Assembly (NCBI GenBank): GCA_019314375.1
Contig: JAFCZJ010000014.1
Coordinates: 12,153-76,152 of the forward strand
Reading direction: 5' to 3'
From: Deltaproteobacteria bacterium
GTDB lineage: Bacteria; Myxococcota; B64-G9
Length of the DNA stretch: 64,000 bases
This document shows positions 1-64,000 of the stretch, in pieces. The notes below the pieces were generated by a model. It was not told where the DNA came from and did no database searches. It saw nothing but the letters and a program-made list of their open reading frames with translations. How positions within the stretch are numbered: the first letter of the stretch is position 1; each line of letters starts with the position of its first letter. The translations under genes were made by a program, and so were the position numbers.

Positions 1-582
1 GGACCTCCCCAACTTGGCGAGGGCAGAAAACAGGAAAGGACCATCCACCAAATAAATACCGGTGTTGATCTCGTCAATGCGACGCTCTGCCTTGCTTGCG
101 TCCCGGTGCTCCACGATAGACTCAACACGGCCATCCTCATCACGCAGGACCCGCCCGTAGCCGGCCGGGTTCTCCATTCGACATGTCAAAAAAGACACCG
201 GGGCTTTTCGACCGGCCTTCTCCAAGGCCGCCAAGTCAGAACGACCCAGCAAGGGCACATCACCATACAAAATGGCCACTTTGCCCTTGTGCCCCTTCAG
301 CGCAGACCGGGCCTGCATGACCGCATGCCCCGTCCCCAAAGGTGGCTCTTGCTTGACAAATCGCACCTTGTCCCCAAAACGGTCCTTGAGATAGTCCCGC
401 ACCGCTTCGGACTGGCTCCCCACCACCACCACCACGGGAGCATAGCCTTTGGAGATGGCCAGGCTCACGGGATAAGCCACCATGGGCTCTCCACATACCG
501 GGTGCAGAACCTTGACCTTACCGGAACGCATGCGTTTTCCCTGGCCAGCCGCCAGGATGACACAGGCCGTCTTCGCCGCCAT
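1..582 (-). CDS. glmU: GlmU-type sugar-1-phosphate nucleotidyltransferase, N-terminal 194 codons (the rest lies beyond the left edge)
   Basis: Not in the ORF track because there is no stop in the window. Hand translation of the minus strand from the ATG at 582..580 gives MAAKTACVILAAGQGKRMRSGKVKVLHPVCGEPMVAYPVSLAISKGYAPVVVVVGSQSEAVRDYLKDRFGDKVRFVKQEPPLGTGHAVMQARSALKGHKGKVAILYGDVPLLGR. LAAGxGxRM, LGTGHA and LYGDVPL are GlmU pyrophosphorylase-domain signatures. The frame was read open down to nt 241. The remaining 240 nt to nt 1 were not translated. Confidence 0.85.
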   Translation of the reverse strand, partial: MAAKTACVILAAGQGKRMRSGKVKVLHPVCGEPMVAYPVSLAISKGYAPVVVVVGSQSEAVRDYLKDRFGDKVRFVKQEPPLGTGHAVMQARSALKGHKGKVAILYGDVPLLGRSDLAALEKAGRKAPVSFLTCRMENPAGYGRVLRDEDGRVESIVEHRDASKAERRIDEINTGIYLVDGPFLFSALAKLGRS

Positions 583-765
583 GTCAACACCTCCCACCTT
601 GGGTCCGCAGCCTAACCCGAGGCATGCCGATATGTCCAACCCTCCAATCGGTTGCAATTGGACCCAATTCCGCAGTAAAAAGAATACCTAAGCGATCGGA
701 ACGTCCAACACTGCGCAATACGCCGCAGTATAACGTGGCAACCGAGGCAGCGGGAGGGCAGGACC

Positions 766-2040
766 ATGCGAAAAAGTCTCCAAATTTCAACGCTCTGCAT
801 TCTGGCGATCTTCAGCCTGTCTTCCATGGCCGAAGCGCGCATGTCACCGCGGCAAATTTACAAAAGCAAAGCCGACGGCGTCGTGCTCATCGTGGCCTCC
901 AAGGAAGGCTCGTCATCCGCCTCGGCCGGCACGGGCTCGGTCATTCGCGCCGACGGTCTGGTGATCACCAACTGCCACGTGATCATGGACAAAACCACAA
1001 AAAAACCCTTCCCGGTCATCCACATTTTCCGAAAGCCCGCCAAGGTCACAGGCAACATGAACAAAGATCTGAAACACCATCACGGTGCCAAGGTGCTGGG
1101 CTACGACGAGGCACTGGATTTGGCCCTGCTCCAAATGAAGACCCCGCCGGCCAAGCTTGTCGTGCAGACCCTGGGTGATCCGGATGAATTGGGCCCCGGC
1201 GACGAAACAATCGCCATCGGCCACCCCGAGTCCGGCGGACTCTGGACCATCACCACCGGCGTCATCGGCACCCAGTTCGAAGACTTCAAAGGCGTACCGG
1301 GCAAACACGTCTTCCAGATGGAAACCAGCTTAAACCGCGGCAACTCGGGCGGGCCCTTGTTCGACGTGCGAGGCTACCAGGTGGGCGTCAACACGGCCAT
1401 CGCCAGAAAAGGCCAGGGTGGTGTCGCCATCACGGGCGTCAACTTCGCCGTGAAGATCAACGTCGTCAAGACCTGGCTTGCCAAACGCAACGTCATCGTC
1501 GCTTATGGCACTGAGCCCCTGGATGGCGAAGCGCCGGTGCGGGTGGCCCACGCGGACACCAGCCGACCCAAAGACACCCGGCCGACCGAAACCCCAATCC
1601 AGCCCGATCGCCATGTCCCCGATCGCCATGTCGCGGTGAAAGATTCACCGGCGGCCAGAGTGCCGGACCAGGTCAAAACCAATCCCCCGGCGGCCGAGGT
1701 GCCAGCGGCGAACACAGGCAAGACCACATTAAAAGATCCTGACGGCAAGGGAAGCATCACCATAGAAGACGATCCCAAAGACAGCGCGCAAGCCACCACA
1801 ACCCAGCCGGATCGTCAGCCCGAAGAAACCGCCGCCAGTCGAACCACCACAACCCACAAACCGACCGCCACAACACGCGTCGCCAAAAAGCGCAAGCCTG
1901 TACGCTTCAAAAAGTACTATCGCTTGCCGCCACGCCCCTACACCTTCGGGCGACTCTTCACGGCCGTGGAAAAAGTACATGCCAACGCCGAAGAAGCCTT
2001 CGACGATCTGGACCGAGAAATCCGTCGCCGCGGCCGCTGA
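766..2040 (+). CDS. secreted trypsin-like (S1 family) serine protease with a low-complexity Pro/Thr/basic C-terminal tail
   Basis: Signal peptide MRKSLQISTLCILAIFSLSSMAEA. Catalytic contexts are VITNCHV (His), DLALLQ (Asp) and GNSGGPLFD (Ser). The C-terminal ~170 aa are low complexity and include PDRHVPDRHV, encoded by a perfect 15-nt tandem duplication at 1603..1632. Confidence 0.8.
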   Translation: MRKSLQISTLCILAIFSLSSMAEARMSPRQIYKSKADGVVLIVASKEGSSSASAGTGSVIRADGLVITNCHVIMDKTTKKPFPVIHIFRKPAKVTGNMNKDLKHHHGAKVLGYDEALDLALLQMKTPPAKLVVQTLGDPDELGPGDETIAIGHPESGGLWTITTGVIGTQFEDFKGVPGKHVFQMETSLNRGNSGGPLFDVRGYQVGVNTAIARKGQGGVAITGVNFAVKINVVKTWLAKRNVIVAYGTEPLDGEAPVRVAHADTSRPKDTRPTETPIQPDRHVPDRHVAVKDSPAARVPDQVKTNPPAAEVPAANTGKTTLKDPDGKGSITIEDDPKDSAQATTTQPDRQPEETAASRTTTTHKPTATTRVAKKRKPVRFKKYYRLPPRPYTFGRLFTAVEKVHANAEEAFDDLDREIRRRGR

Positions 2041-2061
2041 GGCAGACCCCGCAGAGCGCCA

Positions 2062-2655
2062 CTAACCTTTCTTGCCCCCAAATAGACGCTTGAGAAATCC
2101 ACCGGATTTAATGGGGGACTCCTGGGACCCCTGAACTTCTTCTGAAGTCTCTGCATCCACATTCTCAGCAGGGGCAGCATCCGGCGTATCTACAATTTCT
2201 TCATCCTCTTCTTCTTCATCCGGAAGCAAGCTCTCGGCCAAATGTTTCATTCTTTGCTCATTCAGCAACCCGACTGATCTGCTTGCTTCTTTTCTTCCAG
2301 AAAACGCAATGATGGTTGGGATGCTTTTGACCCCGTACCGGCCACCCACTTTGGGCAAGGCCTCGGTATCGACTTTGGCAAAATTAATTTGATCACCATA
2401 ACGTGCAGCGATCCGCTCAAATATCGGTCCCATCCTGAGACAGGGCTGGCACCAGGGTGCCCAAAAATCAACAAGCGTCGGTCTACCTGAAGCGAAAAGT
2501 GAACTCAGACCAACCTGCGAACGTATGTGATAAATATCCCCAGTCTTCTTCGCAAAACCCTGTGCGGAGCCAGCCTGTCCTCCTCTGCTCTTGGAAGATT
2601 TCCGCTTCTGGTTTCGTTGAGGCGCTTGTTTTCTCTTACCCTTCTTCTTGGACAT
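2062..2655 (-). CDS. thioredoxin-fold protein with a WCQPC motif, a basic N-terminal tail and an acidic C-terminal tail
   Basis: LVDFWAPWCQPCLRMGPIFERIAARYGDQINFAKVDTEALPKVGGRYGVKSIPTIIAF follows thioredoxin motif order. AAGGAG lies 9 nt upstream of the ATG at 2655. Confidence 0.8.
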   Translation of the reverse strand: MSKKKGKRKQAPQRNQKRKSSKSRGGQAGSAQGFAKKTGDIYHIRSQVGLSSLFASGRPTLVDFWAPWCQPCLRMGPIFERIAARYGDQINFAKVDTEALPKVGGRYGVKSIPTIIAFSGRKEASRSVGLLNEQRMKHLAESLLPDEEEEDEEIVDTPDAAPAENVDAETSEEVQGSQESPIKSGGFLKRLFGGKKG

Positions 2656-2670
2656 ACCTGGATGCTCCTT

Positions 2671-2698
2671 CCCTGCGCGACCAAAGAACCACGCAGGG
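2671..2698 (-). promoter_or_regulatory. hairpin immediately upstream of the thioredoxin Shine-Dalgarno sequence (possible translational control element)
   Basis: 7-bp arms ccctgcg (2671..2677) and cgcaggg (2692..2698) abut the SD (plus-strand ctcctt, 2665..2670). Confidence 0.2.
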
Positions 2699-2882
2699 AT
2701 CCAAGATACGACTCCAGAGTCGAAAGGAAAGAATAGGCACAGAAAAAAATGGAAAAATCAGAATTAAGGCCCGAATTTGCTACCGAGGGCGGCCCTTTTT
2801 TGCGATGGATCAAGCATGTGGGTCCATGTAGGCAAAACCCGCTGGACAAACATGTAAGCTCGTGAATTATAACTCGAAACCT

Positions 2883-2900
2883 CGTCCAACCGGTTGGACG
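2883..2900. terminator. perfect 18-bp palindrome downstream of the crotonase gene (candidate hairpin or weak terminator)
   Basis: cgtccaaccggttggacg is its own reverse complement. On the minus strand it is followed by aggtttcgagtt (only partly T-rich). It lies 160 nt downstream of the crotonase stop. Confidence 0.3.
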
Positions 2901-3059
2901 TTTGGAGGCGAGACAAAAACTCCTAACTCTGCCAGAAGCCGTCGTCCTCGTAGAGGTACATTACGCCCCCACCGAAATTCGCGTCGACGAAATCCTCGGT
3001 CAGTTGCATCACGAAGCGCTCTTTGAGTTCGGGGACCTCGGAGAGTTATCGGAGTGCCT

Positions 3060-3845
3060 TTATTTGTTTTTGAATTCAGGCTTACGCTTGGCCAGGAAGG
3101 CCTGGGTTCCCTCGACTTTGTCTTCGGTGGCGCAACACAGGCCGAAAAGGTTGGCCTCTAAGTTGAGTCCTTCCGTCAGACTGCCCTGTAGACCTCGATG
3201 GACAGCCTCCATGCAATAACGCACGGTCAAGGCGCCCTTGGATGCGATCTTGTCGGCCATGGCCTTGGCGCCATCCATCAACTCCTCAGGAGCGAAAACC
3301 TTGTTGACCAGCCCCATGGCAAAAGCCTCGTCCGCCGTGATGAAATCACCCGTCAGGCAAAGCTCCATCGCTCGAGCCTCGCCCACCAGGCGAGCCAAAC
3401 GCTGGGTGCCGCCAAAGCCCGGGATAACGCCCAGATTAATCTCGGGCTGACCCAAGCGAGCCTTGCTTGAAGCCAAACGAAGATGACAAGCCATGGCGAT
3501 CTCGCAACCACCACCCAGGGCAAAGCCATTGATCACGGCGATCACGGGCTTGCCCAGATTCTCGATCAGCGCCAACACCGCTTGACCCTTGTGGGCGAAT
3601 CGTGTGCCGTCGGCGGGGCCATAGGTCGTCAATTCATTGATGTCCGCGCCCGCAATAAACGCCTTCTCGCCGGCGCCGGTAAACAAAACAACCTTGATGC
3701 TGTCGTCGTCGCGCAATTCAAAAAACGCACATTCCAACTCATCCATGGTCTTCCGATTAAGCGCATTAAGCACCTTCGGCCGATTCAAAGTCACCGTGGC
3801 CACCGGAGCCTGCTTCTCCACCAAAATGTTCTCGAAATTCGCCAT
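3060..3845 (-). CDS. enoyl-CoA hydratase / crotonase family protein
   Basis: LNRPKVLNALN, GAGEKAFIAGADI and ALGGGCEIAMACHLR are crotonase-fold motifs. I moved the start to the ATG at 3845 (MANFENILVEK), which has GGAGG 7 nt upstream. The 60 extra codons in the track ORF (to 4025) have no SD and no crotonase similarity. Confidence 0.85.
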   Translation of the reverse strand: MANFENILVEKQAPVATVTLNRPKVLNALNRKTMDELECAFFELRDDDSIKVVLFTGAGEKAFIAGADINELTTYGPADGTRFAHKGQAVLALIENLGKPVIAVINGFALGGGCEIAMACHLRLASSKARLGQPEINLGVIPGFGGTQRLARLVGEARAMELCLTGDFITADEAFAMGLVNKVFAPEELMDGAKAMADKIASKGALTVRYCMEAVHRGLQGSLTEGLNLEANLFGLCCATEDKVEGTQAFLAKRKPEFKNK

Positions 3846-4007
3846 GATCCAACCTCCTGTGTCCAATGAGCCGCCAAGGTACAATGCCCCTCCAACCCAG
3901 GTCAACACCGCCAGCCACATCGTTGCTGCCACCTCGTTGCTGCCGGGACATTTGATGTGTTTTCCTCTCGGTGATAACATTTTGAATCGTGGGAGAAGTG
4001 AGCGGCG

Positions 4008-4511
4008 ATGAAGCAGACGATTCAAGTACTAAACAACATGCTGAAAGAAGGCCTTCTGCGCGACTACGCCATCGGAGGAGCCATCGCGGTGTTTTTCTAC
4101 ACCGAGCCGCAAGCCACCATGGACATCGATATTTTCGTACACTTCCCCGAGTCCGATGCCCTGTTGCTTAGCCTCGATCCCCTGAAAGAACACCTGACGC
4201 AAAGGGGGCACTCGATGGAAGGAGAGCATTTCTCCATCCACGGCGCCTTGGTTCAGTTTCTGCCAACGAAGGGCTTGACGGAAGACGCACTGAACAAGGC
4301 CGCGAAGACAAGCTTTTACGGGGAACCCACCAAGGTTTTCACGAAGGAGCACTTGGCGGCCATCATGGTCAGCCTCAGACGACCCAAGGACAAGGCCAGA
4401 TTGCCCTTGCTCTTAGAGCTTGAAGATTTCGACATGCAGACCTTTGAAAGCATCCTGGCCAGCTTCGGCTTGCTCGACCCTTGGGCAAAGCTCAAGGTGC
4501 TCTATGGATGA
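4008..4511 (+). CDS. hypothetical protein with a minimal Pol-beta-type nucleotidyltransferase motif
   Basis: YAIGGAIAVFFYTEPQATMDIDIFV fits hG[GS]-x9-13-DhDh of minimal nucleotidyltransferases. Nothing else is recognisable. Confidence 0.4.
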   Translation: MKQTIQVLNNMLKEGLLRDYAIGGAIAVFFYTEPQATMDIDIFVHFPESDALLLSLDPLKEHLTQRGHSMEGEHFSIHGALVQFLPTKGLTEDALNKAAKTSFYGEPTKVFTKEHLAAIMVSLRRPKDKARLPLLLELEDFDMQTFESILASFGLLDPWAKLKVLYG

Positions 4512-4809
4512 CAAACAATACGAAGACCACTGGGCCCGAAGGCTTGCCGACAAAGCCCAGCTACGGCGCAAGCTCAGGGATCTCCCCATCGAAGACAAGC
4601 TCAAGCTCGTCGCCTTGATGCAGCGACGCAACAACAGCATCCGACGGGCCACGGGGCGACCTGTTGAGCCGGAATGGTCCTGGGAACTCGTGGGCCTAAC
4701 GCCGGACAGCCCGCCACCCGAAGCGGAATCCATCCTCGCCAAACTGGGCGTCTACGAACTGGCCATGGCGGAACAACAAGCGGTCAAAAACCATGGTGAC
4801 ATCCTGTAA
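4504..4809 (+). CDS. hypothetical 101-aa protein, 8-nt overlap with the preceding nucleotidyltransferase-fold gene
   Basis: The ATG at 4504 (MDDKQYEDHW...) overlaps the stop of 4008..4511, which suggests translational coupling. The product is a charged helical protein with no motif I recognise. The track ORF starts earlier (4420), inside the upstream gene. Confidence 0.35.
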   Translation: MDDKQYEDHWARRLADKAQLRRKLRDLPIEDKLKLVALMQRRNNSIRRATGRPVEPEWSWELVGLTPDSPPPEAESILAKLGVYELAMAEQQAVKNHGDIL

Positions 4810-4820
4810 AGAAGGCCTCT

Positions 4821-5504
4821 ATGAACAAAGAAAGTCTCGAACACCGTGTAAGGGCGATCAAAGATTCTCTACCTCCGACCGTGCTGTTGGTGGCCGCTGC
4901 CAAGACGCGTGACGCAGACGAGGTGACTGTCGCTGTCGACGCGGGAATCACCGCAATTGGTTACAACTATATTCAAGAAGCCGAGGCGAAACGGGAACAA
5001 CTGCGCGAGTGGGAAACGACTGCCGCGCCTCATCCGGTGCAGTGGCATTTGATCGGACACTTGCAACGCAACAAGGCGAAAAAAGCAGTCGAATTGTTCG
5101 ATATAATCGAGACCATCGATTCCCTGCGACTGGCTGAGGCCGTTAATCGTCAATGCGCCGCCGTCGGCAAAATCATGCCGGTGTTGATCGAGATCAACAG
5201 CGGTCGCGAATCCAACAAAACTGGGGCGCCTCCCGCCGAAGTACCTGTGCTGGTTCGTCAGGTTGCGGCGTTGAGTCATCTTGAAGTGCAGGGTCTGATG
5301 ACCATGGGACCACGCTTTGGCGACCCAGAAGACGCCCGGCCGTATTTTAGCCTTACGAAAAATCTGTTCGACCAACTCGCGGCGGAAAACATCCCGGGAG
5401 CCCAAATGAAATACCTCTCGATGGGCATGAGCAACAGCTATCAAATAGCCATCGAGGAAGGTGCCAACATCGTGCGCATCGGCACCAAATTGTTCCAAAA
5501 TTAG
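4821..5504 (+). CDS. yggS: YggS-family pyridoxal-phosphate homeostasis protein
   Basis: VAAAKTRDADEV (PLP lysine context), WHLIGHLQRNK and LSMGMSNSYQIAIEEGANIVRIGTKLF. Confidence 0.9.
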   Translation: MNKESLEHRVRAIKDSLPPTVLLVAAAKTRDADEVTVAVDAGITAIGYNYIQEAEAKREQLREWETTAAPHPVQWHLIGHLQRNKAKKAVELFDIIETIDSLRLAEAVNRQCAAVGKIMPVLIEINSGRESNKTGAPPAEVPVLVRQVAALSHLEVQGLMTMGPRFGDPEDARPYFSLTKNLFDQLAAENIPGAQMKYLSMGMSNSYQIAIEEGANIVRIGTKLFQN

Positions 5505-5531
5505 AAAAAGGGGGTCAGGTCAAATAGGAGA

Positions 5532-5732
5532 ATGGCACAGAGGAGAGGAGGTCATAACTTGGGATTTCTAAAGAATTTACTCGGCGTCGGCGAGCCGGAA
5601 CACATTCCGAACCTGGGAAGGAATGATCCCTGCTGGTGCGGAAGCGGGAAAAAGTACAAAAAATGCCATATGGAATCAGACGACAAAAAGCGTTCTAAGC
5701 TTAGGGCGAAGACATGCACTTCCGCCACCTGA
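5532..5732 (+). CDS. small SEC-C motif (zinc-binding) protein
   Basis: [16 protein letters not shown] is the SEC-C metal-binding motif. The product is 66 aa. Confidence 0.55.
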
Positions 5733-5800
5733 AGCAGCTCTCGAAGGTGAGTTTCACCTTCCGGAAATAAAGCGCCAAAGGGGGCCGACCGATCGGGTCT

Positions 5801-5833
5801 CGTGTCCACGCACAGGGTTGAGATCCCCCCAGC
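5801..5833. repeat. copy 1 of a 33-bp direct repeat (a mazF 5'-coding remnant)
   Basis: cgtgtccacgcacagggttgagatccccccagc matches 6641..6673 at 31 of 33 positions. Minus-strand translation gives (M)[15 protein letters not shown]..., compared with Maz[16 protein letters not shown]. Confidence 0.9.
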
Positions 5834-5835
5834 AC

Positions 5836-6366
5836 ATGTACGAGCCCTATTTCACTCCTTATTCATTAGGGGAGGGCTACAAGGCCGTGGAGTTGCCCTA
5901 CGCCGGCGAAGAACTCTCAATGCTGGTCCTGCTTCCCGATCCGGGCGAGTTCTACGCATTCGAGGCATCCCTGGCAGCTGAAGTCCTGAAGGAAATCGTC
6001 ACGTCCCTGGAGGAAGGCCATGTGAGAATCAGCATGCCTCGTTGGACATTCAAGTCCCCGAGCATCTCCCTCAAAAGCCTACTGTCCGGACTGGGCATGC
6101 CCGCAGCCTTTGATCCACAACAAGCCGACTTCTCCGGCATGACCGGAACAAATATTCTTTACCTCGGGGACGTACACCACAAGGCCTTCGTGACCGTTAA
6201 CGAGGTGGGCACCGAAGCTGCGGCGGCCTCGACGGCCTCGGCCTTTTACCAGAGCGGGCAACCCGAGGCCGAGATAATCACGCTGGACCGACCCTTCATC
6301 TACCTAATCAGGGATCGAAAAACCGACACCATGCTCTTTATGGGGCGGATCATGGACCCGAGCTAG
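5836..6366 (+). pseudogene. serpin 3' fragment (C-terminal ~175 aa including the reactive-centre loop; N-terminal half absent)
   Basis: YKAVELPYAGEELSMLVLLPD, ISMPRWTFKSPSISLKSLLSGLGMPAAFD, ADFSGM, HKAFVTVNEVGTEAAAAS (hinge) and LDRPFIYLIRDRKTDTMLFMGRIMDP follow the order of the serpin C-terminal half. Serpin similarity starts 2 nt after repeat copy 1. The longer track ORF (5623..) reads through the SEC-C gene and the repeat in a meaningless frame. Confidence 0.65.
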
Positions 6367-6701
6367 TCACCAAGGATCTCGTTCAAACCTTCGATGACTT
6401 GAGCGATATCTTCGGGCGTCGCTCTGCCGAGGCGCTTGCCGATCCGCTCCACGGATAGTGTTCGAATCTGACTGATTTTGACCCATGAGCGTTTTGGAAG
6501 TCCCCGCATTTTCAACTCCAAGGTCAATGGGAATCCGGCGCGGGGTTTCCGGCTTGTCAAGGCCAGAGCGATGACCGTACCTGATCGCTCATTGAAAACG
6601 TCTTGGCTCAAGATGAGAACTGGACGCAAACCGGCCTGTTCGTGTCCGCGCACAGGATTGAGATCCCCCCAGCGGACTTCACCCCTCAATATTCGGGCCA
6701 T
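6363..6701 (-). CDS. mazF: MazF/PemK-family endoribonuclease toxin
   Basis: [45 protein letters not shown] and [16 protein letters not shown] are typical PemK/MazF blocks. It overlaps the upstream RHH gene by 16 nt. Confidence 0.85.
6641..6673. repeat. copy 2 of the 33-bp direct repeat (inside the 5' end of the intact mazF)
   Basis: cgtgtccgcgcacaggattgagatccccccagc. See copy 1 at 5801..5833. The copies are in the same orientation, 840 bp apart. Confidence 0.9.
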
Positions 6702-6928
6702 TGTGAGAAATCCTCCGACATGCCCTCTTCAGCCAAGGCCTTCTCGAAAACCGGATCCAGCATGGCGCATTCGCGGGCCAGGCGGCTGCGCTCCATGCGC
6801 TCCAACTTCTCTTCCAGGGCGGCCTGGATGGCTCGGCTGCGATTGGGGAAAACCTCTCGCCGGACGAGGCGGTCTAGCTTACGAAGCGTACGCTCATCCA
6901 GCGTGACTGCGATTTTGGGACGTGCCAT
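6686..6928 (-). CDS. ribbon-helix-helix (CopG-type) antitoxin partnered with MazF
   Basis: [42 protein letters not shown] is an RHH N-terminal domain. GGAGGTGAGG lies directly upstream of the ATG at 6928. Confidence 0.75.
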
Positions 6929-6940
6929 GCCTCACCTCCT

Positions 6941-6961
6941 AGTATGATGTTATGTCATACT
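6941..6961. promoter_or_regulatory. inverted repeat AGTATGA-N7-TCATACT abutting the antitoxin SD (candidate RHH operator)
   Basis: Perfect 7-bp arms at 6941..6947 and 6955..6961, immediately upstream of the SD of the RHH-mazF operon. RHH antitoxins classically autoregulate through such palindromes. Confidence 0.4.
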
Positions 6962-7053
6962 CCAAGATTCGTCAACCCCCACCCCCATGAATCACCACCA
7001 AGCTTGATCAGGACACGATGGCTCGCGTAGCATGCCTGCGAGGAGGCTGGCTT

Positions 7054-8106
7054 ATGCTGTCACCTATTTCTTGGAACGATGAACTGGGTTGTGTGCATTT
7101 GTTGGATCAAACCAAGCTGCCTGAGATTGAGCAGTGGATGGACTTGACCGGCGTTGCGGAGGTGGCTGAGGCCATTCGCTCTTTGGCCGTGCGCGGGGCG
7201 CCGGCCATCGGCATCGCCGCGGCCTTGGGTTGTGCTCTGGCGGCTTTTGTCGAGGACAGTGAGGATCCGGCGATCTTGGCGGCGGCGGTTTTGGCGGCGG
7301 CTGAAGAACTGGGGGGCACGCGCCCCACGGCTGTAAATCTTTTTTGGGCTTTGGAAAAAATGAAGGAGCGCCTTGAAACGCTGGTTGCATCGCAAGCAGG
7401 GGTGAAAGAGCTGCGAGCGGGCTTGCTTGCGGAGGCCCAGAAAATTCGCGAAGAAGACATTGCCTCCTGTCGAGCCATCGGCCGTTTCGGCGCCCCCTTG
7501 ATGCCCAATGAGGGCGGGGTGATCACGCACTGCAACGCGGGGGCCCTGGCCACCGGCGCTTACGGCACGGCCCTGGGCGTGATTCGCGCCGCGGTGGAGG
7601 CCGGAAAAAACATTCAGGTCTTTGCGGACGAAACTCGGCCCTTGTTGCAGGGAGCGCGTCTGACGGTTTGGGAATTGATGCGAGATGACATTGACGTGAC
7701 CCTGATTTGCGACAACATGGCGGGCTACGTCATGCGACTCGGGCACATACAGGCCTGCGTGGTCGGCGCGGATCGCATCACCGCCAACGGCGACGCGGCC
7801 AACAAGATCGGTACTTACTCATTGGCCGTCTTGGCCAAGCGACACGGCATTCCTTTTTACGTGGCCGCGCCCTGGTCGACGGTGGACATGAGCTTGTCGG
7901 ATGGCGACGCCATCCCCATCGAGCAACGAGACGCCAAAGAGATCACAAATCCACGAGGCGCGGTCTTCGCGCCAAAGGGCACCAAGGTCTTCAATCCGGC
8001 CTTCGATGTCACCCCAGCCAGCCTCATCAGCGCCATCATCACAGATCGAGGCCTGGTCGAAGGACCGGACATGATTCAGGGCTTGCTGGCCCTGTCCGAG
8101 GCTTAA
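7054..8106 (+). CDS. mtnA: S-methyl-5-thioribose-1-phosphate isomerase (eIF-2B alpha/beta/delta-like family)
   Basis: LLDQTKLP, AIRSLAVRGAPAIGIAAA, RPTAVNLFWAL, THCNAGALAT, DETRPLLQGARLT, VGADRITANGDAANKIGTY and NPAFDVTP. The ATG at 7054 has AGGAGG 7 nt upstream; the track start at 7018 is less likely. Confidence 0.85.
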   Translation: MLSPISWNDELGCVHLLDQTKLPEIEQWMDLTGVAEVAEAIRSLAVRGAPAIGIAAALGCALAAFVEDSEDPAILAAAVLAAAEELGGTRPTAVNLFWALEKMKERLETLVASQAGVKELRAGLLAEAQKIREEDIASCRAIGRFGAPLMPNEGGVITHCNAGALATGAYGTALGVIRAAVEAGKNIQVFADETRPLLQGARLTVWELMRDDIDVTLICDNMAGYVMRLGHIQACVVGADRITANGDAANKIGTYSLAVLAKRHGIPFYVAAPWSTVDMSLSDGDAIPIEQRDAKEITNPRGAVFAPKGTKVFNPAFDVTPASLISAIITDRGLVEGPDMIQGLLALSEA

Positions 8107-8136
8107 AACTTAACATATCAAACACTTATAAAATGC

Positions 8137-8165
8137 TTGACATCACCAACGTTATTCCCTAGCTT
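8137..8165 (+). promoter_or_regulatory. sigma70-like promoter for rplU-rpmA (TTGACA-N17-TAGCTT)
   Basis: TTGACA at 8137..8142, a 17-nt spacer, TAGCTT at 8160..8165. It sits 60 nt upstream of the rplU ATG. Confidence 0.45.
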
Positions 8166-8224
8166 ATGGGGCCCCCAATGGAGGGGATTGCAAGCAATAC
8201 CAAGCAATACGAGGAGTATCAGCC

Positions 8225-8536
8225 ATGTACGCAGTGGTGAAAACAGGTGGAAAGCAATATCGGGTATCCATGGGCGATCAACTCCGCGTCGAGAAGTTGC
8301 CGGGCGCGGTGGGTGATGAAGTGACACTGGAAGAAGTCCTCATGTTGGGTGGTAGCGACAAGGTTGTCGTGGGCCAGCCCAAGGTGGACGGAGCCAGCGT
8401 CAAAGCCAAGATCTTGGAGCAGGACCGAGCGCGTAAGGTCATCGTTTATAAGTTCCTGAAGCGCAAGGACCATCACAAAAAACAAGGTCACCGGCAAGCC
8501 TTTACCCGGATCCAGATCACGGACATCCAGGTCTAA
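8225..8536 (+). CDS. rplU: 50S ribosomal protein L21
   Basis: MYAVVKTGGKQYRV... is the canonical L21 N-terminus. GAGGAG SD at 8211..8216. Confidence 0.95.
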   Translation: MYAVVKTGGKQYRVSMGDQLRVEKLPGAVGDEVTLEEVLMLGGSDKVVVGQPKVDGASVKAKILEQDRARKVIVYKFLKRKDHHKKQGHRQAFTRIQITDIQV

Positions 8537-8548
8537 AGGAGAGATGTC

Positions 8549-8809
8549 ATGGCACACAAAAAAGGACAAGGCGCTACTCGCAACGGCCGCGACAGCAACG
8601 GACAACGACGCGGCGTGAAAATTTATGCGGGTCAGAAAGTTGTCGCCGGCAACATCCTGGTTCGGCAGCTCGGCACCAGGATCTACCCGGGCCAAAACGT
8701 CGGCATGGGTCGAGACTACACCCTGTTTGCCAAAATCGACGGCGTGGTGAAATACGGACGCCTGGGCCGAGATCGCAAGCAAGCTTGGGTGGAACCTGCT
8801 GCTGATTGA
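8549..8809 (+). CDS. rpmA: 50S ribosomal protein L27
   Basis: [24 protein letters not shown]... is the canonical L27 N-terminus. Confidence 0.95.
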
Positions 8810-8833
8810 GGTCTGTTTTCTCTATTTGAACTG

Positions 8834-8868
8834 ACCACGGTGCCATCGGAGCACCGTGGTTTTTTTTT
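8834..8868 (+). terminator. Rho-independent terminator after rpmA
   Basis: 10-bp stem accacggtgc / gcaccgtggt, a 7-nt loop, then a run of 9 T (8860..8868). Confidence 0.75.
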
Positions 8869-8882
8869 AGCGGATTCTCTTC

Positions 8883-9926
8883 ATGAACTTCATCGACGAA
8901 GCCAAGATCGAAGTCTACTCCGGCAAGGGCGGAGATGGTTGCATCGCCTTCAGACGCGAGCGATATCTGCCCAGAGGTGGTCCCAGCGGGGGCGACGGAG
9001 GCCGAGGCGGCAGCGTGATTCTCCAGGCGGACAGCGCCCTGGGGACCTTGCTGGATCTGCAATACAGAAAAGTCTACAAGGCCAAAAATGGCCAGCCGGG
9101 CTTGGGCAAAGACAAGTATGGTGTGTCGGCGGAAGATCTGGTGGTACGAATTCCGACCGGCACCTTGATTTACGACACGGATAGCGGCGAACTTCTGGCG
9201 GACCTTGCGGAACACGAAGCCAAGCTCGTGGCCGTACGTGGAGGCCAGGGAGGACGCGGTAACATCCACTTCAAGACCTCAACCCACCAGGCACCTCGAA
9301 AGGCCGAACTTGGCGAGCCTTCAGAAGCCCGAAATCTGCGCCTGGAATTGAAACTATTGGCCGACGTCGGCGTGGTGGGATTTCCCAACGCCGGCAAATC
9401 CACGCTTGTTTCACGCCTTTCCAAAGCCAAGCCCAAGGTCGCCGATTACCCTTTCACCACCCTGGTGCCCTCCCTTGGCGTAGTCGCCGCCGGCGACATG
9501 AACAGCTTCGTCATGGCCGATGTGCCGGGGTTGATTGAAGGCGCCGCCGAGGGTCATGGCCTGGGCCATCGCTTCCTGAAACACGTGGAGCGCTGCGGCC
9601 TGCTCGTCCATCTCTTGAGTTGGCAACTTGGTGACGAGGAGGGCCACGAACCTCTACTGCAGCGCTACATAACCCTCGAACGCGAAATGCGACTTTTCGA
9701 CGAAGGTCTTGCAGAAAAACCCAGACTGGTCGCCTTGGCCAAGACGGATCTCCCGGAAAGCCGAGAACTCCTCGAGCCCTTGCGCGAAGCCTTCAAGCAG
9801 ATGGACATTGAGCTTCTTTCTTTTTCGGCAGTGAGCAACGACGGACTCAAAGAGCTGGTGGGTGCCATCTGGAAGATGCTGCAGGAATCCCGCGCCAAAG
9901 AAGAAACCCCAAAAGACGACGATTGA
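8883..9926 (+). CDS. obg: GTPase Obg/CgtA
   Basis: MNFIDEAKIEVYSGKGGDGCIAFRRE (Obg fold), GFPNAGKST (G1), DVPGLIEGA (G3) and AKTD (G4-like). The conserved rplU-rpmA-obg order is present. Confidence 0.95.
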   Translation: MNFIDEAKIEVYSGKGGDGCIAFRRERYLPRGGPSGGDGGRGGSVILQADSALGTLLDLQYRKVYKAKNGQPGLGKDKYGVSAEDLVVRIPTGTLIYDTDSGELLADLAEHEAKLVAVRGGQGGRGNIHFKTSTHQAPRKAELGEPSEARNLRLELKLLADVGVVGFPNAGKSTLVSRLSKAKPKVADYPFTTLVPSLGVVAAGDMNSFVMADVPGLIEGAAEGHGLGHRFLKHVERCGLLVHLLSWQLGDEEGHEPLLQRYITLEREMRLFDEGLAEKPRLVALAKTDLPESRELLEPLREAFKQMDIELLSFSAVSNDGLKELVGAIWKMLQESRAKEETPKDDD

Positions 9927-9929
9927 ACC

Positions 9930-10973
9930 CTACAAAGTACGGGTCACCTTGCGCAAGCCACGAGGCTTGTCCAAGGGACAGTCGCGCACATTCGCCACAT
10001 GCCGCGCCAGCAACTGACCGGGCACCGCGCAGACCAAGGGGCTCAACCATTCCGGCAGGTCTGCGGGAATTGGCATCGGGCATTGAGCCATGCGCAAAAT
10101 ACCTGCGTCATTGGAGATGGCCAGAATCTCGGCCCGCCGCTTTCTCAGTTCGCCCGCCAATTCGCGCATGTCCGCCAAAGTCTTCCCCTTGGGGGCGATG
10201 AGCAAAACAGGAAAGCCTTCACCCACCACAGCGATCGGCCCATGCCGAAAGTCAGCTGAAGAAGACGGTTCCGCTGCCAGGTAGGCCAACTCTTTCAGCT
10301 TCAAGGCCAACTCAAAAGCGGTGGCATAGTTAAAACCACGCCCAATGACGGCCATGCGATCCGCGTAACGATAGCGCGAGGCCTGGGCGGCCACAGCCTG
10401 ATTCATCTCCAATGTCTCGTCCAACAACGCGGGGACTCGCCGCAGTTCCTTCCAATCCTTGGCCGTCCCATCCAAAGCCACGCTCAGCATCGCCAAGGCC
10501 AGAAGCTCTGCCGTATAGGTCTTGGTGGCGGCCACCGATCGTTCCACGCCGGCGTGCAAAGGAAAGACCCAGCGCGCGAGTGAGGCCAATGGGCTCTTTG
10601 TGTAATTGCACAAAACCAAACTGGCAGCGCCTTGAGCCTTGGCTTCCTGCATCACGTGGCAAAGATCGTCGGACTCCCCGGACTGAGAAATGGCCAAAAC
10701 CAGCGAATCCCGCAGGTCGGGCGGTCGCCCATAAAGCGTGAACAAAGAAGGCGTGGCCAAAGACACGATGAAACGATTCCGCGCACCGAACAAATACTTG
10801 CCGTAAAGCCCGGCATTGTCGGAAGAGCCCCGAGCGACAAGAAAAATATGCTTCAGGCCGGTTTGTCGAATGGCGACCGCTAGCTTTTCAACCGGCTTGC
10901 GTTCTTTGTCAAACAGCCGCGCCAAGGTCTTGGGCTGAGATGCAATTTCCCGGTCCAGGTGGCTCATGGTCAT
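9930..10973 (-). CDS. double-SIS-domain sugar-phosphate isomerase/aminotransferase-like protein (GlmS isomerase-half-like, no glutaminase domain)
   Basis: VARGSSDNAG ... ISQSGESDD (SIS 1) and IGRGFNYATAFELALKLKE (SIS 2). I set the start at the ATG at 10973 (MTMSHLDREI), which has GGAGAGGG upstream. Confidence 0.7.
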   Translation of the reverse strand: MTMSHLDREIASQPKTLARLFDKERKPVEKLAVAIRQTGLKHIFLVARGSSDNAGLYGKYLFGARNRFIVSLATPSLFTLYGRPPDLRDSLVLAISQSGESDDLCHVMQEAKAQGAASLVLCNYTKSPLASLARWVFPLHAGVERSVAATKTYTAELLALAMLSVALDGTAKDWKELRRVPALLDETLEMNQAVAAQASRYRYADRMAVIGRGFNYATAFELALKLKELAYLAAEPSSSADFRHGPIAVVGEGFPVLLIAPKGKTLADMRELAGELRKRRAEILAISNDAGILRMAQCPMPIPADLPEWLSPLVCAVPGQLLARHVANVRDCPLDKPRGLRKVTRTL

Positions 10974-10989
10974 CAAACCCTCTCCTCGG

Positions 10990-12108
10990 TCAAGCACCAA
11001 CAGCATGGCGCAGCCTGTCACAGATGCGCTCTACTTGGGCTTCGTTCAGTTCGACATGCATGGGCAGAAAAATCCCTCGACGCCCCACCTTTTCGCTGTT
11101 GGGCAGGGCGTCCCGGCGTACACCTCGATAAGGCCCATGAAAATGCACCGGCACCACGCCTGCCTGACATTCGATGTGCCCGGCACGCATGTGTTCAATC
11201 ACCGCATCCCGCGACAGGTCTCTATCTTTCAACAAAACAACAAAAGACTGAAAAATATGCCCCGAATCCGAATCCAGCGGCAACTGCAACCAGTCCCAGT
11301 CCGCCATTCTCTCAAAATACCAAGCAGCCACCTGCCGCCTGCGGGCGAGCAGTTCGGGCAAGCGCTCCAACTGAACCCGGCCCAGGGCGGCCGCCAGTTC
11401 GCTCATGCGAAAATTGCCGCCCGGCTCCAGGGTCACGCCGTCGCCCTGTCCGTGTTGCCGCAGGGCCCTCACTCGCTGCGCCAAACCCACATCATCGGTG
11501 GTGACCATGCCGCCCTCGCCCGTGGTCATCACCTTTCGTGGATGGAAGCTGAAGCAGGCCAACAAGCCATGAGGCCGTCCCACCGCACAGCCATCCAGTC
11601 CCGCCCCCATGGCACAAGCAGCATCCTCTATCAGGTAAGCATGGGGTGCTTTCCGTGCCAAATCCTGAACAGGCGCGGCCAGGCCGTACTGGTGCACGGG
11701 CATGATCACCCGGGTTTGAGGCTCCATGACTCGCCCCAATGACTCGGGATCCAAATTGAGACTCTCGCTTTGCACATCGGCCAAAACTACCTCGGCACCA
11801 CTCAGCGCCACGGCGTTGGCTGTTGCAATGTAGGTACAAGCGGGCAAGACCACCTCGTCGCCTTTCCCCACGGACAAGGCCATCAGGGCCAGTTGCAAGG
11901 CGGCCGTACCCGACGATACGGCGATGGCGAAGGCGGACCCCACGCTGAGCGCAAAAGCTTGCTCAAAAGCCTCGCCTTCAGGCCCTTGAACCAAGCGCCC
12001 GGAACGCAAAACGCGCAGACATGCCTCTTCTTCGGCCAAGCCCAATGAAGGCATGGCCAGGCGAATCAACTCAGACTCTTGGGAATTACCAGATGCTCTC
12101 GGGCACAT
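10990..12108 (-). CDS. DegT/DnrJ/EryC1/StrS-family PLP-dependent sugar aminotransferase
   Basis: IRLAMPSLGLAEEEACLRVLRSGRLVQGPEGEAFEQAFA and CFSFHPRKVMTTGEGGMV (PLP-Lys context). The start is uncertain. The ATG at 12108 overlaps the upstream gene by 23 nt; a TTG at 12069 is an alternative. The track start at 12294 lies deep inside the OPX gene. Confidence 0.85.
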   Translation of the reverse strand: MCPRASGNSQESELIRLAMPSLGLAEEEACLRVLRSGRLVQGPEGEAFEQAFALSVGSAFAIAVSSGTAALQLALMALSVGKGDEVVLPACTYIATANAVALSGAEVVLADVQSESLNLDPESLGRVMEPQTRVIMPVHQYGLAAPVQDLARKAPHAYLIEDAACAMGAGLDGCAVGRPHGLLACFSFHPRKVMTTGEGGMVTTDDVGLAQRVRALRQHGQGDGVTLEPGGNFRMSELAAALGRVQLERLPELLARRRQVAAWYFERMADWDWLQLPLDSDSGHIFQSFVVLLKDRDLSRDAVIEHMRAGHIECQAGVVPVHFHGPYRGVRRDALPNSEKVGRRGIFLPMHVELNEAQVERICDRLRHAVGA

Positions 12109-12679
12109 AAACGATGTCACCCGGCCGCAGGAAGAAATTCTTGGCCTTGCCCTGGGCGATGGCCTCCACGGGAATGGGGTATTTTTTCTCTTCCCCTTCG
12201 ACCAAGCGCGTGACGTTGGTGTCGTTTTTTGCCGCCAGCTTGGTGAAGCCTCCCGCCATGCTGACTGCCTGAATGACAGACAGGCCGTCCTCATACTTGA
12301 AAGTCCCGGGCTTGCTCACCTGGCCAAAAATGGACACTTTCTTTGAGTTGTACTCACGGATCAAAATGCTGACCTGTGGGTTTCGTAAGTACTTCTCCCC
12401 AAGCCGGCGCTGGATTTCCTCTGCTGCGTCGGAACTGGTTAAGCCGTCCACCTCCAACTTGCCGACGAGCGGAAAGAGGATTGTCCCTGCCGAGGAAACC
12501 CGATAAATGCCGCTGAGCTCTTTTTCGTTATAGACCTTAACCTCAAACACATCACCAGAGCCCAGGGTGGAAGCGGGCACGAGGACGGGGTGCTTGACCT
12601 CGGGCGTTTGGGGCGTCTTCGCCCACCAACAGGCGGAGGGAACAAAAAACAGAAGCAGAAGGGGAATGATCTTTTTCAT
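12086..12679 (-). CDS. short outer-membrane polysaccharide export (OPX) lipoprotein: Poly_export motif plus one SLBB domain, no C-terminal OM helix
   Basis: Lipobox FFVPSAC. GDVFEVKVYNEKELSGIYRVSSAGTILFPLVGKLEVDGLTSSDAAEEIQRRL...NPQVSILI is the PES/Poly_export block. VSIFGQVSKPGTFKYEDGLSVIQAVSMAGGFT...LRPGDIVYVPE is an SLBB domain. The protein ends 5 aa later (197 aa in total). Confidence 0.8.
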   Translation of the reverse strand: MKKIIPLLLLFFVPSACWWAKTPQTPEVKHPVLVPASTLGSGDVFEVKVYNEKELSGIYRVSSAGTILFPLVGKLEVDGLTSSDAAEEIQRRLGEKYLRNPQVSILIREYNSKKVSIFGQVSKPGTFKYEDGLSVIQAVSMAGGFTKLAAKNDTNVTRLVEGEEKKYPIPVEAIAQGKAKNFFLRPGDIVYVPESIW

Positions 12680-12691
12680 GCTGAATCAATA

Positions 12692-12712
12692 CCGTGTCGC
12701 TTTGCGACACGG
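12692..12712 (-). promoter_or_regulatory. intercistronic hairpin between the beta-barrel and OPX genes
   Basis: Perfect 9-bp stem ccgtgtcgc / gcgacacgg with a 3-nt loop. On the minus strand it is followed by tattgattc, 13 nt before the OPX ATG. It could be an attenuator or an mRNA-stability element. Confidence 0.3.
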
Positions 12713-12788
12713 CATAAGAGTTTCTGCCGAGTAGCATGGGGTTGAAGTAGTTGGTTTAGATGACATGATCTTGCCTGTTTTAGAAACT

Positions 12789-14033
12789 CTAATAGTCCAA
12801 ACTCACGCGAAAACCAAAGGCGTGCTTGCTGTACTCCACGCCACCGGCTCCAGCCAAGGGCTGAGCGTAGTCGGAGAATAGGGCCTGTAGACGATAATCC
12901 AAGCCCAAAGCCAACCAGTCCAGAATGTGGTACTCGAAAGAAGCCCCACCGGTCAGCAAGAAGTCAAACCGCTCCCCCGCATCGGCCTGCACACCCGTTC
13001 CATAGTCCAGAAGGTCAAAACCCACATGGGCCGAAAGGGTGAAGCGGCCAGCCAAAAGTTGCCGATAGCGCAGGTAAAATCGGTCTTGACCAAAATATGC
13101 GTAGAGCGGGGCCGGTTGAAAATTGCGCAGGTAACCACCCTGTAAGAGCATCGTACCCACCTGGAAATTGACCTCAGCCTGGCCGATGGCCGAACGAAAA
13201 TCCGAACCCGTATAGCCAGTCGGTGCATCCAAAAGAGTATCGCCATAGCCTGCTTTGATCACCAAGGACAGAGAAGGCGAAATCTGACCGATCATGCCCG
13301 CCGTTGCCCGGATGGCGTTGATGTCGATGTTCTTGGTGCCGTTATCGTAGCCGTTGGGGTAACGCCTAATGTCGGAATCGAAATCAATTGTCACCGCGGT
13401 TTTGGGCAAAAACTTCCACTTACCGGAAAAATAGATGCGGTGGCCGTAGCTGGACAGGGCTTGGGCATTTACTCCGCTGTCATCGAACCAGTCGATGAAA
13501 AAGCCATAAGCCAGATCGAACATCAGGGCCCCGCCACCGGGCTTGAACTGGAAATGGGCCTTGGCTTCATTGTTCGTGCGATCGAAGCGACCGGAAACCG
13601 CGGAATATCGAGGATCACCACTCCTGGAAAATACGTCCTCGATAAAGAAACTAAATTGCCCATTGGGATTAAATCCCAATTTCAGATCAGCTTCACCTGC
13701 GATCGTGCTCAAATTGGTAGAATTGCTGTTCTCTACGCCGAAGTAGTAGTCGTATCCCACCTTGCTGTTCAATTCAAAGGAGACGGTGTCGGAGGGGAAT
13801 TCGAGGGTCAGGCCAGGCCTCATCTGCAAGATCAGGTCGCTGAAAGCATTGTTGCTTGAGTAACTCGGATTGGTATCAAAAACCAGGCTCAAATCGATCG
13901 AGGGGTGAAGGCGACCAGGCCCCGCCTGGATGCCATTTCCTCGCGCGTAGACCTGCTCTGCCCCTCCGATGAAGCATGCAAAAAGGAGGAGAAAGGAGAT
14001 ACCCATTGTTGCTTTGTTTGTTGTCCACACCAT
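12789..14033 (-). CDS. outer-membrane beta-barrel protein (polysaccharide-locus porin-like)
   Basis: Signal peptide ...FLLLFACFIGGAEQVYA. Alternating amphipathic strands occur throughout, with many Y/F/G/D-rich turns and a C-terminal ...FGFRVSLDY ending in an aromatic residue, as in OM barrels. It lies adjacent to the OPX gene. Confidence 0.65.
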   Translation of the reverse strand: MVWTTNKATMGISFLLLFACFIGGAEQVYARGNGIQAGPGRLHPSIDLSLVFDTNPSYSSNNAFSDLILQMRPGLTLEFPSDTVSFELNSKVGYDYYFGVENSNSTNLSTIAGEADLKLGFNPNGQFSFFIEDVFSRSGDPRYSAVSGRFDRTNNEAKAHFQFKPGGGALMFDLAYGFFIDWFDDSGVNAQALSSYGHRIYFSGKWKFLPKTAVTIDFDSDIRRYPNGYDNGTKNIDINAIRATAGMIGQISPSLSLVIKAGYGDTLLDAPTGYTGSDFRSAIGQAEVNFQVGTMLLQGGYLRNFQPAPLYAYFGQDRFYLRYRQLLAGRFTLSAHVGFDLLDYGTGVQADAGERFDFLLTGGASFEYHILDWLALGLDYRLQALFSDYAQPLAGAGGVEYSKHAFGFRVSLDY

Positions 14034-14143
14034 GTTGAAACCGAATCCTATTAACCGGTTCCTACTGATTACGCCCCCGGTCAGAATCGTCCATGAAGCT
14101 CGAAGATTTCTACCAGATCATCCACCCAACCGCAAATTTATTT

Positions 14144-14722
14144 TTATTGATAAGGACTTGCCGCCGGTGGCCGAAACACGGGGGTCTCAGGCAAAGGCTG
14201 TACCGTGGGATCCAGTTCCGGCACCTTGCTCTCGTCCACCTCCACCTCCACCGTGGTTTTGCCCACCGCGAAAGCAAGTTCACCCACACACTGCTCTGCC
14301 TCGGTTTTTAGTACTTTGATTTTCTGGTGTGAGATGGCCATTTTGTGAAACTCGTGGGCCGCGGTATCTCGCTCCCCTTTGGCCACCGCTTCCTGCAAGG
14401 TGATGTCCGCTTGCTCCGAAATCCGTATCAAGCCCTTAATGTTCGTCAGCTTTTCGTTGACGCAATTGATCTTGATGACGTCTTTTTCAGCTCGCGCCTC
14501 TTTAAGCAGCCCCAATACCGTCGAAAGCACACCCCGCATCTCGCCAAGATAGGTCGAGGCGGTGCTCAATTTCTCGGAATCGGACATCTTGGTGGCGCGA
14601 TCGAAATCCACCTGGATCTTGCTTTTGGAAGCGATGTCTTCTTGCGGCATCTGGGCGATGGCCCCCAGGGAGAACAAGACCACGATCAACGCCACTGCCC
14701 ATTTCATCTTCATTCTCAACAT
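14144..14722 (-). CDS. secreted coiled-coil protein, unknown function
   Basis: Signal peptide MKWAVALIVVLFSLGAIAQ, a helical heptad-rich body and a Pro-rich C-terminus (PLPETPVFRPPAASPYQ). No motif recognised. Confidence 0.5.
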   Translation of the reverse strand: MLRMKMKWAVALIVVLFSLGAIAQMPQEDIASKSKIQVDFDRATKMSDSEKLSTASTYLGEMRGVLSTVLGLLKEARAEKDVIKINCVNEKLTNIKGLIRISEQADITLQEAVAKGERDTAAHEFHKMAISHQKIKVLKTEAEQCVGELAFAVGKTTVEVEVDESKVPELDPTVQPLPETPVFRPPAASPYQ

Positions 14723-14791
14723 TGAACACCTCCGTCACTGATTCCGGCCCTTCAGTGTCAACCCAAAGAGCGCTGGATGATGTGAGCTCAG

Positions 14792-17700
14792 TCACATCTC
14801 CTTACGGATTAGCAACTCAGAACTTTCGGCGATCGGCCCTTCCAGCTCGCCGTCGCTCGCCACCACAATACACTGCCAGATATCGTTTGCTTTCGTCAAG
14901 CGGGCCGGCACCCGGTCCGTACCTGGAGCAAAAGATTGCACCACGCCGTCCTTCAACCAGCGAAATCGATAACGTACCGAATCTCCATCAGGATCCTCAG
15001 CCTTCCTCATGATTTGACAGCGCAGTTCCTGATTATCCCCCGGCTTCGGTGGACCCAAATCCACCTTGGGCGCGCCTGGCTTAGCGTTGGCTACCTTGAT
15101 TTGGCTTGTTGTCACAGGACCGTTGACTTGCCCATCGTTGGCCTGCACCTCACAGGTCCAAAGCTGTCCCCGCCGAGTTCTGGAAGAAGGCAGTGTTGCC
15201 CCCACATGCTCTGCCCTTCCCTTGTCCTCACCCTTGAACCAGGAAAAAGAATGCCGCAACACATCCCCGTCCGGATCCGGTGTTGACTGCAAAAGCCGAC
15301 AATGCAAGTCATCTGAAGACAAGGGCTTCTTGGGGAAAATCCCGACTGAAACCCGCCCTGGAGGCGAATTGCCCACGACGGCCTTGGCCGTGACGGGCAC
15401 CGAAGACTGTGAACCATCTGAAGCCATCACCGTGACCTGCCATTGCTGCCCTTTGCGCAAAAGACCAGCAGGAAGTTGGTTCAACCCGGTGCCGGACGCC
15501 AAGCCCCGGCCGTCGACCAGCCAATTCACATCAAGCGTCAAAGGATCTCCGTCCGGATCGCGGCTTACGACATCCATCACCAGACTGAGTCTATCCCCAA
15601 CCTTGGGCTTGGCAGGCTCTATCCGAATGCTTGGCGACGTGGGTGGCAGGTTGCCGATGAGGACCCGCGCGCTACAGGTCGGGCCCCGAAGCTCTCCATC
15701 GTCGGCCTCGGCCACCACCTGCCAGCTTTGCCCACGCTTCACGTGTTTGCCATGCAATCGGCCATCGGAAAGCTTGGGCCTGGGGGCACCATCCAAAAAC
15801 CACATGTAATGCATGCGCAACTTGTCACCGTCCGGGTCCCGCACCGCCTCTGCCAACTTCACCTGCAACGATTGTCCGGTCTTGGGCTTGACCGGCTCCA
15901 AAGAAACACGACATTTCCCTGGCGGACTGTTTCGCACCAGGAAAGACAAGGTCAAAGCCGGCGCCGAAAGCTGTCCGTCGGTGGCGATGATCTGGACTTC
16001 GTAAAGCCCATGCTTGGTCGTTTTGGCGGCGGGTAAAACGAACAAATTTTTTCCCTCAGCGACAAGACGCCCCTTCTGACTCCAACGCACGTTACACCAA
16101 GTCGCGTCCCCATCCGGGTCCACCGGGGCCTTTAGCACCTTGAGGACCAGGGGCTCGGTCGTGACCGGCCTGGCTTGAACGTGTTCGAGACGGGGAGCGA
16201 CGGGTGCGCTGTTGACGATGCTCACCTCGGCCCGGGCCTCGGGACCAGATGCCTCATCGTCCGCGGCCAAAACCACAGCTTCCCATCGTTGACCTTTCCT
16301 GGTCTTCGCCGAAGACATTCTCTCGCCAGCAAACCCCGCGCCCTTCATTTCCTTTCCGTCTTTCCGCCAGCTGACCTGATAACGAAGCGCATCAGAGTCC
16401 GGATCACGGGCAGGATCGAGTATTTGTACCCTCAGGTCCTGCCTGGTTGTGGGCTTTAGAGGGACGATGCGAATCTTCGGTGCGGTCGGAGGCGTGTTGA
16501 CTATGGTGATGCCACCGCGAACCGACTTTCCTTCTTCGGAGCCATCGATCGACACCACATCGACTTCGATTTTCCCATTCTTTTTTCCAAACGACGCCGG
16601 AAGAAAAGAAGCGCTGCGGGGCACATCAAGGGGGACTCCATCCAAGCGCCAATCAAATCGATACGAGACCCGGTCTCCATCTGCGTCTCTCCCCGGCCTA
16701 TCCACTTGCACTTTGATCTGATCGGTGACCCTGGGCCGTTTTGGTCGAAGACTGACGGCCGCCGCATCGGGGGGGGTGTTGGAAATCGTCGTGCTCACCC
16801 GTGCCGCGGCACCGGAAACCTCGCCGTCATTTGGCGTCACCACAACCGTCCAGCGCTCACCCTTGCGGGTTCGTTTGGCCGAAATCTTGTCTCCGCGCAA
16901 ACCCTTCTGAATACGCCTGTCCTTCAGCCACGCGTATCGATAGCGAATGCGATCTCCATCGGGGTCGGCTGATTCTTGCTGGATGCGTACTTTCAGATCA
17001 TCTCGCGTGCGTACTGGATTCGGCACCAGGCTTATCGTCGGCGCAACCGGCGGGGTGTTTTGCACCCGCAACTCTCCACTACGGAACTCCGGCCCGTTCG
17101 GGGAGGGAAGCAAGCCAAAGCGCCAGCGTTCTCCTTTGCGGGTTTTCCCCGCCGGCAATTCCCTGGCCCCCAAGTGCTCTTTGGCCTGCTTGCCATTCCG
17201 ATACCAACGAATAATGGTCTCGGGCTCAGAATCGCCATCCATATCGAAAAACCGATAGTCGAGGCGAAGGATATCCGTGGTGCTGGGGTTCTCGGGCTCC
17301 AGCTTCAAGTCCACATAACGTGGCGGATTGGAAAAAACGCGGCCCCCATGCGCTGCGCCGCCTCCCGGGCTCGGCCAAACCAAACCCAAACTCCGCTTGC
17401 CCTTGCGCAGCATCCTGAAAACCGACACTTGCCCGTCCCGACCCACGGCCACCAACTCCCCCAAGCCATCCCCGCTCAGGTCGGCCATCAGAGGTGCCAC
17501 GTCCACCCTGTCGGCAAACCTGGCCGGGAACCCAGGATACGCTCGGCCATTGGCCCGCACGACAGCCAAGCCTTTGCGTTCAGTGCCCACGGCGATCTCA
17601 AGCTTGCCGTCTGAGTCCAAATCGCCGACGACCGGAGCGCTACGCAGACGCCGGTCCAACTTCACCGGAAAGCCCTTGCGAAGTTTTCCCTTTCCGTCGA

Positions 17701-18601
17701 TCACATACAGCTTGCCGTCGCCGGAGGAGGCGACGATCTCCACTACGCCATCACCATCAAAATCAGCCAGCGCGGAGGCCGAATAGATAGTATCGAAAGG
17801 AAAACCTGAACAGGCTGAGCCATCTGCCTTGATTGCGTGGATCTTGAAATCCTTGGAGCCGACCACGATCTCGAAACGCCCATCATCGTCCAAGTCCCCC
17901 AGGATCGGCTGACCCACCATCGCAAACTTGGCCTTGTATGGAAAACCTGCCAGTGGCTTGCCCGCCGCAGTCAAAGCATGCATGCGGCCCTGATCGTCCC
18001 CCAGCAACAAAACAGGAGGCTCCCCTGGAGCCAATCTCGACCAGGTCATCGATGTAGCCGGTGTCCCATCAATTTTCATCGACCATCCAGGCAGTCGCCG
18101 GCCCTGTTCATCCAGCGCGATAATATCGCCAGAAGCCAACGAAGCCAGAATCACCCTTTTGCCCCCAGCATGCACTTCGGCAAAAATTGGAGCCCCAAGG
18201 ATCTTGCAGGAAAGCGCCTTGGGAAAGGGCGGCAATGCTCGACCATTCAGCTCAAGCACATACAAGGTGCCGTCTTCGGAACCGAAAGCAATCAGGAGAT
18301 CACCCTGCTCATCAAACCGGCCCAGGGTCAAAGGAGTCGAAACCACGATCTCCTTGCCCAAATCCACCGGATAGCCCGCGACAGGGCTCCCGTCGATCTC
18401 AAGTCCGTGGATCTGATTGCGGCTGGCCAGCAACAACTCCAGGCGACCGTCTCCATCCAAATCGACAGCCAGGGGCGAGGCCACATCAACCGTCCCCTCG
18501 AGCTGTACCGGAAAACCACGCAAACGGGTGGCCCCCATGGATTCAATAGAGAAGCCCAACAAAATCCAACTTGCAAAGATAAACCAAAGGACCCTGCGCA
18601 T
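14792..18601 (-). CDS. 1269-aa secreted protein: N-terminal FG-GAP/VCBS-type beta-propeller plus nine tandem ~94-aa DPDGD-containing Ig/cadherin-like modules
   Basis: Signal peptide MRRVLWFIFASWILLGFSIESMG. There are about 7-8 blade-like units, each with a G[FY]P motif and a D-x-D-x-DG loop followed by hydrophobic strands (DLDGDGRLELLLAS, GDLDDDGRFEIVVGS, ADFDGDGVVEIVASS, GDLDSDGKLEIAVGT, ADLSGDGLGELVAV). Nine modules follow, delimited by N[TS]PP and sharing DPDGD..[RL].Y.[YF].W...G......L......K.G..W.V.V...DG. Confidence 0.75.
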   Translation of the reverse strand: MRRVLWFIFASWILLGFSIESMGATRLRGFPVQLEGTVDVASPLAVDLDGDGRLELLLASRNQIHGLEIDGSPVAGYPVDLGKEIVVSTPLTLGRFDEQGDLLIAFGSEDGTLYVLELNGRALPPFPKALSCKILGAPIFAEVHAGGKRVILASLASGDIIALDEQGRRLPGWSMKIDGTPATSMTWSRLAPGEPPVLLLGDDQGRMHALTAAGKPLAGFPYKAKFAMVGQPILGDLDDDGRFEIVVGSKDFKIHAIKADGSACSGFPFDTIYSASALADFDGDGVVEIVASSGDGKLYVIDGKGKLRKGFPVKLDRRLRSAPVVGDLDSDGKLEIAVGTERKGLAVVRANGRAYPGFPARFADRVDVAPLMADLSGDGLGELVAVGRDGQVSVFRMLRKGKRSLGLVWPSPGGGAAHGGRVFSNPPRYVDLKLEPENPSTTDILRLDYRFFDMDGDSEPETIIRWYRNGKQAKEHLGARELPAGKTRKGERWRFGLLPSPNGPEFRSGELRVQNTPPVAPTISLVPNPVRTRDDLKVRIQQESADPDGDRIRYRYAWLKDRRIQKGLRGDKISAKRTRKGERWTVVVTPNDGEVSGAAARVSTTISNTPPDAAAVSLRPKRPRVTDQIKVQVDRPGRDADGDRVSYRFDWRLDGVPLDVPRSASFLPASFGKKNGKIEVDVVSIDGSEEGKSVRGGITIVNTPPTAPKIRIVPLKPTTRQDLRVQILDPARDPDSDALRYQVSWRKDGKEMKGAGFAGERMSSAKTRKGQRWEAVVLAADDEASGPEARAEVSIVNSAPVAPRLEHVQARPVTTEPLVLKVLKAPVDPDGDATWCNVRWSQKGRLVAEGKNLFVLPAAKTTKHGLYEVQIIATDGQLSAPALTLSFLVRNSPPGKCRVSLEPVKPKTGQSLQVKLAEAVRDPDGDKLRMHYMWFLDGAPRPKLSDGRLHGKHVKRGQSWQVVAEADDGELRGPTCSARVLIGNLPPTSPSIRIEPAKPKVGDRLSLVMDVVSRDPDGDPLTLDVNWLVDGRGLASGTGLNQLPAGLLRKGQQWQVTVMASDGSQSSVPVTAKAVVGNSPPGRVSVGIFPKKPLSSDDLHCRLLQSTPDPDGDVLRHSFSWFKGEDKGRAEHVGATLPSSRTRRGQLWTCEVQANDGQVNGPVTTSQIKVANAKPGAPKVDLGPPKPGDNQELRCQIMRKAEDPDGDSVRYRFRWLKDGVVQSFAPGTDRVPARLTKANDIWQCIVVASDGELEGPIAESSELLIRKEM
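14795..17332 (-). repeat. nine in-frame tandem coding repeats (~280 nt each) in the FG-GAP protein
   Basis: The repeats are diverged at DNA level. The protein-level periodicity is clear: boundaries ...NPPRYV, NTPPVAP, NTPPDAA, NTPPTAP, NSAPVAP, NSPPGKC, NLPPTSP, NSPPGRV, NAKPGAP. Confidence 0.75.
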
Positions 18602-18669
18602 GACTGTCTGTCCCTCGTCTCACGGACTTAATGTTTAAAGTAGACGCCCCCCTGGGAAAAACCCCACCC

Positions 18670-19146
18670 TCACATCTTGTCGGTCAGTTTCTCATTCGTC
18701 TCACGAAGACGAATGCTCAACACGCGGGCGATGTTGATCACCACCAGGGTAAAACCATTTTTGTAGACTCTTGCGAAAGAATGCAGGTTCTCGTTGGTCA
18801 AGCAGAGCATGTCGACCTTGGTTTTGACCCTGATGGAAGCGGATCGAAACTCCTTGTCGATCAAAGCCATCTCACCAAAAAAATCCTTGGCCTTCAATAC
18901 CGCAATGATGTGCTCTGACCCATCCTCGCGCCTGCGCACGACTTCCACCGAACCGGCCAGCAGGAGGAAAAGGCTGTCGCCCACATCCCCCTGCTCAAAA
19001 ACCATCTCGCCAGGATCAAAGGATCGAAACTGGGTCAGTTCCGCGAGCATCTCGACTTCCTCGGGAAGCAGTCCCGCAAACAAACTGGAGGTTTGGAGAA
19101 CTTCGGTCTTGTTCATCTCGTCACCTCTCACTGTGGAATCCTTCAT
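18670..19146 (-). CDS. stand-alone cyclic-nucleotide-binding (CAP effector-domain) protein
   Basis: FEQGDVGDSLFLLLAGSVEVV ... FFGEMALID...RSASIRV is the cNMP-binding cassette. The product is 158 aa with no HTH or other output domain. Its start overlaps the upstream stop (ATGA). Confidence 0.8.
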   Translation of the reverse strand: MKDSTVRGDEMNKTEVLQTSSLFAGLLPEEVEMLAELTQFRSFDPGEMVFEQGDVGDSLFLLLAGSVEVVRRREDGSEHIIAVLKAKDFFGEMALIDKEFRSASIRVKTKVDMLCLTNENLHSFARVYKNGFTLVVINIARVLSIRLRETNEKLTDKM

Positions 19147-20147
19147 GATCCGGATCCCACGAAAAACTCGTCAATTCGAGGATCGTCTTCGTCCGAGCGA
19201 AGGCTCTCCGGCGGCAAGGGTTCGATGAACTCCACTCCTCGCTGCCGCTTGACCATGTACAAAAATTTGGCCTTGAGATCGATATTGTAGCCTTCCGGGT
19301 GATCGGCCAAGGACATACAGTAGGCCTCTTTGTTGCTTTCCCTTCGCGGCCAGTACAAAAACTCCTCGCCCACCAAGCAGCCACACAAACCCGCTGCCTG
19401 CTGCCGATGTTTCTTAATCTTCCCTTTGAGTTCTTCCGACAAGGATCTGGCCTCGTCTGCTTCGCCGCTTACTGCAGCCGATGCCTGTTTCTGCTCTTCT
19501 GCCTGCTCAAACAGATACTCAGCCCGCCTTCTGGCTCGCCGGCTCTTCGCTCGGCGCTCAGCAACAGACAGATTGGAGGCCATGGATCGAGCCCAGAGCT
19601 GCTCCACTTCTTCCCAAAGCCGCATCTTGCGCTCATTCTCCCGCTCGTAGTTGGACTGAGCTTCCCGAAACGCCCGATCCATATCGCCCAAATCCTTCTG
19701 CCGGCGCTTGATCTGCGGCAAGGGATCCACGGTCTTCTCTTTGTTGTCGCCCTGCTTCTCTTTCTTCCTTAACTCATCGATCACGGACTGCTGGGTCAAC
19801 AGGCGATGCTCTAAGGCACCCATGCGATTGAATATGTCGCTGACGGTGATTCGCTGGTTTTCAAAACTCGCTACGGCTTCATAAGAACGATTCTCGATCT
19901 CGGAGACCTCCGCCAACAATTGAGCCGCCATATCCTCGAGTTCACCGGCCCTGTAGAGTGTGTCTATGGCCTGCTTCTGGGTCTGCTCTGAGCGATATTT
20001 CATCAAGCTCACTTGGGCCAGCATTTCTTCAAGCCTCTCCAATGCCTGCACCAACCGAGCCTCGTAATCAGCCAACTCGACAAACCAAGCATTGAAATCA
20101 TCCTGTTCGAGGAAGGCCTGAACTTCTCGCAGCCATAGGGCCTTCAT
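19143..20147 (-). CDS. cytoplasmic coiled-coil protein, unknown function
   Basis: Long heptad-rich Glu/Arg/Gln sequence with no signal peptide. The start is set at the ATG at 20147 (MKALWLREVQ), which has GAGGAG 7 nt upstream. The track start at 20186 lacks an SD. Confidence 0.5.
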   Translation of the reverse strand: MKALWLREVQAFLEQDDFNAWFVELADYEARLVQALERLEEMLAQVSLMKYRSEQTQKQAIDTLYRAGELEDMAAQLLAEVSEIENRSYEAVASFENQRITVSDIFNRMGALEHRLLTQQSVIDELRKKEKQGDNKEKTVDPLPQIKRRQKDLGDMDRAFREAQSNYERENERKMRLWEEVEQLWARSMASNLSVAERRAKSRRARRRAEYLFEQAEEQKQASAAVSGEADEARSLSEELKGKIKKHRQQAAGLCGCLVGEEFLYWPRRESNKEAYCMSLADHPEGYNIDLKAKFLYMVKRQRGVEFIEPLPPESLRSDEDDPRIDEFFVGSGS

Positions 20148-20219
20148 GCCAATCTCCTCTTCAAAAACCGGGAACCAAATCCCCATCCCGGTCAGCTAAC
20201 AAGTCATGTTGAGTTTGGA

Positions 20220-21593
20220 TCATCCCCCAGGGGCCAGGATGAAGGGATAGACAACCGCCGTCTCTCCCCCGTCGGCGGGAGGGAATCGGATGGCGCGAAC
20301 CCGTGCTTTGATGCAAGAGGCCAATTCGGGATCGCCGGTGGTGTTCTCCACAATCTCCACCTCGATGATCTTGCCTCCGGGGTGGATCACAAAACGAATG
20401 ACGACCTTGCCTTTGAGCTCTGGGTTGCGCTTGAGACGCTTTTCATAACAATGCTTGATGCCACCCAGCCTTCGGCGTATCACTTTTTTAATGTCCGACT
20501 GGGATCGGGAATCGGAATCAAACTCCTCCAAGGCCGCTGAACTCACCTTGGCGACGATTCGTGCTTCGGCCTTTTTGGGGCCTCCGCGTCCAGCCCCACC
20601 AACCACACCCTTGGTGCCCAGATCCTTGATGTTGGCCGCGGAGGCCGCACCATCAACACCACGGGAACCCTTTTGCCCCGCAGCCGTGGCCACATCCAAA
20701 CCACCACCGATACCATCGAATGCGCCGGCACCATCGCCACCGACAGTTCCCTCGGCAAAAACATCGGCTACCGCGCCGCCCATGGCCATGCCGGAGTCCC
20801 CCTTGGCCCCCAGCAACTTAAGCAATCCCCGGCCGGTCACTTTCTTTTCCATGGCCACGGTTCGTGCCTTGGCGACTGCCGCCGAATCCCCTTCATCGCC
20901 CCCATCATCGCCCGTGTCCTCTACTTCTTCCTTCTTATTCTTCTTGGGTTCGGGTGCCTTCTCTGCTTCGCCGGCCCCATCTCCGTCTTCGTCTTCGCTC
21001 TTTTCCTTGTCCGGCATAATCATCTTGGCGAAACGATCAGGGATGTCCTCAAGGGACACCTCTCTTTCCACGATGGGAATCTGTTTCGCCCAAATTATCA
21101 TCACCAACATCGCGATGGACACAAAGCTGAAGACGGATGTGTAGGGCCAGTCGATATTCCGGGACCAATAGCCCTTGACCTCTGCCGGCAATTGGGGCTT
21201 GACCGGCTCGGGAGGAGGGCTCACGAATTGGAACAGGATGATGCACTCGCCCATGGAAACACGCCCGCGAGATCCCTCGTTCAATTTCAAGTGGTAGGTG
21301 TCACCTGATTTTCGCACCAAATTCTGGGCCTTCAGTGATTGTAGATCAGCCGCCTGGTCCGCCACCGAGACCCGACCCGACATCTTGTCCGTGAAGGCCA
21401 AATGGTAATCCGTGCCACGCATTTCAAAAAGGCTAAAGGTCTTGGGCACATCGGCTGCCGGCAGCACAATGGTGTTGCGCACGCCGGAGCCCACCGTCAC
21501 GCTGCCGCGCTTCCGGACGAGTTTCTCCTCGATGATCTTGCCACCCTGAATGACGCCGATTCTGAGAATCTTAGGTCTCGAGGCTTCCGTCAT
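20220..21593 (-). CDS. bitopic protein with a TonB-C-like (AgmX/GltG-type) C-terminal domain
   Basis: N-terminal ~125-aa cytoplasmic beta-rich domain (FHA-like by eye: VTVGSGVRNTIVLPAADV...YHLAFTDKMSGRVSV). One TM segment (TSVFSFVSIAMLVMIIWA). An acidic then Gly/Ala-rich linker. The C-terminal block IKKVIRRRLGGIKHCYEKRLKRNPELKGKVVIRFVIHPGGKIIEVEIVENTTGDPELASCIKARVRAIRFPP resembles TonB_C / AgmX-type domains. Confidence 0.6.
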   Translation of the reverse strand: MTEASRPKILRIGVIQGGKIIEEKLVRKRGSVTVGSGVRNTIVLPAADVPKTFSLFEMRGTDYHLAFTDKMSGRVSVADQAADLQSLKAQNLVRKSGDTYHLKLNEGSRGRVSMGECIILFQFVSPPPEPVKPQLPAEVKGYWSRNIDWPYTSVFSFVSIAMLVMIIWAKQIPIVEREVSLEDIPDRFAKMIMPDKEKSEDEDGDGAGEAEKAPEPKKNKKEEVEDTGDDGGDEGDSAAVAKARTVAMEKKVTGRGLLKLLGAKGDSGMAMGGAVADVFAEGTVGGDGAGAFDGIGGGLDVATAAGQKGSRGVDGAASAANIKDLGTKGVVGGAGRGGPKKAEARIVAKVSSAALEEFDSDSRSQSDIKKVIRRRLGGIKHCYEKRLKRNPELKGKVVIRFVIHPGGKIIEVEIVENTTGDPELASCIKARVRAIRFPPADGGETAVVYPFILAPGG

Positions 21594-21644
21594 TTTGAGC
21601 GTCCTTCGTTAGGGCCTGACATGCGTCAGACCTTGGCCAACAAC

Positions 21645-22181
21645 TCAACCGGTCTCTTTTTTCAATACGGCAAACTTATACGAGGCATATTCGGCCTGCC
21701 CCGCCGAATACAAAACCTCGGTCAACAATCGAAAGGGAATGCGTTTGTCCGCGATGAGAGTCAGCAGGCCCTTGAACTGCAATTCCTTCTTGTTCTTGTT
21801 GTACTTCGCGATGAGTTTCTTCTTTTCGCGCTGATTGACCAGGGCATCCCTCAAGGGCACGATCAGCAAGGAAGCAGGATTGTTGCCCTTCTTATAAGAG
21901 GCCTCCACCCGGCCATTCTTTACGCGCGCAACCACTTTGTTTTCCACCAGAATCACCTTGCTGGTGATGGCGACCTGAATGGCGGCCTCCTTGGGGATGA
22001 TTCGAGTTTCCGAGCGAGGCAAAGACGTATCCCGGGTGGGTTGGATCACAATCGGATCGACTGAAAAATTCTTAAGCAAGTACAGAATCAAAGCCGTAAA
22101 AAGACCCATGATGGGAATCATGTCCAGCTCAGGGACAGCATCTTCACCCCTGCCGGAAGCTCTGCGACGAGAAAGTCTCAT
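21645..22181 (-). CDS. ExbD/TolR-family motor stator subunit (paralogue 2; AglQ/AglS-like)
   Basis: PELDMIPIMGLFTALILYLL is the ExbD/TolR N-terminal TM region, followed by a periplasmic domain. Its start overlaps the upstream paralogue's stop (ATGA, 22178..22181). Confidence 0.75.
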   Translation of the reverse strand: MRLSRRRASGRGEDAVPELDMIPIMGLFTALILYLLKNFSVDPIVIQPTRDTSLPRSETRIIPKEAAIQVAITSKVILVENKVVARVKNGRVEASYKKGNNPASLLIVPLRDALVNQREKKKLIAKYNKNKKELQFKGLLTLIADKRIPFRLLTEVLYSAGQAEYASYKFAVLKKETG

Positions 22182-22771
22182 GAGATCTCCGGACTAAGAA
22201 TCACATCGAAGAACAAGGACTTCGTTCCACTCTGACGCGTGGCATCCATCACATTGACCAGAATCTCATATGGAACATCGGGCTGGGCATAGATGATGAT
22301 CTTGCTCTCCTTGGGAAACTCCTGCTTGATCCGCAACATTTCTTTGGTCAAGCGCTTGTAATCGTAACAATGGGCTGGCGGTGGGATATTCTTGGCCATA
22401 GCGTCTCGACAGGTCGGATCGCGAAGAAGCAAGGGAAGGGTGGGCTTCTTGGCCTCTTCTTCTCCCTCGCTCGTCACGTTGCCCATCACTCCGCCCACAC
22501 CCGCGATGAACAAGCCTTCGTAGGTGATACCCACCGTAAGATTCAGCTTCTTTTCAGGCTCTTTGTCGTCATCTTGCTGGGCCCCGCCTGCATCCAGGGG
22601 ATCGGCATAGCGCGGCGCGTTGACATTGATTACGCCGATTTGGGCCAAACCCGTGGTGCTCACCATGATGAAAAGCATGATGGAGGTGACGATATCCAGG
22701 TAGGGCGTGATATTAAGCCCAATGGGTTCCTGGTACGATTTGGACCTTTGCGATGGCTTCCGGCCTCTCAT
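22178..22771 (-). CDS. ExbD/TolR-family motor stator subunit (paralogue 1; AglQ/AglS-like)
   Basis: LNITPYLDIVTSIMLFIMV carries the conserved TM aspartate context of ExbD/TolR. It has an acidic insertion (QQDDDKEPEKK). Confidence 0.75.
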   Translation of the reverse strand: MRGRKPSQRSKSYQEPIGLNITPYLDIVTSIMLFIMVSTTGLAQIGVINVNAPRYADPLDAGGAQQDDDKEPEKKLNLTVGITYEGLFIAGVGGVMGNVTSEGEEEAKKPTLPLLLRDPTCRDAMAKNIPPPAHCYDYKRLTKEMLRIKQEFPKESKIIIYAQPDVPYEILVNVMDATRQSGTKSLFFDVILSPEIS

Positions 22772-22849
22772 GTACCCAATCTCCTACTCACAGGTCAAGC
22801 ACTGGACCCATTTGGGACAACCCAAACAGGCCTTGGTTCCCGCTGGCCA

Positions 22850-23611
22850 CTATGCCTCGCGACCGCCAGGGCCGGAACCACCCTTACCCCTGGAAATCAA
22901 AAGATTTTCCAGCTTAACGGACCACTGATCCAGCTCATCGATGATCTTCTTGGTGATGTTTTGCAGAATCAACTGGAAGACCATCAAGAAAATGGCGATC
23001 GACAAACCAAAACCTGTGGTGTAAAGCGCTTCCGAAACACCCTTGGCCAAGAGCTGGGCCTTAAGCTCAGGACTGACACCGGAGGTTGCGGTAAAAGCCG
23101 CAACCAAACCCGTGATGGTTCCCAACAGACCCAAGAGGGTCGCGATGTTGGCAAGCTGTGCCAGGTTGCTCGTGCGTTTCTGCAAAATGGGCACGATCTC
23201 CAAGGTCGCTTCTTCCACTGCGTTGCGGATTTCAACCTCTCCCCGGTTGGCCCGGGTGAGCCCCGCCTTGATCACACGCGGCAAGGCCGCGGCCGGTGCC
23301 GCATTGCAAAGCTTGATGGCCCGTTCAATGTTGTTGGCCATGACAAGCTTCTGAACCTGAGCCATAAAGGCCTCTGCGTTCACATTGTAACGGAAGAAAA
23401 TGAAGAACATGCGCTCAATGATGATGGCCATACCCCAAGCCAAGGTGATGCAATTGATGTAGAGAAAGGCACCACCCGCATCGAAGAACTCCGCTACCCA
23501 GGTCATGAACCCGCCTTCTTCGCCTCCGCTCTCAGCCGCCAGGGCCGTTATGGGAAGGATGAGCATCAAGCCCAGAATGGTCCCCACGGAGACCTTTTTC
23601 CTTGTTGTCAT
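22850..23611 (-). CDS. MotA/TolQ/ExbB-family proton channel (AglR-like)
   Basis: LAQLANIATLLGLLGTITGLVAAF and SEALYTTGFGLSIAIFLMVF are the MotA_ExbB signature helices. Confidence 0.85.
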   Translation of the reverse strand: MTTRKKVSVGTILGLMLILPITALAAESGGEEGGFMTWVAEFFDAGGAFLYINCITLAWGMAIIIERMFFIFFRYNVNAEAFMAQVQKLVMANNIERAIKLCNAAPAAALPRVIKAGLTRANRGEVEIRNAVEEATLEIVPILQKRTSNLAQLANIATLLGLLGTITGLVAAFTATSGVSPELKAQLLAKGVSEALYTTGFGLSIAIFLMVFQLILQNITKKIIDELDQWSVKLENLLISRGKGGSGPGGREA

Positions 23612-23644
23612 CGTCGTTCCTCCGGTGTCGCACCAGCCCCTATC

Positions 23645-23899
23645 CTAAAAGGGACCCGTTCGAGTGGCTTCTTCAATTTTGGGCACCAATTTCTCTTTCA
23701 ATCGCAAACCTTCAAAATTCAAATTCGATCGGGGCAGAAGATACCACACCTCTGGCTTCTGGATTTTTCCCTCCACCCGTGTAACTTCCTGAATGACCAC
23801 TTGACGGATAGCCCGCTTCTTCTTGGCGACCACGACTGGTGCTATCAATAGCAACAGCCCGATCCAAAAACAAATCCATCGCCAAGTTCCGACTTTCAT
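23645..23899 (-). CDS. 84-aa single-TM protein (positionally GltF-like)
   Basis: TM segment WRWICFWIGLLLLIAPVVVA followed by KKKR. There is no motif. The call rests only on size and position between the TPR genes and the motor. Confidence 0.4.
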   Translation of the reverse strand: MKVGTWRWICFWIGLLLLIAPVVVAKKKRAIRQVVIQEVTRVEGKIQKPEVWYLLPRSNLNFEGLRLKEKLVPKIEEATRTGPF

Positions 23900-23954
23900 G
23901 ATCCTAACCCTTATAAAAGAAAGCCATGCTCCGGGTCAAGCAACGCCCTGAGCT

Positions 23955-25604
23955 TTACTTCTCATCGCCACCCAACTTGCCGGAAGGGGGGTCTTCTTCC
24001 TCCCCGTCCTTGCCTCCACCCAGCTTGCCGGAAGGAGCCTTTTCCTCTCCGTCCTTGGCCCCACCCAGCTTAATACCTGGCGGCGGGGCGGCACGCTTAG
24101 CGGCTTCTTCCGCCTTACGCTTGGCGGCTTCTTCCTGTTCCGCCTTACGCTTGGCGGCTTCTTCCTGTTCCTGCTTACGCTTGGCGGCTTCTTCCTGTTC
24201 CTGCTTGCGCTTGGCCGCTTCTTCCTGCTTGAGCTTGGCTGCTTCTTCCTTCTTGAGCTTGGCGGCTTCTTCCACTTTGCGCTTGGCATCCTCTTCCGCC
24301 TTGCGCTTTTTTTCCACCTCGCGTTTTTTCTTACGCGCCTCCGACTTAATGGCTCGGTCTTTTTTCTTCTTTGCCATCTCGATGTATTCGGCAAGCTTGG
24401 GGTGTCGCCCCCCAGCGGAACTATACCTGGTAAAATTCTTTTCCGCCAAAGCAAAACGCTTGGACTTCTCATAACCCGGCACGTCATCGTCCAAATACAT
24501 CAAACCCATATTGTACAAAACTTCCCGGTGATCAGGTTGCAAGGCCAAGACCTTCTTGTAGGCGACCTCGGCATCCGCAAATTGCAGGTCTCCTCGCAGA
24601 GCGTTGGCAAGATTCAAATACGCACCGACAAAGCGCGGCGCCACGGCCACCGCCTTCCTGAAATGTTCTGCCGCCGAAGCAAAGTCATTGGCTCGGTTAT
24701 ACAAAACACCCAGGTTGTTGTGGGCCTCCACAAAATTGTCGTCGAGCTCCACCGCCTTTTTAAATGCTGCAATGGCCGCGGGGGTGTTTTCCATGGCCAG
24801 ATACACGAAACCCAATCGATTCTGAATGATCGGATTGGACTTGTCGATCTCACGAGCTTTTTGCAGGATGCGTTCCGCCAATTCTACCTTGCCGCGAGCG
24901 GAGTAAACCTGAGCCAAGTGGATCATGGCCCCCACGTTCCGCTCATCCATCTGCAAAACGCCCTTGGCCTGCTTTCCGGCGTCATTCAGTTTCTTTTGCG
25001 CGATCAGAACCGAAACCAATTGATTGCGCAGGCCCAAGGCCCGCGGCTCAGCCTTGACAGCAGCCGTCACCACGCGCTGGGCCTCCCGCAGACGACCTGC
25101 CCGAAGCATGAGATTACTCAAATTGACGATCGACTCAAGATGGGCCGGCTTCAGGGCAATCGCCTTCCGGTAAGCGGCCTCGGCATCACCAAATCGCGTC
25201 TGTCGCTCCAGCAAAACCGCTTTGTTGTAATGGCACTGTACGCAACGGGGGTGCTTGTCTGCCGCTTGCTCGGCCAGCTTCAAGGCCCCCAGGGGATCGC
25301 CTTCGGCTCTTTGCACGGCAGAGGCAAGCAAGGCCGAAGCCTCTTGACCCAACTCAAACTCATCCGGACCGGTGTCCGCGGGAGCCGCCTTCTCTGCTTT
25401 CTCGCCCCCCTCCCCCTTGTCCTCATCTGCCTTTCGATCCGCTTCACTCAAAGGAGCCACGGCCTCGTCATCGACCGCATCCTTTTCGCTCTCGACCTCC
25501 TTGACCTCATCCGGCTTGGGATCGGGGGTGGTCGCGCAAGATGCAAACAAACCAAGCAGGGCCCCAAAAAGCACCAAGCACAAGCTGCGGAAGAAGGTCC
25601 TCAC
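23955..25604 (-). CDS. TPR-repeat lipoprotein with a Lys/Glu/Ala-rich C-terminal tail (GltE-like position)
   Basis: Lipobox LGLFASC. There are at least 8 TPR-like units (for example AEAAYRKAIALKPAH, AIAAFKKAVELDDNFVEAHNNLGVLY, AEVAYKKVLALQPDH). The C-terminal tail contains EEAAKRKQEQ repeats. Confidence 0.75.
   Translation of the reverse strand: MRTFFRSLCLVLFGALLGLFASCATTPDPKPDEVKEVESEKDAVDDEAVAPLSEADRKADEDKGEGGEKAEKAAPADTGPDEFELGQEASALLASAVQRAEGDPLGALKLAEQAADKHPRCVQCHYNKAVLLERQTRFGDAEAAYRKAIALKPAHLESIVNLSNLMLRAGRLREAQRVVTAAVKAEPRALGLRNQLVSVLIAQKKLNDAGKQAKGVLQMDERNVGAMIHLAQVYSARGKVELAERILQKAREIDKSNPIIQNRLGFVYLAMENTPAAIAAFKKAVELDDNFVEAHNNLGVLYNRANDFASAAEHFRKAVAVAPRFVGAYLNLANALRGDLQFADAEVAYKKVLALQPDHREVLYNMGLMYLDDDVPGYEKSKRFALAEKNFTRYSSAGGRHPKLAEYIEMAKKKKDRAIKSEARKKKREVEKKRKAEEDAKRKVEEAAKLKKEEAAKLKQEEAAKRKQEQEEAAKRKQEQEEAAKRKAEQEEAAKRKAEEAAKRAAPPPGIKLGGAKDGEEKAPSGKLGGGKDGEEEDPPSGKLGGDEK
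24111..24230 (-). repeat. four tandem 30-nt in-frame repeats (10-aa EQEEAAKRKQ units)
   Basis: 24111..24140 and 24141..24170 are identical (cgccttacgcttggcggcttcttcctgttc). 24171..24200 differs at 2 nt. 24201..24230 is more diverged. Degenerate copies flank the array. Confidence 0.9.
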
Positions 25605-25613
25605 CCGAATCCT

Positions 25614-28600
25614 CTACTTTCCTTCCGGCTTGACGCCGGTCTGCACCACGGCCTGCAGCAAAGGCAGAGCCCCGTGGCAATCCAGCACCAAGGCCGCCTC
25701 GGGTTGTTTCTGCAGGGGGTATTTGATGGGCTCGAATCGGTTCAGGCTTTCCCGCGTTCTCCGGGTCCAGTCGTTGGCCACCTTGAAGGACTTGCTCTTC
25801 TCCATGGTTTCCGCGTAAGCACTCACTGCTTTCTTGATGGGGGCTTCGGCAAACTCTTCCAGCTTGCCTTTGTACATATCACATTCTTCCTGGTTCAAAC
25901 CCTTGGGACAGGGTGAGTTGATCAACACATCGGCGAAATTCTCATAGAGGTATCCAAGACGATAGTAAGCCGCCAAAGTCCAATCGACACGCTTGTATGC
26001 AAACACCTTCCGATAAAGGGCTTCCATCTTCTTGAGCTCCACCGCCTTCTTGTTCAAAACCTTCTTGAGCTTTCGCGGAGAAACCTCAAAGGTAATCTTT
26101 TCGTAAACCTTGAGCCGGTGATCGGCCAATTCGAAACGAGCCTTGGCCGCGGCCTCTGCCGCTCGACCACCACCAGGCAGCTGGTAGCGATCAAAGAGTT
26201 TCAGAACCGTACCGTAGCCCTTGCGCGCGTCCCTCTCTCGGCCCATGGCCACCCGGGCCTCAGCCATTTTCATGTGGGCTTGAACCAGTCGCTCTTGTTC
26301 GGCTGCATCCCGCCCATAGGTCCGAATGAAACGACCGAACAAAGCGATGACGCTCTTGTGGCTCTTGGCCTTGCCCAGCACCACCCCCGCATGAAAATAG
26401 TTCTCGGCCGAGTCCGGCCGATCCTTGAACAGCTTGGCATAACGCTCGAAGGCCTCAGCAGCACGCCTGTATTGCTGATCACCTTCCAACGCCACGGCGG
26501 CGTTGTACAGGGCATCACCACGAAACTTTGAGTCTTTGTACTTGTCCACCAGGGCCAGATAGTTGTCGATGGCCTTCTGGAAATCGTAAGCCGCTTCCGC
26601 ACTGCCGGCCATCAGAAAAAGGGATTTGTCGGCAAACTCGCTGCTCGAGTACTCACGAACGATTCGCTCATAGAGGCGACCCGCAGAGACCGGTCGATTG
26701 GACAAAGTATAACAATAGGCTGCATTGTTGAGCGCTTTGTCCGAATTGCCCCCCTTGGGGTCGTCGTCCACAAGTCTGACGAACTCAGCCGCCGCCTCAT
26801 CCAGCGAACGATTGGCCTCATCCTGCTTGCCGGCCTTGGATGCCTCCTGACCAGCCGCCATGAGATTGGAAGCCCTTTTGAATCGAGCCCCCAGCTCGAA
26901 GGCCTTCAGGCTCTTCTTGAGCTGCGGGTCTCGGGTCAGGCCTGCCAGCTTGCGGCTCCATAGTTCAACCTGGGCCCAATCCTTGGTGATCAAATAGCTC
27001 TCGATGATCAAGTTGATAGAACTCGAGGACAACTCATCTTTCTGGGTTTCAGCGACGATGGAGGCAAAACGCTCTCGGGCTTTTTCAAAATGGTCGTGGG
27101 CATAAAGCGTCCGCGCTGCCCGAAAAGCCATGGTATCTCGCTCGGGGCTTTGGGGGAGACGATCAACGTAGGCATCAAGAGCATCAATCATTCTCTTGCG
27201 CAGAGGCGGCAGCTCCCTGGGCTCCACTTTGGCGTCTGCCGGGCGGTCCTTACTGGTCATGAGCTTAATGGGAGGAAGTGCACCCGCCTCCTCTGCCTGC
27301 TTGATCAGGTTGGCTACGGCCATCACCACCGAGTTGGCCGAATCCGATAAAAATTCTGTGCCTGCCTTGTTGTCGCGAACGGTGGCGTAAGCCACAGCCG
27401 CCTTTTCGAACTGCAAAGAGTAGTAGTAGGACTCTGCCAAATAATAGGTAAGGCGATAAACATCACGGGAGCGAGGAAAACGCTTCAGGTAGTCTTCATA
27501 AGCCTTAGCCGCCTGGGCATACTCTCGTCGGGCTTCTTCGGGACGCTCCTGCTGCTTGTGGCGCTGTGCCATGGTGTGGTGAAAAACCGCTGAAGCATGC
27601 AAGGCGTTTTCCGTCAAGCGCCTTGCCTCGCTTAGCACTTCGTTGTTCTCTCCATTGGCTTTCCACCAATCGGACCCTTCCCCAAAGCGATCCACCAATT
27701 CTTCCTGGGCTGCCGTGGCTTCATCCATCTGCCGTATGCGTTGGTGGCTGTCGATGATGGTCATCATCAGCTTCGGGTTGTCCGGATGGGTCGGCTCTCG
27801 CCTGATGGCTTCCCTCAACGCCACCACCGCTCGATCATAGTGGGTGTCGAGATGAAAAACCTCGCCCAACTTGCGGAAAAACTCACCCGCATACTTTCGA
27901 CCACCCTTCCCGGCGATGAATTGCTTGGCGTTCTCCGTGCCTGACCGCGGCCACTCATCTTCTGCAAAACTAATGGCCAGGTACTGCATGGCCTCTTTGC
28001 GCAGCTCACTCCGGGCCATGTCCTCCTCGCCCTGTTCTCCTGTATCCGCCCAAGCAATCAAGCGGTCGAACTGCTCCACGGCTTCATCGAATCGGTCGAT
28101 TTTGTAGTAAGTCCACGCCAACTTATACATGGCCTTGTCAAACATGGGGCTATCAGGGAAGTCCAAGACCCGCTTGTAGGCCTCGATGGCTTGCTCCAGT
28201 TTATCCGGGTTGTCGAAGTACAGCTCGCCAAGTCGAGTATAGACCTCCGGCAAAAGCCTGCTCGACGGGAAGCGCTCCACAAATTGGCTCCACACCTGCT
28301 CGGACTCGTCTTCTTCTCCTTGCTCTGCCAGACAATAGGCCAACAAATAATGCGCTCCATCGGCCAGTCCGTAACCCGGAAATCCCGATATCAAACGTTG
28401 CAAAAGACTGACCGCACGCTCGAAATGGGCCACCGGAGGCAGGGGGTCACTCTTTCGCTCGCCCCGGTTGAAAGCATCAAGGGCTTTCTCGTACTTCTCT
28501 TCGGCCTCGGCCAATTCCAGCTTGCTCTTCTCGTAGTGCAGTTCGGCCAAACGCCAAAGTGCATCAGGGGTGTATCTGGAATCATTGGGATAGCGGGACA

Positions 28601-28973
28601 GGAAGCGCTCGAAAATTTCGATGGCCTCTTTGCGCCTGCGATTTTCTTCGATTTCAATCTCAGAGATAGCCCGCTCAAACGAATCCACCACCGCCTGGCG
28701 CTTCTCGTCATACTTCCGCTCGACGATGAGCTGTATCTCTTTCTTATAGGCCTTGGTCTGCTCTTGAAAGTCATTGACGATACGAAGCATCTCTTCCAAT
28801 TCGCGCTGTTCGTCCAGACTCGGGCCCCCCGGCAAGTCAATTCCCGCATCCTCTTTCGCCTTGGGGGCCGACGCCGCACCATCGCCCTGAGCATAAACCC
28901 GGGCGGGCATCCCTATCGCCAAAACGAGGCAAAAGACCCCGATCGGCAGACTATTCCACCTGCTGAAGCACAC
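25614..28973 (-). CDS. 1119-aa secreted TPR-repeat protein (GltD/AgmU-like position and size class)
   Basis: Signal peptide LPIGVFCLVLAIGMPARVYA. TPR-like pairs occur throughout (for example PDALWRLAELHYEKSKLELAEAE, AMYKLAWTYYKIDRFDEAVEQF, DALYNAAVALEGDQQYRRAAEAF). The start is set at the GTG at 28973, which has AAGGAG 7 nt upstream. Confidence 0.7.
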   Translation of the reverse strand: MCFSRWNSLPIGVFCLVLAIGMPARVYAQGDGAASAPKAKEDAGIDLPGGPSLDEQRELEEMLRIVNDFQEQTKAYKKEIQLIVERKYDEKRQAVVDSFERAISEIEIEENRRRKEAIEIFERFLSRYPNDSRYTPDALWRLAELHYEKSKLELAEAEEKYEKALDAFNRGERKSDPLPPVAHFERAVSLLQRLISGFPGYGLADGAHYLLAYCLAEQGEEDESEQVWSQFVERFPSSRLLPEVYTRLGELYFDNPDKLEQAIEAYKRVLDFPDSPMFDKAMYKLAWTYYKIDRFDEAVEQFDRLIAWADTGEQGEEDMARSELRKEAMQYLAISFAEDEWPRSGTENAKQFIAGKGGRKYAGEFFRKLGEVFHLDTHYDRAVVALREAIRREPTHPDNPKLMMTIIDSHQRIRQMDEATAAQEELVDRFGEGSDWWKANGENNEVLSEARRLTENALHASAVFHHTMAQRHKQQERPEEARREYAQAAKAYEDYLKRFPRSRDVYRLTYYLAESYYYSLQFEKAAVAYATVRDNKAGTEFLSDSANSVVMAVANLIKQAEEAGALPPIKLMTSKDRPADAKVEPRELPPLRKRMIDALDAYVDRLPQSPERDTMAFRAARTLYAHDHFEKARERFASIVAETQKDELSSSSINLIIESYLITKDWAQVELWSRKLAGLTRDPQLKKSLKAFELGARFKRASNLMAAGQEASKAGKQDEANRSLDEAAAEFVRLVDDDPKGGNSDKALNNAAYCYTLSNRPVSAGRLYERIVREYSSSEFADKSLFLMAGSAEAAYDFQKAIDNYLALVDKYKDSKFRGDALYNAAVALEGDQQYRRAAEAFERYAKLFKDRPDSAENYFHAGVVLGKAKSHKSVIALFGRFIRTYGRDAAEQERLVQAHMKMAEARVAMGRERDARKGYGTVLKLFDRYQLPGGGRAAEAAAKARFELADHRLKVYEKITFEVSPRKLKKVLNKKAVELKKMEALYRKVFAYKRVDWTLAAYYRLGYLYENFADVLINSPCPKGLNQEECDMYKGKLEEFAEAPIKKAVSAYAETMEKSKSFKVANDWTRRTRESLNRFEPIKYPLQKQPEAALVLDCHGALPLLQAVVQTGVKPEGK

Positions 28974-31293
28974 TCTTAAACTCCTTGTGCAAACGTTTGC
29001 GCTCAGCACCTAGCTTGCGTCCCAGCTCAGATATTTTGTCGGTGGCCGATTGCTTTCGCCCCCATGCCACATCCAAGATACCCACTTCGGCTTCCAGCAC
29101 CAGCTTGTGGAAACGATCCCGCACTTTCTTCAAGGTAGCGAAAGCCACCTCTCCCGCCAAATTCTCCGTTTCCTTGTCAAGCTGATCCAAAGACTGCGAA
29201 TAGGCATCGATATTGTTTCGCTCGGCTTGAGCCTTGGCTCGCAATTTTGCCGACTCCGCCTCGACTCGCTTGTCCAGGTTTTCTCGTACCTGCTTCAACT
29301 TGCGGCGCAATCGCTCAGATCTCAATCGCAACTGGTTGATGGAGGCCACCCGGGCCGTCCCCTCAGAGCCCAGCCTGTCGTGGATCTGATCAGACAAAAG
29401 GCGCTCTTTGGCCACGGCTTCGGCATAAAGCTGGCGCAATCGCTCCTCTTGGTTTTGCGAATCGGCATCCATGCCGGCCCGAGCCTTCTCCGTGCTGAGC
29501 TGGCCCTGCAAAGAATCCAGATCCTTCTGAAGCTGTTCAGCCATATGCCAACCGCGGCGGAGCTCTTCACGGAAGGCCTTGACCGCTGCTTGACGCCCTT
29601 TCAACTCGGCATCGTGTTGCCGTAGCCACTCCTCCATGGCCCCAAGCTGAGCCTTCATGCCCTTGAGGGCAATACCCGACTGATACACGGCCTGCACCAA
29701 ATCTTCAATGCGCCTACGGATGCGCTGCTCCCGCCCCTCCATGGCCTGACGCGTGGTGGGCAGACCATCAAGCTTGCCCTCCAATTTTTCTCGCTCTTTT
29801 CGCACCGCCTCCATGGCCTGACGTTCCGAGGCCGACACATATTCCATGACCACCCGTTCCTCCAGGCGCACCATGTTGCGCTCAAGAATCACGCGTGCGT
29901 TCTGCACCTCGATGGTCCGCTTGGCACCCTCTCGATAGAGGGGGAAAAGGTTGATCCGGTCAGCCTCTTTGACCAACAAGGCATCCAGTTGATCCAGCAG
30001 CGCCCTGGCTTCCTTCACAAACTGACGCCCGGTTTCTATGTCCTTGGTCACGCCCAGGGCCACCGCCATCTGATCACCCTGGCTCATCCACTTGACCGCC
30101 AAAGGCGGCAAATAGCTAGACAAGTCAAAAGACTCCAAGTTGCGTCCTGCCACTTCATTGAAATAGCGCACAGGATCATCGTGTTCCTTCATCAAGCGAT
30201 CCAGCTCTTCTTTGACCGAGGCGTAGGAGCCGGCCACCTTGGCGAACATCTCCGCAGCCTTGTCAAATTCGATCATCTTCTCCAGCACATGACCCTGCAT
30301 CAAGTGCGCCCGCGGGACCAAGGTAGAGTCCGGCGTGGATACCTCCAGAATTTCCAAGGTTCGAAAAGCCTCCAACAACCACTTCTTGCGATCCTCGGGC
30401 TGCTCCGTCTTCTCCGCCAGTTGTACATAGGTCCAACAGATTTCCAACAAGGCGTCGTCAAAATGGAGAGAGCTGTGCTCAATGGCCTGGAAAGCGTCTA
30501 AGGCCTCAACCTCCTGGCCCATGTCGTGCAACAAACGCCCACGGGCCAGGTGCCCCAACTCCACCACTTCTCGCTCTGCTTCCCACTTGGGTTTCAAGCG
30601 CACCAGCTTATCGAAAACAGCCAGCGCCTTGTCGTATTCGTTCTTTCGGACATGCACGACACCTAAGAAATATCGAGACTGAAAAAAATACGGCTGACCG
30701 GCTTGCAGGGTCGAAAACGCGCTGGCGGCGTCGTCAAAACGCCCCCTGAGAATCAGGGTCTTTGCCCAGAGATACTGGCCTTCGGGGGACGGCCCGCCGG
30801 TGCTCCGACCGAGCCGATCATGATAACGGTCCACCTCCGCAAAATCCCGAGTATTCAAAGCGATCTGCATCAGACGAACCATGGCCAAACGACGAAAGGG
30901 ACCACCTCGTTCGTGGTCCAGCACCAGGCGAAAATACGTACGCGCGTCGATGTAGTTTTTGCCGAAGAACAGTGCTTCGCCCAAACTGAAAGCCGCGTCT
31001 ACGTATCTGGAATTGCGCTTGTGCTTGCCCCCATCCACCAACTCATGAAAAACGATGGCGGCACGCACGTAGTCCTTCAGCAGCATCAGAGACTGACCAT
31101 CGTTGAGTCTCAGATCAAACACGTCCCGCTGCCCACCCCCATTGACCGCGGTGATGTATTCGACATCGATGAGGTTCGCTTTGCGTTCGAGCAAATCCAT
31201 CTGCTTAATCGACCGCCGCAGATCGTCATCGATGTCGGCCGAAGCCGGGACCGCACCACAAAGGCCCAGACAAAGGCACAACACGCGCACCAT
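28951..31293 (-). CDS. secreted TPR (N-terminal half) plus long coiled-coil (C-terminal half) protein
   Basis: Signal peptide MVRVLCLCLGLCGAVPASA if the ATG at 31293 is used. The track's TTG start at 31380 would add 29 non-signal residues. TPR-like units occupy the first ~400 aa, followed by ~380 aa of heptad-rich sequence. Confidence 0.6.
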   Translation of the reverse strand: MVRVLCLCLGLCGAVPASADIDDDLRRSIKQMDLLERKANLIDVEYITAVNGGGQRDVFDLRLNDGQSLMLLKDYVRAAIVFHELVDGGKHKRNSRYVDAAFSLGEALFFGKNYIDARTYFRLVLDHERGGPFRRLAMVRLMQIALNTRDFAEVDRYHDRLGRSTGGPSPEGQYLWAKTLILRGRFDDAASAFSTLQAGQPYFFQSRYFLGVVHVRKNEYDKALAVFDKLVRLKPKWEAEREVVELGHLARGRLLHDMGQEVEALDAFQAIEHSSLHFDDALLEICWTYVQLAEKTEQPEDRKKWLLEAFRTLEILEVSTPDSTLVPRAHLMQGHVLEKMIEFDKAAEMFAKVAGSYASVKEELDRLMKEHDDPVRYFNEVAGRNLESFDLSSYLPPLAVKWMSQGDQMAVALGVTKDIETGRQFVKEARALLDQLDALLVKEADRINLFPLYREGAKRTIEVQNARVILERNMVRLEERVVMEYVSASERQAMEAVRKEREKLEGKLDGLPTTRQAMEGREQRIRRRIEDLVQAVYQSGIALKGMKAQLGAMEEWLRQHDAELKGRQAAVKAFREELRRGWHMAEQLQKDLDSLQGQLSTEKARAGMDADSQNQEERLRQLYAEAVAKERLLSDQIHDRLGSEGTARVASINQLRLRSERLRRKLKQVRENLDKRVEAESAKLRAKAQAERNNIDAYSQSLDQLDKETENLAGEVAFATLKKVRDRFHKLVLEAEVGILDVAWGRKQSATDKISELGRKLGAERKRLHKEFKSVLQQVE

Positions 31294-31376
31294 GCCCCGC
31301 GCATCAAGCGGCGTCCGCCATAAGCAATGGTTTCCCGGCCCAGGCAGGCAGGGTCCGTGGCTGGCAGGGGCCAGAA

Positions 31377-32144
31377 TCAATTCGCCTCCTCACCCTTGAC
31401 TTGCAGCGCTTTGGCTCTTTCCGATGTCAGTTTTTCGATCTTGATGTCATAACGAATGGCCGGTCGCTCTTCGAGCTTGGCGGTGATACCGCCCCGCTCG
31501 AAGGCAACGGTCTTCAAAGTCAGGATCTTGCCTTCCTCCGCGGTGAAGGTGTAACTCGACGTCACTTTGAACTTGTAACCCTTTACGTAAGAGAAAAACC
31601 CAAAACCCTGCCCCTGAAAAACCATCTTAACTGCGATGTTGTGATTGCCGGGCACGATGTTGCCTGAAAAAATTTCTTTCTCCTCAATGTCGTCTAAATC
31701 CCCGTCCACATCCACTTTTTTGAAAATGGGTTGCGTATCCAAGGCATATTGCACGTTGATAAGCTTGAACGCGCCGCCCATTTCATTGCGGTGCACAATG
31801 ATGGCGCGGGCCCCGGCTCCGATGGAGCCCGTCAACATGGTCTCTTGCAGCTGCAGAATGCGCGCCTTGGTTCTGAAAATCTTTTCTTTCAATTCATTGA
31901 CCCGCTCCTCCAGGCCGCGGAGCTTGAGGTCATAGGCATCATCGGCCGTATTGGCCAAAGATGACGGAGCAGGAGCTTGTGTTTTTCCCCCAGCGGGATC
32001 GGACACGACTGCCGGCTTATCCGGGTTTGTGCTCTCCGGACTGGCCACGTCGCCGCCCGGGGCAGGCGGGTCATCAGCCTGCCCGGCCCAGCTTGGGCTG
32101 ACACACAACATCCACAGCGCCAAAATCCACGCGATCTGTTTCAT
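31377..32144 (-). CDS. secreted protein: Pro-rich linker, short coiled coil, beta-rich C-terminal domain; unknown function
   Basis: The ATG at 32144 (MKQIAWILALWMLCVSPSWA) has GGAGGAAAC directly upstream. No motif recognised. Confidence 0.5.
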   Translation of the reverse strand: MKQIAWILALWMLCVSPSWAGQADDPPAPGGDVASPESTNPDKPAVVSDPAGGKTQAPAPSSLANTADDAYDLKLRGLEERVNELKEKIFRTKARILQLQETMLTGSIGAGARAIIVHRNEMGGAFKLINVQYALDTQPIFKKVDVDGDLDDIEEKEIFSGNIVPGNHNIAVKMVFQGQGFGFFSYVKGYKFKVTSSYTFTAEEGKILTLKTVAFERGGITAKLEERPAIRYDIKIEKLTSERAKALQVKGEEAN

Positions 32145-32249
32145 GTTTCCTCCGCAACAGGAACCCGACCATCGCCAGCTTCCCCCCGGGGACAACTTGT
32201 CCGGGTAAGCTCTTGCCGAAGCAACTCCGCTCACAATCTCGGCTCCTGT

Positions 32250-32278
32250 TGTTAACCCGAAACCCCCCGAAATGTCAA
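32250..32278 (-). promoter_or_regulatory. possible internal promoter in the 260-nt mglA-downstream gap (TTGACA with a weak -10)
   Basis: Minus-strand TTGACA at 32278..32273. The -10 candidates 17-18 nt downstream (GTTAAC / TTAACA) are poor. Confidence 0.2.
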
Positions 32279-32404
32279 TGTGAAGACCTCACAAAATCCA
32301 GCCATGTACCCCCCATTCTTCCCAACAGGCATCTTCCGAATCCCTGAAGATCCCCATTTTCTTGTACAGGTATTCCGCGCCGGCTCAGACTCACCGGCGG
32401 TGGC

Positions 32405-32992
32405 TTATCGACCCTTCTTCAGTTCTTGCAAGACGAGCTTCGCGATGGCCTTCAGGGAGTCGAAAACGCCCCAGCCGGTGGCTGCGATAGACTGGAACTC
32501 AGGCACTTTGCCCGGGTTCAGCAGCCTGGACAACTCCTCGATCGAAGCCGCGTTGGGCAAATCGCGTTTGTTGTACTGCATCACCCAAGGCACCTGGTTC
32601 AAATCGTAACCTTGCTCGGCCAAGTTGACCTTGAGGTTCTCCAGGCTCTCCAGGTTGGCTTCCATCCGCTCGATCTGGCTGTCCGCCACAAAAACCACGC
32701 CATCGACGCCCTTGAGAATCAGCTTCCGGCTGGCATCGTAAAACACCTGACCGGGCACCGTATACAGATGGAAGCGGGTCTTGAATCCTCGAATCTCGCC
32801 CAAACTCAAAGGCAAGAAGTCGAAAAACAGTGTCCGCTCCGTCTCGGTAGCCAAAGAAATCATCTTGCCCTTGGCGTCCGGGTTGGTCTTGGCGTAAATA
32901 TACTGCAAGTTGGTCGTCTTCCCGCAAAGACCGGGTCCATAGTAGACGATCTTACAGTTGATTTCTCTGGACGAATAATTAATGAAGGACAT
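32405..32992 (-). CDS. mglA: Ras-like polarity/motility GTPase MglA
   Basis: [86 protein letters not shown] and QYNKRDLP are essentially the M. xanthus MglA sequence as I remember it. Confidence 0.95.
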
Positions 32993-33008
32993 GATCCTCG
33001 CCCTCGAC

Positions 33009-33491
33009 CTAGTCGCTAAACAAGTTGTCTATGTCTTCGTCCGTAATCTCCGCAAAGGGAGACCCGGCAGCCGGATCTTCAATCTTGCGCATCAAACTTT
33101 CGAAGATCTGAGTCAACTCGACCGTGGTCTTCTTGACCCTTAATCGAACAAGCCCCAACGAAGAACGGTTGTCGAAAATCACCACCAAAATCACACGACC
33201 CGCGATGATGGAGATATGCAGGTTATCCCGCTCTCCCTCGTGAAATAGAATTGAAAACTCTTTCTCCCCGATAAGCTTGGCCAAGCCACCGGTCGCCGCG
33301 ATGTTACCCGCGGTCAAAGACGCCAGCGAAGTGGTGTCGATATTATCGGTCTCACCCGCCGAAGCGATGAGCTGCCCATTCTTGTCCACCAGAAAAACCA
33401 CCTTCGAGCTGGCTTCCCGGTACAGGCGTTCACAGATCGTACTGATCTGATCGAACTCCTGATCGTACATCACCATGTGAGGACTGACCAT
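33009..33491 (-). CDS. mglB: Roadblock/LC7-fold MglA GAP, MglB
   Basis: [16 protein letters not shown]...[27 protein letters not shown] and [22 protein letters not shown], plus the acidic tail [18 protein letters not shown], match MglB. The mglB-mglA order has a 16-nt spacer. Confidence 0.9.
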
Positions 33492-33611
33492 TCAACCCTC
33501 CCGGCCCAGGCCTCCGCCTCTTCGAAACACCAACGGATTGGCCTGTTCCACAGTGCAAACTACCCAAAACGCTGCAACAAAAACACCGCGCCCGTGGCGA
33601 ACAGCGTGCCG

Positions 33612-33641
33612 ACAATAACAATCCAATCTTCGGGGTGTCAA
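33612..33641 (-). promoter_or_regulatory. sigma70-like promoter candidate for mglBA (TTGACA-N18-TATTGT)
   Basis: Minus-strand TTGACA at 33641..33636, an 18-nt spacer, TATTGT at 33617..33612. It lies ~120 nt upstream of the mglB ATG. Confidence 0.4.
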
Positions 33642-33700
33642 GGATTTCTCGAAAAGCTTCTCAACATGTCGGGGCTCCCTCCTTCTTGCTTCTGTTTTCC

Positions 33701-33729
33701 TTGACAGGACGATACCGCCCCGGTATGTG
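33701..33729 (+). promoter_or_regulatory. sigma70-like promoter candidate for the por operon (TTGACA-N17-TATGTG)
   Basis: TTGACA at 33701..33706, a 17-nt spacer, TATGTG at 33724..33729. It lies 48 nt upstream of the porC ATG and back-to-back with the mglBA candidate. Confidence 0.45.
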
Positions 33730-33776
33730 GTCATCGCAATTATGATACCTGTTTGACGCTAACCGGAGGCAATCCC

Positions 33777-34331
33777 ATGCATGAAGTCAGATTCCATGGA
33801 CGAGGCGGCCAGGGAGCCGTAACCTCGGCCGAACTTCTGGCCCAGGCCGCCATCGATGAGGGCAAAGCGGCACAAGCCTTCCCCTCCTTTGGCCCAGAAC
33901 GACGCGGCGCACCGGTCATGGCCTTCGCCCGCGTGGCCGACGAGCCCATTCTGAACCGCACCGTCATCCAATTCCCATCGGCCGTGATCGTGCTGGACCC
34001 CAGCCTGCCGGCCCTGGTGGATGTGGCCCAAGGCATTCAGGCCGATGGCGTGGTGGTCCTGAACAGCTCCAAGAGCCCGGAGCAAATTCGCAAAGAGACG
34101 GGCATCAAGGTCAAGCTGGCCGTGGTGGACGCCAACCACATCGCCCGGGAAGAAATCGGTCGGGTCATCACCAACACCACCATGCTTGGGGCCTTGTTGG
34201 CCGCGGTTTCCTTGGTGGCGCCAGAGCGACTTGAAAAACAATACGAGGGTCGTTTCGGCCGGTTGGCAAGTAAAAACATCAACGCATTTAAGCGTGCTCT
34301 GAAGGAAACGGTCGTGTTGGACGCAGTCTGA
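33777..34331 (+). CDS. porC: pyruvate/2-oxoacid:ferredoxin oxidoreductase, gamma subunit
   Basis: MHEVRFHGRGGQGAVTSAELLAQAA is the gamma-subunit N-terminus. GGAGG lies 8 nt upstream of the ATG at 33777. Confidence 0.85.
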   Translation: MHEVRFHGRGGQGAVTSAELLAQAAIDEGKAAQAFPSFGPERRGAPVMAFARVADEPILNRTVIQFPSAVIVLDPSLPALVDVAQGIQADGVVVLNSSKSPEQIRKETGIKVKLAVVDANHIAREEIGRVITNTTMLGALLAAVSLVAPERLEKQYEGRFGRLASKNINAFKRALKETVVLDAV

Positions 34332-34350
34332 GCGACCAGGAGGTGGAAGA

Positions 34351-34644
34351 GTGGCACAGCAAAGCGCGAAACCGAAGTGGACCGAGTTGGCCATTGGTAC
34401 TGCCGTCACCGTACCTGGCAGTTCCCGGTATTACAAAACCGGCGACTGGCGGTCTTCTCGCCCAATCTGGAACAACGATCACTGCGTCCGATGCGGCGTC
34501 TGCGTTATTTTCTGCCCGGAAGGGTGTATCCAATTCCGCGCCGACGGTTACCCCAGTGCGGATCTTGACTACTGCAAGGGCTGCGGCATCTGCCGCCATG
34601 AATGCCCAACCGGCTGTATTAATCTGATCGAGGAGGTGGAGTGA
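34351..34644 (+). CDS. porD: 2-oxoacid:ferredoxin oxidoreductase, delta subunit (2x[4Fe-4S])
   Basis: CVRCGVCVIFCPEGC and CKGCGICRHECPTGC. GTG start with AGGAGG 7 nt upstream. Confidence 0.85.
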   Translation: MAQQSAKPKWTELAIGTAVTVPGSSRYYKTGDWRSSRPIWNNDHCVRCGVCVIFCPEGCIQFRADGYPSADLDYCKGCGICRHECPTGCINLIEEVE

Positions 34645-35822
34645 TGGCCGCCAAAAAAATCGGCATGGAGGCTTCCATCGCCATCGCCGAGGCCGTGGGG
34701 ATGTGCGATGCGGACATCATCTCCGCATACCCCATCACGCCCCAGACCCATATCGTCGAACACCTGTCCGAGCTGGTGGCCGATGGCAAGCTGCATGCCA
34801 ATTTCGTGCCCGTGGAAAGCGAACATTCGGCCATGTCGGTTTGCTGCGGCACCTCGGCGGTCGGGGCTCGCACCTACACGGCAACAGCATCCCAGGGTCT
34901 CGCCTTAATGCACGAAATTCTCTTCATCGTGCCGGCCCTGCGCTTGCCTGTCGTTATGTCGGTGGCCAACCGCTCTCTGTCCGGCCCCATCAGCATCTGG
35001 AATGACCACTCGGACGCCATGGCCGAGCGCGATATCGGCTGGGTGCAAATCTTTGCAGAAAACGCCCAGGAGGCGCTGGATTTGACCATCTGGTCCTTCC
35101 GCCTGGCCGAGGACAAGCGGGTCTCCTTGCCCACCATCGTCAACTTCGACGGCTTCATTTTGTCCCACACCATCGAACCGGTCGTGATGCCTGATCCTGA
35201 AGCGGTGCAAGCCTTCTTGCCCCCCTACGAGCCCATTCAGCGCCTGGACATCGACAAGCCCATCACCATGGGCCCGGTGGGCATTCCCGACATCTACACC
35301 GAGACCCACAAGGTGCAGCAACAGGTACTGACCGACGCCTACGGTCCCATCGTCGAGACCCTGGACGCTTTCGGGGAGGCCTTCGGCCGCTACTACAAGC
35401 CGGTGGAGACCTACAAGACCGAGGACGCGGAAGTGATGCTCTTGACCATGGGTGCCTTGAGCGAGACCGCCATGACGGCCGTGGACCAACGACGCAAGCG
35501 AGGCCAAAAAGTAGGCCTGGTGCGACTGCGCCTATGGCGCCCCTTCCCCTTCGCGGATCTAAAAGCCGCAGTGGGCAAGGTGCCGGTGCTGGGCGTGATG
35601 GACCGCGCCATGTCCTTCGGCGGCCCCATCGGTCCGGTGGCCTCCGAGGTCAAGGCCGCCCTCTATCACGAGAAACAGCGCCCCCAGGTGGTCGAATTCA
35701 TCGCAGGCCTGGGCGGACGCGATGTGCCCATCTCCGATTTCGACGGCATGTTCGACACCCTCTTCGCCGTACGTGACGGTGGCGAAGTACCCGAACCCAC
35801 CATGATCGGCTTGAGGGAATAG
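34644..35822 (+). CDS. porA: 2-oxoacid:ferredoxin oxidoreductase, alpha subunit
   Basis: AYPITPQTHIVEHLSE, VESEHSAMSVCCG and ATASQGLALMHE. The ATG at 34644 overlaps the porD TGA by 1 nt. Confidence 0.9.
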   Translation: MAAKKIGMEASIAIAEAVGMCDADIISAYPITPQTHIVEHLSELVADGKLHANFVPVESEHSAMSVCCGTSAVGARTYTATASQGLALMHEILFIVPALRLPVVMSVANRSLSGPISIWNDHSDAMAERDIGWVQIFAENAQEALDLTIWSFRLAEDKRVSLPTIVNFDGFILSHTIEPVVMPDPEAVQAFLPPYEPIQRLDIDKPITMGPVGIPDIYTETHKVQQQVLTDAYGPIVETLDAFGEAFGRYYKPVETYKTEDAEVMLLTMGALSETAMTAVDQRRKRGQKVGLVRLRLWRPFPFADLKAAVGKVPVLGVMDRAMSFGGPIGPVASEVKAALYHEKQRPQVVEFIAGLGGRDVPISDFDGMFDTLFAVRDGGEVPEPTMIGLRE

Positions 35823-35824
35823 CC

Positions 35825-36754
35825 ATGGAATCCTTAAACGTATTCGCATCCCGACTGTGGCCCACCGAGGAACGATTCGCCTCCGGCCACCGGGCCTGCC
35901 AAGGCTGCGCCGAGGCGCTGGCCGTGCGCATGGTGCATGGCATCCTGGGTCGCAACACCATCGTGGCCTCGGCCACCGGCTGCATGGAGATCATCAGTTC
36001 GTCCTACCCGGACACGGCCTGGACCTTGCCGTGGCTCCATGTGGCTTTTGAAAATGCCGCGGCCGTGGCTTCGGGCATCGAGTCCGGTTTGGATATCCTG
36101 ATGAAAAAGGGTCGCATCCCCAAGCGCCGCATCCAAGTGGTGGGCATGGGTGGTGACGGTGCCACGGCCGACATCGGCCTGCAGGCCCTGAGCGGTGCCG
36201 TGGAACGCGGCCACGACATGATCTATGTCTGCTACGACAACGAAGCCTACATGAACACGGGCATCCAGCGATCTTCCTCGACCCCTTTCGGCGCGGCGAC
36301 CACCACCTCACCGGCGGGCACGCTCAGCACTGGGCAGCAAACCTGGAAGAAAAACATCCCCATGATCATCGCGGCCCACGACATCCCGTACGTGGCCACG
36401 GCCTGCCCAAGCTATCCCTTCGATCTGGCCGACAAGGTACGCAAGGCCGCTGCGGTACGCGGGCCTGCCTACCTGCAGATTTTTTCCGCCTGCCCGACCG
36501 GATGGCGCATGGCCCCCGAACTGGCCATCTCCATCGGCCGAAAGGCGGTAAAGAGCGGCGCTTTCCCTCTTTATGAGATTGAAAACGGCAAGTTGAAAAT
36601 CACGGTTCCCACCCCGGAGTTGTCACCCCTGAAAGACTATTTTAAACCGCAGGGCCGATTCCGCCACTTAGACGACGCCACCATCGCCAAAATCGAGAAG
36701 CGCGTGGAAGAAGAATACCGCAAACTCGAACGCCGCGAAGGCTTGGTCCTTTAG
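35825..36754 (+). CDS. porB: 2-oxoacid:ferredoxin oxidoreductase, beta (TPP-binding) subunit
   Basis: ASGHRACQGCAEALAVR and GMGGDGATADIGLQALSGAVERGHDMIYVCYDNEAYMNTG (the TPP GDG...N motif). Confidence 0.9.
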   Translation: MESLNVFASRLWPTEERFASGHRACQGCAEALAVRMVHGILGRNTIVASATGCMEIISSSYPDTAWTLPWLHVAFENAAAVASGIESGLDILMKKGRIPKRRIQVVGMGGDGATADIGLQALSGAVERGHDMIYVCYDNEAYMNTGIQRSSSTPFGAATTTSPAGTLSTGQQTWKKNIPMIIAAHDIPYVATACPSYPFDLADKVRKAAAVRGPAYLQIFSACPTGWRMAPELAISIGRKAVKSGAFPLYEIENGKLKITVPTPELSPLKDYFKPQGRFRHLDDATIAKIEKRVEEEYRKLERREGLVL

Positions 36755-36771
36755 GCAAGGAGCCTGCAGTC

Positions 36772-37236
36772 ATGAACGACGCAAAGCTCAACGGAATTTT
36801 GGACAAACACCAGCAGGATCCGGCCGCCTTGTTGGCCATCCTGATGGACATCCAAAATGAAGAAAACTATCTCCCCAAAGACGATCTGAAGAAGGTCGCC
36901 AAACTACTGGATGTGCCCCTGTCGAAAATCTACACCCAGGCAACGTTCTTTTCTGCCTTTTCCCTGGAACCTCGCGGCAAGCACATCTGCACCGTCTGCA
37001 TGGGTACGGCCTGCCACGTGCGCGGCGCGCCCAAGCTGGTCGAAAAACTCGAGCGTGACTTCGGCATCGCGCCCGGGGAGACCACCAAGGACATGAACCT
37101 CACCTTGGAAACGGTCAATTGCGTCGGCGCTTGCGCGCTCGGCCCCTTGGTCATCCTGGATGGCGAATACCACGGCAACATCACCTCCACCAAACTGGAC
37201 AAGGTGATGAAACCCCTCAAGAAAAAACAGGACTGA
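36772..37236 (+). CDS. NuoE/HndA-type [2Fe-2S] subunit
   Basis: ICTVCMGTACHVRGA ... VNCVGACALGPLV is the NuoE-type thioredoxin-like 2Fe-2S pattern. Confidence 0.85.
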   Translation: MNDAKLNGILDKHQQDPAALLAILMDIQNEENYLPKDDLKKVAKLLDVPLSKIYTQATFFSAFSLEPRGKHICTVCMGTACHVRGAPKLVEKLERDFGIAPGETTKDMNLTLETVNCVGACALGPLVILDGEYHGNITSTKLDKVMKPLKKKQD

Positions 37237-37240
37237 CGCC

Positions 37241-39130
37241 ATGGTCAAGCGAATGACGAACATCGAGGAGTTGCTGTCTACCCAAAAATCCATCGAGCAA
37301 AGTCGCGATCCCGAAAGCAAAGTTATCGCGGTTTGCGCGGGCACGGGCTGTTGCGCCTATGGCGCGGTCAATCTGGCCGAAACCTTTGAGTCCGCCGTCG
37401 AAGAGCGAAAACTCGGTGACAGCATCACGGTCCGCCGCACAGGTTGCCACGGCTTTTGTGAGCAAGGCCCCCTGGTGGTCGCGCACCCAAAGAAAACCTT
37501 CTACCAGCGTGTCAAGGTTGATGACGTAGCAGACGTCATCGACAAAACCATGCAAAAAGACGAAGTGCTGGAACACTTGCTGTTCAAGGACGTGGAAGGC
37601 AAAAAATACGAACTCGAAAAAGAAGTGCCCTTCTACAAAAACCAACACCGCCTCCTCTTGGAGTACAACGGCTTGCTGGACCCCACCAGCATCGAGGACT
37701 ACTTGGCGGTCGGCGGCTATCGAGCCTTGGCCAAGGTCCTGAAAGAAATGAAGCCCGAGCAGGTCTGCGAAGCCATCCGCAAGAGCGGCCTCAGAGGCCG
37801 TGGCGGCGGCGGCTTCCCGGCAGGCGTCAAATGGGAAAGTTGTCGAGCAGCCCCCAGCGAAGACGGTGTGCGCTACATCATCTGCAACGCCGACGAAGGG
37901 GATCCGGGTGCCTTCATGGACCGCTCCGTGATGGAAGGAAATCCCCACCTGGTCATCGAAGGCATGATCATCGGTGCCTTCGCCATCGGCCACCCGGGCC
38001 AACCCGAGGGCTACGTCTACATCCGAAACGAATACCCCATGGCGGTTCAACGCCTCGATGACGCCTTGAAGCAAGCCCGCGAACTGGGCTTGCTGGGCGA
38101 GAACATCCTGGGCAGCGGCCTGAACTTCGACATCAAGATCAACAAGGGTGGCGGTGCCTTCGTTTGCGGCGAATCCACGGCCTTGATGGCCAGCATCGAG
38201 GGAGAAGTCGGCGAACCGCGGGCCAAGCATATCCACACCGTCGAGGCCGGCCTCTGGGACAAGCCGACCAACTTGAACAACGTGGAGACCTGGGCCAACG
38301 TGCCTTTGATTCTGGACCGAGGCGTAGAGTGGTTCACCAGCATCGGCACCGGCGACGTGAGCGAGAATCCATGGGGCGGCTCCAAGGGCACCAAGATTTT
38401 CGCCCTGGTGGGCAAGGTCAACAACACAGGCCTGGTGGAAGTGCCCATGGGCACCAGCCTTCGCCACATCATTTATGACATCGGCGGCGGCATCATCGAC
38501 GGCAAAAAATTCAAGGCCGTCCAAACCGGGGGACCCTCCGGCGGCTGCCTGCCCGAGGCGCGATTGGACCTGGAAGTCGACTTCGACAAGCTGACCGAAG
38601 CGGGCTCCATGATGGGCTCCGGCGGCATGATCGTCATGGACGAGTCGACCTGCATGGTGGATTTGGCCGGCTACTTCTTGCACTTTCTGGCCGACGAATC
38701 CTGCGGCAAATGCGTCACCTGCCGCGAGGGCCTGAAACAACTATGCGACATCATCGACCGAATCAAAGCCGGCAAGGGTCGGGAAGGCGACCTGGATCTG
38801 CTGGAAGAAGTCAGCCAGACCGTGAAGGAAGGTTCCTTGTGTGCACTGGGTCAAACCGCCCCCAACCCGCTCTTGTCGACCATCAAGTATTTCCGGGATG
38901 AGTACATTGAACACATTGAACAAAAAAAATGCCGCGCCAAAGTCTGCAAGGATCTGATCACCTTCAGCATCAACGACAAGTGCACCGGCTGCATGGTTTG
39001 CGCCCGCAAATGCCCGCAAGATTGCATCAGCGGGGAGAAGAAAAAGATACACACCATTGACCAATCCAACTGCATCAAATGCGGCGTCTGCCTCGAAGTC
39101 TGCAAGTTCGACGCCGTGGACGTAGAGTAG
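37241..39130 (+). CDS. NuoF/HndC-type NAD(P)H-binding flavoprotein with an N-terminal Trx-like [2Fe-2S] domain and a C-terminal 2x[4Fe-4S] ferredoxin domain
   Basis: N-terminal CAGTGCCAYG...GCHGFCEQGP. GLRGRGGGGFPAGVKWE (FMN), ICNADEGDPGAFMDR (NADH), ESCGKCVTCREG (N3-type cluster). C-terminal CTGCMVCARKCP and CIKCGVCLEVC. Confidence 0.9.
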   Translation: MVKRMTNIEELLSTQKSIEQSRDPESKVIAVCAGTGCCAYGAVNLAETFESAVEERKLGDSITVRRTGCHGFCEQGPLVVAHPKKTFYQRVKVDDVADVIDKTMQKDEVLEHLLFKDVEGKKYELEKEVPFYKNQHRLLLEYNGLLDPTSIEDYLAVGGYRALAKVLKEMKPEQVCEAIRKSGLRGRGGGGFPAGVKWESCRAAPSEDGVRYIICNADEGDPGAFMDRSVMEGNPHLVIEGMIIGAFAIGHPGQPEGYVYIRNEYPMAVQRLDDALKQARELGLLGENILGSGLNFDIKINKGGGAFVCGESTALMASIEGEVGEPRAKHIHTVEAGLWDKPTNLNNVETWANVPLILDRGVEWFTSIGTGDVSENPWGGSKGTKIFALVGKVNNTGLVEVPMGTSLRHIIYDIGGGIIDGKKFKAVQTGGPSGGCLPEARLDLEVDFDKLTEAGSMMGSGGMIVMDESTCMVDLAGYFLHFLADESCGKCVTCREGLKQLCDIIDRIKAGKGREGDLDLLEEVSQTVKEGSLCALGQTAPNPLLSTIKYFRDEYIEHIEQKKCRAKVCKDLITFSINDKCTGCMVCARKCPQDCISGEKKKIHTIDQSNCIKCGVCLEVCKFDAVDVE

Positions 39131-39142
39131 GAGGAACGCGTC

Positions 39143-39889
39143 ATGTCGGAAGAGACCAAGACCAAGAAGGTCACGTTCCAAATCGAAGGCAACACCTACG
39201 AGGGCGAGCGTGGCGAGAGTTTGCTGGGCGCGATTCGCAAACACGGCTACGAAGTGCCCTCGCTTTGCTACCACGAGGCGGTCAGTCCTTACGGGGCATG
39301 CAGGCTTTGCCTCGTCGAAGTCAAAAAGGGTCGGCGCCAAAAACTCACGACCTCTTGCAACTACCCGGTACAAGAAGGCATCGAAGTTTTCTTGGACACC
39401 GAGAAGGTGCAACGCAACCGAAAAATCGTGCTGGAGCTTCTGGTGGCCAAGGCACCAAAGGCCGAAGCGGTTCGTCGTTTGGCGGAGCAGTACGGAGCCA
39501 AAACCGATCGCCTGGAAGTGGAAGAAGAAGACAAGGACAATGCCTGCATCCTCTGCGGCCTGTGCAACCGGGTTTGCGATGAAGTGGTCGGTGCGCACGC
39601 CATCAGCTTCGCGGGCCGCGGCCTGCACAAGCGCATGGAAAGTCCTTACGACGAAGTGGCCGAGGACTGCATCGGTTGCGGTGCCTGCGTTTGGATTTGC
39701 CCCACGGACTGCATCGGCATCAAGGAAACCGACACCACGCGCAGCATCGTGCGCTGGCATCGGGATCTGCCGATGCAAAAATGCAGCGCCTGTGGGCAAC
39801 CTTTCGCGCCCACTTTCCAGCTGATGCAGTTCGCCAAAAAGATCAAGGTAGAAAAGACACACTTCGACAAGTGCCCTGACTGCAGATAG
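39143..39889 (+). CDS. NuoG/HndD N-terminal-type FeS protein ([2Fe-2S] plus [4Fe-4S] clusters) lacking any catalytic (hydrogenase, formate dehydrogenase or molybdopterin) domain
   Basis: LCYHEAVSPYGACRLCLVEV (plant-type 2Fe-2S), CILCGLCNRVC and CIGCGACVWICPTDC. The protein stops at 248 aa. Confidence 0.75.
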   Translation: MSEETKTKKVTFQIEGNTYEGERGESLLGAIRKHGYEVPSLCYHEAVSPYGACRLCLVEVKKGRRQKLTTSCNYPVQEGIEVFLDTEKVQRNRKIVLELLVAKAPKAEAVRRLAEQYGAKTDRLEVEEEDKDNACILCGLCNRVCDEVVGAHAISFAGRGLHKRMESPYDEVAEDCIGCGACVWICPTDCIGIKETDTTRSIVRWHRDLPMQKCSACGQPFAPTFQLMQFAKKIKVEKTHFDKCPDCR

Positions 39890-39903
39890 GCACTTGGGCG
39901 ACT

Positions 39904-40641
39904 TCAGGCTTCAATTCCCTCCGAAGGCAAATCCAGACAAAGACGGAAAGTGGCTCCGGCACCCGGCTGGGACTCCACCTCAAGCAAGCCGCCTAGTCTC
40001 TCCAAGGACAGGCGAGCCAGGGCGAGACCCAAGCCCAAACCCTCGAAGTGATCCCCATCGTCAACCGGCCGTAAGCCCCGGCGAAGTTTGGCCAAGGCCT
40101 CCGGTTTGAAACCGATGCCCTCATCCGCGACGCAAAAACACAGCTGTGTCCTCTCCACTTGCTCTTTGCTTTCCATCCAGACCCGGATCTGCCCCCGCCG
40201 CCCAAAGCGCACCGCGTTGCTCAGAACCTCGTTCAATGCGACGGACAGCAGGCGCATATCCGTGTGGATGCGTGTTGGTCCGGCCTGTTCCAGCAGCAGC
40301 TCAAGGCCTTCTTTTTCGGCTGCGACTCGATGCAATTCAGTGGACTCTTTGAGCAGGTCAATCGGGGCAATCCAGTCGGGCTCAGGCTTCTTGATGCCCG
40401 CCTCCAATCGATGAAAATCGACCAGGGCGTTGATGCGATTCAGCATAACCCGAGCGCTCTCATAGACCATGCCGAGTTTTTGTTCCAGGTCGGTATCCCG
40501 CCCGGCATGATCCGCCAAAATCACTGAAGTAAAACCAATGATGCCGTTTAGTGGAGTCTTCAAATCGTGACTCACGCCAGCGATGAACTCGGCGCGCCGG
40601 CGTTCAACTTCCAGCATCGCCTCCGGTTTGTCTTGTGTCAT
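39904..40641 (-). CDS. sensorless histidine kinase (HisKA + HATPase_c only)
   Basis: H-box FIAGVSHDLKTPLNGIIGF, N-box LNEVLSNAVRF, and DEGIGF and GLGLGLALA boxes. There is no TM or PAS segment. Confidence 0.8.
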   Translation of the reverse strand: MTQDKPEAMLEVERRRAEFIAGVSHDLKTPLNGIIGFTSVILADHAGRDTDLEQKLGMVYESARVMLNRINALVDFHRLEAGIKKPEPDWIAPIDLLKESTELHRVAAEKEGLELLLEQAGPTRIHTDMRLLSVALNEVLSNAVRFGRRGQIRVWMESKEQVERTQLCFCVADEGIGFKPEALAKLRRGLRPVDDGDHFEGLGLGLALARLSLERLGGLLEVESQPGAGATFRLCLDLPSEGIEA

Positions 40642-40653
40642 GCCATCCCTCCA

Positions 40654-41307
40654 TCACCCCTTATTCGGCCTTGCTCGGCGGCGGCGGAAAAACCACAAAC
40701 CCACCATGACCAGAAACAAAATCGCCAGCAAGATCCACACCCCTGTCGTATAGGATGAAAACACGAAACGCAAGCGCTCCCAGTTGGCACCGATGCTCAG
40801 ACCCAAGCCCAGGATCAATGCGTTCCAAACCAAAGCCGAGAGGGTGGCAAACAACAAAACCTGCCCCAGACTCATGCGTGAAGCCCCGGCTACCACGAAG
40901 AAAAAAGCACGAATGCCAGGCAAAAATCGGTTGATGGCGATGTAGGCCACACCGTGACGCCGGAAACGCTCCAGGACCAGTTCGTACTTTTCCCGAGTCA
41001 AAGGCGTCCAGCGCGTGATCTCGGTCTCCGAGGGCAGCCGATCCAGCCGCCGCCCAAGCCAAACGCCCAAATAGTAGCCCAGGGTCGCCCCAAGCAAGGA
41101 TCCACCCGTGGTCAGAGCCAGCGCGAAGGGAAAAGACCAAAGTCCGCGCACCACAAGAAAAGTCCCGAACAGCGTAATCACATCACCAGGGAAGGGCGGA
41201 AACACATACTCGATGAGAGAACTGGCCACGATGACCACCGGACCCCAGCCACCATGATGAGCGGCCACAAAGTCCAAAATTTGCTGAATGAAGCCCGCCT
41301 CCTCCAT
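40654..41307 (-). CDS. DedA-family (SNARE-associated/VTT) membrane protein
   Basis: LIEYVFPPFPGDVITLFGTFLV and RFLPGIRAFFFVVAG are DedA signatures. The ATG at 41307 (MEEAGF...) lies 4 nt after the upstream stop. Confidence 0.8.
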   Translation of the reverse strand: MEEAGFIQQILDFVAAHHGGWGPVVIVASSLIEYVFPPFPGDVITLFGTFLVVRGLWSFPFALALTTGGSLLGATLGYYLGVWLGRRLDRLPSETEITRWTPLTREKYELVLERFRRHGVAYIAINRFLPGIRAFFFVVAGASRMSLGQVLLFATLSALVWNALILGLGLSIGANWERLRFVFSSYTTGVWILLAILFLVMVGLWFFRRRRARPNKG

Positions 41308-41311
41308 GACA

Positions 41312-42718
41312 CTATGCACCCTCGGACATACACGCCGCACGGGCGAGCACTTCCGGGGCCAAGCGCTCCAGCAAGCCCAAATCCGCGGCCAAATCCAACA
41401 CCGTAAAACGACCACGAATTTCCCGGGCTTCGAGAAATGAGCGACGCAGGTGCTCGTCGGAGAGCTGCAGTTCGCTCATGCGCGTGGGGGCCCCGACGGC
41501 CTTCAGAATTTCACGCACCCGAGCCGCGGGGCGCAAGACGGTATCCAGCTTCTGCCACAGGGCATCCCAGCCATCCCGAATCTGTTCAAGCTCGGCGCGC
41601 AAGGCCTCGTCATCCAGATGCTTGGCGAAAAACTCAGGCTCGACCAGATCAGCCAGGGGCCCATGGCGCAACCGCAGTTCTCGTCGCAGCTGCTCTTTGG
41701 GTTTGCGCCCGGCGATGATGGCGTCGGGATCGATAGAGGATGGGTCCAGTTCTCGCAAGGATTCATACAAACTTGAGGTGACGATGGTGGCCACGCCGAC
41801 CTGGTGACCATGCCAGCCTTCGACTCTGCCCTCATAGGGCGCGAGCATGTCCCAGTGGTGGCTGATGAGATGTTCACCGCCCGAAGCTGGGCTGGAAGTC
41901 CCGGCCAGCCGCATGGAGATGCCCGACAACAACAACGCCTCGGTGAGCAAGGCGATAGCCTCGGGATCCGCCCTGCCGATGGCCGATGCAGCCTCGGCCA
42001 CGCGAGCCTCGGCGCTCAACACCACCTCCTCGGGCGCAGGGCAGTAGTAGTCACCCCGTAGCAAGCCGGCCAGACGAAAATCGGCGGTGGAGGTCGGTTT
42101 GGACTCCAGGTCAGCCAAACCCGAGGCGATCAAGTGCCGAGGGGCTTTAACAAGCAGGTCCATATCGGCGATGACGGCCAGTGGCTGGTGACATGACACG
42201 GTCCGCTTGATGCCATCGCGCATGATCGCCGCAATGGCGGAAGTGTAGCCGTTCATCGAAGGCGCGGTGGCCACAGCCAGATAGGGAAGTTGAAGCTGAA
42301 AACTGGCAAGCTTGGTCAGATCGTTGATGGTGCCCGAGCCCACGGCCAGGGCCAAATCGCAGCCGGTCAGAGCCTGACGCACCACCCCAAGTGTTTTCTC
42401 ATCGGCGTGGGGGCGGCCCCCGGCCCCGTCGGCCAAAGTGCAAATTCGCGCGCTATGGCCGTCCGCCTCAAGCAGGGCTTGTACTCGCTGCCCGGCCACC
42501 TGCCAGGTACGAGCATCCACCACCATGGCCAGCGACAGCCCACGTCCAAGGCTTGCGACCCAGTCCACCACCTGCTCGATCGCACCCGGGCCGACGACGG
42601 CACCCTGCAAATCCACCTGATGCACCCGTCCACAGGCACAGGCCTGACGAAATCCAAACAATTCATGCAACTGTCGTGGTGGCCGAACGGTCTGTTCCGC
42701 GTCACTGACCTGCGACAC
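41312..42718 (-). CDS. iron-dependent alcohol dehydrogenase-fold enzyme of the sn-glycerol-1-phosphate dehydrogenase (AraM/EgsA, Fe-ADH_2) type
   Basis: AVGSGTINDLTKLASF, ATAPSMNGYTS, SGGEHLISHHWDM and WHGHQVGVAT. The start is set at the GTG at 42718, with GGAGAA 5 nt upstream. The track start at 42910 lies inside the upstream gene. Confidence 0.6.
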   Translation of the reverse strand: MSQVSDAEQTVRPPRQLHELFGFRQACACGRVHQVDLQGAVVGPGAIEQVVDWVASLGRGLSLAMVVDARTWQVAGQRVQALLEADGHSARICTLADGAGGRPHADEKTLGVVRQALTGCDLALAVGSGTINDLTKLASFQLQLPYLAVATAPSMNGYTSAIAAIMRDGIKRTVSCHQPLAVIADMDLLVKAPRHLIASGLADLESKPTSTADFRLAGLLRGDYYCPAPEEVVLSAEARVAEAASAIGRADPEAIALLTEALLLSGISMRLAGTSSPASGGEHLISHHWDMLAPYEGRVEGWHGHQVGVATIVTSSLYESLRELDPSSIDPDAIIAGRKPKEQLRRELRLRHGPLADLVEPEFFAKHLDDEALRAELEQIRDGWDALWQKLDTVLRPAARVREILKAVGAPTRMSELQLSDEHLRRSFLEAREIRGRFTVLDLAADLGLLERLAPEVLARAACMSEGA

Positions 42719-43124
42719 AGAATTTCTCCAACTTGCCCCTATCGGAGCCTCTAAAAATGGGTTTTTCCACACAGCGGGGCATGGCCTTGGGGCATTCGCT
42801 GTGGTTGTTGCAAAGCTTGTGACATTTCTTGTCCCCCATACCGGAACAAGTGTCTTCCGCGTTCTTGCAGTACCAAGAGTCCCAGCAGAGGAATCCTTCG
42901 GCGCAACCACCGGTAAGCCGATCGCACTCGCCTTTGACCTCCTCCTCGGGAGGGTCGGCCGGCAACTCGGTCGGCTGGCTCTGGTCCTTCGCCAGTTCGG
43001 CGGCCGTGGCCATCAGATCGGAATCATAAGAACTCTTCGGCGGTTGCTCCCGTCTGGGGCAGGCGCTTATTATGAAGGCCAAACCCATCAGGGCCATGCC
43101 CATGGCAAACCGTTGCAGAAACAT
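42702..43124 (-). CDS. Cys-rich secreted lipoprotein, unknown function
   Basis: Lipobox AFIISAC. The mature part has 10 further Cys residues (GECDRLTGGCAEGFLCWDSWYCKN...CSGMGDKKCHKLCNNHSECP...RCV...FCV). Confidence 0.5.
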   Translation of the reverse strand: MFLQRFAMGMALMGLAFIISACPRREQPPKSSYDSDLMATAAELAKDQSQPTELPADPPEEEVKGECDRLTGGCAEGFLCWDSWYCKNAEDTCSGMGDKKCHKLCNNHSECPKAMPRCVEKPIFRGSDRGKLEKFCVAGQ

Positions 43125-43182
43125 TTCGACCCCCTTTTAGGCGGTGGTTCGATGTCAAAACTATGTCACCGAAGCCTAAGGC

Positions 43183-43212
43183 TTGCAAGTTTGCATCCGC
43201 TGCCGGTAGGCT
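43183..43212 (+). promoter_or_regulatory. promoter candidate placing the TSS on or next to the kinase ATG (leaderless mRNA candidate)
   Basis: TTGCAA at 43183..43188, an 18-nt spacer, TAGGCT at 43207..43212. The ATG at 43219 lies 7 nt after the -10. No SD is present. Confidence 0.3.
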
Positions 43213-43218
43213 AGTGAC

Positions 43219-45591
43219 ATGAGCGAACGCTTCATCTTCGAGGCCACAGGGGAAAACCTGCGCGCCTTGCTTGACCAATCGCTTACGGGGATCTTCATCG
43301 TCACCGCGGAGCGCATTCGATTTGCCAACCGCACCTTCGAAGAGATGCTTGGCTATGATTCGGCCGAGCTGCAGACGATGGACCCCTGGGCCCATGTTCA
43401 CCCGGATGAACGAGAAGCAGTCCGCAACCTGGGTCGCGAGCGCATCGACGGGCAGCGCTCACGGAATGTCTACGAAACTCGCATGCTGCGTAAGGATGGC
43501 GTGGAAATCTGGGTGGAGGTGCGTGCCACCCCCATCGTCTACGAGGATCAAGCCGCCGTCTTAGTCAACATGGTCGACATCGCCGATCGCAAAAATACCG
43601 AGCAACGGCTCCGCAAGAGCGAAGCCAGCCTTCGTTCACTCTTCGAACAAGCCCCCATCGGCATCTACCGCGCGACACCCGAGGGTACACTTCTCATGGC
43701 CAACCCGGCGCTCCGGCGCATGCTGGGTGCTGACGAGGCCGGGCCCGATCTGAAACGTGAGGATTTCGAGCCCACACACCCCAAGAGCGAATTCAAGCGC
43801 CACATGGACCAGCATGGGGCGGTGCGTGGTCTGGAATCGGCCTGGATTCGGCAAGACAACAGCCTGATCTATGTGCGCGAATACGCCCAGGCCATATTCG
43901 ATGAACATGGTGACGTGCTCGCCTATGAGGGCGCGGTCGAAGACGTGACGCATCGCAAACGCGCCGAGCAGGCCCTGCAACTCTACACCCAGCGCCTGCA
44001 AGTCATGCAGGAAGTCGAGCGAGCCATCCTGGCCGCCAACTCCAGTGAGGCGATCGTGCAAGCCGTGGTCAAGCGCATCCGTCGGCTCATCCCCTGTGAC
44101 CGAGCCACCTTGCTGCTCTTTGATCGAAAGCATGACATGGCCACCGTGGCAGCGGTAGACGAGGACCCCGCCCCTCGCTTCGAACCGGTGGAAGGCGCCT
44201 GCTTGCCCTTGGACGACCTGAGCAGCATGGAGCAGATCGAAAAATCATCAATTCGCATCATCAGAGACATCCAAGGATTGAGCAATCCGCGAAAAGTGCA
44301 CACCCGCTTATTGGCTCAGGGTCTCCGTTCGGTGCTTAGCGTACCCATCCGCTTCGACACGGAGCTCATCGGTGAACTCAACCTGGCCAGCCGCCGCCCA
44401 CACGCCTTCGATGCTCAGCAAGAAAAAGCCGCCGCCGAGATAGGTTCTCAGCTTGCCGTGGGTCTGCGCCAAGCGCGCCTGCTTGGCGACTTGCGCCAGG
44501 AACGAGAGCGCCTGCATGGCCTGGTGGAGCACCTCCCCGAGGGCTTGATCTTGCTGGACGTGGAACGCCGCATCCTGATGGCCAACCCCATGGCGCGGCG
44601 GCTACTGCCTTTGCTGACCGCCGAAGACCCCCTCTCCCCAGAGGGCGTAACCGAAGGCCAAATCTTGGAACACCTGGGCGAACTCCATCTTGAGCCGACT
44701 CACTGGAAGGTCGGAAAGCCCATAGGGCCCATTGAACTATCCGGCGGTGACCGGCGTATCGAAGCGACGGGCTACCCGGTGCCCCTGGCCGAACACGGTG
44801 GTTGCGTACTGGTCTTGAGAGACGTCACCCGCGAGCGGGAAGTACGACTTCAGTTGCAACAGCAAGAACGCCTGGCTGCCGTCGGCGAGTTGGCGGGTGG
44901 CGTGGCCCACGACTTCAACAATTTGCTTACCGCCGTCGACGGTTTCGCCGATATCCTGAAACGCCGAGTGGGCGAGGATCACCCGGGACGAAACAACATT
45001 GAGGAGATCAAGCGAGTCTGTGAGCGCGGCAGCGCCCTGACGCGCCGACTCTTGGCCTTCAGTCGTCGGCGTGAGCCCGTGCCCGAGGCTGTTGATCTGA
45101 ACGCATTAATTCGGGATATCGAAGAGATGTTGCGTCGACTCCTGGGATCGCCGGTGCAACTACGCACCGAGCTCGCCACCGAGCTGCATCCCATCCTGAG
45201 TCACAAGGAGCAAGTAGAGCAAGTGCTCGTCAACCTCTCCATCAATGCCCGAGACGCCATGCCCGATGGCGGCGTGCTGAAGATTCGCACAGACAACGCG
45301 GACAGACCGGTTGAACTAGAAAGCGGACCGGACAAATGGATCCGCCTGGAAGTCTCCGACACGGGTTCCGGCATGGACGGAGTCACCAAACAACGCATCT
45401 TCGAACCCTTCTTCACAACCCGCGAAGAGGAAGGCGGCACCGGCCTGGGCCTGTCCACGGTGAAGGGCATCGTAAAAGGAGTGGGGGGCCTGGTACAGGT
45501 GGAAACCGAGCCCGGCCAAGGCACCATCTTTCGCATTTATCTGCCGGCATTAATTGACTCTGAAAATCCAACGGATCATGCAAACCTTTGA
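43219..45591 (+). CDS. cytoplasmic multi-PAS/GAF sensor histidine kinase
   Basis: Several PAS-like blocks are present (for example RIRFANRTFEEMLGY, LLMANPALRRMLG, ILMANPMARRLL), with a GAF-like segment between them. H-box GGVAHDFNNLLTAV. HATPase N/G boxes NLSINARDAMP, DTGSGM and GTGLGLS. Confidence 0.85.
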   Translation: MSERFIFEATGENLRALLDQSLTGIFIVTAERIRFANRTFEEMLGYDSAELQTMDPWAHVHPDEREAVRNLGRERIDGQRSRNVYETRMLRKDGVEIWVEVRATPIVYEDQAAVLVNMVDIADRKNTEQRLRKSEASLRSLFEQAPIGIYRATPEGTLLMANPALRRMLGADEAGPDLKREDFEPTHPKSEFKRHMDQHGAVRGLESAWIRQDNSLIYVREYAQAIFDEHGDVLAYEGAVEDVTHRKRAEQALQLYTQRLQVMQEVERAILAANSSEAIVQAVVKRIRRLIPCDRATLLLFDRKHDMATVAAVDEDPAPRFEPVEGACLPLDDLSSMEQIEKSSIRIIRDIQGLSNPRKVHTRLLAQGLRSVLSVPIRFDTELIGELNLASRRPHAFDAQQEKAAAEIGSQLAVGLRQARLLGDLRQERERLHGLVEHLPEGLILLDVERRILMANPMARRLLPLLTAEDPLSPEGVTEGQILEHLGELHLEPTHWKVGKPIGPIELSGGDRRIEATGYPVPLAEHGGCVLVLRDVTREREVRLQLQQQERLAAVGELAGGVAHDFNNLLTAVDGFADILKRRVGEDHPGRNNIEEIKRVCERGSALTRRLLAFSRRREPVPEAVDLNALIRDIEEMLRRLLGSPVQLRTELATELHPILSHKEQVEQVLVNLSINARDAMPDGGVLKIRTDNADRPVELESGPDKWIRLEVSDTGSGMDGVTKQRIFEPFFTTREEEGGTGLGLSTVKGIVKGVGGLVQVETEPGQGTIFRIYLPALIDSENPTDHANL

Positions 45592-45615
45592 CGCGTTGCG
45601 ATATTTGATTTTTCG

Positions 45616-45644
45616 TTGACAGAAATATCGACAAAGCCTAGTGT
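45616..45644 (+). promoter_or_regulatory. sigma70-like promoter candidate (TTGACA-N17-TAGTGT) for the lipoprotein/FadL-like genes
   Basis: TTGACA at 45616..45621, a 17-nt spacer, TAGTGT at 45639..45644. It lies ~100 nt upstream of the ATG at 45742. Confidence 0.45.
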
Positions 45645-45741
45645 GGCACATCGCGAGAAACAAGGGGGTCTGCGATGCTGGTCGGATCGCAAACTTCATC
45701 AAAAAACGCAATAAATTTATGATCTCGAAAGGAGAATCAAC

Positions 45742-46602
45742 ATGAAGAAAAAAATGAGCATCGTATTGGCTATCGTCTTGAGCATGAGCCTGGCCGTGGT
45801 GGCCATCAACTGTGGCGGTGATGATGATGATCCTGAATGCACCGCGGGCACCCTGAACTGCGAATGCGCCGCTGACAGCGCCTGTGACGGCGACCTCGTC
45901 TGCAACGCCAGCAACGTCTGCGAAGCCGCGGCCGGCGGATGCTGTGACGACGTCGAAGGCATGATCGAAGTCTCCGGCACCGTGACCGATTTGACCCAGA
46001 CCCCGGCCGCCGTGGCCGTGACCGCCTTGAGCGCGTTCCATGTCATGACCGGCGCGCCCACTCCTTTGGGCACCACCACGTCCGCGGCAGACGGCAGCTT
46101 CACCATCGACTGCTTCGACGTCTCCGGCGCAGCCTTGGGCCTGGTGCTCTTGACCGGCGAGGCCGGCAGCGATTTCTTCCCCACCTTGACCGGTGTGGCA
46201 GCTTACAGCGATGATGCCGACAAGGTCTGTATCGAAAGCACCCCGCCGGTTTGGGCCCTGCCCACGGCTTTCGTCTCCTCGCTGGACGCCCATCCCTTGA
46301 TCACGACCGCTGACGGCATCGTCATCGGCTTCATCGTGAGCGCCGCCGGCGCGCCCATCGAAGGCGCCACCGTGATGCAAGGCGACGGCAACCCGGTTGA
46401 CGGCACCGTCATCTACCCCAACGCTGATTTCTCGGACTTCACCGGCACGGCCACCTCGGCCACCGGCATCTACATGATCCCGGCGCCCTTGGCTCTGGTG
46501 ACCCTGACCGCCGAGGCCACCGGCCACACCTTCGCCACCGATCTGTACAAGGCAGCGGCCGTTGCCGGTCACGCTTACATGGTGAGCATGCAAGCTGAAT
46601 AG
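45742..46602 (+). CDS. secreted/lipoprotein with a Cys-rich acidic N-terminus and beta-sandwich (carboxypeptidase-regulatory-like by eye) repeats
   Basis: Signal LAIVLSMSLAVVAINC, then GGDDDDPECTAGTLNCECAADSACDGDLVCNASNVCEAAAGGCC. Two units follow of the type G.V.D......a.V.A.........T.DG.F.I (SGTVTDL...SAADGSFTIDC; IGFIVSAAGAPIEGATVMQGDGN). Confidence 0.55.
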   Translation: MKKKMSIVLAIVLSMSLAVVAINCGGDDDDPECTAGTLNCECAADSACDGDLVCNASNVCEAAAGGCCDDVEGMIEVSGTVTDLTQTPAAVAVTALSAFHVMTGAPTPLGTTTSAADGSFTIDCFDVSGAALGLVLLTGEAGSDFFPTLTGVAAYSDDADKVCIESTPPVWALPTAFVSSLDAHPLITTADGIVIGFIVSAAGAPIEGATVMQGDGNPVDGTVIYPNADFSDFTGTATSATGIYMIPAPLALVTLTAEATGHTFATDLYKAAAVAGHAYMVSMQAE

Positions 46603-46616
46603 GCAAATGACCCCGA

Positions 46617-46649
46617 GGCGTGGAACTGAATGGTTCCACGCCTTTTTTT
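46617..46649 (+). terminator. Rho-independent terminator
   Basis: 10-bp stem ggcgtggaac / gttccacgcc, a 6-nt loop, and 7 T (46643..46649). Confidence 0.75.
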
Positions 46650-46676
46650 AACTCTTTGTCTTTAAGGAGATCCTCC

Positions 46677-48137
46677 ATGAAGCGGACCTTCTGTATCGCC
46701 ATCGCCATGGCGCTGATGCTGACCGTTACGAATGCTTATGCCGGCGGTTTTTTGCTCTACGAACACAATTCTTCAGCCACGGGCATGGCTGGAGCCCGGA
46801 CCGCCATCTCGGACGATCCCAGCTCCATGTTCTACAACCCCGCGGCCATCTCCGAACTGGAAGGCCTGCAACTGCAGATCGGCGCGACCGGCATCCTGCC
46901 GTACGTGAGCTACGAACCGGCCACCGACCAAACGGCTCGCTCTTTCGAGTACCTTGACCAAAACGGCAATCTGGTGACCAAGATTGTCAATGACGGACAA
47001 AACGCCACCAGCGCCAAGCTCAAGGGATTCAATCCCATCCATCTCTACGCCACCTACAACCTGCCGGACTGGGGCGTGACCCTCGGTTACGGCCTGAACA
47101 ACCCCTTCGGTTTGGGGACTTACTGGCCCGGAGATTGGGATGGTCGCTTCATCGGCACCGAGACCGAGATCCACACCTTTTTCAATAACGCGGTGGTGGC
47201 CGTGGACATCGCCAAACTGGCCGGTTTCAAAGACAGCCTCAAGTTGAGCTTGGCTGCCGGCTACACCTTCGTCTACGGCTCGGCACGTCTGGCCAAACGC
47301 ATCGACCTCAGGGTGGTGGAGGCCCTCAGCCAGGGCCAATTTGAAGATCCCTGGGGCGAAATGCGCATGCTCGGTTCCGCGATCGGTCATGGCTGGAACG
47401 TTGCCCTTTACGCCGAGCTACCTGAGCTGGTCTCCTTCGGATTTTCGCTTCGCTCTCAGGTCAGCTTGCCCTTCGAGGGCACGGCCAAGTTCGTCTTCAT
47501 CGGCGACAACAACATACTGGCTCGCGACTTCCTCTCGGCAAACCTCGGCGTTACTTTCCCGACTGCCCCCACCGTTGACAACATGAGCGAGGGCGAGACC
47601 ACAGGCAACGTGACCATCGATCTGCCCATGAACTTAAACGTGGGCTTGGCCTTTTTGGGCATCAAGGATCTAAAAATCGCAGCCGACTTCTTCCTCGCTT
47701 TCTTCGAAAGCTATGGTCAGTTGGACCTGTCCTTCAACTGCGTGGAAGAGGGCACCTGCTCGGACAATTTGAATACCGTGGTGGAGAAAAACTGGAGCTC
47801 AAGTTGGCAAGTATCGCTGGGTGCCGAGTACATGGTCGTCGAAGGCATCCCCCTCCGCGTGGGCTACGGCATGGTCTCTTCGCCCGTGCCTAATGACACC
47901 TACGATCCGTCCCTGCCCGATGCCGGCAACGGCTCCTTCCGGCATCTTTTCACGGCTGGCACCGGCTATCACGCAGACTGGTGGAAGTTGGACCTGGGTT
48001 ACATGCTCGCCATGTGGAAAGGCACCAAGGACAATCTGGTGGGAGCAGGCGATGCGAGCACCCCCGAAGGCATGGCCAACGGCACGTACACCACGGTCAC
48101 CCATTTATTGGGCCTCACCTTCACCGCGGCGATCTAG
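46677..48137 (+). CDS. FadL/OMPP1/TodX-family outer-membrane transport barrel, paralogue 1
   Basis: Signal MKRTFCIAIAMALMLTVTNAYA, then GGFLLYEHNSSATGMAGARTAISDDPSSMFYNPAAI (the FadL-family N-terminal hatch motif). The protein ends ...HLLGLTFTAAI. The ATG at 46677 has AAGGAG upstream and lies after the terminator. Confidence 0.75.
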   Translation: MKRTFCIAIAMALMLTVTNAYAGGFLLYEHNSSATGMAGARTAISDDPSSMFYNPAAISELEGLQLQIGATGILPYVSYEPATDQTARSFEYLDQNGNLVTKIVNDGQNATSAKLKGFNPIHLYATYNLPDWGVTLGYGLNNPFGLGTYWPGDWDGRFIGTETEIHTFFNNAVVAVDIAKLAGFKDSLKLSLAAGYTFVYGSARLAKRIDLRVVEALSQGQFEDPWGEMRMLGSAIGHGWNVALYAELPELVSFGFSLRSQVSLPFEGTAKFVFIGDNNILARDFLSANLGVTFPTAPTVDNMSEGETTGNVTIDLPMNLNVGLAFLGIKDLKIAADFFLAFFESYGQLDLSFNCVEEGTCSDNLNTVVEKNWSSSWQVSLGAEYMVVEGIPLRVGYGMVSSPVPNDTYDPSLPDAGNGSFRHLFTAGTGYHADWWKLDLGYMLAMWKGTKDNLVGAGDASTPEGMANGTYTTVTHLLGLTFTAAI

Positions 48138-48176
48138 AAATCCCAGACGGCTCAGGCCGCCTGCATATTTTTTATG

Positions 48177-48208
48177 CCCGTCCCCGCGCAAGGGGGCGGG
48201 TTTTTTTT
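48177..48208 (+). terminator. Rho-independent terminator
   Basis: 9-bp stem cccgtcccc / gggggcggg (one G-U pair), a 6-nt loop, and 8 T (48201..48208). Confidence 0.7.
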
Positions 48209-48241
48209 GTCCTGAGTCCTTAGCTGGTCTATGCTCTGTCC

Positions 48242-49675
48242 ATGATTTCAAAATCAAATGTCACGATCTGCATCCTGATACTCGCCTGCCTGCCCCTGTC
48301 GGTTCGGGCTGGCGGCTTTCTGATTTACGAACACAACGCCACGGCCACAGGCATGGCCGGGGCCCGCAGTGCCTTGGACGACGATCCCAGCGCACTGTAT
48401 TTCAGCCCAGCGGCCATCACCGAACTAGAGGGCCTGCAGTTTCAATTGGGTTCCACGGGTATCTTGCCCATGGTCTCCTACGAGGCGGCCGGCCCCTCGG
48501 GTCGTACCTACACCACTTGTACGCCCGAGGGCGTCGTGGGGGAGGCCCTGGTCAACGACGGCGAAAACGACGTCGACGCCAAGCTCAAAGGCTTTACGCC
48601 CATCCATCTTTACGCCAGCTACAATCTGCCCGCCCAGGGCATCAGCCTGGGGTTCTCCCTGACCAACCCCTTCGGCCTGGGCTCTTACTGGCCCGGAGAC
48701 TGGGATGGCCGATTCATCGGCACCGAGACCGAGATCCAAACCTTTTTTTCCAACCCGGTCATCGCCGTGGATATCGCCAAGCTTGCGGGCTTCAAGGATC
48801 AGTTCAAGCTGAGCTTGGCCGCGGGCTACACCTTCGTTTACGGCACGGCCCATCTGGCCAAGCACATCGATCTTCGAGCGGCCGAACTTCTCAGTCGGGG
48901 CGCCATCCAAAATCCATCTGGCGACATGGTCATGGACGGCTCGGCCACGGGTCACGGCTGGAACCTGGCCCTTTACGCCGAGTCGCCGAACATGCTGAGT
49001 TTGGGATTTTCCCTGCGAGGCGGATTCGCCGACAACGCATCCATCCGCATGCCTTTTTCCGGGGCCGCGACCTTCCGCTTCAACGAAGCAGGCGAGGCGG
49101 CTCGAGACTTACTCGCGGGCATGCTTGTCTTTCCCGATGAGAGCGACGCCAAAGTCACCATGAACCTGCCCCTGCATTTCAACACGGGCATTGCTTACCG
49201 AGGCATCGAGAACCTGACCCTTGCGCTGGACCTTTACATGGCCTTCTTCGCCTCCTACGACGAGCTGGGCCTGAACTTCCTTTGCACGGCCGAAGGCACT
49301 TGTCCGGGCCTTGCCGATGCAGCTGAGCCGGTGGAGAAAAACTGGCATACAAGCTGGCAGGTTTCTCTGGGTGCCGAATATGTGCTCTTCGACGTGCTTC
49401 CACTGCGCTTAGGCTACGGTACGGTCGGCTCCCCCGTGCCCGCTGAGACCTATGATCCGGCTCTCCCCGATGGCCAGCGGCATATGGTCAGCTTCGGTGC
49501 GGGCTACCGCGGCAGTTGGTGGAAAGTGGACGTCGGCTACATGCTCGCCCTGTGGCAAGACACCAAGGACAACCTGGTGGGCGTGGGCGATGATCTCAAC
49601 CCCGAAGGCGCCGCCAACGGCACCTACCGCACCCAAACCCACATCCTGTCATTGAGCTTCAGCGCGAAAATCTAG
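48242..49675 (+). CDS. FadL/OMPP1/TodX-family outer-membrane transport barrel, paralogue 2
   Basis: GGFLIYEHNATATGMAGARSALDDDPSALYFSPAAI. It is collinear with paralogue 1 along its whole length (roughly two-thirds identical by eye). Confidence 0.75.
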   Translation: MISKSNVTICILILACLPLSVRAGGFLIYEHNATATGMAGARSALDDDPSALYFSPAAITELEGLQFQLGSTGILPMVSYEAAGPSGRTYTTCTPEGVVGEALVNDGENDVDAKLKGFTPIHLYASYNLPAQGISLGFSLTNPFGLGSYWPGDWDGRFIGTETEIQTFFSNPVIAVDIAKLAGFKDQFKLSLAAGYTFVYGTAHLAKHIDLRAAELLSRGAIQNPSGDMVMDGSATGHGWNLALYAESPNMLSLGFSLRGGFADNASIRMPFSGAATFRFNEAGEAARDLLAGMLVFPDESDAKVTMNLPLHFNTGIAYRGIENLTLALDLYMAFFASYDELGLNFLCTAEGTCPGLADAAEPVEKNWHTSWQVSLGAEYVLFDVLPLRLGYGTVGSPVPAETYDPALPDGQRHMVSFGAGYRGSWWKVDVGYMLALWQDTKDNLVGVGDDLNPEGAANGTYRTQTHILSLSFSAKI

Positions 49676-49684
49676 ACAAGCAGA

Positions 49685-51313
49685 CTATTCTTTCTCTGAG
49701 AACACCAAGGCAGTAAATCTTTGTAGTTCAGCCTCATCGCTACGCCAGCAGTTTCGATCCGGCACATGGGCCTTTCGGCACAGGTTGGTCAAATATTCTT
49801 CCACGGTGGTCCAGTTCTGTTCCACCGGCACCTGGGGCAAGAAGACCCCGCGGCGTCGGCCCACCTGGATCCAGACCCCGTCACGGCCTATCTTGATCTC
49901 GCGCAAGGGGTCTGAAACCTTCACCCGGGGACTTAATACAGAAATCTCGATATGGATCTCTTTGAGCTCCTCGGTTTTCACGGACTTGAATCGTCTGTCG
50001 TGGGTGGCCGCGTCCATTACCCGATTGCGAATCATCTCCCAGAGGGGCTCGATGGGCTCCATGTAGCCGATGCAACCGCGAAGCCGACCGTGATTCTTCA
50101 GAGTCACGAATGCCGCTCCGGGCTCCAGCAGTTTTTTGTGTTCGGGCTGAAACTCGGGTTTGCTTCCATCGCGCAGATGGATTTCCAGGGTCTTTCTCGC
50201 GATCTGAAGCAACTCGTTTTTCTCTTCGGCCTTGAGAAAGTCTCCGTCATTCGCTACCGAAGCCACCTTGGGCCGCGCCTCGGCCAGCAACACCGCTGCT
50301 GAAAAATACCCCACAATGCGCGATTTCTTGTTTCCGACGATGTCGCCTGAGTTGCGCCGGTCCAGCACTTCCACCTTGGCCCCGGACTGCAACTTGGCCA
50401 ACTCCATGAGGGTCAACACGGGGCCCATGCCGCACAACTGGGCGCAGTCGGGTTGCAGCTTGCCCTTCTCGTCCAAAGCAATCTTTTTCCCTGCCAGACG
50501 AAAACGAGCATAAGCCTGAGCCAGTGCCTCGGTGTCCAGTGAGCCGACCAGGCGAACCGCTTGCTCATCCATGGCCGTAGCCACGTCGTAGGGAAAATCA
50601 TGAGACATGTCCGTCGAGGCCACAAAAACCGTATCCCGGCCAGGGAAAGTCTCCTTCAGGGCCTTGGCCAATTTTCGGGCAGAGGCCGCATCGGCACCTG
50701 AAATCATGATGGGCACCAACTGGAAGTCCAGGCCCAACACAACCTGCAAAAACGGCAGCTCCACCTCCAGCGCATGCTCGCCGCGAAATTTCTCCTCATC
50801 CGCAACCACTGCTCCCATGGCAAGCAATTGCTGGACCCCCCTTGCATCGATGGAAATATCGCCCAGGGGGGTTCGGTAACTGGAGGCGGTCAAAATCGCC
50901 GGTTTGGCAAAGGCCCTTCGATGGGCAGGACCCAAGACAACAACCCTTGTAAAACCGCGATCTCGCAGTTGGGCAAAAGCAGGACCGGCCACGGGCCCCG
51001 AGTAGGGGGTCCCGGCATGGGGCACGAAAATACCGAGCAGATCACCGGGAAGCTTCTCTGACGCAGCCAGGTACTTGCCCAGCTCACGCCGTAGCTCCTG
51101 GGGCTCGCCAGGATAGAACCGCCCGGCAACCTGGGAAGAAAAAGCCGGGCCAGTCGAAACCTTGGTCGTGGGCTTCATCTTGACGACCTCTTGGGTCTTG
51201 ACCATGTGGGTCTTCCCCTCGGGCTTGTCGTTACAGCTGGCCGCCACCAGGCCGCCTGACAGAAAGATCAAGACGATGGCAGGCAGTATGGATCTGGAAC
51301 GCCGCATGATCAT
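49685..51313 (-). CDS. exported (lipoprotein-type signal) fusion of a Memo-like domain (AmmeMemoRadiSam protein B type) and an AMMECR1 domain (protein A type)
   Basis: Signal MIMRRSRSILPAIVLIFLSGGLVAASC. Memo blocks: AGRFYPGEPQELRREL, GIFVPHAGTPYSGPVAG, VVVLGPAH, GEHALEVELPFLQ, VASTDMSHD. AMMECR1 blocks: GAAFVTLKNHGRLRGCIGYMEP, DAATHDRRF, IEISVLS, GVFLPQV. Its ATG overlaps the TGA of the upstream vWA gene (ATGA). Confidence 0.8.
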   Translation of the reverse strand: MIMRRSRSILPAIVLIFLSGGLVAASCNDKPEGKTHMVKTQEVVKMKPTTKVSTGPAFSSQVAGRFYPGEPQELRRELGKYLAASEKLPGDLLGIFVPHAGTPYSGPVAGPAFAQLRDRGFTRVVVLGPAHRRAFAKPAILTASSYRTPLGDISIDARGVQQLLAMGAVVADEEKFRGEHALEVELPFLQVVLGLDFQLVPIMISGADAASARKLAKALKETFPGRDTVFVASTDMSHDFPYDVATAMDEQAVRLVGSLDTEALAQAYARFRLAGKKIALDEKGKLQPDCAQLCGMGPVLTLMELAKLQSGAKVEVLDRRNSGDIVGNKKSRIVGYFSAAVLLAEARPKVASVANDGDFLKAEEKNELLQIARKTLEIHLRDGSKPEFQPEHKKLLEPGAAFVTLKNHGRLRGCIGYMEPIEPLWEMIRNRVMDAATHDRRFKSVKTEELKEIHIEISVLSPRVKVSDPLREIKIGRDGVWIQVGRRRGVFLPQVPVEQNWTTVEEYLTNLCRKAHVPDRNCWRSDEAELQRFTALVFSEKE

Positions 51314-54300
51314 AAATAACAGACAGCTTCGTAGCTCACCACGATGGTGTCGCCCTGTCCAGGTACCACGTTGTCACCAAAAAAGATGGTGTTGGTGTCC
51401 GGGTAGTAGGTCCAGCCGTCGGCACCACCCGTGCTGCTGGCTTGAGACACGGTGGAACCGTTGACCGTCACGGTCAAGGTGGATGCATCTGCGGGACGCG
51501 AAAGCGGGAACTCACGGATGGCGGCGAAGGCGTCTAGCCCTAAGGAACTCAAGGCCTGGGCCCAGTTGTTCGTGCAGATGGACTCGAAAGCCCCGCCGGT
51601 GCGGTTGGTGACGTCGATGTACCGCGGGCCGGCGGCGGCATTGCCACCGGGGCCCTGGCAGCCATCGGGCGTATCGCCCACGATGGCACTGACCGCCATG
51701 CGCTCAGGATTGCGATAGCCCTTGATGGAGGAAAAGAAATCCACATAGAAATCCGTATCGCCATTGGACTGATCCGGCTCGTCGCTGACGATGATCACGT
51801 AAAGCTTGGCATCCTCTCGCAAGAAACCACCGTTCTTGGTGGGATCATCGATGATGGGCGCGCTCAATGCCATGTAAGCAGCCTCTAAGCCTGCTTCCTG
51901 TTCGTCTGAACAGCAGGTACCCACCTGCACGATGTCGCGGAAGGCATTGGAAATATCCGGCGTGGTGTTGGTGATGAAACGCGGCAGGTTGGAGGGATGC
52001 ACCAATACGCCCGGGAAGATGTCGCGGCCGGGATCGCCCATGTTCGTTTCAGAATCGTTGACCTCGGTGGTCACCACGCCGATGTGAAAGTCCACGGCGA
52101 GGCTGAGCGCATATTGGATGAAAGTATCGAAGTTGTTCGCCAAGGCCGCTTGCTCTTCACCCATGGAGCCCGAATTATCCACCACGAAGAGCACGTCACT
52201 CATGACCTCGTCGGGTTGATGAAAGACATCTTCCTGTGAAGAATCCGTAGTGCCCGAGCCGAAAAGAGGCACCTCCAGAACCGGGTAGTTGGAGGCGTCC
52301 GACTCGATACGCAGGACGTTGAAGTGGTTGGAAACGTCCTGCGGATGGTACTTCATTCGGATGACCACGCTACCACCGCCGGCCAGGACATGTGGAGTCG
52401 TGGGTGCCGAGGTCAAGCTAAAATTGGGATCCGGGCTGGTCTGCAAATAGATGCTGGATATATTCAGGGCGATGGTACCCAAATTGTAGACCGTGACCGC
52501 CATCTCGGGCGAGTTGCAACCCACCTCCACGATGGAAAAATCCAACTCATCCGGCACCACGGCGATGGCCGCCTCTTCCGAGCTGCCCGTCAAGGGGATG
52601 CAGGCCTGTCCTGGTAGGGGCTGGATCATGGCAAACTGACAACGGAAGTGCGACATGGAAAGATCCGGGTCGCTCGTGGCGATGACCAGATAGGCAGCGT
52701 GGCTGCCCGGGTGATCCGGAGCGAAGACCACCTCCAGGCTGTCGGTGGCACCCGGGTTGATGACCATGGGCAGATTCAGACCTTCCAGCGAAAAATCGCC
52801 GGGGGTCATCATGCTCTGACGGATTTCGGCACCGGTCACGCTGCAGGGCTCTTGGCCTAAGTTGGTGATGTTCACATGGAGGACTTCGGTGTGGTTGACC
52901 CGCTGCATGCCGAAATTGTGGATGTCCGGGGTGATGATGAGATCGCAGACCGCTTCATCAACGCCCTGCCCATTCAAGTCCACGCGGACTTCGTTGCCGT
53001 CTTTGTCCGTGCCGAAGAGGCTCAAAGTCCCGGTATCTTGCCCTAAGTTGCTGGGATGGTATTGCAATACAATCTGCAAGGTATCACCTGGCGCGAATTC
53101 CGTATCCGCGCTGGGGGCGGAGACAATGCTGAACTCATTGTCGGCCGAGTTCGTGCTGATCTCCGAACTATTCAAGGTGCAGGTGTCCGAACCCTGGTTG
53201 ACCACGCCCACCGTGACGGTCGTGGGTGTACCCACGACCACCGAACCGAAGGTGACCGCGAAGGGCACGGCCGCGATGTCACAGGCCCTCGGGAAGCTGG
53301 CCCCTTCGATACCAATGACACCGGTCAGATGAGTCGAGGGGCTGGAGGTGGGATCGTCGGAATAGATGGCCAGACCACCCGCATCCGTGCCCTGGCTCTG
53401 CGGATAATACTGAATGGGGATCGCCACGGATTCGCCGGGTCGCACGTTGGCCGGAAGACTCGGCGTGTTCACCAAAGAGAAATCTCCGGAAGAATCGGCC
53501 GTCAACTCCACGTTCATCAAATCCAGGTCCATCAGGCCGCAATTGAAAATATTAAGTTCCTCGACGGCCATCTCGCCGGTGGGCACGTTGCCAAAATCCA
53601 CACGCAAGGGGTCCGGACAAACTCGCGGCGCCATGCCCTGACCGTTGACCATGATATCGATTTCTCGCTCGTTCACGTCATTGGAGGCAACCCGGAGCAC
53701 GGCGCTGTGGTTGCCGCCCGTGCCCGGATCATAGGCAACGGTCAAGTCAGCCGTGGCCCCCACATCCAGAATGCCCGGGAGGTCCGCGCCACCCATATCC
53801 AGGGCAAACTGACTGTAATCACCGCTGATGAAGCCCAGGGTCGTGATTTGCAGGGGCCGGTCGCCCAAATTGCGCACGGTCACAACCCGCTCTCGACGCA
53901 TGTCCATGTCCACTTCGCCAAAAAGCAACTGCATCTCACCGGTCACCGCTTCATTGCAGAGTTCACTGCCTCCCGAGCATTCAGCGTTGCTCTGGTCCCC
54001 CACGCAGTCGGTGAAACAAACCTGAATCTCCGGCGTGACGCCATCACCGGTTAGATTCACCGTCACCGTCTTGTGATCCCTGGCATCCGAAGACACGGTC
54101 AGGGTGCCGGTATCGGCGCCCACATCCCGGGGCACATACGCCACTTCCAGGATCAAGTCCTGGCCGGGTATGATGGTGCGCACAGCATCGGTGCTGTAGT
54201 TACATGCCGAAAAGATGCCGTCCTGACCACAGTTGACCGAAAAGTCCGGACTGGATTCGGGGGTCAACGACACATCGGAGACTTTCAACTCGCCAAGCCC

Positions 54301-54555
54301 CGTATTGCGCAACATCAAATAGCGACGATTGATGGTGTCCACATCCGTGGTCTCATAGGCGATGGACAACTCCGCCGAGTCAGGCATGCTCTCAAAGGAA
54401 CTCGCATCGGGCGGAACCGGGTCCGTACCAATAAAATAAAGCTCCAAACTCGGGGCGGATTGCTGCAAGCCCCCACCCCCATCGCACTCACAATTAATCG
54501 AAGCGAGGTAAACAAGAACCAAAGAAAAAAGCACAGTAGATCGTGGTGAAGTCAT
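51310..54555 (-). CDS. ~1081-aa lipoprotein: six ASH/'choice-of-anchor-D'-like beta-sandwich modules, a vWA domain and a C-terminal beta domain (paralogue A)
   Basis: Signal ...LVLVYLASINC. There are six modules, each with a ...N.G...L.I... pattern. Five of the six end in a G-x-G/S turn and four are followed within about 10 residues by Cys (LTGDGVTPEIQVC, VNGQGMAPRVC, IGIEGASFPRAC, LNGQGVDEAVC, PLTGSSEE, LFGSGTTD). vWA MIDAS motif DVLFVVDNSGSMGEEQ. The ATG at 54555 has GGAGAT 8 nt upstream. Confidence 0.7.
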   Translation of the reverse strand: MTSPRSTVLFSLVLVYLASINCECDGGGGLQQSAPSLELYFIGTDPVPPDASSFESMPDSAELSIAYETTDVDTINRRYLMLRNTGLGELKVSDVSLTPESSPDFSVNCGQDGIFSACNYSTDAVRTIIPGQDLILEVAYVPRDVGADTGTLTVSSDARDHKTVTVNLTGDGVTPEIQVCFTDCVGDQSNAECSGGSELCNEAVTGEMQLLFGEVDMDMRRERVVTVRNLGDRPLQITTLGFISGDYSQFALDMGGADLPGILDVGATADLTVAYDPGTGGNHSAVLRVASNDVNEREIDIMVNGQGMAPRVCPDPLRVDFGNVPTGEMAVEELNIFNCGLMDLDLMNVELTADSSGDFSLVNTPSLPANVRPGESVAIPIQYYPQSQGTDAGGLAIYSDDPTSSPSTHLTGVIGIEGASFPRACDIAAVPFAVTFGSVVVGTPTTVTVGVVNQGSDTCTLNSSEISTNSADNEFSIVSAPSADTEFAPGDTLQIVLQYHPSNLGQDTGTLSLFGTDKDGNEVRVDLNGQGVDEAVCDLIITPDIHNFGMQRVNHTEVLHVNITNLGQEPCSVTGAEIRQSMMTPGDFSLEGLNLPMVINPGATDSLEVVFAPDHPGSHAAYLVIATSDPDLSMSHFRCQFAMIQPLPGQACIPLTGSSEEAAIAVVPDELDFSIVEVGCNSPEMAVTVYNLGTIALNISSIYLQTSPDPNFSLTSAPTTPHVLAGGGSVVIRMKYHPQDVSNHFNVLRIESDASNYPVLEVPLFGSGTTDSSQEDVFHQPDEVMSDVLFVVDNSGSMGEEQAALANNFDTFIQYALSLAVDFHIGVVTTEVNDSETNMGDPGRDIFPGVLVHPSNLPRFITNTTPDISNAFRDIVQVGTCCSDEQEAGLEAAYMALSAPIIDDPTKNGGFLREDAKLYVIIVSDEPDQSNGDTDFYVDFFSSIKGYRNPERMAVSAIVGDTPDGCQGPGGNAAAGPRYIDVTNRTGGAFESICTNNWAQALSSLGLDAFAAIREFPLSRPADASTLTVTVNGSTVSQASSTGGADGWTYYPDTNTIFFGDNVVPGQGDTIVVSYEAVCYL

Positions 54556-54560
54556 TCGAA

Positions 54561-57500
54561 TTATCTCCGTACCAAACAAGCAGCCGTGTAACTCACTTCA
54601 ATCCGAGAGCCTTTTTCCGGCACCACGTCATCGCCAAAGTAAACCGAGTTGCTGTCGGCCATGTAACTCCAGCCCTCGGGCCCCTCCGAGCTAGCGGCCT
54701 CTGGCACGGGGATGCCATCCACCATGACCACGATGGTGCCCACCTCCGCGGGCCGGGTGAGCGGAAACTCACGAATGAAAGCAAAGGCATCAATACCCAG
54801 GCTCTCCAGGGCCATGGCCCAGTTGCTGGTGCAAATCGACTGGAACAAGCCACCGGTGCGGTTGGCCACTTCGATGTAACGGCTGCCCGAGACCGCCGCC
54901 TCACCGCCACAACCGTCCGGGGCGTCGCCCACAATGGCGCTGACCTTCATCATGTCCCTGTTGCGCACTCCCTTGATGTGGGAAAAGAAATCAACATAGA
55001 AATCCGGATTGCCGCGACTTTGATCTTGCTCATCGCTGACACAAATGATGTAGAGCTTGGCATCCTCACGAAGGAAACCCGCGTTGGCCGTGGGATCGCT
55101 GATCAAAGGCTCGCTCAGGGCCATCCAGGCCGCCTCAAGACCCGCCTCTTGCTCGTCCGAGCAACAGGTGCCGATATGCACGTTCTCATTGAAGGCCTGG
55201 TCAAAATCGGGCGTCTGGTTGGTGATGTAGGGCGGCCGGCTCGGCGCATGCACCAGCACGCCGGGAAGGATATCCCGAGGTGGGTTGCCCTGGTCCGTCT
55301 CCGGCTCGTTGACCTCGGTGGACAGGACCCCGATGTGATAGTCCACGTCTCTTGACAAAGCCCAGCTAATGAACTGGCCGAAGTTATCAGCCAACTCATT
55401 TTGGGCCCAACCCATGGAACCTGAGTTATCCACGACGAAAAGTACGTCCGAGCGCACCTGCTCCGGTTGATGGAAAACATCGGTCTGGGTGGAGGTATCC
55501 GTACCCAATCCGAACAGGGGCACGACCAGCAGATCCTCATTGCTGGCATCGGATTCAATATACAGGGCGTTGCGGTGCGGGTTGTAGTCCTGTGGATGGT
55601 ACCGCATCACCACCTGGAAGCTGCTACCGCCGGTCAGGGTGAATGGCGTGGCCGGTGCCTGAAGAATGGAAAAGTTCGGATCGGCCATGTTCTCAAGGTA
55701 GATACTGGACACGTCTAAGTCGTAGCCACCCAGGTTGTAAACGGTCACGCGCATTTCGGGTGAATTGCAACCCACCGTCACCACGCCGAAGTCCATCTCT
55801 GAGGGCACGACCTCAATGTCGCTCTCGGCGGCCATACCACTGACGGAGATACAGGCATCTCCGTCCTCGGGCGGGGGAAAACAGAAGCCAGGAATATTAA
55901 ATGTTGGATCCGAAGTTTCCAATCGGAAGGTCGCTTTGTGGAAGTCCGTGCTGGATGGCGCGAAGGTGATCTCGATTTCTTGCCGGTCGCCCGGTCGCCC
56001 AGCGCGGCGCAGATTGATGGGCGCCGGCGGAGCCGCCGTGATCTCGAAATCGCTGGGGAACAAAATGCTGTGCTCCAAATCGTAACTGAACACCGTGCAG
56101 TCGGCATTGCCCAGGTTTTGCAAGGTGATGTAAAGCGGACGGGTGGTATTGAGCTTGGTGGTGCCAAAGTGCAGCCAGGTGGGGTTGACCTCCATGACAC
56201 AGGCTGCCTCGGACACGCCTTCGCCGTTCAAGGCCACGTCCTTGGCCGGCTCGTCGTTGTCGTTGGAATGAATGGTCAAGGTGCCGGTATCCAGGCCCAA
56301 ATTGACCGGGGCGTACATGAGTTCGAGTTCGATGACGTCCCCTGGGGCGAAGGTGGTTTGCCCGGGCTGGAGCAACACGCTGAACTCGTTATCCACCGTA
56401 TTGACCGTGATCTCCGCCGAATCAAAAGTGCAGTCGTCATTGCCCGCGTTGATGAGGCGCACCACCAGCTTGTCCTGATCCGGATCCGCAGCGTTCTGCA
56501 CCACGCCGCCAAAGTTCACCGCCGGCGGACTGACCTGGATCTGGCAAACCCGCTCGAAACCGGCCGCCGAGACCGCCACCGAACCCGTCAGGTGCGTCTC
56601 GGGGTTGGACACGGGATCATTGGAGAAGATCTCCACCCGATTCTGAGCCGGGCCGACGACCGTGGGATCAAACTGAACTTCCACTTGAATGGAGTTCCCC
56701 GGCTCGATGACCACGGACATCCCGGGCAGGTTGAGCAGGTCAAAATCCTGGCTGTAGCTGACGTCCGTGCCCATGGCGATGTTCTCTATTTCCAGGTCCA
56801 TCAAGCCGCAATTGGCCAGCTCAAAGCTCTGGGTCACCGGATCGCCTACGGCGACGTAGCCGTAACTCAGTTCGAAGGGGTCTACGCAGACCCGAGGAGC
56901 CAAGGAGCGACCCGTCAACTCAACATGGATTTCGTTTTCGTTCACATCGTTGGAGATAATCTGCAATGTGGAGGCATGCTCACCGCCCAAAGACGGCGTG
57001 TAAGTCACAGCGATCGTGGCGCTGGCCCCAGGGGCCAGGTTGCCAGGAAGCGTACCGTTCTCCATGGCCCAAGCGAACTGGCTGGCATCGCCTGTTTGTA
57101 CCTGGATGGTGCTGACCTGAAGATCCTGTTCGCCGATGTTGTTCACCACCACGATGCGACTCAAGCTCAGGCCGGCCTCCAGATCGCCGAACTCAACAAG
57201 CAGGTTATTCGGCGTCACCGTGTCGTTGCATAGTTCGGACCCGGCCTGGCATGTCGTGCCCTCTTCGCCACCAAGGCAATCGGTGATGCAAACCTGCACT
57301 TCCGGGGTCACGCCCTGGCCACTCAGGGCCACATGCACCGTGGAAAAATCACCGGCGTTGGAGCGCACCACGAAGTCGCTGGTGTAGGCGCGCTCTTCCT
57401 GCGGTAAAAAGGACACCTCGATCAGCAGGTCCGCCCCGGGTGCCACCGCCATGTAGTCCGCATCGGAAAAGGTACATGGCGCAAAAGAGCCGCTTACCTG

Positions 57501-57833
57501 ACATGCCAACGAGAATGCGGGATCCGCCCCATCCTGCCAGTCCACGCCCACGATGTTTAGCGGCGAGGTCCCAACATTGCGCAGGAATAAGTACTTGTTG
57601 GCTTGCACCGCCAAGTCCACACGACCGAATTCAATGGAAACCAGCCCTTCGCCTGCCGCTCCTTCATTCACTTCCCCATACATATCCAGGGATTGCAGCT
57701 CCGGCCCGTTGCCCAAAAAGAACCGCCCAACCAGGGCCTCATCCACGCCGACTCGAGTATCACCGCATTCGCAGTTGAGTACACAAGGCATGGCCGCAAG
57801 CACCATGATGATCAGGAAAGACTTGTTCCTCAT
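54561..57833 (-). CDS. 1090-aa lipoprotein, same six-module + vWA architecture (paralogue B)
   Basis: Signal MRNKSFLIIMVLAAMPCVLNC. Module ends: LSGQGVTPEVQVC, LTGRSLAPRVC, SAAGFERVC, LNGEGVSEAAC, VSGMAAESD, LFGLGTDT. MIDAS motif DVLFVVDNSGSMGWAQ. AAGGAG lies 6 nt upstream of the ATG at 57833. Confidence 0.7.
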   Translation of the reverse strand: MRNKSFLIIMVLAAMPCVLNCECGDTRVGVDEALVGRFFLGNGPELQSLDMYGEVNEGAAGEGLVSIEFGRVDLAVQANKYLFLRNVGTSPLNIVGVDWQDGADPAFSLACQVSGSFAPCTFSDADYMAVAPGADLLIEVSFLPQEERAYTSDFVVRSNAGDFSTVHVALSGQGVTPEVQVCITDCLGGEEGTTCQAGSELCNDTVTPNNLLVEFGDLEAGLSLSRIVVVNNIGEQDLQVSTIQVQTGDASQFAWAMENGTLPGNLAPGASATIAVTYTPSLGGEHASTLQIISNDVNENEIHVELTGRSLAPRVCVDPFELSYGYVAVGDPVTQSFELANCGLMDLEIENIAMGTDVSYSQDFDLLNLPGMSVVIEPGNSIQVEVQFDPTVVGPAQNRVEIFSNDPVSNPETHLTGSVAVSAAGFERVCQIQVSPPAVNFGGVVQNAADPDQDKLVVRLINAGNDDCTFDSAEITVNTVDNEFSVLLQPGQTTFAPGDVIELELMYAPVNLGLDTGTLTIHSNDNDEPAKDVALNGEGVSEAACVMEVNPTWLHFGTTKLNTTRPLYITLQNLGNADCTVFSYDLEHSILFPSDFEITAAPPAPINLRRAGRPGDRQEIEITFAPSSTDFHKATFRLETSDPTFNIPGFCFPPPEDGDACISVSGMAAESDIEVVPSEMDFGVVTVGCNSPEMRVTVYNLGGYDLDVSSIYLENMADPNFSILQAPATPFTLTGGSSFQVVMRYHPQDYNPHRNALYIESDASNEDLLVVPLFGLGTDTSTQTDVFHQPEQVRSDVLFVVDNSGSMGWAQNELADNFGQFISWALSRDVDYHIGVLSTEVNEPETDQGNPPRDILPGVLVHAPSRPPYITNQTPDFDQAFNENVHIGTCCSDEQEAGLEAAWMALSEPLISDPTANAGFLREDAKLYIICVSDEQDQSRGNPDFYVDFFSHIKGVRNRDMMKVSAIVGDAPDGCGGEAAVSGSRYIEVANRTGGLFQSICTSNWAMALESLGIDAFAFIREFPLTRPAEVGTIVVMVDGIPVPEAASSEGPEGWSYMADSNSVYFGDDVVPEKGSRIEVSYTAACLVRR

Positions 57834-57928
57834 AATCGGCTCCTTACCCCCTCAGGCATTCCTCTTGTTCTATCACGCACATGTCTGTTTTTTCAAGCAG
57901 GCACCACCGACAGCCCCATGTCGACAAC

Positions 57929-57957
57929 TTGCCGCCGCCCTTGGCTGGGGTTATCAT
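57929..57957 (+). promoter_or_regulatory. promoter candidate placing the TSS at or near the M23 peptidase ATG (leaderless candidate)
   Basis: TTGCCG at 57929..57934, a 17-nt spacer, TATCAT at 57952..57957. The ATG at 57965 lies 8 nt after the -10. No SD is present. Confidence 0.3.
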
Positions 57958-57964
57958 AAGACCC

Positions 57965-58951
57965 ATGAACTGGCGTGTTTTTTTGTGGCTCACCCCGGTC
58001 TTCATTCTGACGGCCTGTACACCTCGCTTGCGCGTGGACAACAGCCCCATGCCCAAACTTAACCGCTCCCACCACCACTTCACGAAAAACCTGATGGGGT
58101 GGCCAAAAAACCTGAAGTCCTTGCCAGAGCAGCCAGAGCTGATCGAGCGAATTCAAGAAAACCTCTCTTCGCCCACCCTTGATGAGGTGGAACGAGCCAT
58201 TCGCCGTTTCCAGTTACAACGAAGGGGAAGTGGCCCGGCCCTGGATTCCGCCTGGCCGCCCTTCCTGGAAATATTGGAGACCTACTTAGACCAGGCGCCC
58301 GAGCGGCTCAGCCTGTCACCACTTATTCGGGCCAGAGTGGCCGCCGAATTCGAACTGGACGCCGAAAAAAGGCGAACCGAAGGATGCCCACCGGAACTCG
58401 ACCATTTGGTTCGCCACCTCTTGGCTCGCATCGACTCCCGCGCGCGCGCGGTGCGCACCGTGGCCACCACGGCCACCCGGCACCGGCCAGGACGCGGGGA
58501 CGAATTCGGCCTGATGTGGCCCGTGGGTCACGGGGTCATCACCTCGGGGTTTGGCTACCGACGAGATCCCATACAGCATGACAAGGTGCGGTTCCACAAT
58601 GGCATCGATTTGGCGGCACCACCTCATGAGCCCATCCTGGCCGCGGCCCGCGGCACGGTGACCAAGGCGGGCTGGGCAGGCAAGGCCGGGCGCCTGGTGC
58701 GCATCCATCATCCGGATGGCACGGTCACCCTCTACGCCCACTTGGCCATGATCATGGTCAAACCCGGTCAACACGTAGGCGCGGGCGACGTCATCGGGCT
58801 CCTCGGCCAGTCCGGGCGCTCCACCGGCCCCCATCTCCACTTCGGCGTACTGCAAGCAGGCCGGCACGTAGATCCCTTGGACGTCCTGCGCCCCGTACCC
58901 ATGAGCTTTTCCGATGAGCTCACCGGCATCGTCTTCGGCTATGGACAATGA
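57965..58951 (+). CDS. M23 (LytM-type) metallopeptidase lipoprotein
   Basis: Signal MNWRVFLWLTPVFILTAC. FGYRRDPI...RFHNGIDLAAP ... HLHFGV are the HxxxD and HxH M23 motifs. The track start at 57881 would add 28 non-signal residues. Confidence 0.8.
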   Translation: MNWRVFLWLTPVFILTACTPRLRVDNSPMPKLNRSHHHFTKNLMGWPKNLKSLPEQPELIERIQENLSSPTLDEVERAIRRFQLQRRGSGPALDSAWPPFLEILETYLDQAPERLSLSPLIRARVAAEFELDAEKRRTEGCPPELDHLVRHLLARIDSRARAVRTVATTATRHRPGRGDEFGLMWPVGHGVITSGFGYRRDPIQHDKVRFHNGIDLAAPPHEPILAAARGTVTKAGWAGKAGRLVRIHHPDGTVTLYAHLAMIMVKPGQHVGAGDVIGLLGQSGRSTGPHLHFGVLQAGRHVDPLDVLRPVPMSFSDELTGIVFGYGQ

Positions 58952-59002
58952 GGAGCGGGCTCGATAAGTAGCTAAGTAAGAAACGCTCAGGAGAACAGAA
59001 CC

Positions 59003-60187
59003 ATGCCCATATCGAAAAAAGTCGAAGCCCTCATGACCAAAGCCTCTTTCATCCGGCGCATGTTTGAAGAAGGCCGACGAATGAAACAGGAGTTCGGTGC
59101 CGAAAATGTATACGACTTCAGCCTGGGCAACCCGATTCTGGAGCCACCGGAGAAAGTCATCGCGACCTTGCAGCGCCTGGTCAAAGAGCAGCCCGCGGGC
59201 CTCCATCGCTACATGCCCAATGCCGGCCACCCGGCCGCCCGTGAAAAAATCGCCGCCTACCTGAATTCACAAATGGATCTGGACATCACGGTCGCCGACA
59301 TTGTGATGACCGTGGGCGCAGCCGGGGCTTTGAATACAGCCCTAAAAAGCCTGCTGGATCCTGGCGACGAAGTGGTGGTGGTGGCCCCCTTCTTCCCCGA
59401 ATACCGCTTCTATGTGGACAACCATGGCGGAGAAATGATCGTCGCGGAATCAACCGCGGATTTCGATCTGGATCTAAGCGATTTGGACAAAGCCATCGGC
59501 CCGAAGACCAAGGCATTGATTCTCAACTCCCCCAACAACCCCACCGGCCGAATGTACACGACCGAGCAACTGACCAAACTGGGCACCCTACTGGCCCAAA
59601 AAGAAAAAGCCCACGGCCACGCCATCACCATTTTGTCGGACGAGCCCTACAAAAAAATCGTATACGACGGACTGACAGTGCCGAATGTCTTGGCCGCACA
59701 CGCCAACAGCATTCTCATCACCTCCCACTCCAAGGACTTAGGGTTGGCCGGAGAACGAATCGGCTACGCGGCCATCAGCCCGCGCCACGTAGACCGAGAG
59801 GCCCTGCAAAACGCCATCACCTTCACCAACCGCACCCTGGGTTTCGTGAATGCACCCAGCATCTTCCAGCACCTGGCGGCGGAAGCCCAGGCTGAAAGCG
59901 TACCCATCGCTATTTATCAGGAACTACGAGACATTTTCTGCAAAGGTCTGACCGAAGCCGGCTACAGTTTCGTCAAGCCTCAAGGTGCGTTTTATCTCTT
60001 CCCCAAGACGCCCATCGACGACGATGTGGCCTTCGTCAGCCTCTTACAGAAACAACGCATCTTGGCCGTGCCCGGCTCGGGCTTTGGTCGACCGGGTCAC
60101 ATTCGCCTGGCCTTCTGCGTCAGAAAAAAAGAAATTGAAGAATCTTTCGAGGGATTTGCCGCGGCCATGAGGGAAGCGGGCAATTAA
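59003..60187 (+). CDS. class I/II PLP-dependent aminotransferase (AspC/AlaA-like)
   Basis: DFSLGNP, YMPNAGHPAAREKIA, LNSPNNPTG and SHSKDLGLAGERIGY (PLP lysine). Confidence 0.85.
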   Translation: MPISKKVEALMTKASFIRRMFEEGRRMKQEFGAENVYDFSLGNPILEPPEKVIATLQRLVKEQPAGLHRYMPNAGHPAAREKIAAYLNSQMDLDITVADIVMTVGAAGALNTALKSLLDPGDEVVVVAPFFPEYRFYVDNHGGEMIVAESTADFDLDLSDLDKAIGPKTKALILNSPNNPTGRMYTTEQLTKLGTLLAQKEKAHGHAITILSDEPYKKIVYDGLTVPNVLAAHANSILITSHSKDLGLAGERIGYAAISPRHVDREALQNAITFTNRTLGFVNAPSIFQHLAAEAQAESVPIAIYQELRDIFCKGLTEAGYSFVKPQGAFYLFPKTPIDDDVAFVSLLQKQRILAVPGSGFGRPGHIRLAFCVRKKEIEESFEGFAAAMREAGN

Positions 60188-63100
60188 TTACCTGCCGATG
60201 GGCGGGGCTTCGCCCGATTCGTCTTTGTCCTTCTTGTGATCCAGTCCGCCAGGCAAGGTGATCACCTTCGCTTGTTGCACCGCGTAGCGTTCCCCCTCTC
60301 GTGCCATGACGGTCACAAAGTTGGCGCCGGGCTCAAGGTCCAACTCCACATCAAAGGGCACATTGCGTGGGTTCTGGGTGTCGCTGCCGGAAACCATATA
60401 AATCTTATTGGAACCGACCCAAACCGCCACGTCCCGCAAATCCGCGTCATCATCCAAAACCCGCCCGCGAAGTCGAATCTTGCCGCCCTTCTCTAAGTAT
60501 GCGGGGATTGGTTCCAACTCGATACGCGGCGGGCTGTATTGCTCAAAGGCAACCAAATCCGTAGCCTGGATGGGCGCGGCTTTTCCCTTGGCCTTCGACA
60601 GGTTTTCGGTATGTATCCATCCCGCCGGACCATCCCGGCCCACAATTCGAAACCAAGGGCCAAGCTGCCTATCGAGTCGTACTTTGAGATTCTTGGGCGC
60701 AAAACCCACCAGAGGCGCAGCGAGGTCCGCGCCCCCTCGCACCTCAGCCCGGGATCGCTTGACTTGATGAACCAGCTTGACCTTGAGAATTTTGCGGCTC
60801 TTGCCCAGATCCAAAGGCAAATCCAGCTTGGCCACCTGAGTGACCCCGAAGGCTGAATCCCAAAGCGTTATCTCGACAGGCAAAATTTTACGCTTGCTTT
60901 CAGCTGGAACCCGAAATCGAAAACTGTCTGTCTTTGAGGCACCAGGCTCAATCTCTTCCAGCTTGAGACGGCCACCGCCGGAAACCAGGAACAAATCCTT
61001 GCCCGCTTTGTTTTGCAAGAGGCCCTTGGCGTCCATGGCCTTGCCCTCGCCCCGGTTGGTCACCCGAACCCTGAGTTCCACCTGCTCTCCTGGCTGGATC
61101 AGGCCATCGCCGTTTCCCTTGTCGTCGGCCACCCACCAGGAGAAAGCAAAGGCCGGACGGGGCAAACCCTCCGTGGTGATACGGGTTTCCAGATTTCCGG
61201 GTGCCTTGCTGCCTTCAGCGAAAAACTCAAACCGAAGATCGTCGGTCCGACCCCATGCCCCCCGGGGCACCTTGACGGGCACCTCCCAGGTCCTGCTCTG
61301 TCCTGGATCCACGCGACCGAAAAGAAACTCGCGGTTGTCGTAAAGCCTGTGTTCACAACGGCTCTCGGCCCGCAAACGGAAAAAGGGTGCCTTGCCGGAA
61401 TTCTGGACAGTCAACTTCATCGTCACCTTGCTGTCGGCTTTGGCCTGCCCCTTGCTGCCCACACCCTCGCCAACCAGCGCGAACTCAGCCTTGCCCAGGG
61501 CACCGTTTCCCGCAGCCAACGACCAATCCACTTTCAGCTTCTTGAACTTCTCGGCCATCTTCGCCAACTCGGCCTGCTGCACCTTGTGCAAAAAATCCGC
61601 GCCTTCGTCCATCATCGCCGATCCGCGCGGCGTCTTGACGGCCAACAAATAATCTCGCGCCAAGCGAATTTCAAAATCCTCCTTGAAACCCTCATCAGGC
61701 AGCGGAAGCTCGTCGTCTTTTTCTTCCTTTTTCTCTGGCATATCGAAAACATAGCGCACCGTCTCCGCCGGCTTTAACTCCAGCTTGCGATGCTTCTTCA
61801 GGTGAGCTTCGATGTCCGCTTCTCGAAATCGCTCCGGCTTGGCAAAGACCTGCAGATCTTCGGGATCTAAAAGCATGGGCTTCAGTTTGATGTCGGGGGT
61901 GATACCCACTTCCTGAATGGACACGTCCCCCGGGATCAAGTACTCGGCCATCGTCAACTTCAAGCAAGCCCCCTCCACCGACTCAGGCACCCGATCGTTG
62001 AGGATCTGCACCGTGCCCTTACCGAAGGTCTGCTCCCCCATCACCACCGCCCTGTCCAGATTTTTCAAAGCGCCTGCCAAAATCTCTGAAGCCGAGGCAG
62101 AACCGGAGTTCACCAATACCACGATGGGCAGATCCAGATCCGCGCCTTCCTCGTCAGCCCGTTTCTCTTCTCGGGCCTTTTGCACTCGTTCTTTGGGCGT
62201 TGAGTCTTCGCTATAGGCAACAGTGGCCACAATGATGCCCCGATCCAGAAACAAATCGGCCGCCTGCACAGCCGACTTCATCAAGCCGCCTGCATTGTTG
62301 CGCAAATCGAGCACGAGCCCGCGCAGGCCCTTGCTCTCCCGCTTGAGCTTGGATAGGTGGCGCAGGAGATCGCCCCCGGTGTGGCGCGAGAAATCCTGGA
62401 TCGCGATATAGGCCACTTTGCCATCCAGAAGCTTGGACTCGATGGACCGGACCCGAATGGTCTGGCGGGTGATTACGTATTTTTGCGGCTCCGCCCATCC
62501 CTTGCGCATAATCCACACAACCACCTTGCTACCGGCTTTGCCACGCAACAAATTGACCGCCTCGTCCAAGGGCATGTTGACCGTGCTCTGATCATCGATG
62601 CGCACAATCTGATCCATGGCCTTCAGGCCCAGTCGGGCCGCGGGGGTGTCCGGCAAGGGAGAAATGATGGTCAGCATGCCCCTGCGAACGGAAATGCGGA
62701 TGCCCAGGCCTCCGAATTCACCCGTGGTCTTCAGCTGCATCTCACGGTAAAGCTCGGGGGGCAGCAGGTTTGAATGAGGGTCCAGGGTGGAAAGCATGCC
62801 GTTGATGGCCGCGAATTCTACTCTCTCCGGCTCGGAGCCGGACTCCAGGTTTTCGGAAATGAACTTAAAAATCGGTTGCAAATTATAGTTCATCTCCCAA
62901 ACGGTGGCTGGCTTCCCCACCCGGAACTTGGAGTGCTTGCCGCCTACCTGCAAACGGACTTCTCCATCCTTGAGCTGGATCTCCACATCCGGCACCCTGC
63001 GTTCGATGTACTCAAGTGTCTTTTCCAACATGGTGACCGGATCCACCCGGGAGGGGTCCACGTAGTCTTGCTTTAGCTGCAATAGCACCCAACTGAAAGC

Positions 63101-63226
63101 CTCCATCCGCGACAGTTCGTATTTGTCGCTGCTGGCCTCAAGCACACGAGGCGTAAGCAGGCAAAAAAGAGACAGCAGGCAGATGGAAATCCATGAGGGA
63201 ATCGTGGTTCGTTCAAATCGAGACAT
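60188..63226 (-). CDS. 1012-aa secreted S41 (C-terminal processing/tail-specific) peptidase with a PDZ domain and a long beta-rich C-terminal extension
   Basis: GGLGIRI...ISPLPDTPAARLGLKAMDQIVRID (PDZ). LVLDLRNNAGG, VLVNSGSASASEILAGAL and GEQTFGKGTVQ (S41 Ser/Lys region). The ATG at 63226 (MSRFERTTIPSWISICLLSLFCLL) has AAGGAG upstream. The track start at 63484 overlaps the sigma-factor gene. Confidence 0.8.
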   Translation of the reverse strand: MSRFERTTIPSWISICLLSLFCLLTPRVLEASSDKYELSRMEAFSWVLLQLKQDYVDPSRVDPVTMLEKTLEYIERRVPDVEIQLKDGEVRLQVGGKHSKFRVGKPATVWEMNYNLQPIFKFISENLESGSEPERVEFAAINGMLSTLDPHSNLLPPELYREMQLKTTGEFGGLGIRISVRRGMLTIISPLPDTPAARLGLKAMDQIVRIDDQSTVNMPLDEAVNLLRGKAGSKVVVWIMRKGWAEPQKYVITRQTIRVRSIESKLLDGKVAYIAIQDFSRHTGGDLLRHLSKLKRESKGLRGLVLDLRNNAGGLMKSAVQAADLFLDRGIIVATVAYSEDSTPKERVQKAREEKRADEEGADLDLPIVVLVNSGSASASEILAGALKNLDRAVVMGEQTFGKGTVQILNDRVPESVEGACLKLTMAEYLIPGDVSIQEVGITPDIKLKPMLLDPEDLQVFAKPERFREADIEAHLKKHRKLELKPAETVRYVFDMPEKKEEKDDELPLPDEGFKEDFEIRLARDYLLAVKTPRGSAMMDEGADFLHKVQQAELAKMAEKFKKLKVDWSLAAGNGALGKAEFALVGEGVGSKGQAKADSKVTMKLTVQNSGKAPFFRLRAESRCEHRLYDNREFLFGRVDPGQSRTWEVPVKVPRGAWGRTDDLRFEFFAEGSKAPGNLETRITTEGLPRPAFAFSWWVADDKGNGDGLIQPGEQVELRVRVTNRGEGKAMDAKGLLQNKAGKDLFLVSGGGRLKLEEIEPGASKTDSFRFRVPAESKRKILPVEITLWDSAFGVTQVAKLDLPLDLGKSRKILKVKLVHQVKRSRAEVRGGADLAAPLVGFAPKNLKVRLDRQLGPWFRIVGRDGPAGWIHTENLSKAKGKAAPIQATDLVAFEQYSPPRIELEPIPAYLEKGGKIRLRGRVLDDDADLRDVAVWVGSNKIYMVSGSDTQNPRNVPFDVELDLEPGANFVTVMAREGERYAVQQAKVITLPGGLDHKKDKDESGEAPPIGR

Positions 63227-63313
63227 CAATTCTATCTCCTTGAGATGCAAAGAAAAATCACACAAAACACCGGCCAGCATGTTATGGTCCTTGCGAAGAA
63301 AAGTCAATGGAGG

Positions 63314-63341
63314 GGAACTCTCATCACTTTCTTGCGTCAAA
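63314..63341 (+). promoter_or_regulatory. ECF-type (sigmaE-like) promoter candidate GGAACTC-N16-TCAAA upstream of the ECF sigma gene
   Basis: GGAAC at 63314..63318 and TCAAA at 63337..63341, ~50 nt upstream of the ATG at 63390. ECF sigma genes are commonly autoregulated from GGAAC-type promoters. Confidence 0.4.
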
Positions 63342-63389
63342 GGTCCATCGGTGATTGACGTGATCGAACGAGCCAAATATTCTGCCATC

Positions 63390-63998
63390 ATGGTAAACGC
63401 CTCTGGCGCCCAGGACGAAGGCCTGCTCGTCGCAGGACTCAAGCGCGGCGATGAGCGGGCATTCGAAGCCCTGGTACGGCACAACCAGAATAAAGTTTAC
63501 GGCCTGTGTTTGCGATTGATGGGCAACCCGGAAGAAGCAGAGGATCTGGCTCAGGATGTCTTTCTCACCGTCTATCGGGCCATCGGGAAATTCCGAGGAG
63601 AGAGCCGTCTATCCACTTGGATCTACCGCATCACCCGCAATCATTGCCTCAATCGCATCAAGTTTCTCAAACGCAGGGCCCATCAACGCAAGCAAAGCTT
63701 AGACGTGACTCGCCAGGCGGATCTTTCTGGTCAGCAACTTCACCGCCCCGTCGGCTCCGGATCAGTGCGCCCTGATCGGCTGGCCGAAGGCAAACAACTT
63801 GAGCTTCTGATTCAGGAACAGATCAACGAACTCAGCGAAGATCACAAAGAGCTCATCGTGCTGCGCGATCTGGAACAAATGAGCTACGAAGAAATACAAA
63901 CCATCACCGGGCTTGCCTTGGGTACCATCAAGAGCCGGTTGCACCGAGCCCGGGTGGACTTGGCCCAGCGCCTGTCGCCATATCTGGAGGAAACGTGA
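63390..63998 (+). CDS. ECF (group IV) sigma-70 family RNA polymerase sigma factor
   Basis: Region 2: AFEALVRHNQNKVYGLCLRLMGNPEEAEDLAQDVFLTVYR...STWIYRITRNHCLN. Region 4: LRDLEQMSYEEIQTITGLALGTIKSRLHRAR. The stop is at 63996..63998, 2 nt before the window edge. Confidence 0.85.
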   Translation: MVNASGAQDEGLLVAGLKRGDERAFEALVRHNQNKVYGLCLRLMGNPEEAEDLAQDVFLTVYRAIGKFRGESRLSTWIYRITRNHCLNRIKFLKRRAHQRKQSLDVTRQADLSGQQLHRPVGSGSVRPDRLAEGKQLELLIQEQINELSEDHKELIVLRDLEQMSYEEIQTITGLALGTIKSRLHRARVDLAQRLSPYLEET

Positions 63999-64000
63999 GC

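Follow-up and report, generated by a model that had tools for sequence, protein, structure and literature searches.

The window, by which we mean the whole 64-kb stretch of DNA analysed, carries on its minus strand a row of genes that runs from mglBA through Glt-like and motor genes to an outer-membrane (OM) beta-barrel gene and an OPX lipoprotein gene, followed by two sugar-amine genes. The four tail genes are co-directional with those for MglB, MglA, the TPR proteins, MotA/ExbB, two ExbD proteins and a TonB_C protein. Gaps within the row range from -59 to +170 nt, save one of 343 nt that holds a small conserved ORF (GltF-like). From the head of the row, the features are:

33009-33491, minus strand: MglB (Pfam Robl_LC7)
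32405-32992, minus strand: MglA (Pfam Arf)
31377-32234, minus strand: u285, conserved secreted protein
28951-31380, minus strand: GltC-like TPR envelope protein, 809 aa (Pfam TPR)
25614-29009, minus strand: GltD-like TPR envelope protein, 1131 aa (Pfam TPR)
23955-25604, minus strand: GltE-like TPR envelope protein, 549 aa (Pfam TPR; lipobox LFASC)
23645-23899, minus strand: GltF-like small secreted protein, 84 aa (tblastn)
22850-23611, minus strand: MotA/ExbB of a TolQ/TolR-type proton motor, AglRQS-like (Pfam)
22178-22771, minus strand: ExbD of the same motor (Pfam)
21645-22181, minus strand: second ExbD of the same motor (Pfam)
20220-21593, minus strand: GltG-like protein, 457 aa, with a periplasmic TonB_C / AgmX-PglI C-terminal domain
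19143-20186, minus strand: coiled-coil protein, 347 aa, cytoplasmic, accessory (no signal peptide)
18670-19146, minus strand: cNMP-binding protein, 158 aa, cytoplasmic, accessory (no signal peptide)
14792-18601, minus strand: secreted accessory protein, 1269 aa (signal peptide; N-terminal FG-GAP beta-propeller by Pfam)
14144-14722, minus strand: u192, conserved secreted protein of about 190 aa (signal peptide)
12789-14033, minus strand: OM beta-barrel (Barrel414), WzpB-like porin, 414 aa (signal peptide; C-terminal Tyr, ...SLDY)
12086-12679, minus strand: OPX lipoprotein (OPX197), 197 aa, Class-3 OPX, candidate WzaB orthologue
10990-12069, minus strand: DegT/DnrJ/EryC1-family sugar aminotransferase (Pfam, 318 bits)
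9930-10973, minus strand: double-SIS protein (Pfam SIS x2, 121.6 bits); a convergent obg lies next

An earlier note on this DNA had reported the 414-aa OM barrel with the OPX gene directly downstream, and DegT and double-SIS genes co-directional with the mglBA and motor genes. All four are in place, and Pfam agrees on the latter two.

The OPX lipoprotein and the adjacent barrel

Pfam analysis of OPX197 revealed Poly_export at residues 37-107 (75.5 bits) and a single SLBB_2 at residues 113-192 (49.2 bits), in agreement with the domain content first noticed. Since these domains fill residues 37-192, there is no space for a Wza_C helix; indeed, the protein ends in ...PESIW and the OM-spanning helix is absent. 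At the other end, a signal peptide or hydrophobic leader is followed by Cys17, which is invariant in an alignment of 15 homologues; all 15 also end in a dipeptide that is hydrophobic or aromatic. The roles of the lipobox Cys and of the C-terminal dipeptide are established in M. xanthus WzaB (PMC12819527).

The crystal structure of M. xanthus sWzaB (PDB 9N9A) matched OPX197 at 57.6% identity (194 bits, E 2.3e-56), where E. coli Wza reached 66 bits, which supports the truncated OPX type proposed in the earlier note. The NCBIfam EpsY/WzaX model gave 84 bits against a cut-off of 320. The Arg106-Arg107 PCP-binding motif of WzaB is kept in its first Arg alone (YLRN), and M. xanthus WzaB falls within the clade of G4-linked OPX proteins (G4 being described below). 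On sequence grounds, OPX197 is of the truncated Class-3 type, closest to M. xanthus WzaB.

Barrel414 is encoded 109 nt from the OPX gene and scores 25.4 bits with Pfam BBP2_2 (cut-off 23.7). Its AF2 model has 18 strands (pLDDT 92.5, pTM 0.85), with no sign of the OmpA-like GltA/B barrel fold, and the best Foldseek matches were the 18-strand OccK/OpdK and AlgE (TM about 0.5). Identity to WzpB-type barrels of Myxococcaceae is ~30%. The barrel family profile matches barrels that lie beside the 83-84% WzaB orthologues of Hyalangium (E about 1e-119), and it is this synteny through Hyalangium that points to orthology with WzpB (MXAN_1916).

The Glt-like row and its M. xanthus counterpart

MglB scored 92 bits with the NCBIfam MglB model, and the order mglB-mglA-u285-GltC-like is repeated in 11 metagenome loci. 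The GltE-like protein gave 66 bits with gliding_GltE, which is sub-threshold, and the GltG-like protein gave 163 bits with gliding_GltG (cut-off 650) and 99.9 bits with myxo_SS_tail (cut-off 40); the N-terminus of the latter protein is cytoplasmic and carries no FHA domain, and there is a single TM segment (residues 149-167). By tblastn, the GltF-like ORF, which the earlier note had not listed, is kept in 41 loci, each time between the GltE-like and GltG-like genes. In-row motor genes occur only in the window's clade and two Polyangia loci, being absent from the Myxococcaceae and Anaeromyxobacter versions of the row. The coiled-coil and cNMP-binding genes are found in many related loci but not all, while the 1269-aa protein, which contains about nine tandem repeats with DPDGD motifs, was detected by tblastn in loci of the window's clade and of the Anaeromyxobacter type. 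Finally, u192 is present in 71 of 77 loci, always directly upstream of the barrel. It is modelled as a bundle of three long helices (AF2 pLDDT 83.9) with a pair of invariant Cys and, at the C-terminus, a conserved tail rich in Pro; its 392 homologues are all annotated 'hypothetical' and contain no Pfam domains, and a structure search returned no relative (best E 0.04).

In M. xanthus, the Glt-like cluster 'G4' (MXAN_1919-1923) encodes proteins of 447, 91, 490, 1111 and 809 aa (Luciano 2011 Table S3), and its function has been unknown since 2011 (Luciano et al. 2011). The counterparts in the window measure 457, 84, 549, 1131 and 809 aa, in the same order. By locus tags, G4 sits between mglA (MXAN_1925, with mglB as MXAN_1926; Luciano 2011 Table S3) and wzpB/wzaB (MXAN_1916/MXAN_1915). 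Judged by gene order, M. xanthus mglBA-'G4'-wzpB-wzaB and the whole window row are orthologous, a match that the earlier note had not drawn, and because M. xanthus has this orthologous row, the mglBA-Glt-like-barrel-OPX arrangement is, on this comparison, ancestral, beyond this one genome.

GltA/B/H/K-type OM proteins are missing from the row. The u192/barrel/OPX trio could then be the OM module of the Glt-like machine, filling the GltA/B/H/K role and handling something other than polysaccharide, for instance a surface protein. It has been suggested in the literature that the Agl-Glt core complex suffices for protein secretion, and u192, having no known relative, would fit such a role. However, the M. 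xanthus orthologues WzaB/WzpB are, by genetics and biochemistry, the BPS exporter and bind the PCP WzcB, and sister OPX proteins are placed in sugar-polymer synthesis clusters. We consider this reading very improbable.

Sugar-amine genes and the search for synthesis genes

The best NCBIfam matches of the DegT protein were PseC (253 bits) and ArnB (218 bits), both under cut-off. Its longest ORF reaches 12294, giving a 209-nt overlap with the OPX gene that the earlier note had taken at face value. Since only the longest ORF has this overlap, and DegT family alignments start at its residues 75-87, the overlap is an artefact of ORF calling; the likely start, TTG at 12069, lies 16 nt past the stop codon of the OPX gene. 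For the SIS gene, 10973 or 10967 is the probable start. Its product gave sub-threshold matches to GlmS (235 bits) and NagB-II (221 bits), and appears to resemble the isomerase half of GlmS or a NagB-II glucosamine-6-phosphate deaminase. Activities of the GlmS isomerase/NagB-II type connect fructose-6-P and GlcN-6-P.

A tblastn search of the loci confined SIS to the window's clade and DegT to part of that clade. Being so confined, the two genes are, by this distribution, no conserved part of the export unit: the sugar-amine genes first described as the tail of the cluster are present here, but are missing outside the window's close clade. When all remaining window ORFs of 150 aa or longer (in 64 kb of a ~79-kb contig) were scanned with Pfam, none matched Wzx, Wzy, Wzz/GNVR, Bac_transf or a glycosyltransferase, in line with the lack of flippase, polymerase, co-polymerase and priming transferase remarked upon before.

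The position of DegT and the GlmS-like SIS directly downstream, within the window's clade, might suggest, with the earlier note, that these enzymes help to make the exported polymer, which would then be gliding 'slime' or spore-coat-like material rather than a BPS-like polymer, and the slime polymer of M. xanthus is itself uncharacterised. We regard this as unlikely, given the narrow distribution of both genes, the grouping of the OPX protein with WzaB and the low EpsY/WzaX score. Furthermore, the row has none of the OM components that belong to the true gliding machine, and the metagenomes from which the organism is known are those of marine sediment, seeps and vents.

Linkage across Myxococcota

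A species-level genome scan recovered the order of Glt-like genes, u192, barrel and OPX in 65 of 71 informative Myxococcota genomes. The complete row from mglBA to the OPX gene was found on one contig (L087 plus L089). Five OPX proteins of the same orthogroup are instead located in full Wzx/Wzy synthesis clusters, with neither the barrel nor u192 nor Glt-like genes up to 10 kb away. Sister OPX proteins in loci L054 and L058 adjoin Wzy_C, a PCP-2A, glycosyltransferases, DegT, a PglF-like dehydratase and a UDP-sugar dehydrogenase. In Vulgatibacter, the barrel and OPX genes follow mglBA and the gene of a 184-aa protein, with no Glt-like genes between the trio and mglBA.

This raises the question as to whether the pair is a WzaB/WzpB-type translocon whose Glt-like neighbourhood is inherited order devoid of functional meaning, the exporter serving a distant Wzx/Wzy pathway and the Glt-like complex doing an unrelated job. 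The mobility of the OPX gene into synthesis clusters and the trio kept in Vulgatibacter are compatible with this, as are the M. xanthus phenotypes. There, a polar insertion in MXAN_1922, the G4 gltD homologue, leaves gliding and twitching at wild type, with normal motility on hard and soft agar, unlike deletion of wzaB or wzpB, which causes a severe swarm defect. From this difference, M. xanthus BPS export would not need G4 under the conditions used, and wzpB/wzaB probably have a promoter of their own. Against mere inheritance, the order is common to Myxococcaceae, Polyangia and deep lineages of uncultured organisms, even where barrel identity drops to 24-30% and the flanks have wholly changed. 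Accessory genes vary inside the row, yet the order of GltG-like, u192, barrel and OPX is constant. Moreover, the row encodes no second OM barrel, its other products being cytoplasmic, inner-membrane or periplasmic. We hold inheritance without function to be possible but doubtful.

Proposed export pathway

Taken as a whole, the data are probably best explained by OPX197 and Barrel414 being WzaB/WzpB orthologues that form the OM end of a Wzx/Wzy-dependent pathway, linked to G4, with synthesis genes that would lie elsewhere in the genome. In M. xanthus, wzaB is 1.016 Mbp away from the synthesis genes and its mutant phenocopies other BPS-pathway mutants; this and the sister OPX proteins beside Wzy_C and a PCP-2A speak for a Wzx/Wzy client. 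By analogy with the M. xanthus orthologues, for which this has been shown, the OPX protein would be lipidated at Cys17, tethered beneath the outer membrane and oligomerised into a short, ungated periplasmic ring, with the 18-strand barrel as the actual pore. Its C-terminal dipeptide (Ile-Trp; Phe-Phe in WzaB) may dock on the periplasmic turns of the barrel, and its alpha1-beta5 loop may take the polymer from an inner-membrane PCP (Wzc). A BPS-like, acidic amino-sugar polymer is the probable cargo. On this reading, the pair and u192 are a fixed and ancestral feature of the 'G4'-type Glt-like cluster after mglBA, at its 3' end; in this lineage the cluster has kept a TolQR-type motor of its own.

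Of the motor-coupled secretion unit put forward in the earlier note, the pair, the barrel and the co-occurrence hold, and the coupling itself is read from synteny. That the Glt-like complex works on the exporter or its polymer is a tenable suggestion to which we give slightly less than even weight. Possible roles are to position the polymer, to energise it or to haul it, with Agl-Nfs and the Exo/MASC polymer as the precedent; the barrel would then be the sole integral OM component encoded by the row. The observations that the note had named as speaking against its proposal (an unrelated porin or OmpA-like barrel, loss of the PES/SLBB folds, or a separate complete Wzx/Wzy locus with its own pair, together with no co-occurrence of the present pair with the motor genes) were all sought, and none was made. 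We found no paper connecting a G4-type cluster with the WzaB/WzpB exporter; the near-constant place of the pair at the cluster end hints at the job of this gliding-motor-like cluster.

Comparison with known systems

The Class-1 OPX protein Wza of E. coli shares the PES and SLBB folds with OPX197, but carries additional domains and a gate formed by a Tyr ring, and crosses the OM through an alpha-helical pore of its own. The polysaccharide porin AlgE has an 18-strand barrel (TM about 0.49 to the Barrel414 model), and AlgE and the OccK porins have only the general fold in common with Barrel414 (about 10% identity). During M. xanthus sporulation, Agl-Nfs and Exo/MASC (ExoA/WzaS, ExoB/WzpS) offer the case of a Glt-paralogous envelope complex with a TolQR-type motor acting on a secreted polymer, which exits, as would the polymer of the window pair, through a Class-3 OPX protein and a barrel. 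There, nfs and exo are separate loci whose cooperation is proven by experiment, and Nfs contains GltA/B/H-like OM proteins; in the window, the exporter genes are physically fused to the Glt-like row and the two may cooperate.

The closest likeness is to M. xanthus. Like WzaB, the window OPX protein has the lipobox Cys, PES, one SLBB, no OM helix and a hydrophobic C-terminal dipeptide, differing in its Ile-Trp end (Phe-Phe in WzaB) and PCP-contact motif (R-N versus R-R). In both organisms the OPX gene adjoins that of an 18-strand barrel near a G4-type cluster and mglBA, apart from Wzx/Wzy/PCP genes (in the window, within 64 kb), although only the window has DegT and SIS genes after it. Unlike G4, the window row includes a MotA-ExbD-ExbD motor, placed after the gltF-like gene and before the gltG-like one, the spare M. 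xanthus motor M2 (MXAN_3003-3005) lying elsewhere (Luciano 2011 Table S3), and adds the coiled-coil, cNMP-binding and 1269-aa FG-GAP proteins. Like G4, it has GltC-, D-, E-, F- and G-like genes in the same order and of similar sizes, flanked by mglBA upstream and the barrel/OPX pair downstream.

Organization of the gene row

The exporter genes close a single co-directional row on the minus strand, which runs from 33491 down to 9930 and ends in four genes encoding an outer membrane (OM) barrel, the 197-aa OPX lipoprotein (OPX197), a DegT protein and a SIS protein. The earlier note had described this tail, with its double-SIS protein, as co-directional with the motor genes, and the ORF and Pfam analyses agree. 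Upstream of the exporter, Pfam identified MglB, MglA, three large TPR proteins, a MotA/ExbB protein, two ExbD proteins and a TonB_C protein. The table compares part of this series with G4, the Glt-like cluster MXAN_1919-1923 of M. xanthus.

Genes of the row and their assignments
(-) GltC-like TPR protein, 809 aa; size and order match MXAN_1923
(-) GltD-like TPR protein, 1131 aa; size and order match MXAN_1922
(-) GltE-like TPR protein, 549 aa; lipobox; NCBIfam GltE 66 bits, below cut-off
23645-23899 (-) GltF-like secreted protein, 84 aa; signal peptide; compare MXAN_1920
(-) GltG-like protein, 457 aa; NCBIfam GltG 163 bits, below cut-off; myxo_SS_tail 99.9 bits, above cut-off; no FHA
12789-14033 (-) barrel, 414 aa; signal peptide, C-terminal aromatic residue, Pfam BBP2_2
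12086-12679 (-) OPX197, 197 aa; Poly_export (PES) aa 37-107, one SLBB domain (Pfam SLBB_2) aa 113-192, nothing after
Row tail, after the OPX197 gene (-) DegT protein; Pfam DegT 318 bits
9930, start near 10973 (-) SIS protein; two SIS stretches (Pfam)

The absence of Wzx, Wzy, PCP and priming transferase genes noticed earlier was likewise upheld: when every remaining ORF of 150 aa or longer in the 64-kb window was analysed with Pfam, flippase, polymerase, co-polymerase, priming transferase and glycosyltransferase were all lacking. The overlap of the OPX and DegT genes, on the other hand, did not survive closer inspection. This 209-nt overlap is present in the longest ORF only, whose first 60 residues, rich in R, P, S and W, result from reading through the OPX frame; DegT family alignments start at ORF residue 75-87, and a TTG at 12069, located 16 nt past the OPX stop, gives the canonical DegT N-terminus. 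A promoter and terminator scan produced matches no more frequent than in shuffled sequence. The source organism belongs to an uncultured Myxococcota lineage, with metagenomes from marine sediment, cold seep, vent and brine (sequencing-run search, DNA only).

Elsewhere, the window encodes two tandem FadL/TodX-family OM barrels (46620-49675, +) and two tandem proteins of about 1090 aa with HYDIN/ASH-type Ig repeats (51310-57833, -). In the ORF at 5623-6366 (+), the match to the serpin family is limited to the C-terminal half (profile positions 193-370), so that the gene is either truncated or begins in another frame at a point further upstream; another serpin, encoded near the Vulgatibacter locus (L003), is full-length.

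OPX197 and the barrel resemble the WzaB/WzpB pair

Judged by its sequence, OPX197 is a Class-3 OPX protein of the WzaB orthogroup, nearer to WzaB than to E. coli Wza, PslD or the EpsY/WzaX model. The soluble form of M. xanthus WzaB (MXAN_1915), which serves the biosurfactant polysaccharide (BPS) pathway as its Class-3 OPX protein, has been crystallised (PDB 9N9A), and OPX197 matches this structure at 57.6% identity (E 2.3e-56, 194 bits), compared to 66 bits for E. coli Wza and 31 bits for PslD. As the earlier note had observed, OPX197 is short and devoid of a C-terminal OM-spanning helix, its Poly_export and single SLBB domains filling aa 37-192 of 197. A WzaX/EpsY identity was rejected, since the NCBIfam EpsY/WzaX model scores 84 bits against a cut-off of 320; no NCBIfam name was above threshold for OPX197, the barrel, the DegT protein or the SIS protein. 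In a rough neighbour-joining tree, WzaB is nested within the G4-linked OPX clade.

WzaB requires an acylated N-terminal Cys for OM tethering and oligomerisation (PMC12819527), a C-terminal Phe-Phe (Phe203-Phe204) that binds the porin WzpB, and Arg106-Arg107 in the alpha1-beta5 loop, which binds WzcB, the polysaccharide co-polymerase (PCP) of the BPS pathway. The hydrophobic leader of OPX197 ends in ...VPSAC, where Cys17, the predicted lipidation site, is invariant in 15 aligned homologues. Its C-terminus reads ...PESIW, and the aligned homologues (n=15) all end in IW, FF, LF or MF, a putative porin-binding dipeptide. The PCP-contact loop is YLRNPQV in OPX197 versus YVRRPQV in WzaB, with only the first basic residue kept across the family.

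The AlphaFold2 model of the barrel, built on an alignment of 73 sequences (pLDDT 92.5, pTM 0.85), has 18 strands, the number reported for WzpX/S/B. The earlier note had left the type of barrel to such a strand count, and the model rejects a GltA/B-type OmpA-like barrel. The Pfam BBP2_2 match is weak and just above threshold (25.4 bits versus a cut-off of 23.7). Foldseek returned generic barrels of 16-22 strands, among them the general 18-strand OccK/OpdK and AlgE at a TM of about 0.5; PgaA was not among the top 50, and a PDB sequence search yielded no match. The Foldseek result hence supports the strand count and not a specific barrel family. The barrel-family profile detects the barrels beside the Hyalangium orthologues of WzaB (E about 1e-119), with which the barrel of the window shares 30-32% identity; the sequence comparison with WzpB (MXAN_1916) runs through these Hyalangium barrels. 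The barrel gene adjoins a Class-3 OPX gene in 72 of 77 loci (from the best 80 OPX loci), and in the window the two are separated by 109 nt. OPX197 and the barrel are thus, in all probability, orthologues of the WzaB/WzpB exporter pair.

In the barrel family, a nearly invariant N-terminal periplasmic motif, GIxxGxGRLHP, precedes the first strand (residues 34-43 of the window barrel; gene at 12789-14033, -). Docking is a possible role of this motif, with the TonB_C-like domain of the GltG-like protein as one conceivable partner.

The upstream genes correspond to cluster G4

G4 was described as MXAN_1919 (447 aa), 1920 (91 aa), 1921 (490 aa, TPR), 1922 (1111 aa, TPR) and 1923 (809 aa), with mglA as MXAN_1925 and mglB as MXAN_1926 (Luciano et al. 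2011). As wzpB is MXAN_1916 and wzaB is MXAN_1915, the locus tags indicate that mglBA, G4 and the exporter genes are consecutive in M. xanthus. The window has the gene order of G4 and nearly its protein sizes (Luciano 2011 Table S3), and the sub-threshold GltE and GltG equivalog scores are those expected of paralogues. The 84-aa ORF, which the earlier note had missed, recurs as a conserved gene in 41 related loci, each time located between those for the GltE-like and GltG-like proteins, and this constant position marks its product as GltF-like.

Unlike G4 of M. xanthus, the window row includes a three-protein, AglRQS-like motor of TolQ/TolR type (one MotA_ExbB and two ExbD proteins by Pfam), encoded as MotA-ExbD-ExbD between the gltF-like and gltG-like genes, directly after the 84-aa ORF. 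Three further additions are a coiled-coil protein, a cNMP-binding protein and an FG-GAP protein of 1269 aa. The first two, a cytoplasmic 347-aa protein with weak SMC/Rad50-like matches and a stand-alone cNMP-binding protein (18670-20186, -), may be cytoplasmic regulators or MglA-side partners in a row otherwise composed of envelope proteins. The third (14792-18601, -) is secreted and combines an FG-GAP propeller with about nine repeats of roughly 95 aa that bear DPDGD motifs; rows of the window's clade and of the Anaeromyxobacter type encode it, whereas those of the Myxococcaceae type do not.

The Glt gliding machine proper possesses GltA and GltB (OmpA-like barrels), GltH, GltK, GltI and GltJ, whereas no OmpA-like, autotransporter-like or GltI/J-like protein was found in the row or the rest of the 64-kb window; the NCBIfam GltJ model matches the shared C-terminal domain alone. 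Lacking GltA/B/H/K-type OM proteins, the row is therefore not the gliding machine proper.

Between mglA and the GltC-like gene lies a secreted protein without a family match (u285; 31377-32234, -), for which an internal Met (residue 31) is the probable real start. Proteins of 49-61% identity to it occupy this position throughout in 11 metagenome loci, and these 11 MglA-anchored loci carry the mglBA-G4 junction through u285. In 34 further loci, where 2 kb or more of downstream sequence is available, G4 does not follow mglBA. The notion that mglBA is generally followed by G4 was consequently rejected, and the junction is lineage-specific.

Conservation across the Myxococcota

An OPX-alignment scan of one genome per species (GTDB) yielded a best 80 loci that are all from Myxococcota. 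The window proteins were compared with these by tblastn, and those in which 3.5 kb or more precede the OPX gene, 71 in all, were considered informative. In 65 of these 71, Glt-like genes are followed by u192 (a conserved secreted protein of 180-190 aa), the barrel and the OPX protein; the co-occurrence of exporter and motor cluster that the earlier note had proposed to examine is thereby extended across genomes as an association with the Glt-like genes. One locus, from Hyalangium versicolor, has the u192-barrel-OPX trio with no Glt-like genes in view, and in five of the 71 the OPX gene stands by itself. Identity to WzaB is 83-84% for the OPX proteins from Hyalangium and a Myxococcaceae MAG, and G4-like genes lie upstream in two of these three loci.

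The same order is seen in Anaeromyxobacter oryzae, a Polyangiaceae MAG and two further metagenome contigs. In Vulgatibacter incomptus, mglB and mglA are followed by genes for a 184-aa protein (a weak u192 relative, E 1e-4), the barrel and the OPX protein, and Glt-like genes are missing in between. The complete row, from mglB through to the OPX gene but lacking the motor, is present on one metagenome contig, represented by L087 and L089; among the best 80 loci, in-row motor genes are confined to the clade of the window and two Polyangia loci. Within the same 80, the DegT gene is limited to nine loci of the close clade, and the SIS gene, present in most of that clade, is likewise absent elsewhere. 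Being clade-restricted, both were rejected as core parts of the unit.

All 392 homologues of u192 (14144-14722, -) are annotated as hypothetical and none has a Pfam domain. The protein has a signal peptide and is modelled with a bundle of three long helices at pLDDT above 95, for which Foldseek found no structural relative, yielding designed helical bundles only. Cys residues C87 and C145 and a C-terminal Pro-rich tail (DPT...RPPxxSP) are invariant. As its gene always lies just before the barrel gene, we speculate that u192 is an additional translocon component or an adaptor to the Glt-like complex.

Exceptions within synthesis clusters

In two loci (L058 and L054), the OPX gene is followed by one for a Wzy_C-TPR protein, in surroundings that encode GT4 and GT2 glycosyltransferases, a PglF-like dehydratase, a DegT protein, a PglD-like acetyltransferase, an epimerase, a PCP-2A (Wzz, GNVR and kinase domain) and a UDP-sugar dehydrogenase. 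A contiguous exporter/synthesis arrangement of this kind was reported for Sandaracinus, whereas M. xanthus wzaB is 'orphan-like', lying 1.016 Mbp from wzcB, wzxB and wzyB (Islam et al. 2020). The orthogroup hence serves Wzx/Wzy pathways for amino-sugar and uronic-acid polymers, and the absence of synthesis genes from the window is its usual state.

No WzpB-type barrel or u192 gene lies within 10 kb of the OPX orthologue in either cluster. Directly upstream of the OPX gene, L054 encodes a 276-aa protein of the Phenol_MetA_deg family, a smaller OM barrel family (9128-9958, +).

Possible coupling and comparison with known systems

As shown for the M. xanthus orthologue, the lipid-anchored OPX protein would form a ring beneath the OM, take over the polymer from the PCP and dock onto the 18-strand barrel by its C-terminal dipeptide. 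Synteny, and the analogy of Agl-Nfs and the Exo polymer, suggests that the Glt-like complex, its motor and MglBA might act on the exit of this exporter or on its product.

On the strength of this synteny, a functional coupling of the Glt-like complex and the exporter is plausible, if somewhat doubtful. The row products include cytoplasmic, inner-membrane and periplasmic parts with no OM barrel besides the WzpB-like one, which we count in favour of coupling. Against coupling, M. xanthus with a polar insertion in MXAN_1922 glides and twitches like the wild type, whereas wzaB and wzpB deletions cripple swarm spreading, and Wartel et al. concluded that the Agl-Glt/Nfs systems neither synthesise nor export their sugars.

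A broader proposal, which we regard as rather unlikely, is that mglBA, G4, u192, WzpB and WzaB constitute one polarity-controlled envelope machine, driven by a proton motor, that ancestrally secreted, gated or deployed a surface polysaccharide. A Class-3 OPX/porin pair would be its exit, and u192 a third translocon component not recognised before. Polysaccharide handling would then be the original function of the Agl-Glt 'core complex', which a 2020 preprint called unknown, and Glt gliding and Nfs spore-coat winding would be later specialisations.

Two loose ends of Myxococcus biology are found to adjoin: G4, to which no function has been assigned since 2011, and the 'orphan-like' BPS exporter wzaB/wzpB. 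An incomplete survey of the literature, which took in the OPX papers of 2022, the WzaB structure paper of 2026 and a BPS preprint of September 2026, yielded no link between them. Across most Myxococcota, the exporter and a third conserved protein are kept at the end of a G4-type cluster, in some lineages with its own motor and after mglBA. This arrangement yields a concrete hypothesis on the role of G4 and on the ancestral purpose of the Agl-Glt core complex, testable in an existing model organism. The exporter pair and the cluster are themselves orthologues of described genes; what the surveyed literature does not contain is the link between G4 and the exporter.

Follow-up and report, generated by a model that had tools for sequence, protein, structure and literature searches.

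A Glt-like gene cluster beside mglBA: a probable orthologue of the Myxococcus xanthus G4 cluster with its own motor genes and polysaccharide-export neighbors

Known Glt-type systems

The M. xanthus genes MXAN_1919-1923 were catalogued as a Glt paralogue cluster, G4, by Luciano et al. 2011 (PMC3169522), with MXAN_1922 as the named gltD homologue and MXAN_1923 among the G4 rows of Table S3. The same study describes the Agl/Glt core complexes of Geobacter, Gammaproteobacteria and Fibrobacter, with the one-strand order GltC-GltD-GltE-(small)-TolQ-TolR-TolR-GltG. For Agl-Glt, which M. xanthus uses to glide (clusters G1, G2 and M1), the AglR-GltG interaction is known from two-hybrid work, and contacts between GltG, GltD, GltC and GltF from an AlphaFold model (PMC11761067); both serve as templates for the mechanism proposed below. 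The Agl-Nfs machine, another Glt paralogue, moves spore-coat polysaccharide with the Agl motor (Wartel et al. 2013, PMC3858216).

Gene content and relation to G4

The window is the whole analyzed stretch of 64,000 nucleotides of a Deltaproteobacteria bacterium contig. A preliminary description of it listed a co-directional cluster headed by mglBA. When ORFs and translations were checked, all listed genes were found on the minus strand with the order, sizes and spacings claimed, and their domains were backed by Pfam and NCBIfam. The features are as follows, with primes marking the Glt-like products of the window.

33009..33491, minus strand: mglB, Roadblock/LC7 GAP of MglA (160 aa; Pfam Robl_LC7)
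32405..32992, minus strand: mglA, Ras-like polarity GTPase (195 aa)
32145..32404, minus strand: intergenic gap after mglA (260 nt; read from the sequence)
31377..32144, minus strand: secreted protein p285/p255 (255 aa from the ATG preceding the signal peptide)
28951..31293, minus strand: GltC-like TPR and coiled-coil protein, GltC' (about 780 aa from ATG; Pfam TPR; counterpart of MXAN_1923, 809 aa)
25614..28973, minus strand: GltD-like TPR protein, GltD' (1119 aa in the database call, P0001; ORF of 1131 aa; counterpart of MXAN_1922)
23955..25604, minus strand: GltE-like TPR lipoprotein, GltE' (549 aa; K/E-rich repeat tail; counterpart of MXAN_1921)
23645..23899, minus strand: single-TM protein in the GltF position, GltF' (84 aa, from translation; counterpart of MXAN_1920, 91 aa)
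22850..23611, minus strand: TolQ/ExbB/AglR-type proton channel (253 aa; Pfam MotA_ExbB, 78 bits)
22178..22771, minus strand: TolR/ExbD-type stator subunit 1 (197 aa; Pfam ExbD; transmembrane Asp present)
21645..22181, minus strand: TolR/ExbD-type stator subunit 2 (178 aa; Pfam ExbD, 27 bits)
20220..21593, minus strand: GltG-like bitopic protein, GltG' (457 aa; counterpart of MXAN_1919, 447 aa)

Judged by its sequence, the region is orthologous to G4 of M. xanthus and does not encode a machine of a new kind. When loci were ranked by their match to the 1119-aa protein, the best 80 in genomes were all of this cluster type, and the gene order recurred in these 80 loci and in two further contigs, so that the arrangement is not due to chance. 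GltD' is 35-40% identical, over more than 90% of its length, to the gene that comes after mglBA in Myxococcaceae, and one Myxococcus-type locus (L072) has ORFs of 811, 1112, 445, 421 and 204 aa that match the published MXAN_1923, 1922, 1919, 1916 and 1915. Without its motor, the block is collinear with MXAN_1926 to MXAN_1915. Shared on one strand are mglB, mglA, the secreted protein, GltC', GltD', GltE', the small TM protein and GltG', followed by a cNMP-binding protein, a helical protein, WzpB and WzaB, all of similar sizes and with 28% to 83% identity. The motor, situated in the window between the small gene and GltG', is lacking in M. xanthus G4, where a spare motor, M2 (MXAN_3003-5), is found elsewhere, and the window has two additional genes, for a 347-aa coiled-coil and a 1269-aa FG-GAP protein.

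M. xanthus mglA and mglB are MXAN_1925 and MXAN_1926, and G4 lies directly after them. The premise that mglBA and the glt-type clusters are separate loci in M. xanthus is therefore wrong for the G4 paralogue, and Myxococcus-type loci are arranged alike. The resemblance to a gltD-E-F-(aglRQS)-gltG order, on the other hand, was well seen, since the window order GltC'-GltD'-GltE'-small-TolQ-TolR-TolR-GltG' equals that of the Geobacter core complex (Luciano 2011, Table S3, PMC3169522). Compared with these core complexes, the window cluster belongs to the myxobacterial G4 lineage, includes the p285 gene, and is joined to mglBA and to an OPX/porin pair, neither of which is reported for them.

Secreted and TPR proteins

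The p285/p255 protein, by position the counterpart of MXAN_1924, has an ORF that extends to a GTG at 32234 (285 aa), and consists of a signal peptide, a disordered linker, a long helix and a beta-sandwich. No family was matched in Pfam or NCBIfam, and an AF2 model (pLDDT 65) gave merely generic transthyretin-like or Ig-like fold matches; the protein has 722 homologues and is found at every assessable related locus. The GltC' ORF, 809 aa long if a TTG start is used, is 26-32% identical to the syntenic gene of Myxococcus and Archangium loci. GltE' matched the NCBIfam GltE model with 66 bits (E 2e-18), under the 225-bit cutoff, and its gene holds tandem repeats at 24094-24308. The 84-aa protein matched no family model and is 35-65% identical to the syntenic small gene of related loci. 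GltC', GltD' and GltF' are likened to Glt proteins because they are orthologous to MXAN genes that Luciano 2011 lists, and not by direct profiles.

Motor and GltG-like protein

GltG' matched the NCBIfam GltG model with 163 bits (E 8e-48) over 443 residues, at model positions 206-648. Compared with the GltG domain map (PMC11761067), its layout is a cytoplasmic FHA-like region, a transmembrane helix, a linker and a TonB-C-like AgmX/PglI domain, the last scoring 99.9 bits against NF033768 (cutoff 40). Together with the GltE match, these scores uphold, at the family level, the original reading of the cluster as Agl/Glt-core-like.

The two ExbD genes overlap by 4 nt. In an alignment, D26 of the first subunit falls at the ExbD D25 column, where the second has Gly instead of Asp. 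That the TolQ/TolR proteins stand apart from their namesakes was borne out by profile search, with bit scores far under the equivalog cutoffs for the channel (TolQ 43 vs 221, ExbB 25 vs 206) as well as for the TolR-type proteins (TolR 29 vs 127, ExbD 25 vs 216). The channel reached just 29 bits against E. coli TolQ structures, and its closest relatives are placed in the same kind of cluster. These scores make it highly improbable that the system is a divergent Tol-Pal or ExbBD-TonB system serving envelope integrity or energized outer-membrane uptake. The stator superfamily, the TonB-C-like domain and the transduction of proton motive force to the outer membrane are indeed common to all of these, as MotA_ExbB, ExbD and TonB_C-like domains attest, and the TPR proteins match the YbgF/CpoB TPR model. 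However, the YbgF score adds up eight separate TPR stretches of a 1100-aa protein, the TonB_C match is below both cutoffs, the block lacks TolA, TolB, Pal and a TonB-dependent receptor, and the matches go to Glt-specific models instead.

The TolQ-TolR-TolR motor lies within the cluster at 10 of 62 related loci, scattered over several deep branches of the GltD' tree.

Linkage to mglBA

The mglBA genes are bona fide, as MglB is about 70% identical to M. xanthus MglB (PDB 6h5b, 236 bits) and MglA about 85% identical to M. xanthus MglA (PDB 6hjh, 363 bits). Such clusters come after mglBA in Myxococcus, Archangium, Pyxidicoccus, Citreicoccus and Anaeromyxobacter-type loci, and mglBA was found upstream in 40 out of 58 assessable related loci. 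Its absence from the other 18 contradicts an obligatory tie between the two. The 260-nt gap after mglA holds a TTGACA box (32278-32273), as described. A consensus scan of this gap gave no promoter above shuffle expectation and no convincing terminator, the sole terminator-like site being a 5-bp stem at 32178-32165, and its sequence is not conserved among the closest loci.

The adjoining, co-directional mglBA, the Glt-type components and the large secreted FG-GAP protein of the block would all suit a minimal MglA-steered gliding machine, in which the Glt-like transducer would be powered by the motor and traction would come from a surface adhesin, e.g. the FG-GAP protein; Bdellovibrio glides with expanded core clusters holding their own agl genes. 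We nonetheless consider such a machine improbable. A polar insertion in MXAN_1922 leaves both gliding and twitching wild type, showing the M. xanthus orthologue to be dispensable for gliding and speaking against the MglA-steered surface machine first suggested, and Luciano 2011 (PMC3169522) argue that motility takes more than the core. The loci without mglBA point the same way. Moreover, Pfam and NCBIfam searches revealed no equivalent of GltA, GltB, GltH, GltK, GltI, GltJ or CglB in the block. GltG' lacks the N-terminal FHA domain, which binds GltI, and there is no zinc finger of the GltJ type, the known MglA-GTP receptor. Still, the cluster shares with Agl-Glt its homologous parts of the GltC, D, E and G types as well as a motor of the AglRQS type, and the force path from motor via GltG, GltD and GltC to the outer membrane is probably alike, even though GltG and GltE scores fall under the equivalog cutoffs.

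Polysaccharide-export genes downstream

The same-strand block is longer than first described, running on past 20220 to about 9930 through coiled-coil, cNMP-binding, FG-GAP, porin and OPX genes.

19143..20186, minus strand: cytoplasmic coiled-coil protein (347 aa), a variable cluster member
18670..19146, minus strand: cNMP-binding protein (158 aa; Pfam cNMP_binding, 86 bits), by position the counterpart of MXAN_1918
14792..18601, minus strand: secreted FG-GAP beta-propeller protein (1269 aa; about ten repeated domains; Pfam FG-GAP_3 and FG-GAP)
14144..14722, minus strand: secreted helical protein p192 (192 aa), by position the counterpart of MXAN_1917
12789..14033, minus strand: WzpB-like outer-membrane beta-barrel porin (414 aa; Pfam BBP2_2)
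12086..12679, minus strand: WzaB-like class-3 OPX lipoprotein (197 aa; Pfam Poly_export and SLBB)
9930..12294, minus strand: DegT/DnrJ-type aminotransferase and SIS-domain protein (Pfam), end of the same-strand block

The 347-aa protein has no Pfam match, just weak SMC-like ones, and syntenic homologues in many related loci and in L082. The cNMP-binding protein is syntenic in most related loci (40-75% identity). Also variable is the FG-GAP protein, syntenic in the window clade, in Anaeromyxobacter-type loci and in L013, L052, L058 and L082. The start of the first gene in 9930..12294 is uncertain because its ORF overlaps wzaB, and since a DegT match occurs in just one related locus, block membership of the last genes is weak.

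The preliminary description had recognized no outer-membrane module. One is present just outside its coordinates, namely the WzpB-like porin and the WzaB-like OPX, although it differs from the Glt module. The porin is 25-32% identical to the syntenic 421-aa gene of Myxococcus loci, and MXAN_1916, from which the WzpB identity is drawn (PMC9603273), is also 421 aa long. The OPX protein matched a WzaB-type structure (PDB 9n9a) with 194 bits (E 2e-56). Order and position are those of MXAN_1916/MXAN_1915 in the WzcB-WzaB-WzpB translocon of BPS (PMC9603273, PMC12819527), with a C-terminal IW for the Phe-Phe and RN for the Arg-Arg motif of that translocon. Among the window ORFs examined, none was identified as Wzc, Wzx or Wzy. 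At one related locus (L081), a Wzc-type co-polymerase/kinase is directly next. p192, without any family match, directly precedes the porin at every locus whose flank shows a porin, and the p192-WzpB-WzaB module is downstream of the cluster at 27 of 38 assessable loci, some of them without mglBA. We found no paper on the linkage of the cluster to mglBA or to this module, nor a published link between WzcB-WzaB-WzpB and Glt-like genes.

The best functional analogy is the Agl-Nfs spore-coat machine, a Glt paralogue acting on a Wzx/Wzy-pathway polysaccharide that is exported via a class-3 OPX/porin pair. Unlike the window, Nfs relies on a borrowed motor, AglRQS, and includes the outer-membrane proteins NfsA, B and H, and the nfs genes do not adjoin the exo genes.

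At seven assessable loci (L008-L011, L039, L064 and L078), mglBA, the motor and the Wzp/Wza genes are all missing; therefore, none of these linkages is obligatory. The loss of both flanking linkages in some lineages, and the lack of conserved sequence in the gap after mglA, would suit a Glt-like motor that serves another cargo or role (transport of proteins or lipids, or envelope maintenance) and whose place between mglBA and wzpB/wzaB is an inherited order without coupling. M. xanthus genetics also imply that wzpB/wzaB expression is independent of MXAN_1922, and diverse cargo for such machines was suggested by Wartel 2013 (PMC3858216). We regard this as somewhat unlikely, as p192-WzpB-WzaB is kept across lineages whose Glt-like proteins are only 26-40% identical, which makes inertia alone hard to credit, and even in loci that lost mglBA.

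Proposed function

Our preferred reading, with a probability of roughly 0.55, is that of a G4 orthologue, paralogous to Agl-Glt and Agl-Nfs, which has the ancestral core configuration with its own motor and has the WzpB/WzaB translocon or its polymer as partner or cargo. By analogy with the Agl-Glt model, the proton-driven TolQ/TolR stator would engage GltG' at its transmembrane helix and the FHA-like domain beside it; with its long periplasmic linker and TonB-C-like domain, GltG' would grip the GltD' TPR pillar, while GltE', GltF' and GltC' would connect this pillar to the outer membrane. There, the conserved gene neighborhood suggests the WzpB/WzaB translocon or a BPS-like polymer as partner or cargo, in a role likened to the handling of spore-coat polysaccharide by Nfs. 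MglA/MglB may set the site where the machine is active.

Against the polysaccharide link counts that WzaB, WzpB and WzcB alone already make a trans-envelope complex, and that neither motility nor sporulation requires the M2 motor. Swarms need BPS export to spread and the polar MXAN_1922 mutant has wild-type motility, so in the laboratory BPS export can proceed without G4. Part of the synteny could also be explained by shared ancestry within Myxococcota. Despite this, we infer that the system is most likely a trans-envelope transducer of the Glt/Nfs kind, driven by protons and tied to polysaccharide export of the BPS type.

Gene content of the mglBA-linked block

All genes listed in the preliminary description were found on the minus strand where it had placed them, and its domain calls were upheld by Pfam and NCBIfam profile searches. 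The co-directional block reaches well past the interval 20220-33491 to which it had been confined; in this extension, neighboring genes overlap by up to 4 nt or are spaced by as much as about 110 nt. The mglB gene is situated directly upstream of mglA, with 16 nt in between, and both products closely resemble characterized MglA and MglB over their full length.

Features of the block, in the direction of transcription
mglB, minus strand: 160 aa, ~70% identity (236 bits) to the M. xanthus MglB structure
mglA, minus strand: 195 aa, ~85% identity (363 bits) to the M. xanthus MglA structure
p285 (also p255), 31377-32144, minus strand: secreted protein of 255 aa, counted from the ATG at 32144, ahead of the signal peptide
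GltC', GltD' and GltE', minus strand: three TPR proteins of about 780 aa, 1119 aa (database call P0001) and 549 aa
Small TM protein, minus strand: 84 aa, single-TM, in the GltF position
TolQ, TolR1 and TolR2, minus strand: one MotA/TolQ/ExbB protein and two ExbD/TolR proteins, the genes of the latter sharing a 4-nt overlap
GltG', minus strand: bitopic protein of 457 aa
Genes 3' of GltG', minus strand: 347-aa coiled-coil protein, cNMP-binding protein, 1269-aa FG-GAP protein and 192-aa secreted helical protein (p192)
Porin, minus strand: 414-aa beta-barrel, BBP2_2
WzaB-like lipoprotein, 12086-12679, minus strand: 197 aa, Poly_export and SLBB domains, E 2e-56 to the WzaB-type structure 9n9a (PDB)

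The TTGACA box noted earlier in the 260-nt gap between mglA and p285 is indeed present, at 32278-32273. Neither a convincing -10 box nor a terminator was found in this gap, where scan scores stayed at the level of shuffled sequence. The gap could not be aligned among the closest loci.

The p285 family comprises at least 722 proteins and has no Pfam model. The C-terminal domain shares 55-60% identity with its Myxococcaceae counterparts and is thereby far better conserved than the Glt-like proteins. Homologs are labeled "dihydrolipoamide acetyltransferase" in NCBI records of metagenome-assembled genomes (MAGs), which is probably a misannotation owed to the Ala/Pro-rich linker. The AF2 model (pLDDT 65) consists of a helix and a generic beta-sandwich, and a fold search with it found nothing beyond beta-sandwiches of the transthyretin-like or Ig-like type (query TM-scores at most 0.3) and gave no functional lead.

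Assignment to the Agl/Glt core family

The reading of the cluster as an Agl/Glt-type core proved correct, given the matches to the GltG and GltE models, the remote, sub-equivalog scores of the TolQ and TolR proteins and a gene order identical to that described in Geobacter. GltG' aligned to the NCBIfam GltG model with E 8e-48 over 443 residues (model positions 206-648), and its C-terminal AgmX/PglI (TonB-C-like) domain scored 99.9 bits with NF033768, above the cutoff of 40. Since the alignment begins at model position 206, GltG' retains the FHA-like membrane-proximal region, TM helix, linker and TonB-C-like domain; the N-terminal FHA domain, which in GltG binds GltI (PMC11761067), is missing. 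The lipoprotein GltE' matched the GltE model with E 2e-18, under the cutoff, and the GltD-type (~1100 aa) and GltC-type identities rest on orthology to MXAN_1922 and MXAN_1923. The channel protein matched PF01618 with 78 bits and the two ExbD/TolR paralogs PF02472 with 47 and 27 bits. As a single co-directional cluster, the stretch from GltC' to GltG' has the same order, C-D-E-small-TolQ-TolR-TolR-G, as the Geobacter rows of the table in which this "core complex" (GltC-GltD-GltE-small-TolQ-TolR-TolR-GltG) was presented (Luciano et al. 2011, Table S3, PMC3169522). This type of cluster was thus already described in 2011.

The window proteins fall outside the equivalogs of the Agl-Glt gliding machinery, GltG' scoring 163 bits where 650 are required and GltE' 66 where 225 are. 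Family-model searches gave no matches to GltA, GltB, GltH, GltK, GltI, GltJ or CglB within the window block, the match to the GltJ model being limited to the shared C-terminal domain. In the C-terminal tail of GltE' (23968-24329), tandem repeats with periods of 24, 30 and 45 nt encode a Lys/Glu/Ala-rich repeat with weak matches to TolA models.

Two other systems with such channels were also considered. A Tol-Pal system was rejected on the scores of the TolQ (TIGR02796, 43 bits against 221) and TolR (TIGR02801, 29 against 127) models, and neither TolB nor Pal was found in the window block. An ExbBD-TonB system was likewise rejected (ExbB 25 bits against 206, ExbD 25 against 216), with both TonB C-terminal models, PF03544 (20.4 against 24.6) and TIGR01352 (25.6 against 27.1), below threshold. 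The window TolQ and TolR proteins are only remotely similar to the solved TolQ, ExbB and ExbD structures.

Orthology with the M. xanthus G4 cluster

From a profile scan with an alignment of the 1119-aa protein, with one genome per species, the best 80 loci were retained and compared with all window proteins by tblastn (related loci are given here by numbers such as L072). In Myxococcus, Archangium, Pyxidicoccus, Citreicoccus and Anaeromyxobacter-type genomes, the best match was always the one locus of the type named G4 in M. xanthus (MXAN_1919-1923), ordered on a single strand as mglB-mglA-p285'-GltC'-GltD'-GltE'-small-GltG'-cNMP-p192'-porin-OPX. Each Myxococcaceae genome had one locus among these 80, found 3' of mglBA wherever the upstream flank could be assessed. 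In these searches, run from the window protein, the closest Myxococcaceae relatives of GltD' were the G4-locus genes and not gltD, nfsD or MXAN_1327. The ORFs of the Myxococcus-type locus L072 (811, 1112, 445, 421 and 204 aa) agree in size with the published MXAN_1923, 1922, 1919, 1916 and 1915. The window is collinear with MXAN_1926 to MXAN_1915, sharing 12 genes in the same order and orientation, of which MXAN_1924, 1918 and 1917 were putatively assigned by counting and the others by locus tags from the literature, with mglA as MXAN_1925 and mglB as MXAN_1926. The best-match loci, ORF sizes and locus tags together indicate that the window carries the G4 ortholog.

The preliminary description had assumed that mglBA and the glt clusters are separate loci in M. 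xanthus, which fails for the G4 paralog, as it follows mglBA. Nor was there support for its proposal of an unusual, minimal gliding motor tied to mglBA; the cluster is of the cataloged G4 type, in which a polar insertion in MXAN_1922, the gltD homolog of G4, left motility unaffected, so that the published answer to whether gliding requires the M. xanthus ortholog is no (Luciano et al. 2011, PMC3169522). The same study gave the function of G4 as unknown. The cluster belongs to a cataloged but uncharacterized paralog group.

The L072 record (BNCN01000011.1) is titled "Comamonas sp. KCTC 72670", yet contains a Myxococcus-type mglBA-G4-wzpB-wzaB block with ORF sizes as in M. xanthus and an MglA 83% identical to that of the window. 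It is probably mislabeled or contaminated.

The downstream porin and OPX genes

The last two genes listed form a class-3 OPX/Wzp pair, i.e. a short OPX protein with Poly_export and SLBB domains and no Wza_C helix, adjoined by a porin recognized by its BBP2_2 match. Their M. xanthus counterparts, WzpB (MXAN_1916) and WzaB (MXAN_1915), terminate the biosurfactant-polysaccharide (BPS) pathway at the outer membrane (PMC9603273, PMC12819527), and wzaB has been termed "orphan-like", being 1 Mbp away from the remaining BPS genes. In M. xanthus WzaB, Phe203-Phe204 binds WzpB and Arg106-Arg107 binds WzcB. Neither contact motif is present in the window protein, which ends in IW, thereby keeping an aromatic C-terminus, and has LRNPQ at the place of the Arg pair.

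The secreted 1269-aa FG-GAP protein (14792-18601) combines an FG-GAP beta-propeller at its N-terminus with some ten diverged repeats of ~95 aa, in which a DPDGD motif occurs. In several lineages it belongs to the block as a variable member, and it may be a surface or adhesin component.

Conservation of the linkages

Where enough flanking sequence was available, mglBA was found upstream of the cluster in 40 of 58 loci, and p192-WzpB-WzaB downstream in 27 of 38. Four of the 11 exceptions to the latter are uninformative, because a large FG-GAP gene occupies the available flank. The Wzp/Wza module is kept in the mglBA-less loci L075-L077 and L079, and one clade (L008-L011, L039, L064 and L078) is devoid of mglBA, motor and Wzp/Wza alike. 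In L081 (14391-19498; Myxococcales MAG GCA_002716585.1), with no mglBA upstream, a motor-bearing G4-type cluster is followed by a p192-like gene, the porin, the OPX gene and, directly 3' of the latter, a 751-aa co-polymerase of the Wzc type that includes a kinase domain. For high-GC loci lacking mglBA or Wzp genes, the ORF lists were too noisy for contexts to be read.

No paper found in our literature searches discusses either linkage (mglBA-G4 or G4-wzpB/wzaB), and only Luciano et al. (2011) was found for the locus tags MXAN_1919-1924. In the OPX and BPS papers examined, no mention was found of mglA, TolQ or Glt-paralog clusters near wzaB/wzpB, and a published survey of MglA neighborhoods termed the Group 1 contexts variable. 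The new comparative point is the recurrence of an mglBA-G4(+motor)-wzpB/wzaB block across Myxococcota, which offers testable ideas for G4, M2 (the spare motor of M. xanthus) and wzaB.

The in-cluster motor

In M. xanthus, G4 has no motor in the cluster, whereas the window has TolQ-TolR-TolR within it, as do 10 of 62 assessable loci and two further contigs reached via the nearest TolQ relatives. As the motor-bearing loci are scattered over several deep branches of the GltD' tree, a rough NJ tree affected by a few long-branch artefacts and read only for character-state distribution, the in-cluster motor is probably ancestral and was probably dropped from the cluster in the Myxococcaceae, Archangiaceae and Anaeromyxobacter-type lineages. 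The one spare motor of M. xanthus, M2 (MXAN_3003-5), is not needed for motility or sporulation, and its TolQ-like subunit binds neither GltG nor NfsG (PMC3858216). M2 is a natural candidate for the displaced G4 motor. The lengths of the TolQ-like proteins (253 aa in the window, 260 aa for MXAN_3003 and 245 aa for AglR, of the AglRQS motor M1) are not decisive for orthology to M1 or M2, and the top 120 matches of the TolQ homolog search were all from uncultured sources.

The transmembrane Asp, at the ExbD D25 column, is present in exactly one of the TolR paralogs of each cluster, as seen in the window (21645-22771) and in L001, L002, L004, L013, L052, L063, L066, L073, L075, L077, L081 and L082. 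The Asp is on the first TolR in the window clade, the second having G or A, and on the second TolR in all other clusters examined, the first having N or G.

Other genes in the window

Divergent from mglB, plus-strand ORFs at 33753-36754 encode what we take, from their translations, to be 2-oxoacid:ferredoxin oxidoreductase subunits, followed by a NuoF-like flavoprotein (Pfam) at 37241-39130; taken jointly, these genes point to anaerobic or microaerobic life of the uncultured Myxococcota organism, the GC content of which is about 57%. Further away are two adjacent FadL/TodX-family outer-membrane transporter genes (46620-49675) and two adjoining paralogous genes of about 1090 aa with HYDIN/ASH/DUF1573-type Ig-like domains (51310-57833).

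A possible third surface machine

While the composition of the machine is read from its genes, the mechanism outlined here is drawn by analogy with the Agl-Glt model and Agl-Nfs. Proton flow through a TolQ pentamer and the TolR1/TolR2 pair would be converted into movement, which the TM helix and FHA-like region of GltG' would hand on to the periplasmic linker and the TonB-C-like domain of the same protein. The latter two would bind the TPR pillar of GltD', which GltE', the GltF-position protein and GltC' would join to the outer membrane. Because GltA, GltB, GltH and GltK were not found in the block and the porin/OPX pair is conserved alongside, the WzpB/WzaB translocon or its polymer is taken as the likeliest partner or cargo; MglA/MglB may act as spatial regulators.

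The M. xanthus MXAN_1922 insertion left swarming normal (Luciano et al. 2011, PMC3169522), even though swarms depend on BPS export to spread, and WzcB, WzaB and WzpB form a trans-envelope complex unaided. The contribution of G4 to BPS export, if there is one, can thus only be modulatory.

Taken together, G4 and an M2-type motor, located within the cluster in this window and displaced from it in M. xanthus, could tentatively, at a probability of roughly 0.3, be a third working machine of the Agl/Glt class, with the class-3 WzpB/WzaB translocon or a BPS-like polymer as partner or cargo, that would use proton power to position or distribute polysaccharide secretion along the cell under MglA/MglB polarity control.

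To our knowledge, the only proton-driven surface transporters of this class to have been characterized are Agl-Glt and Agl-Nfs. No function has been assigned to G4 or the spare motor M2 since they came to be known in 2011 and 2013. The window and its relatives add that a class-3 OPX/porin pair has remained next to the G4 cluster across deeply diverged lineages, and that mglBA often has as well. Should this linkage be without functional meaning, the region would be merely another copy of a cataloged paralog; if the proposed machine is real, three M. xanthus orphans would gain a function together, namely G4, M2 and wzaB in its "orphan-like" position.
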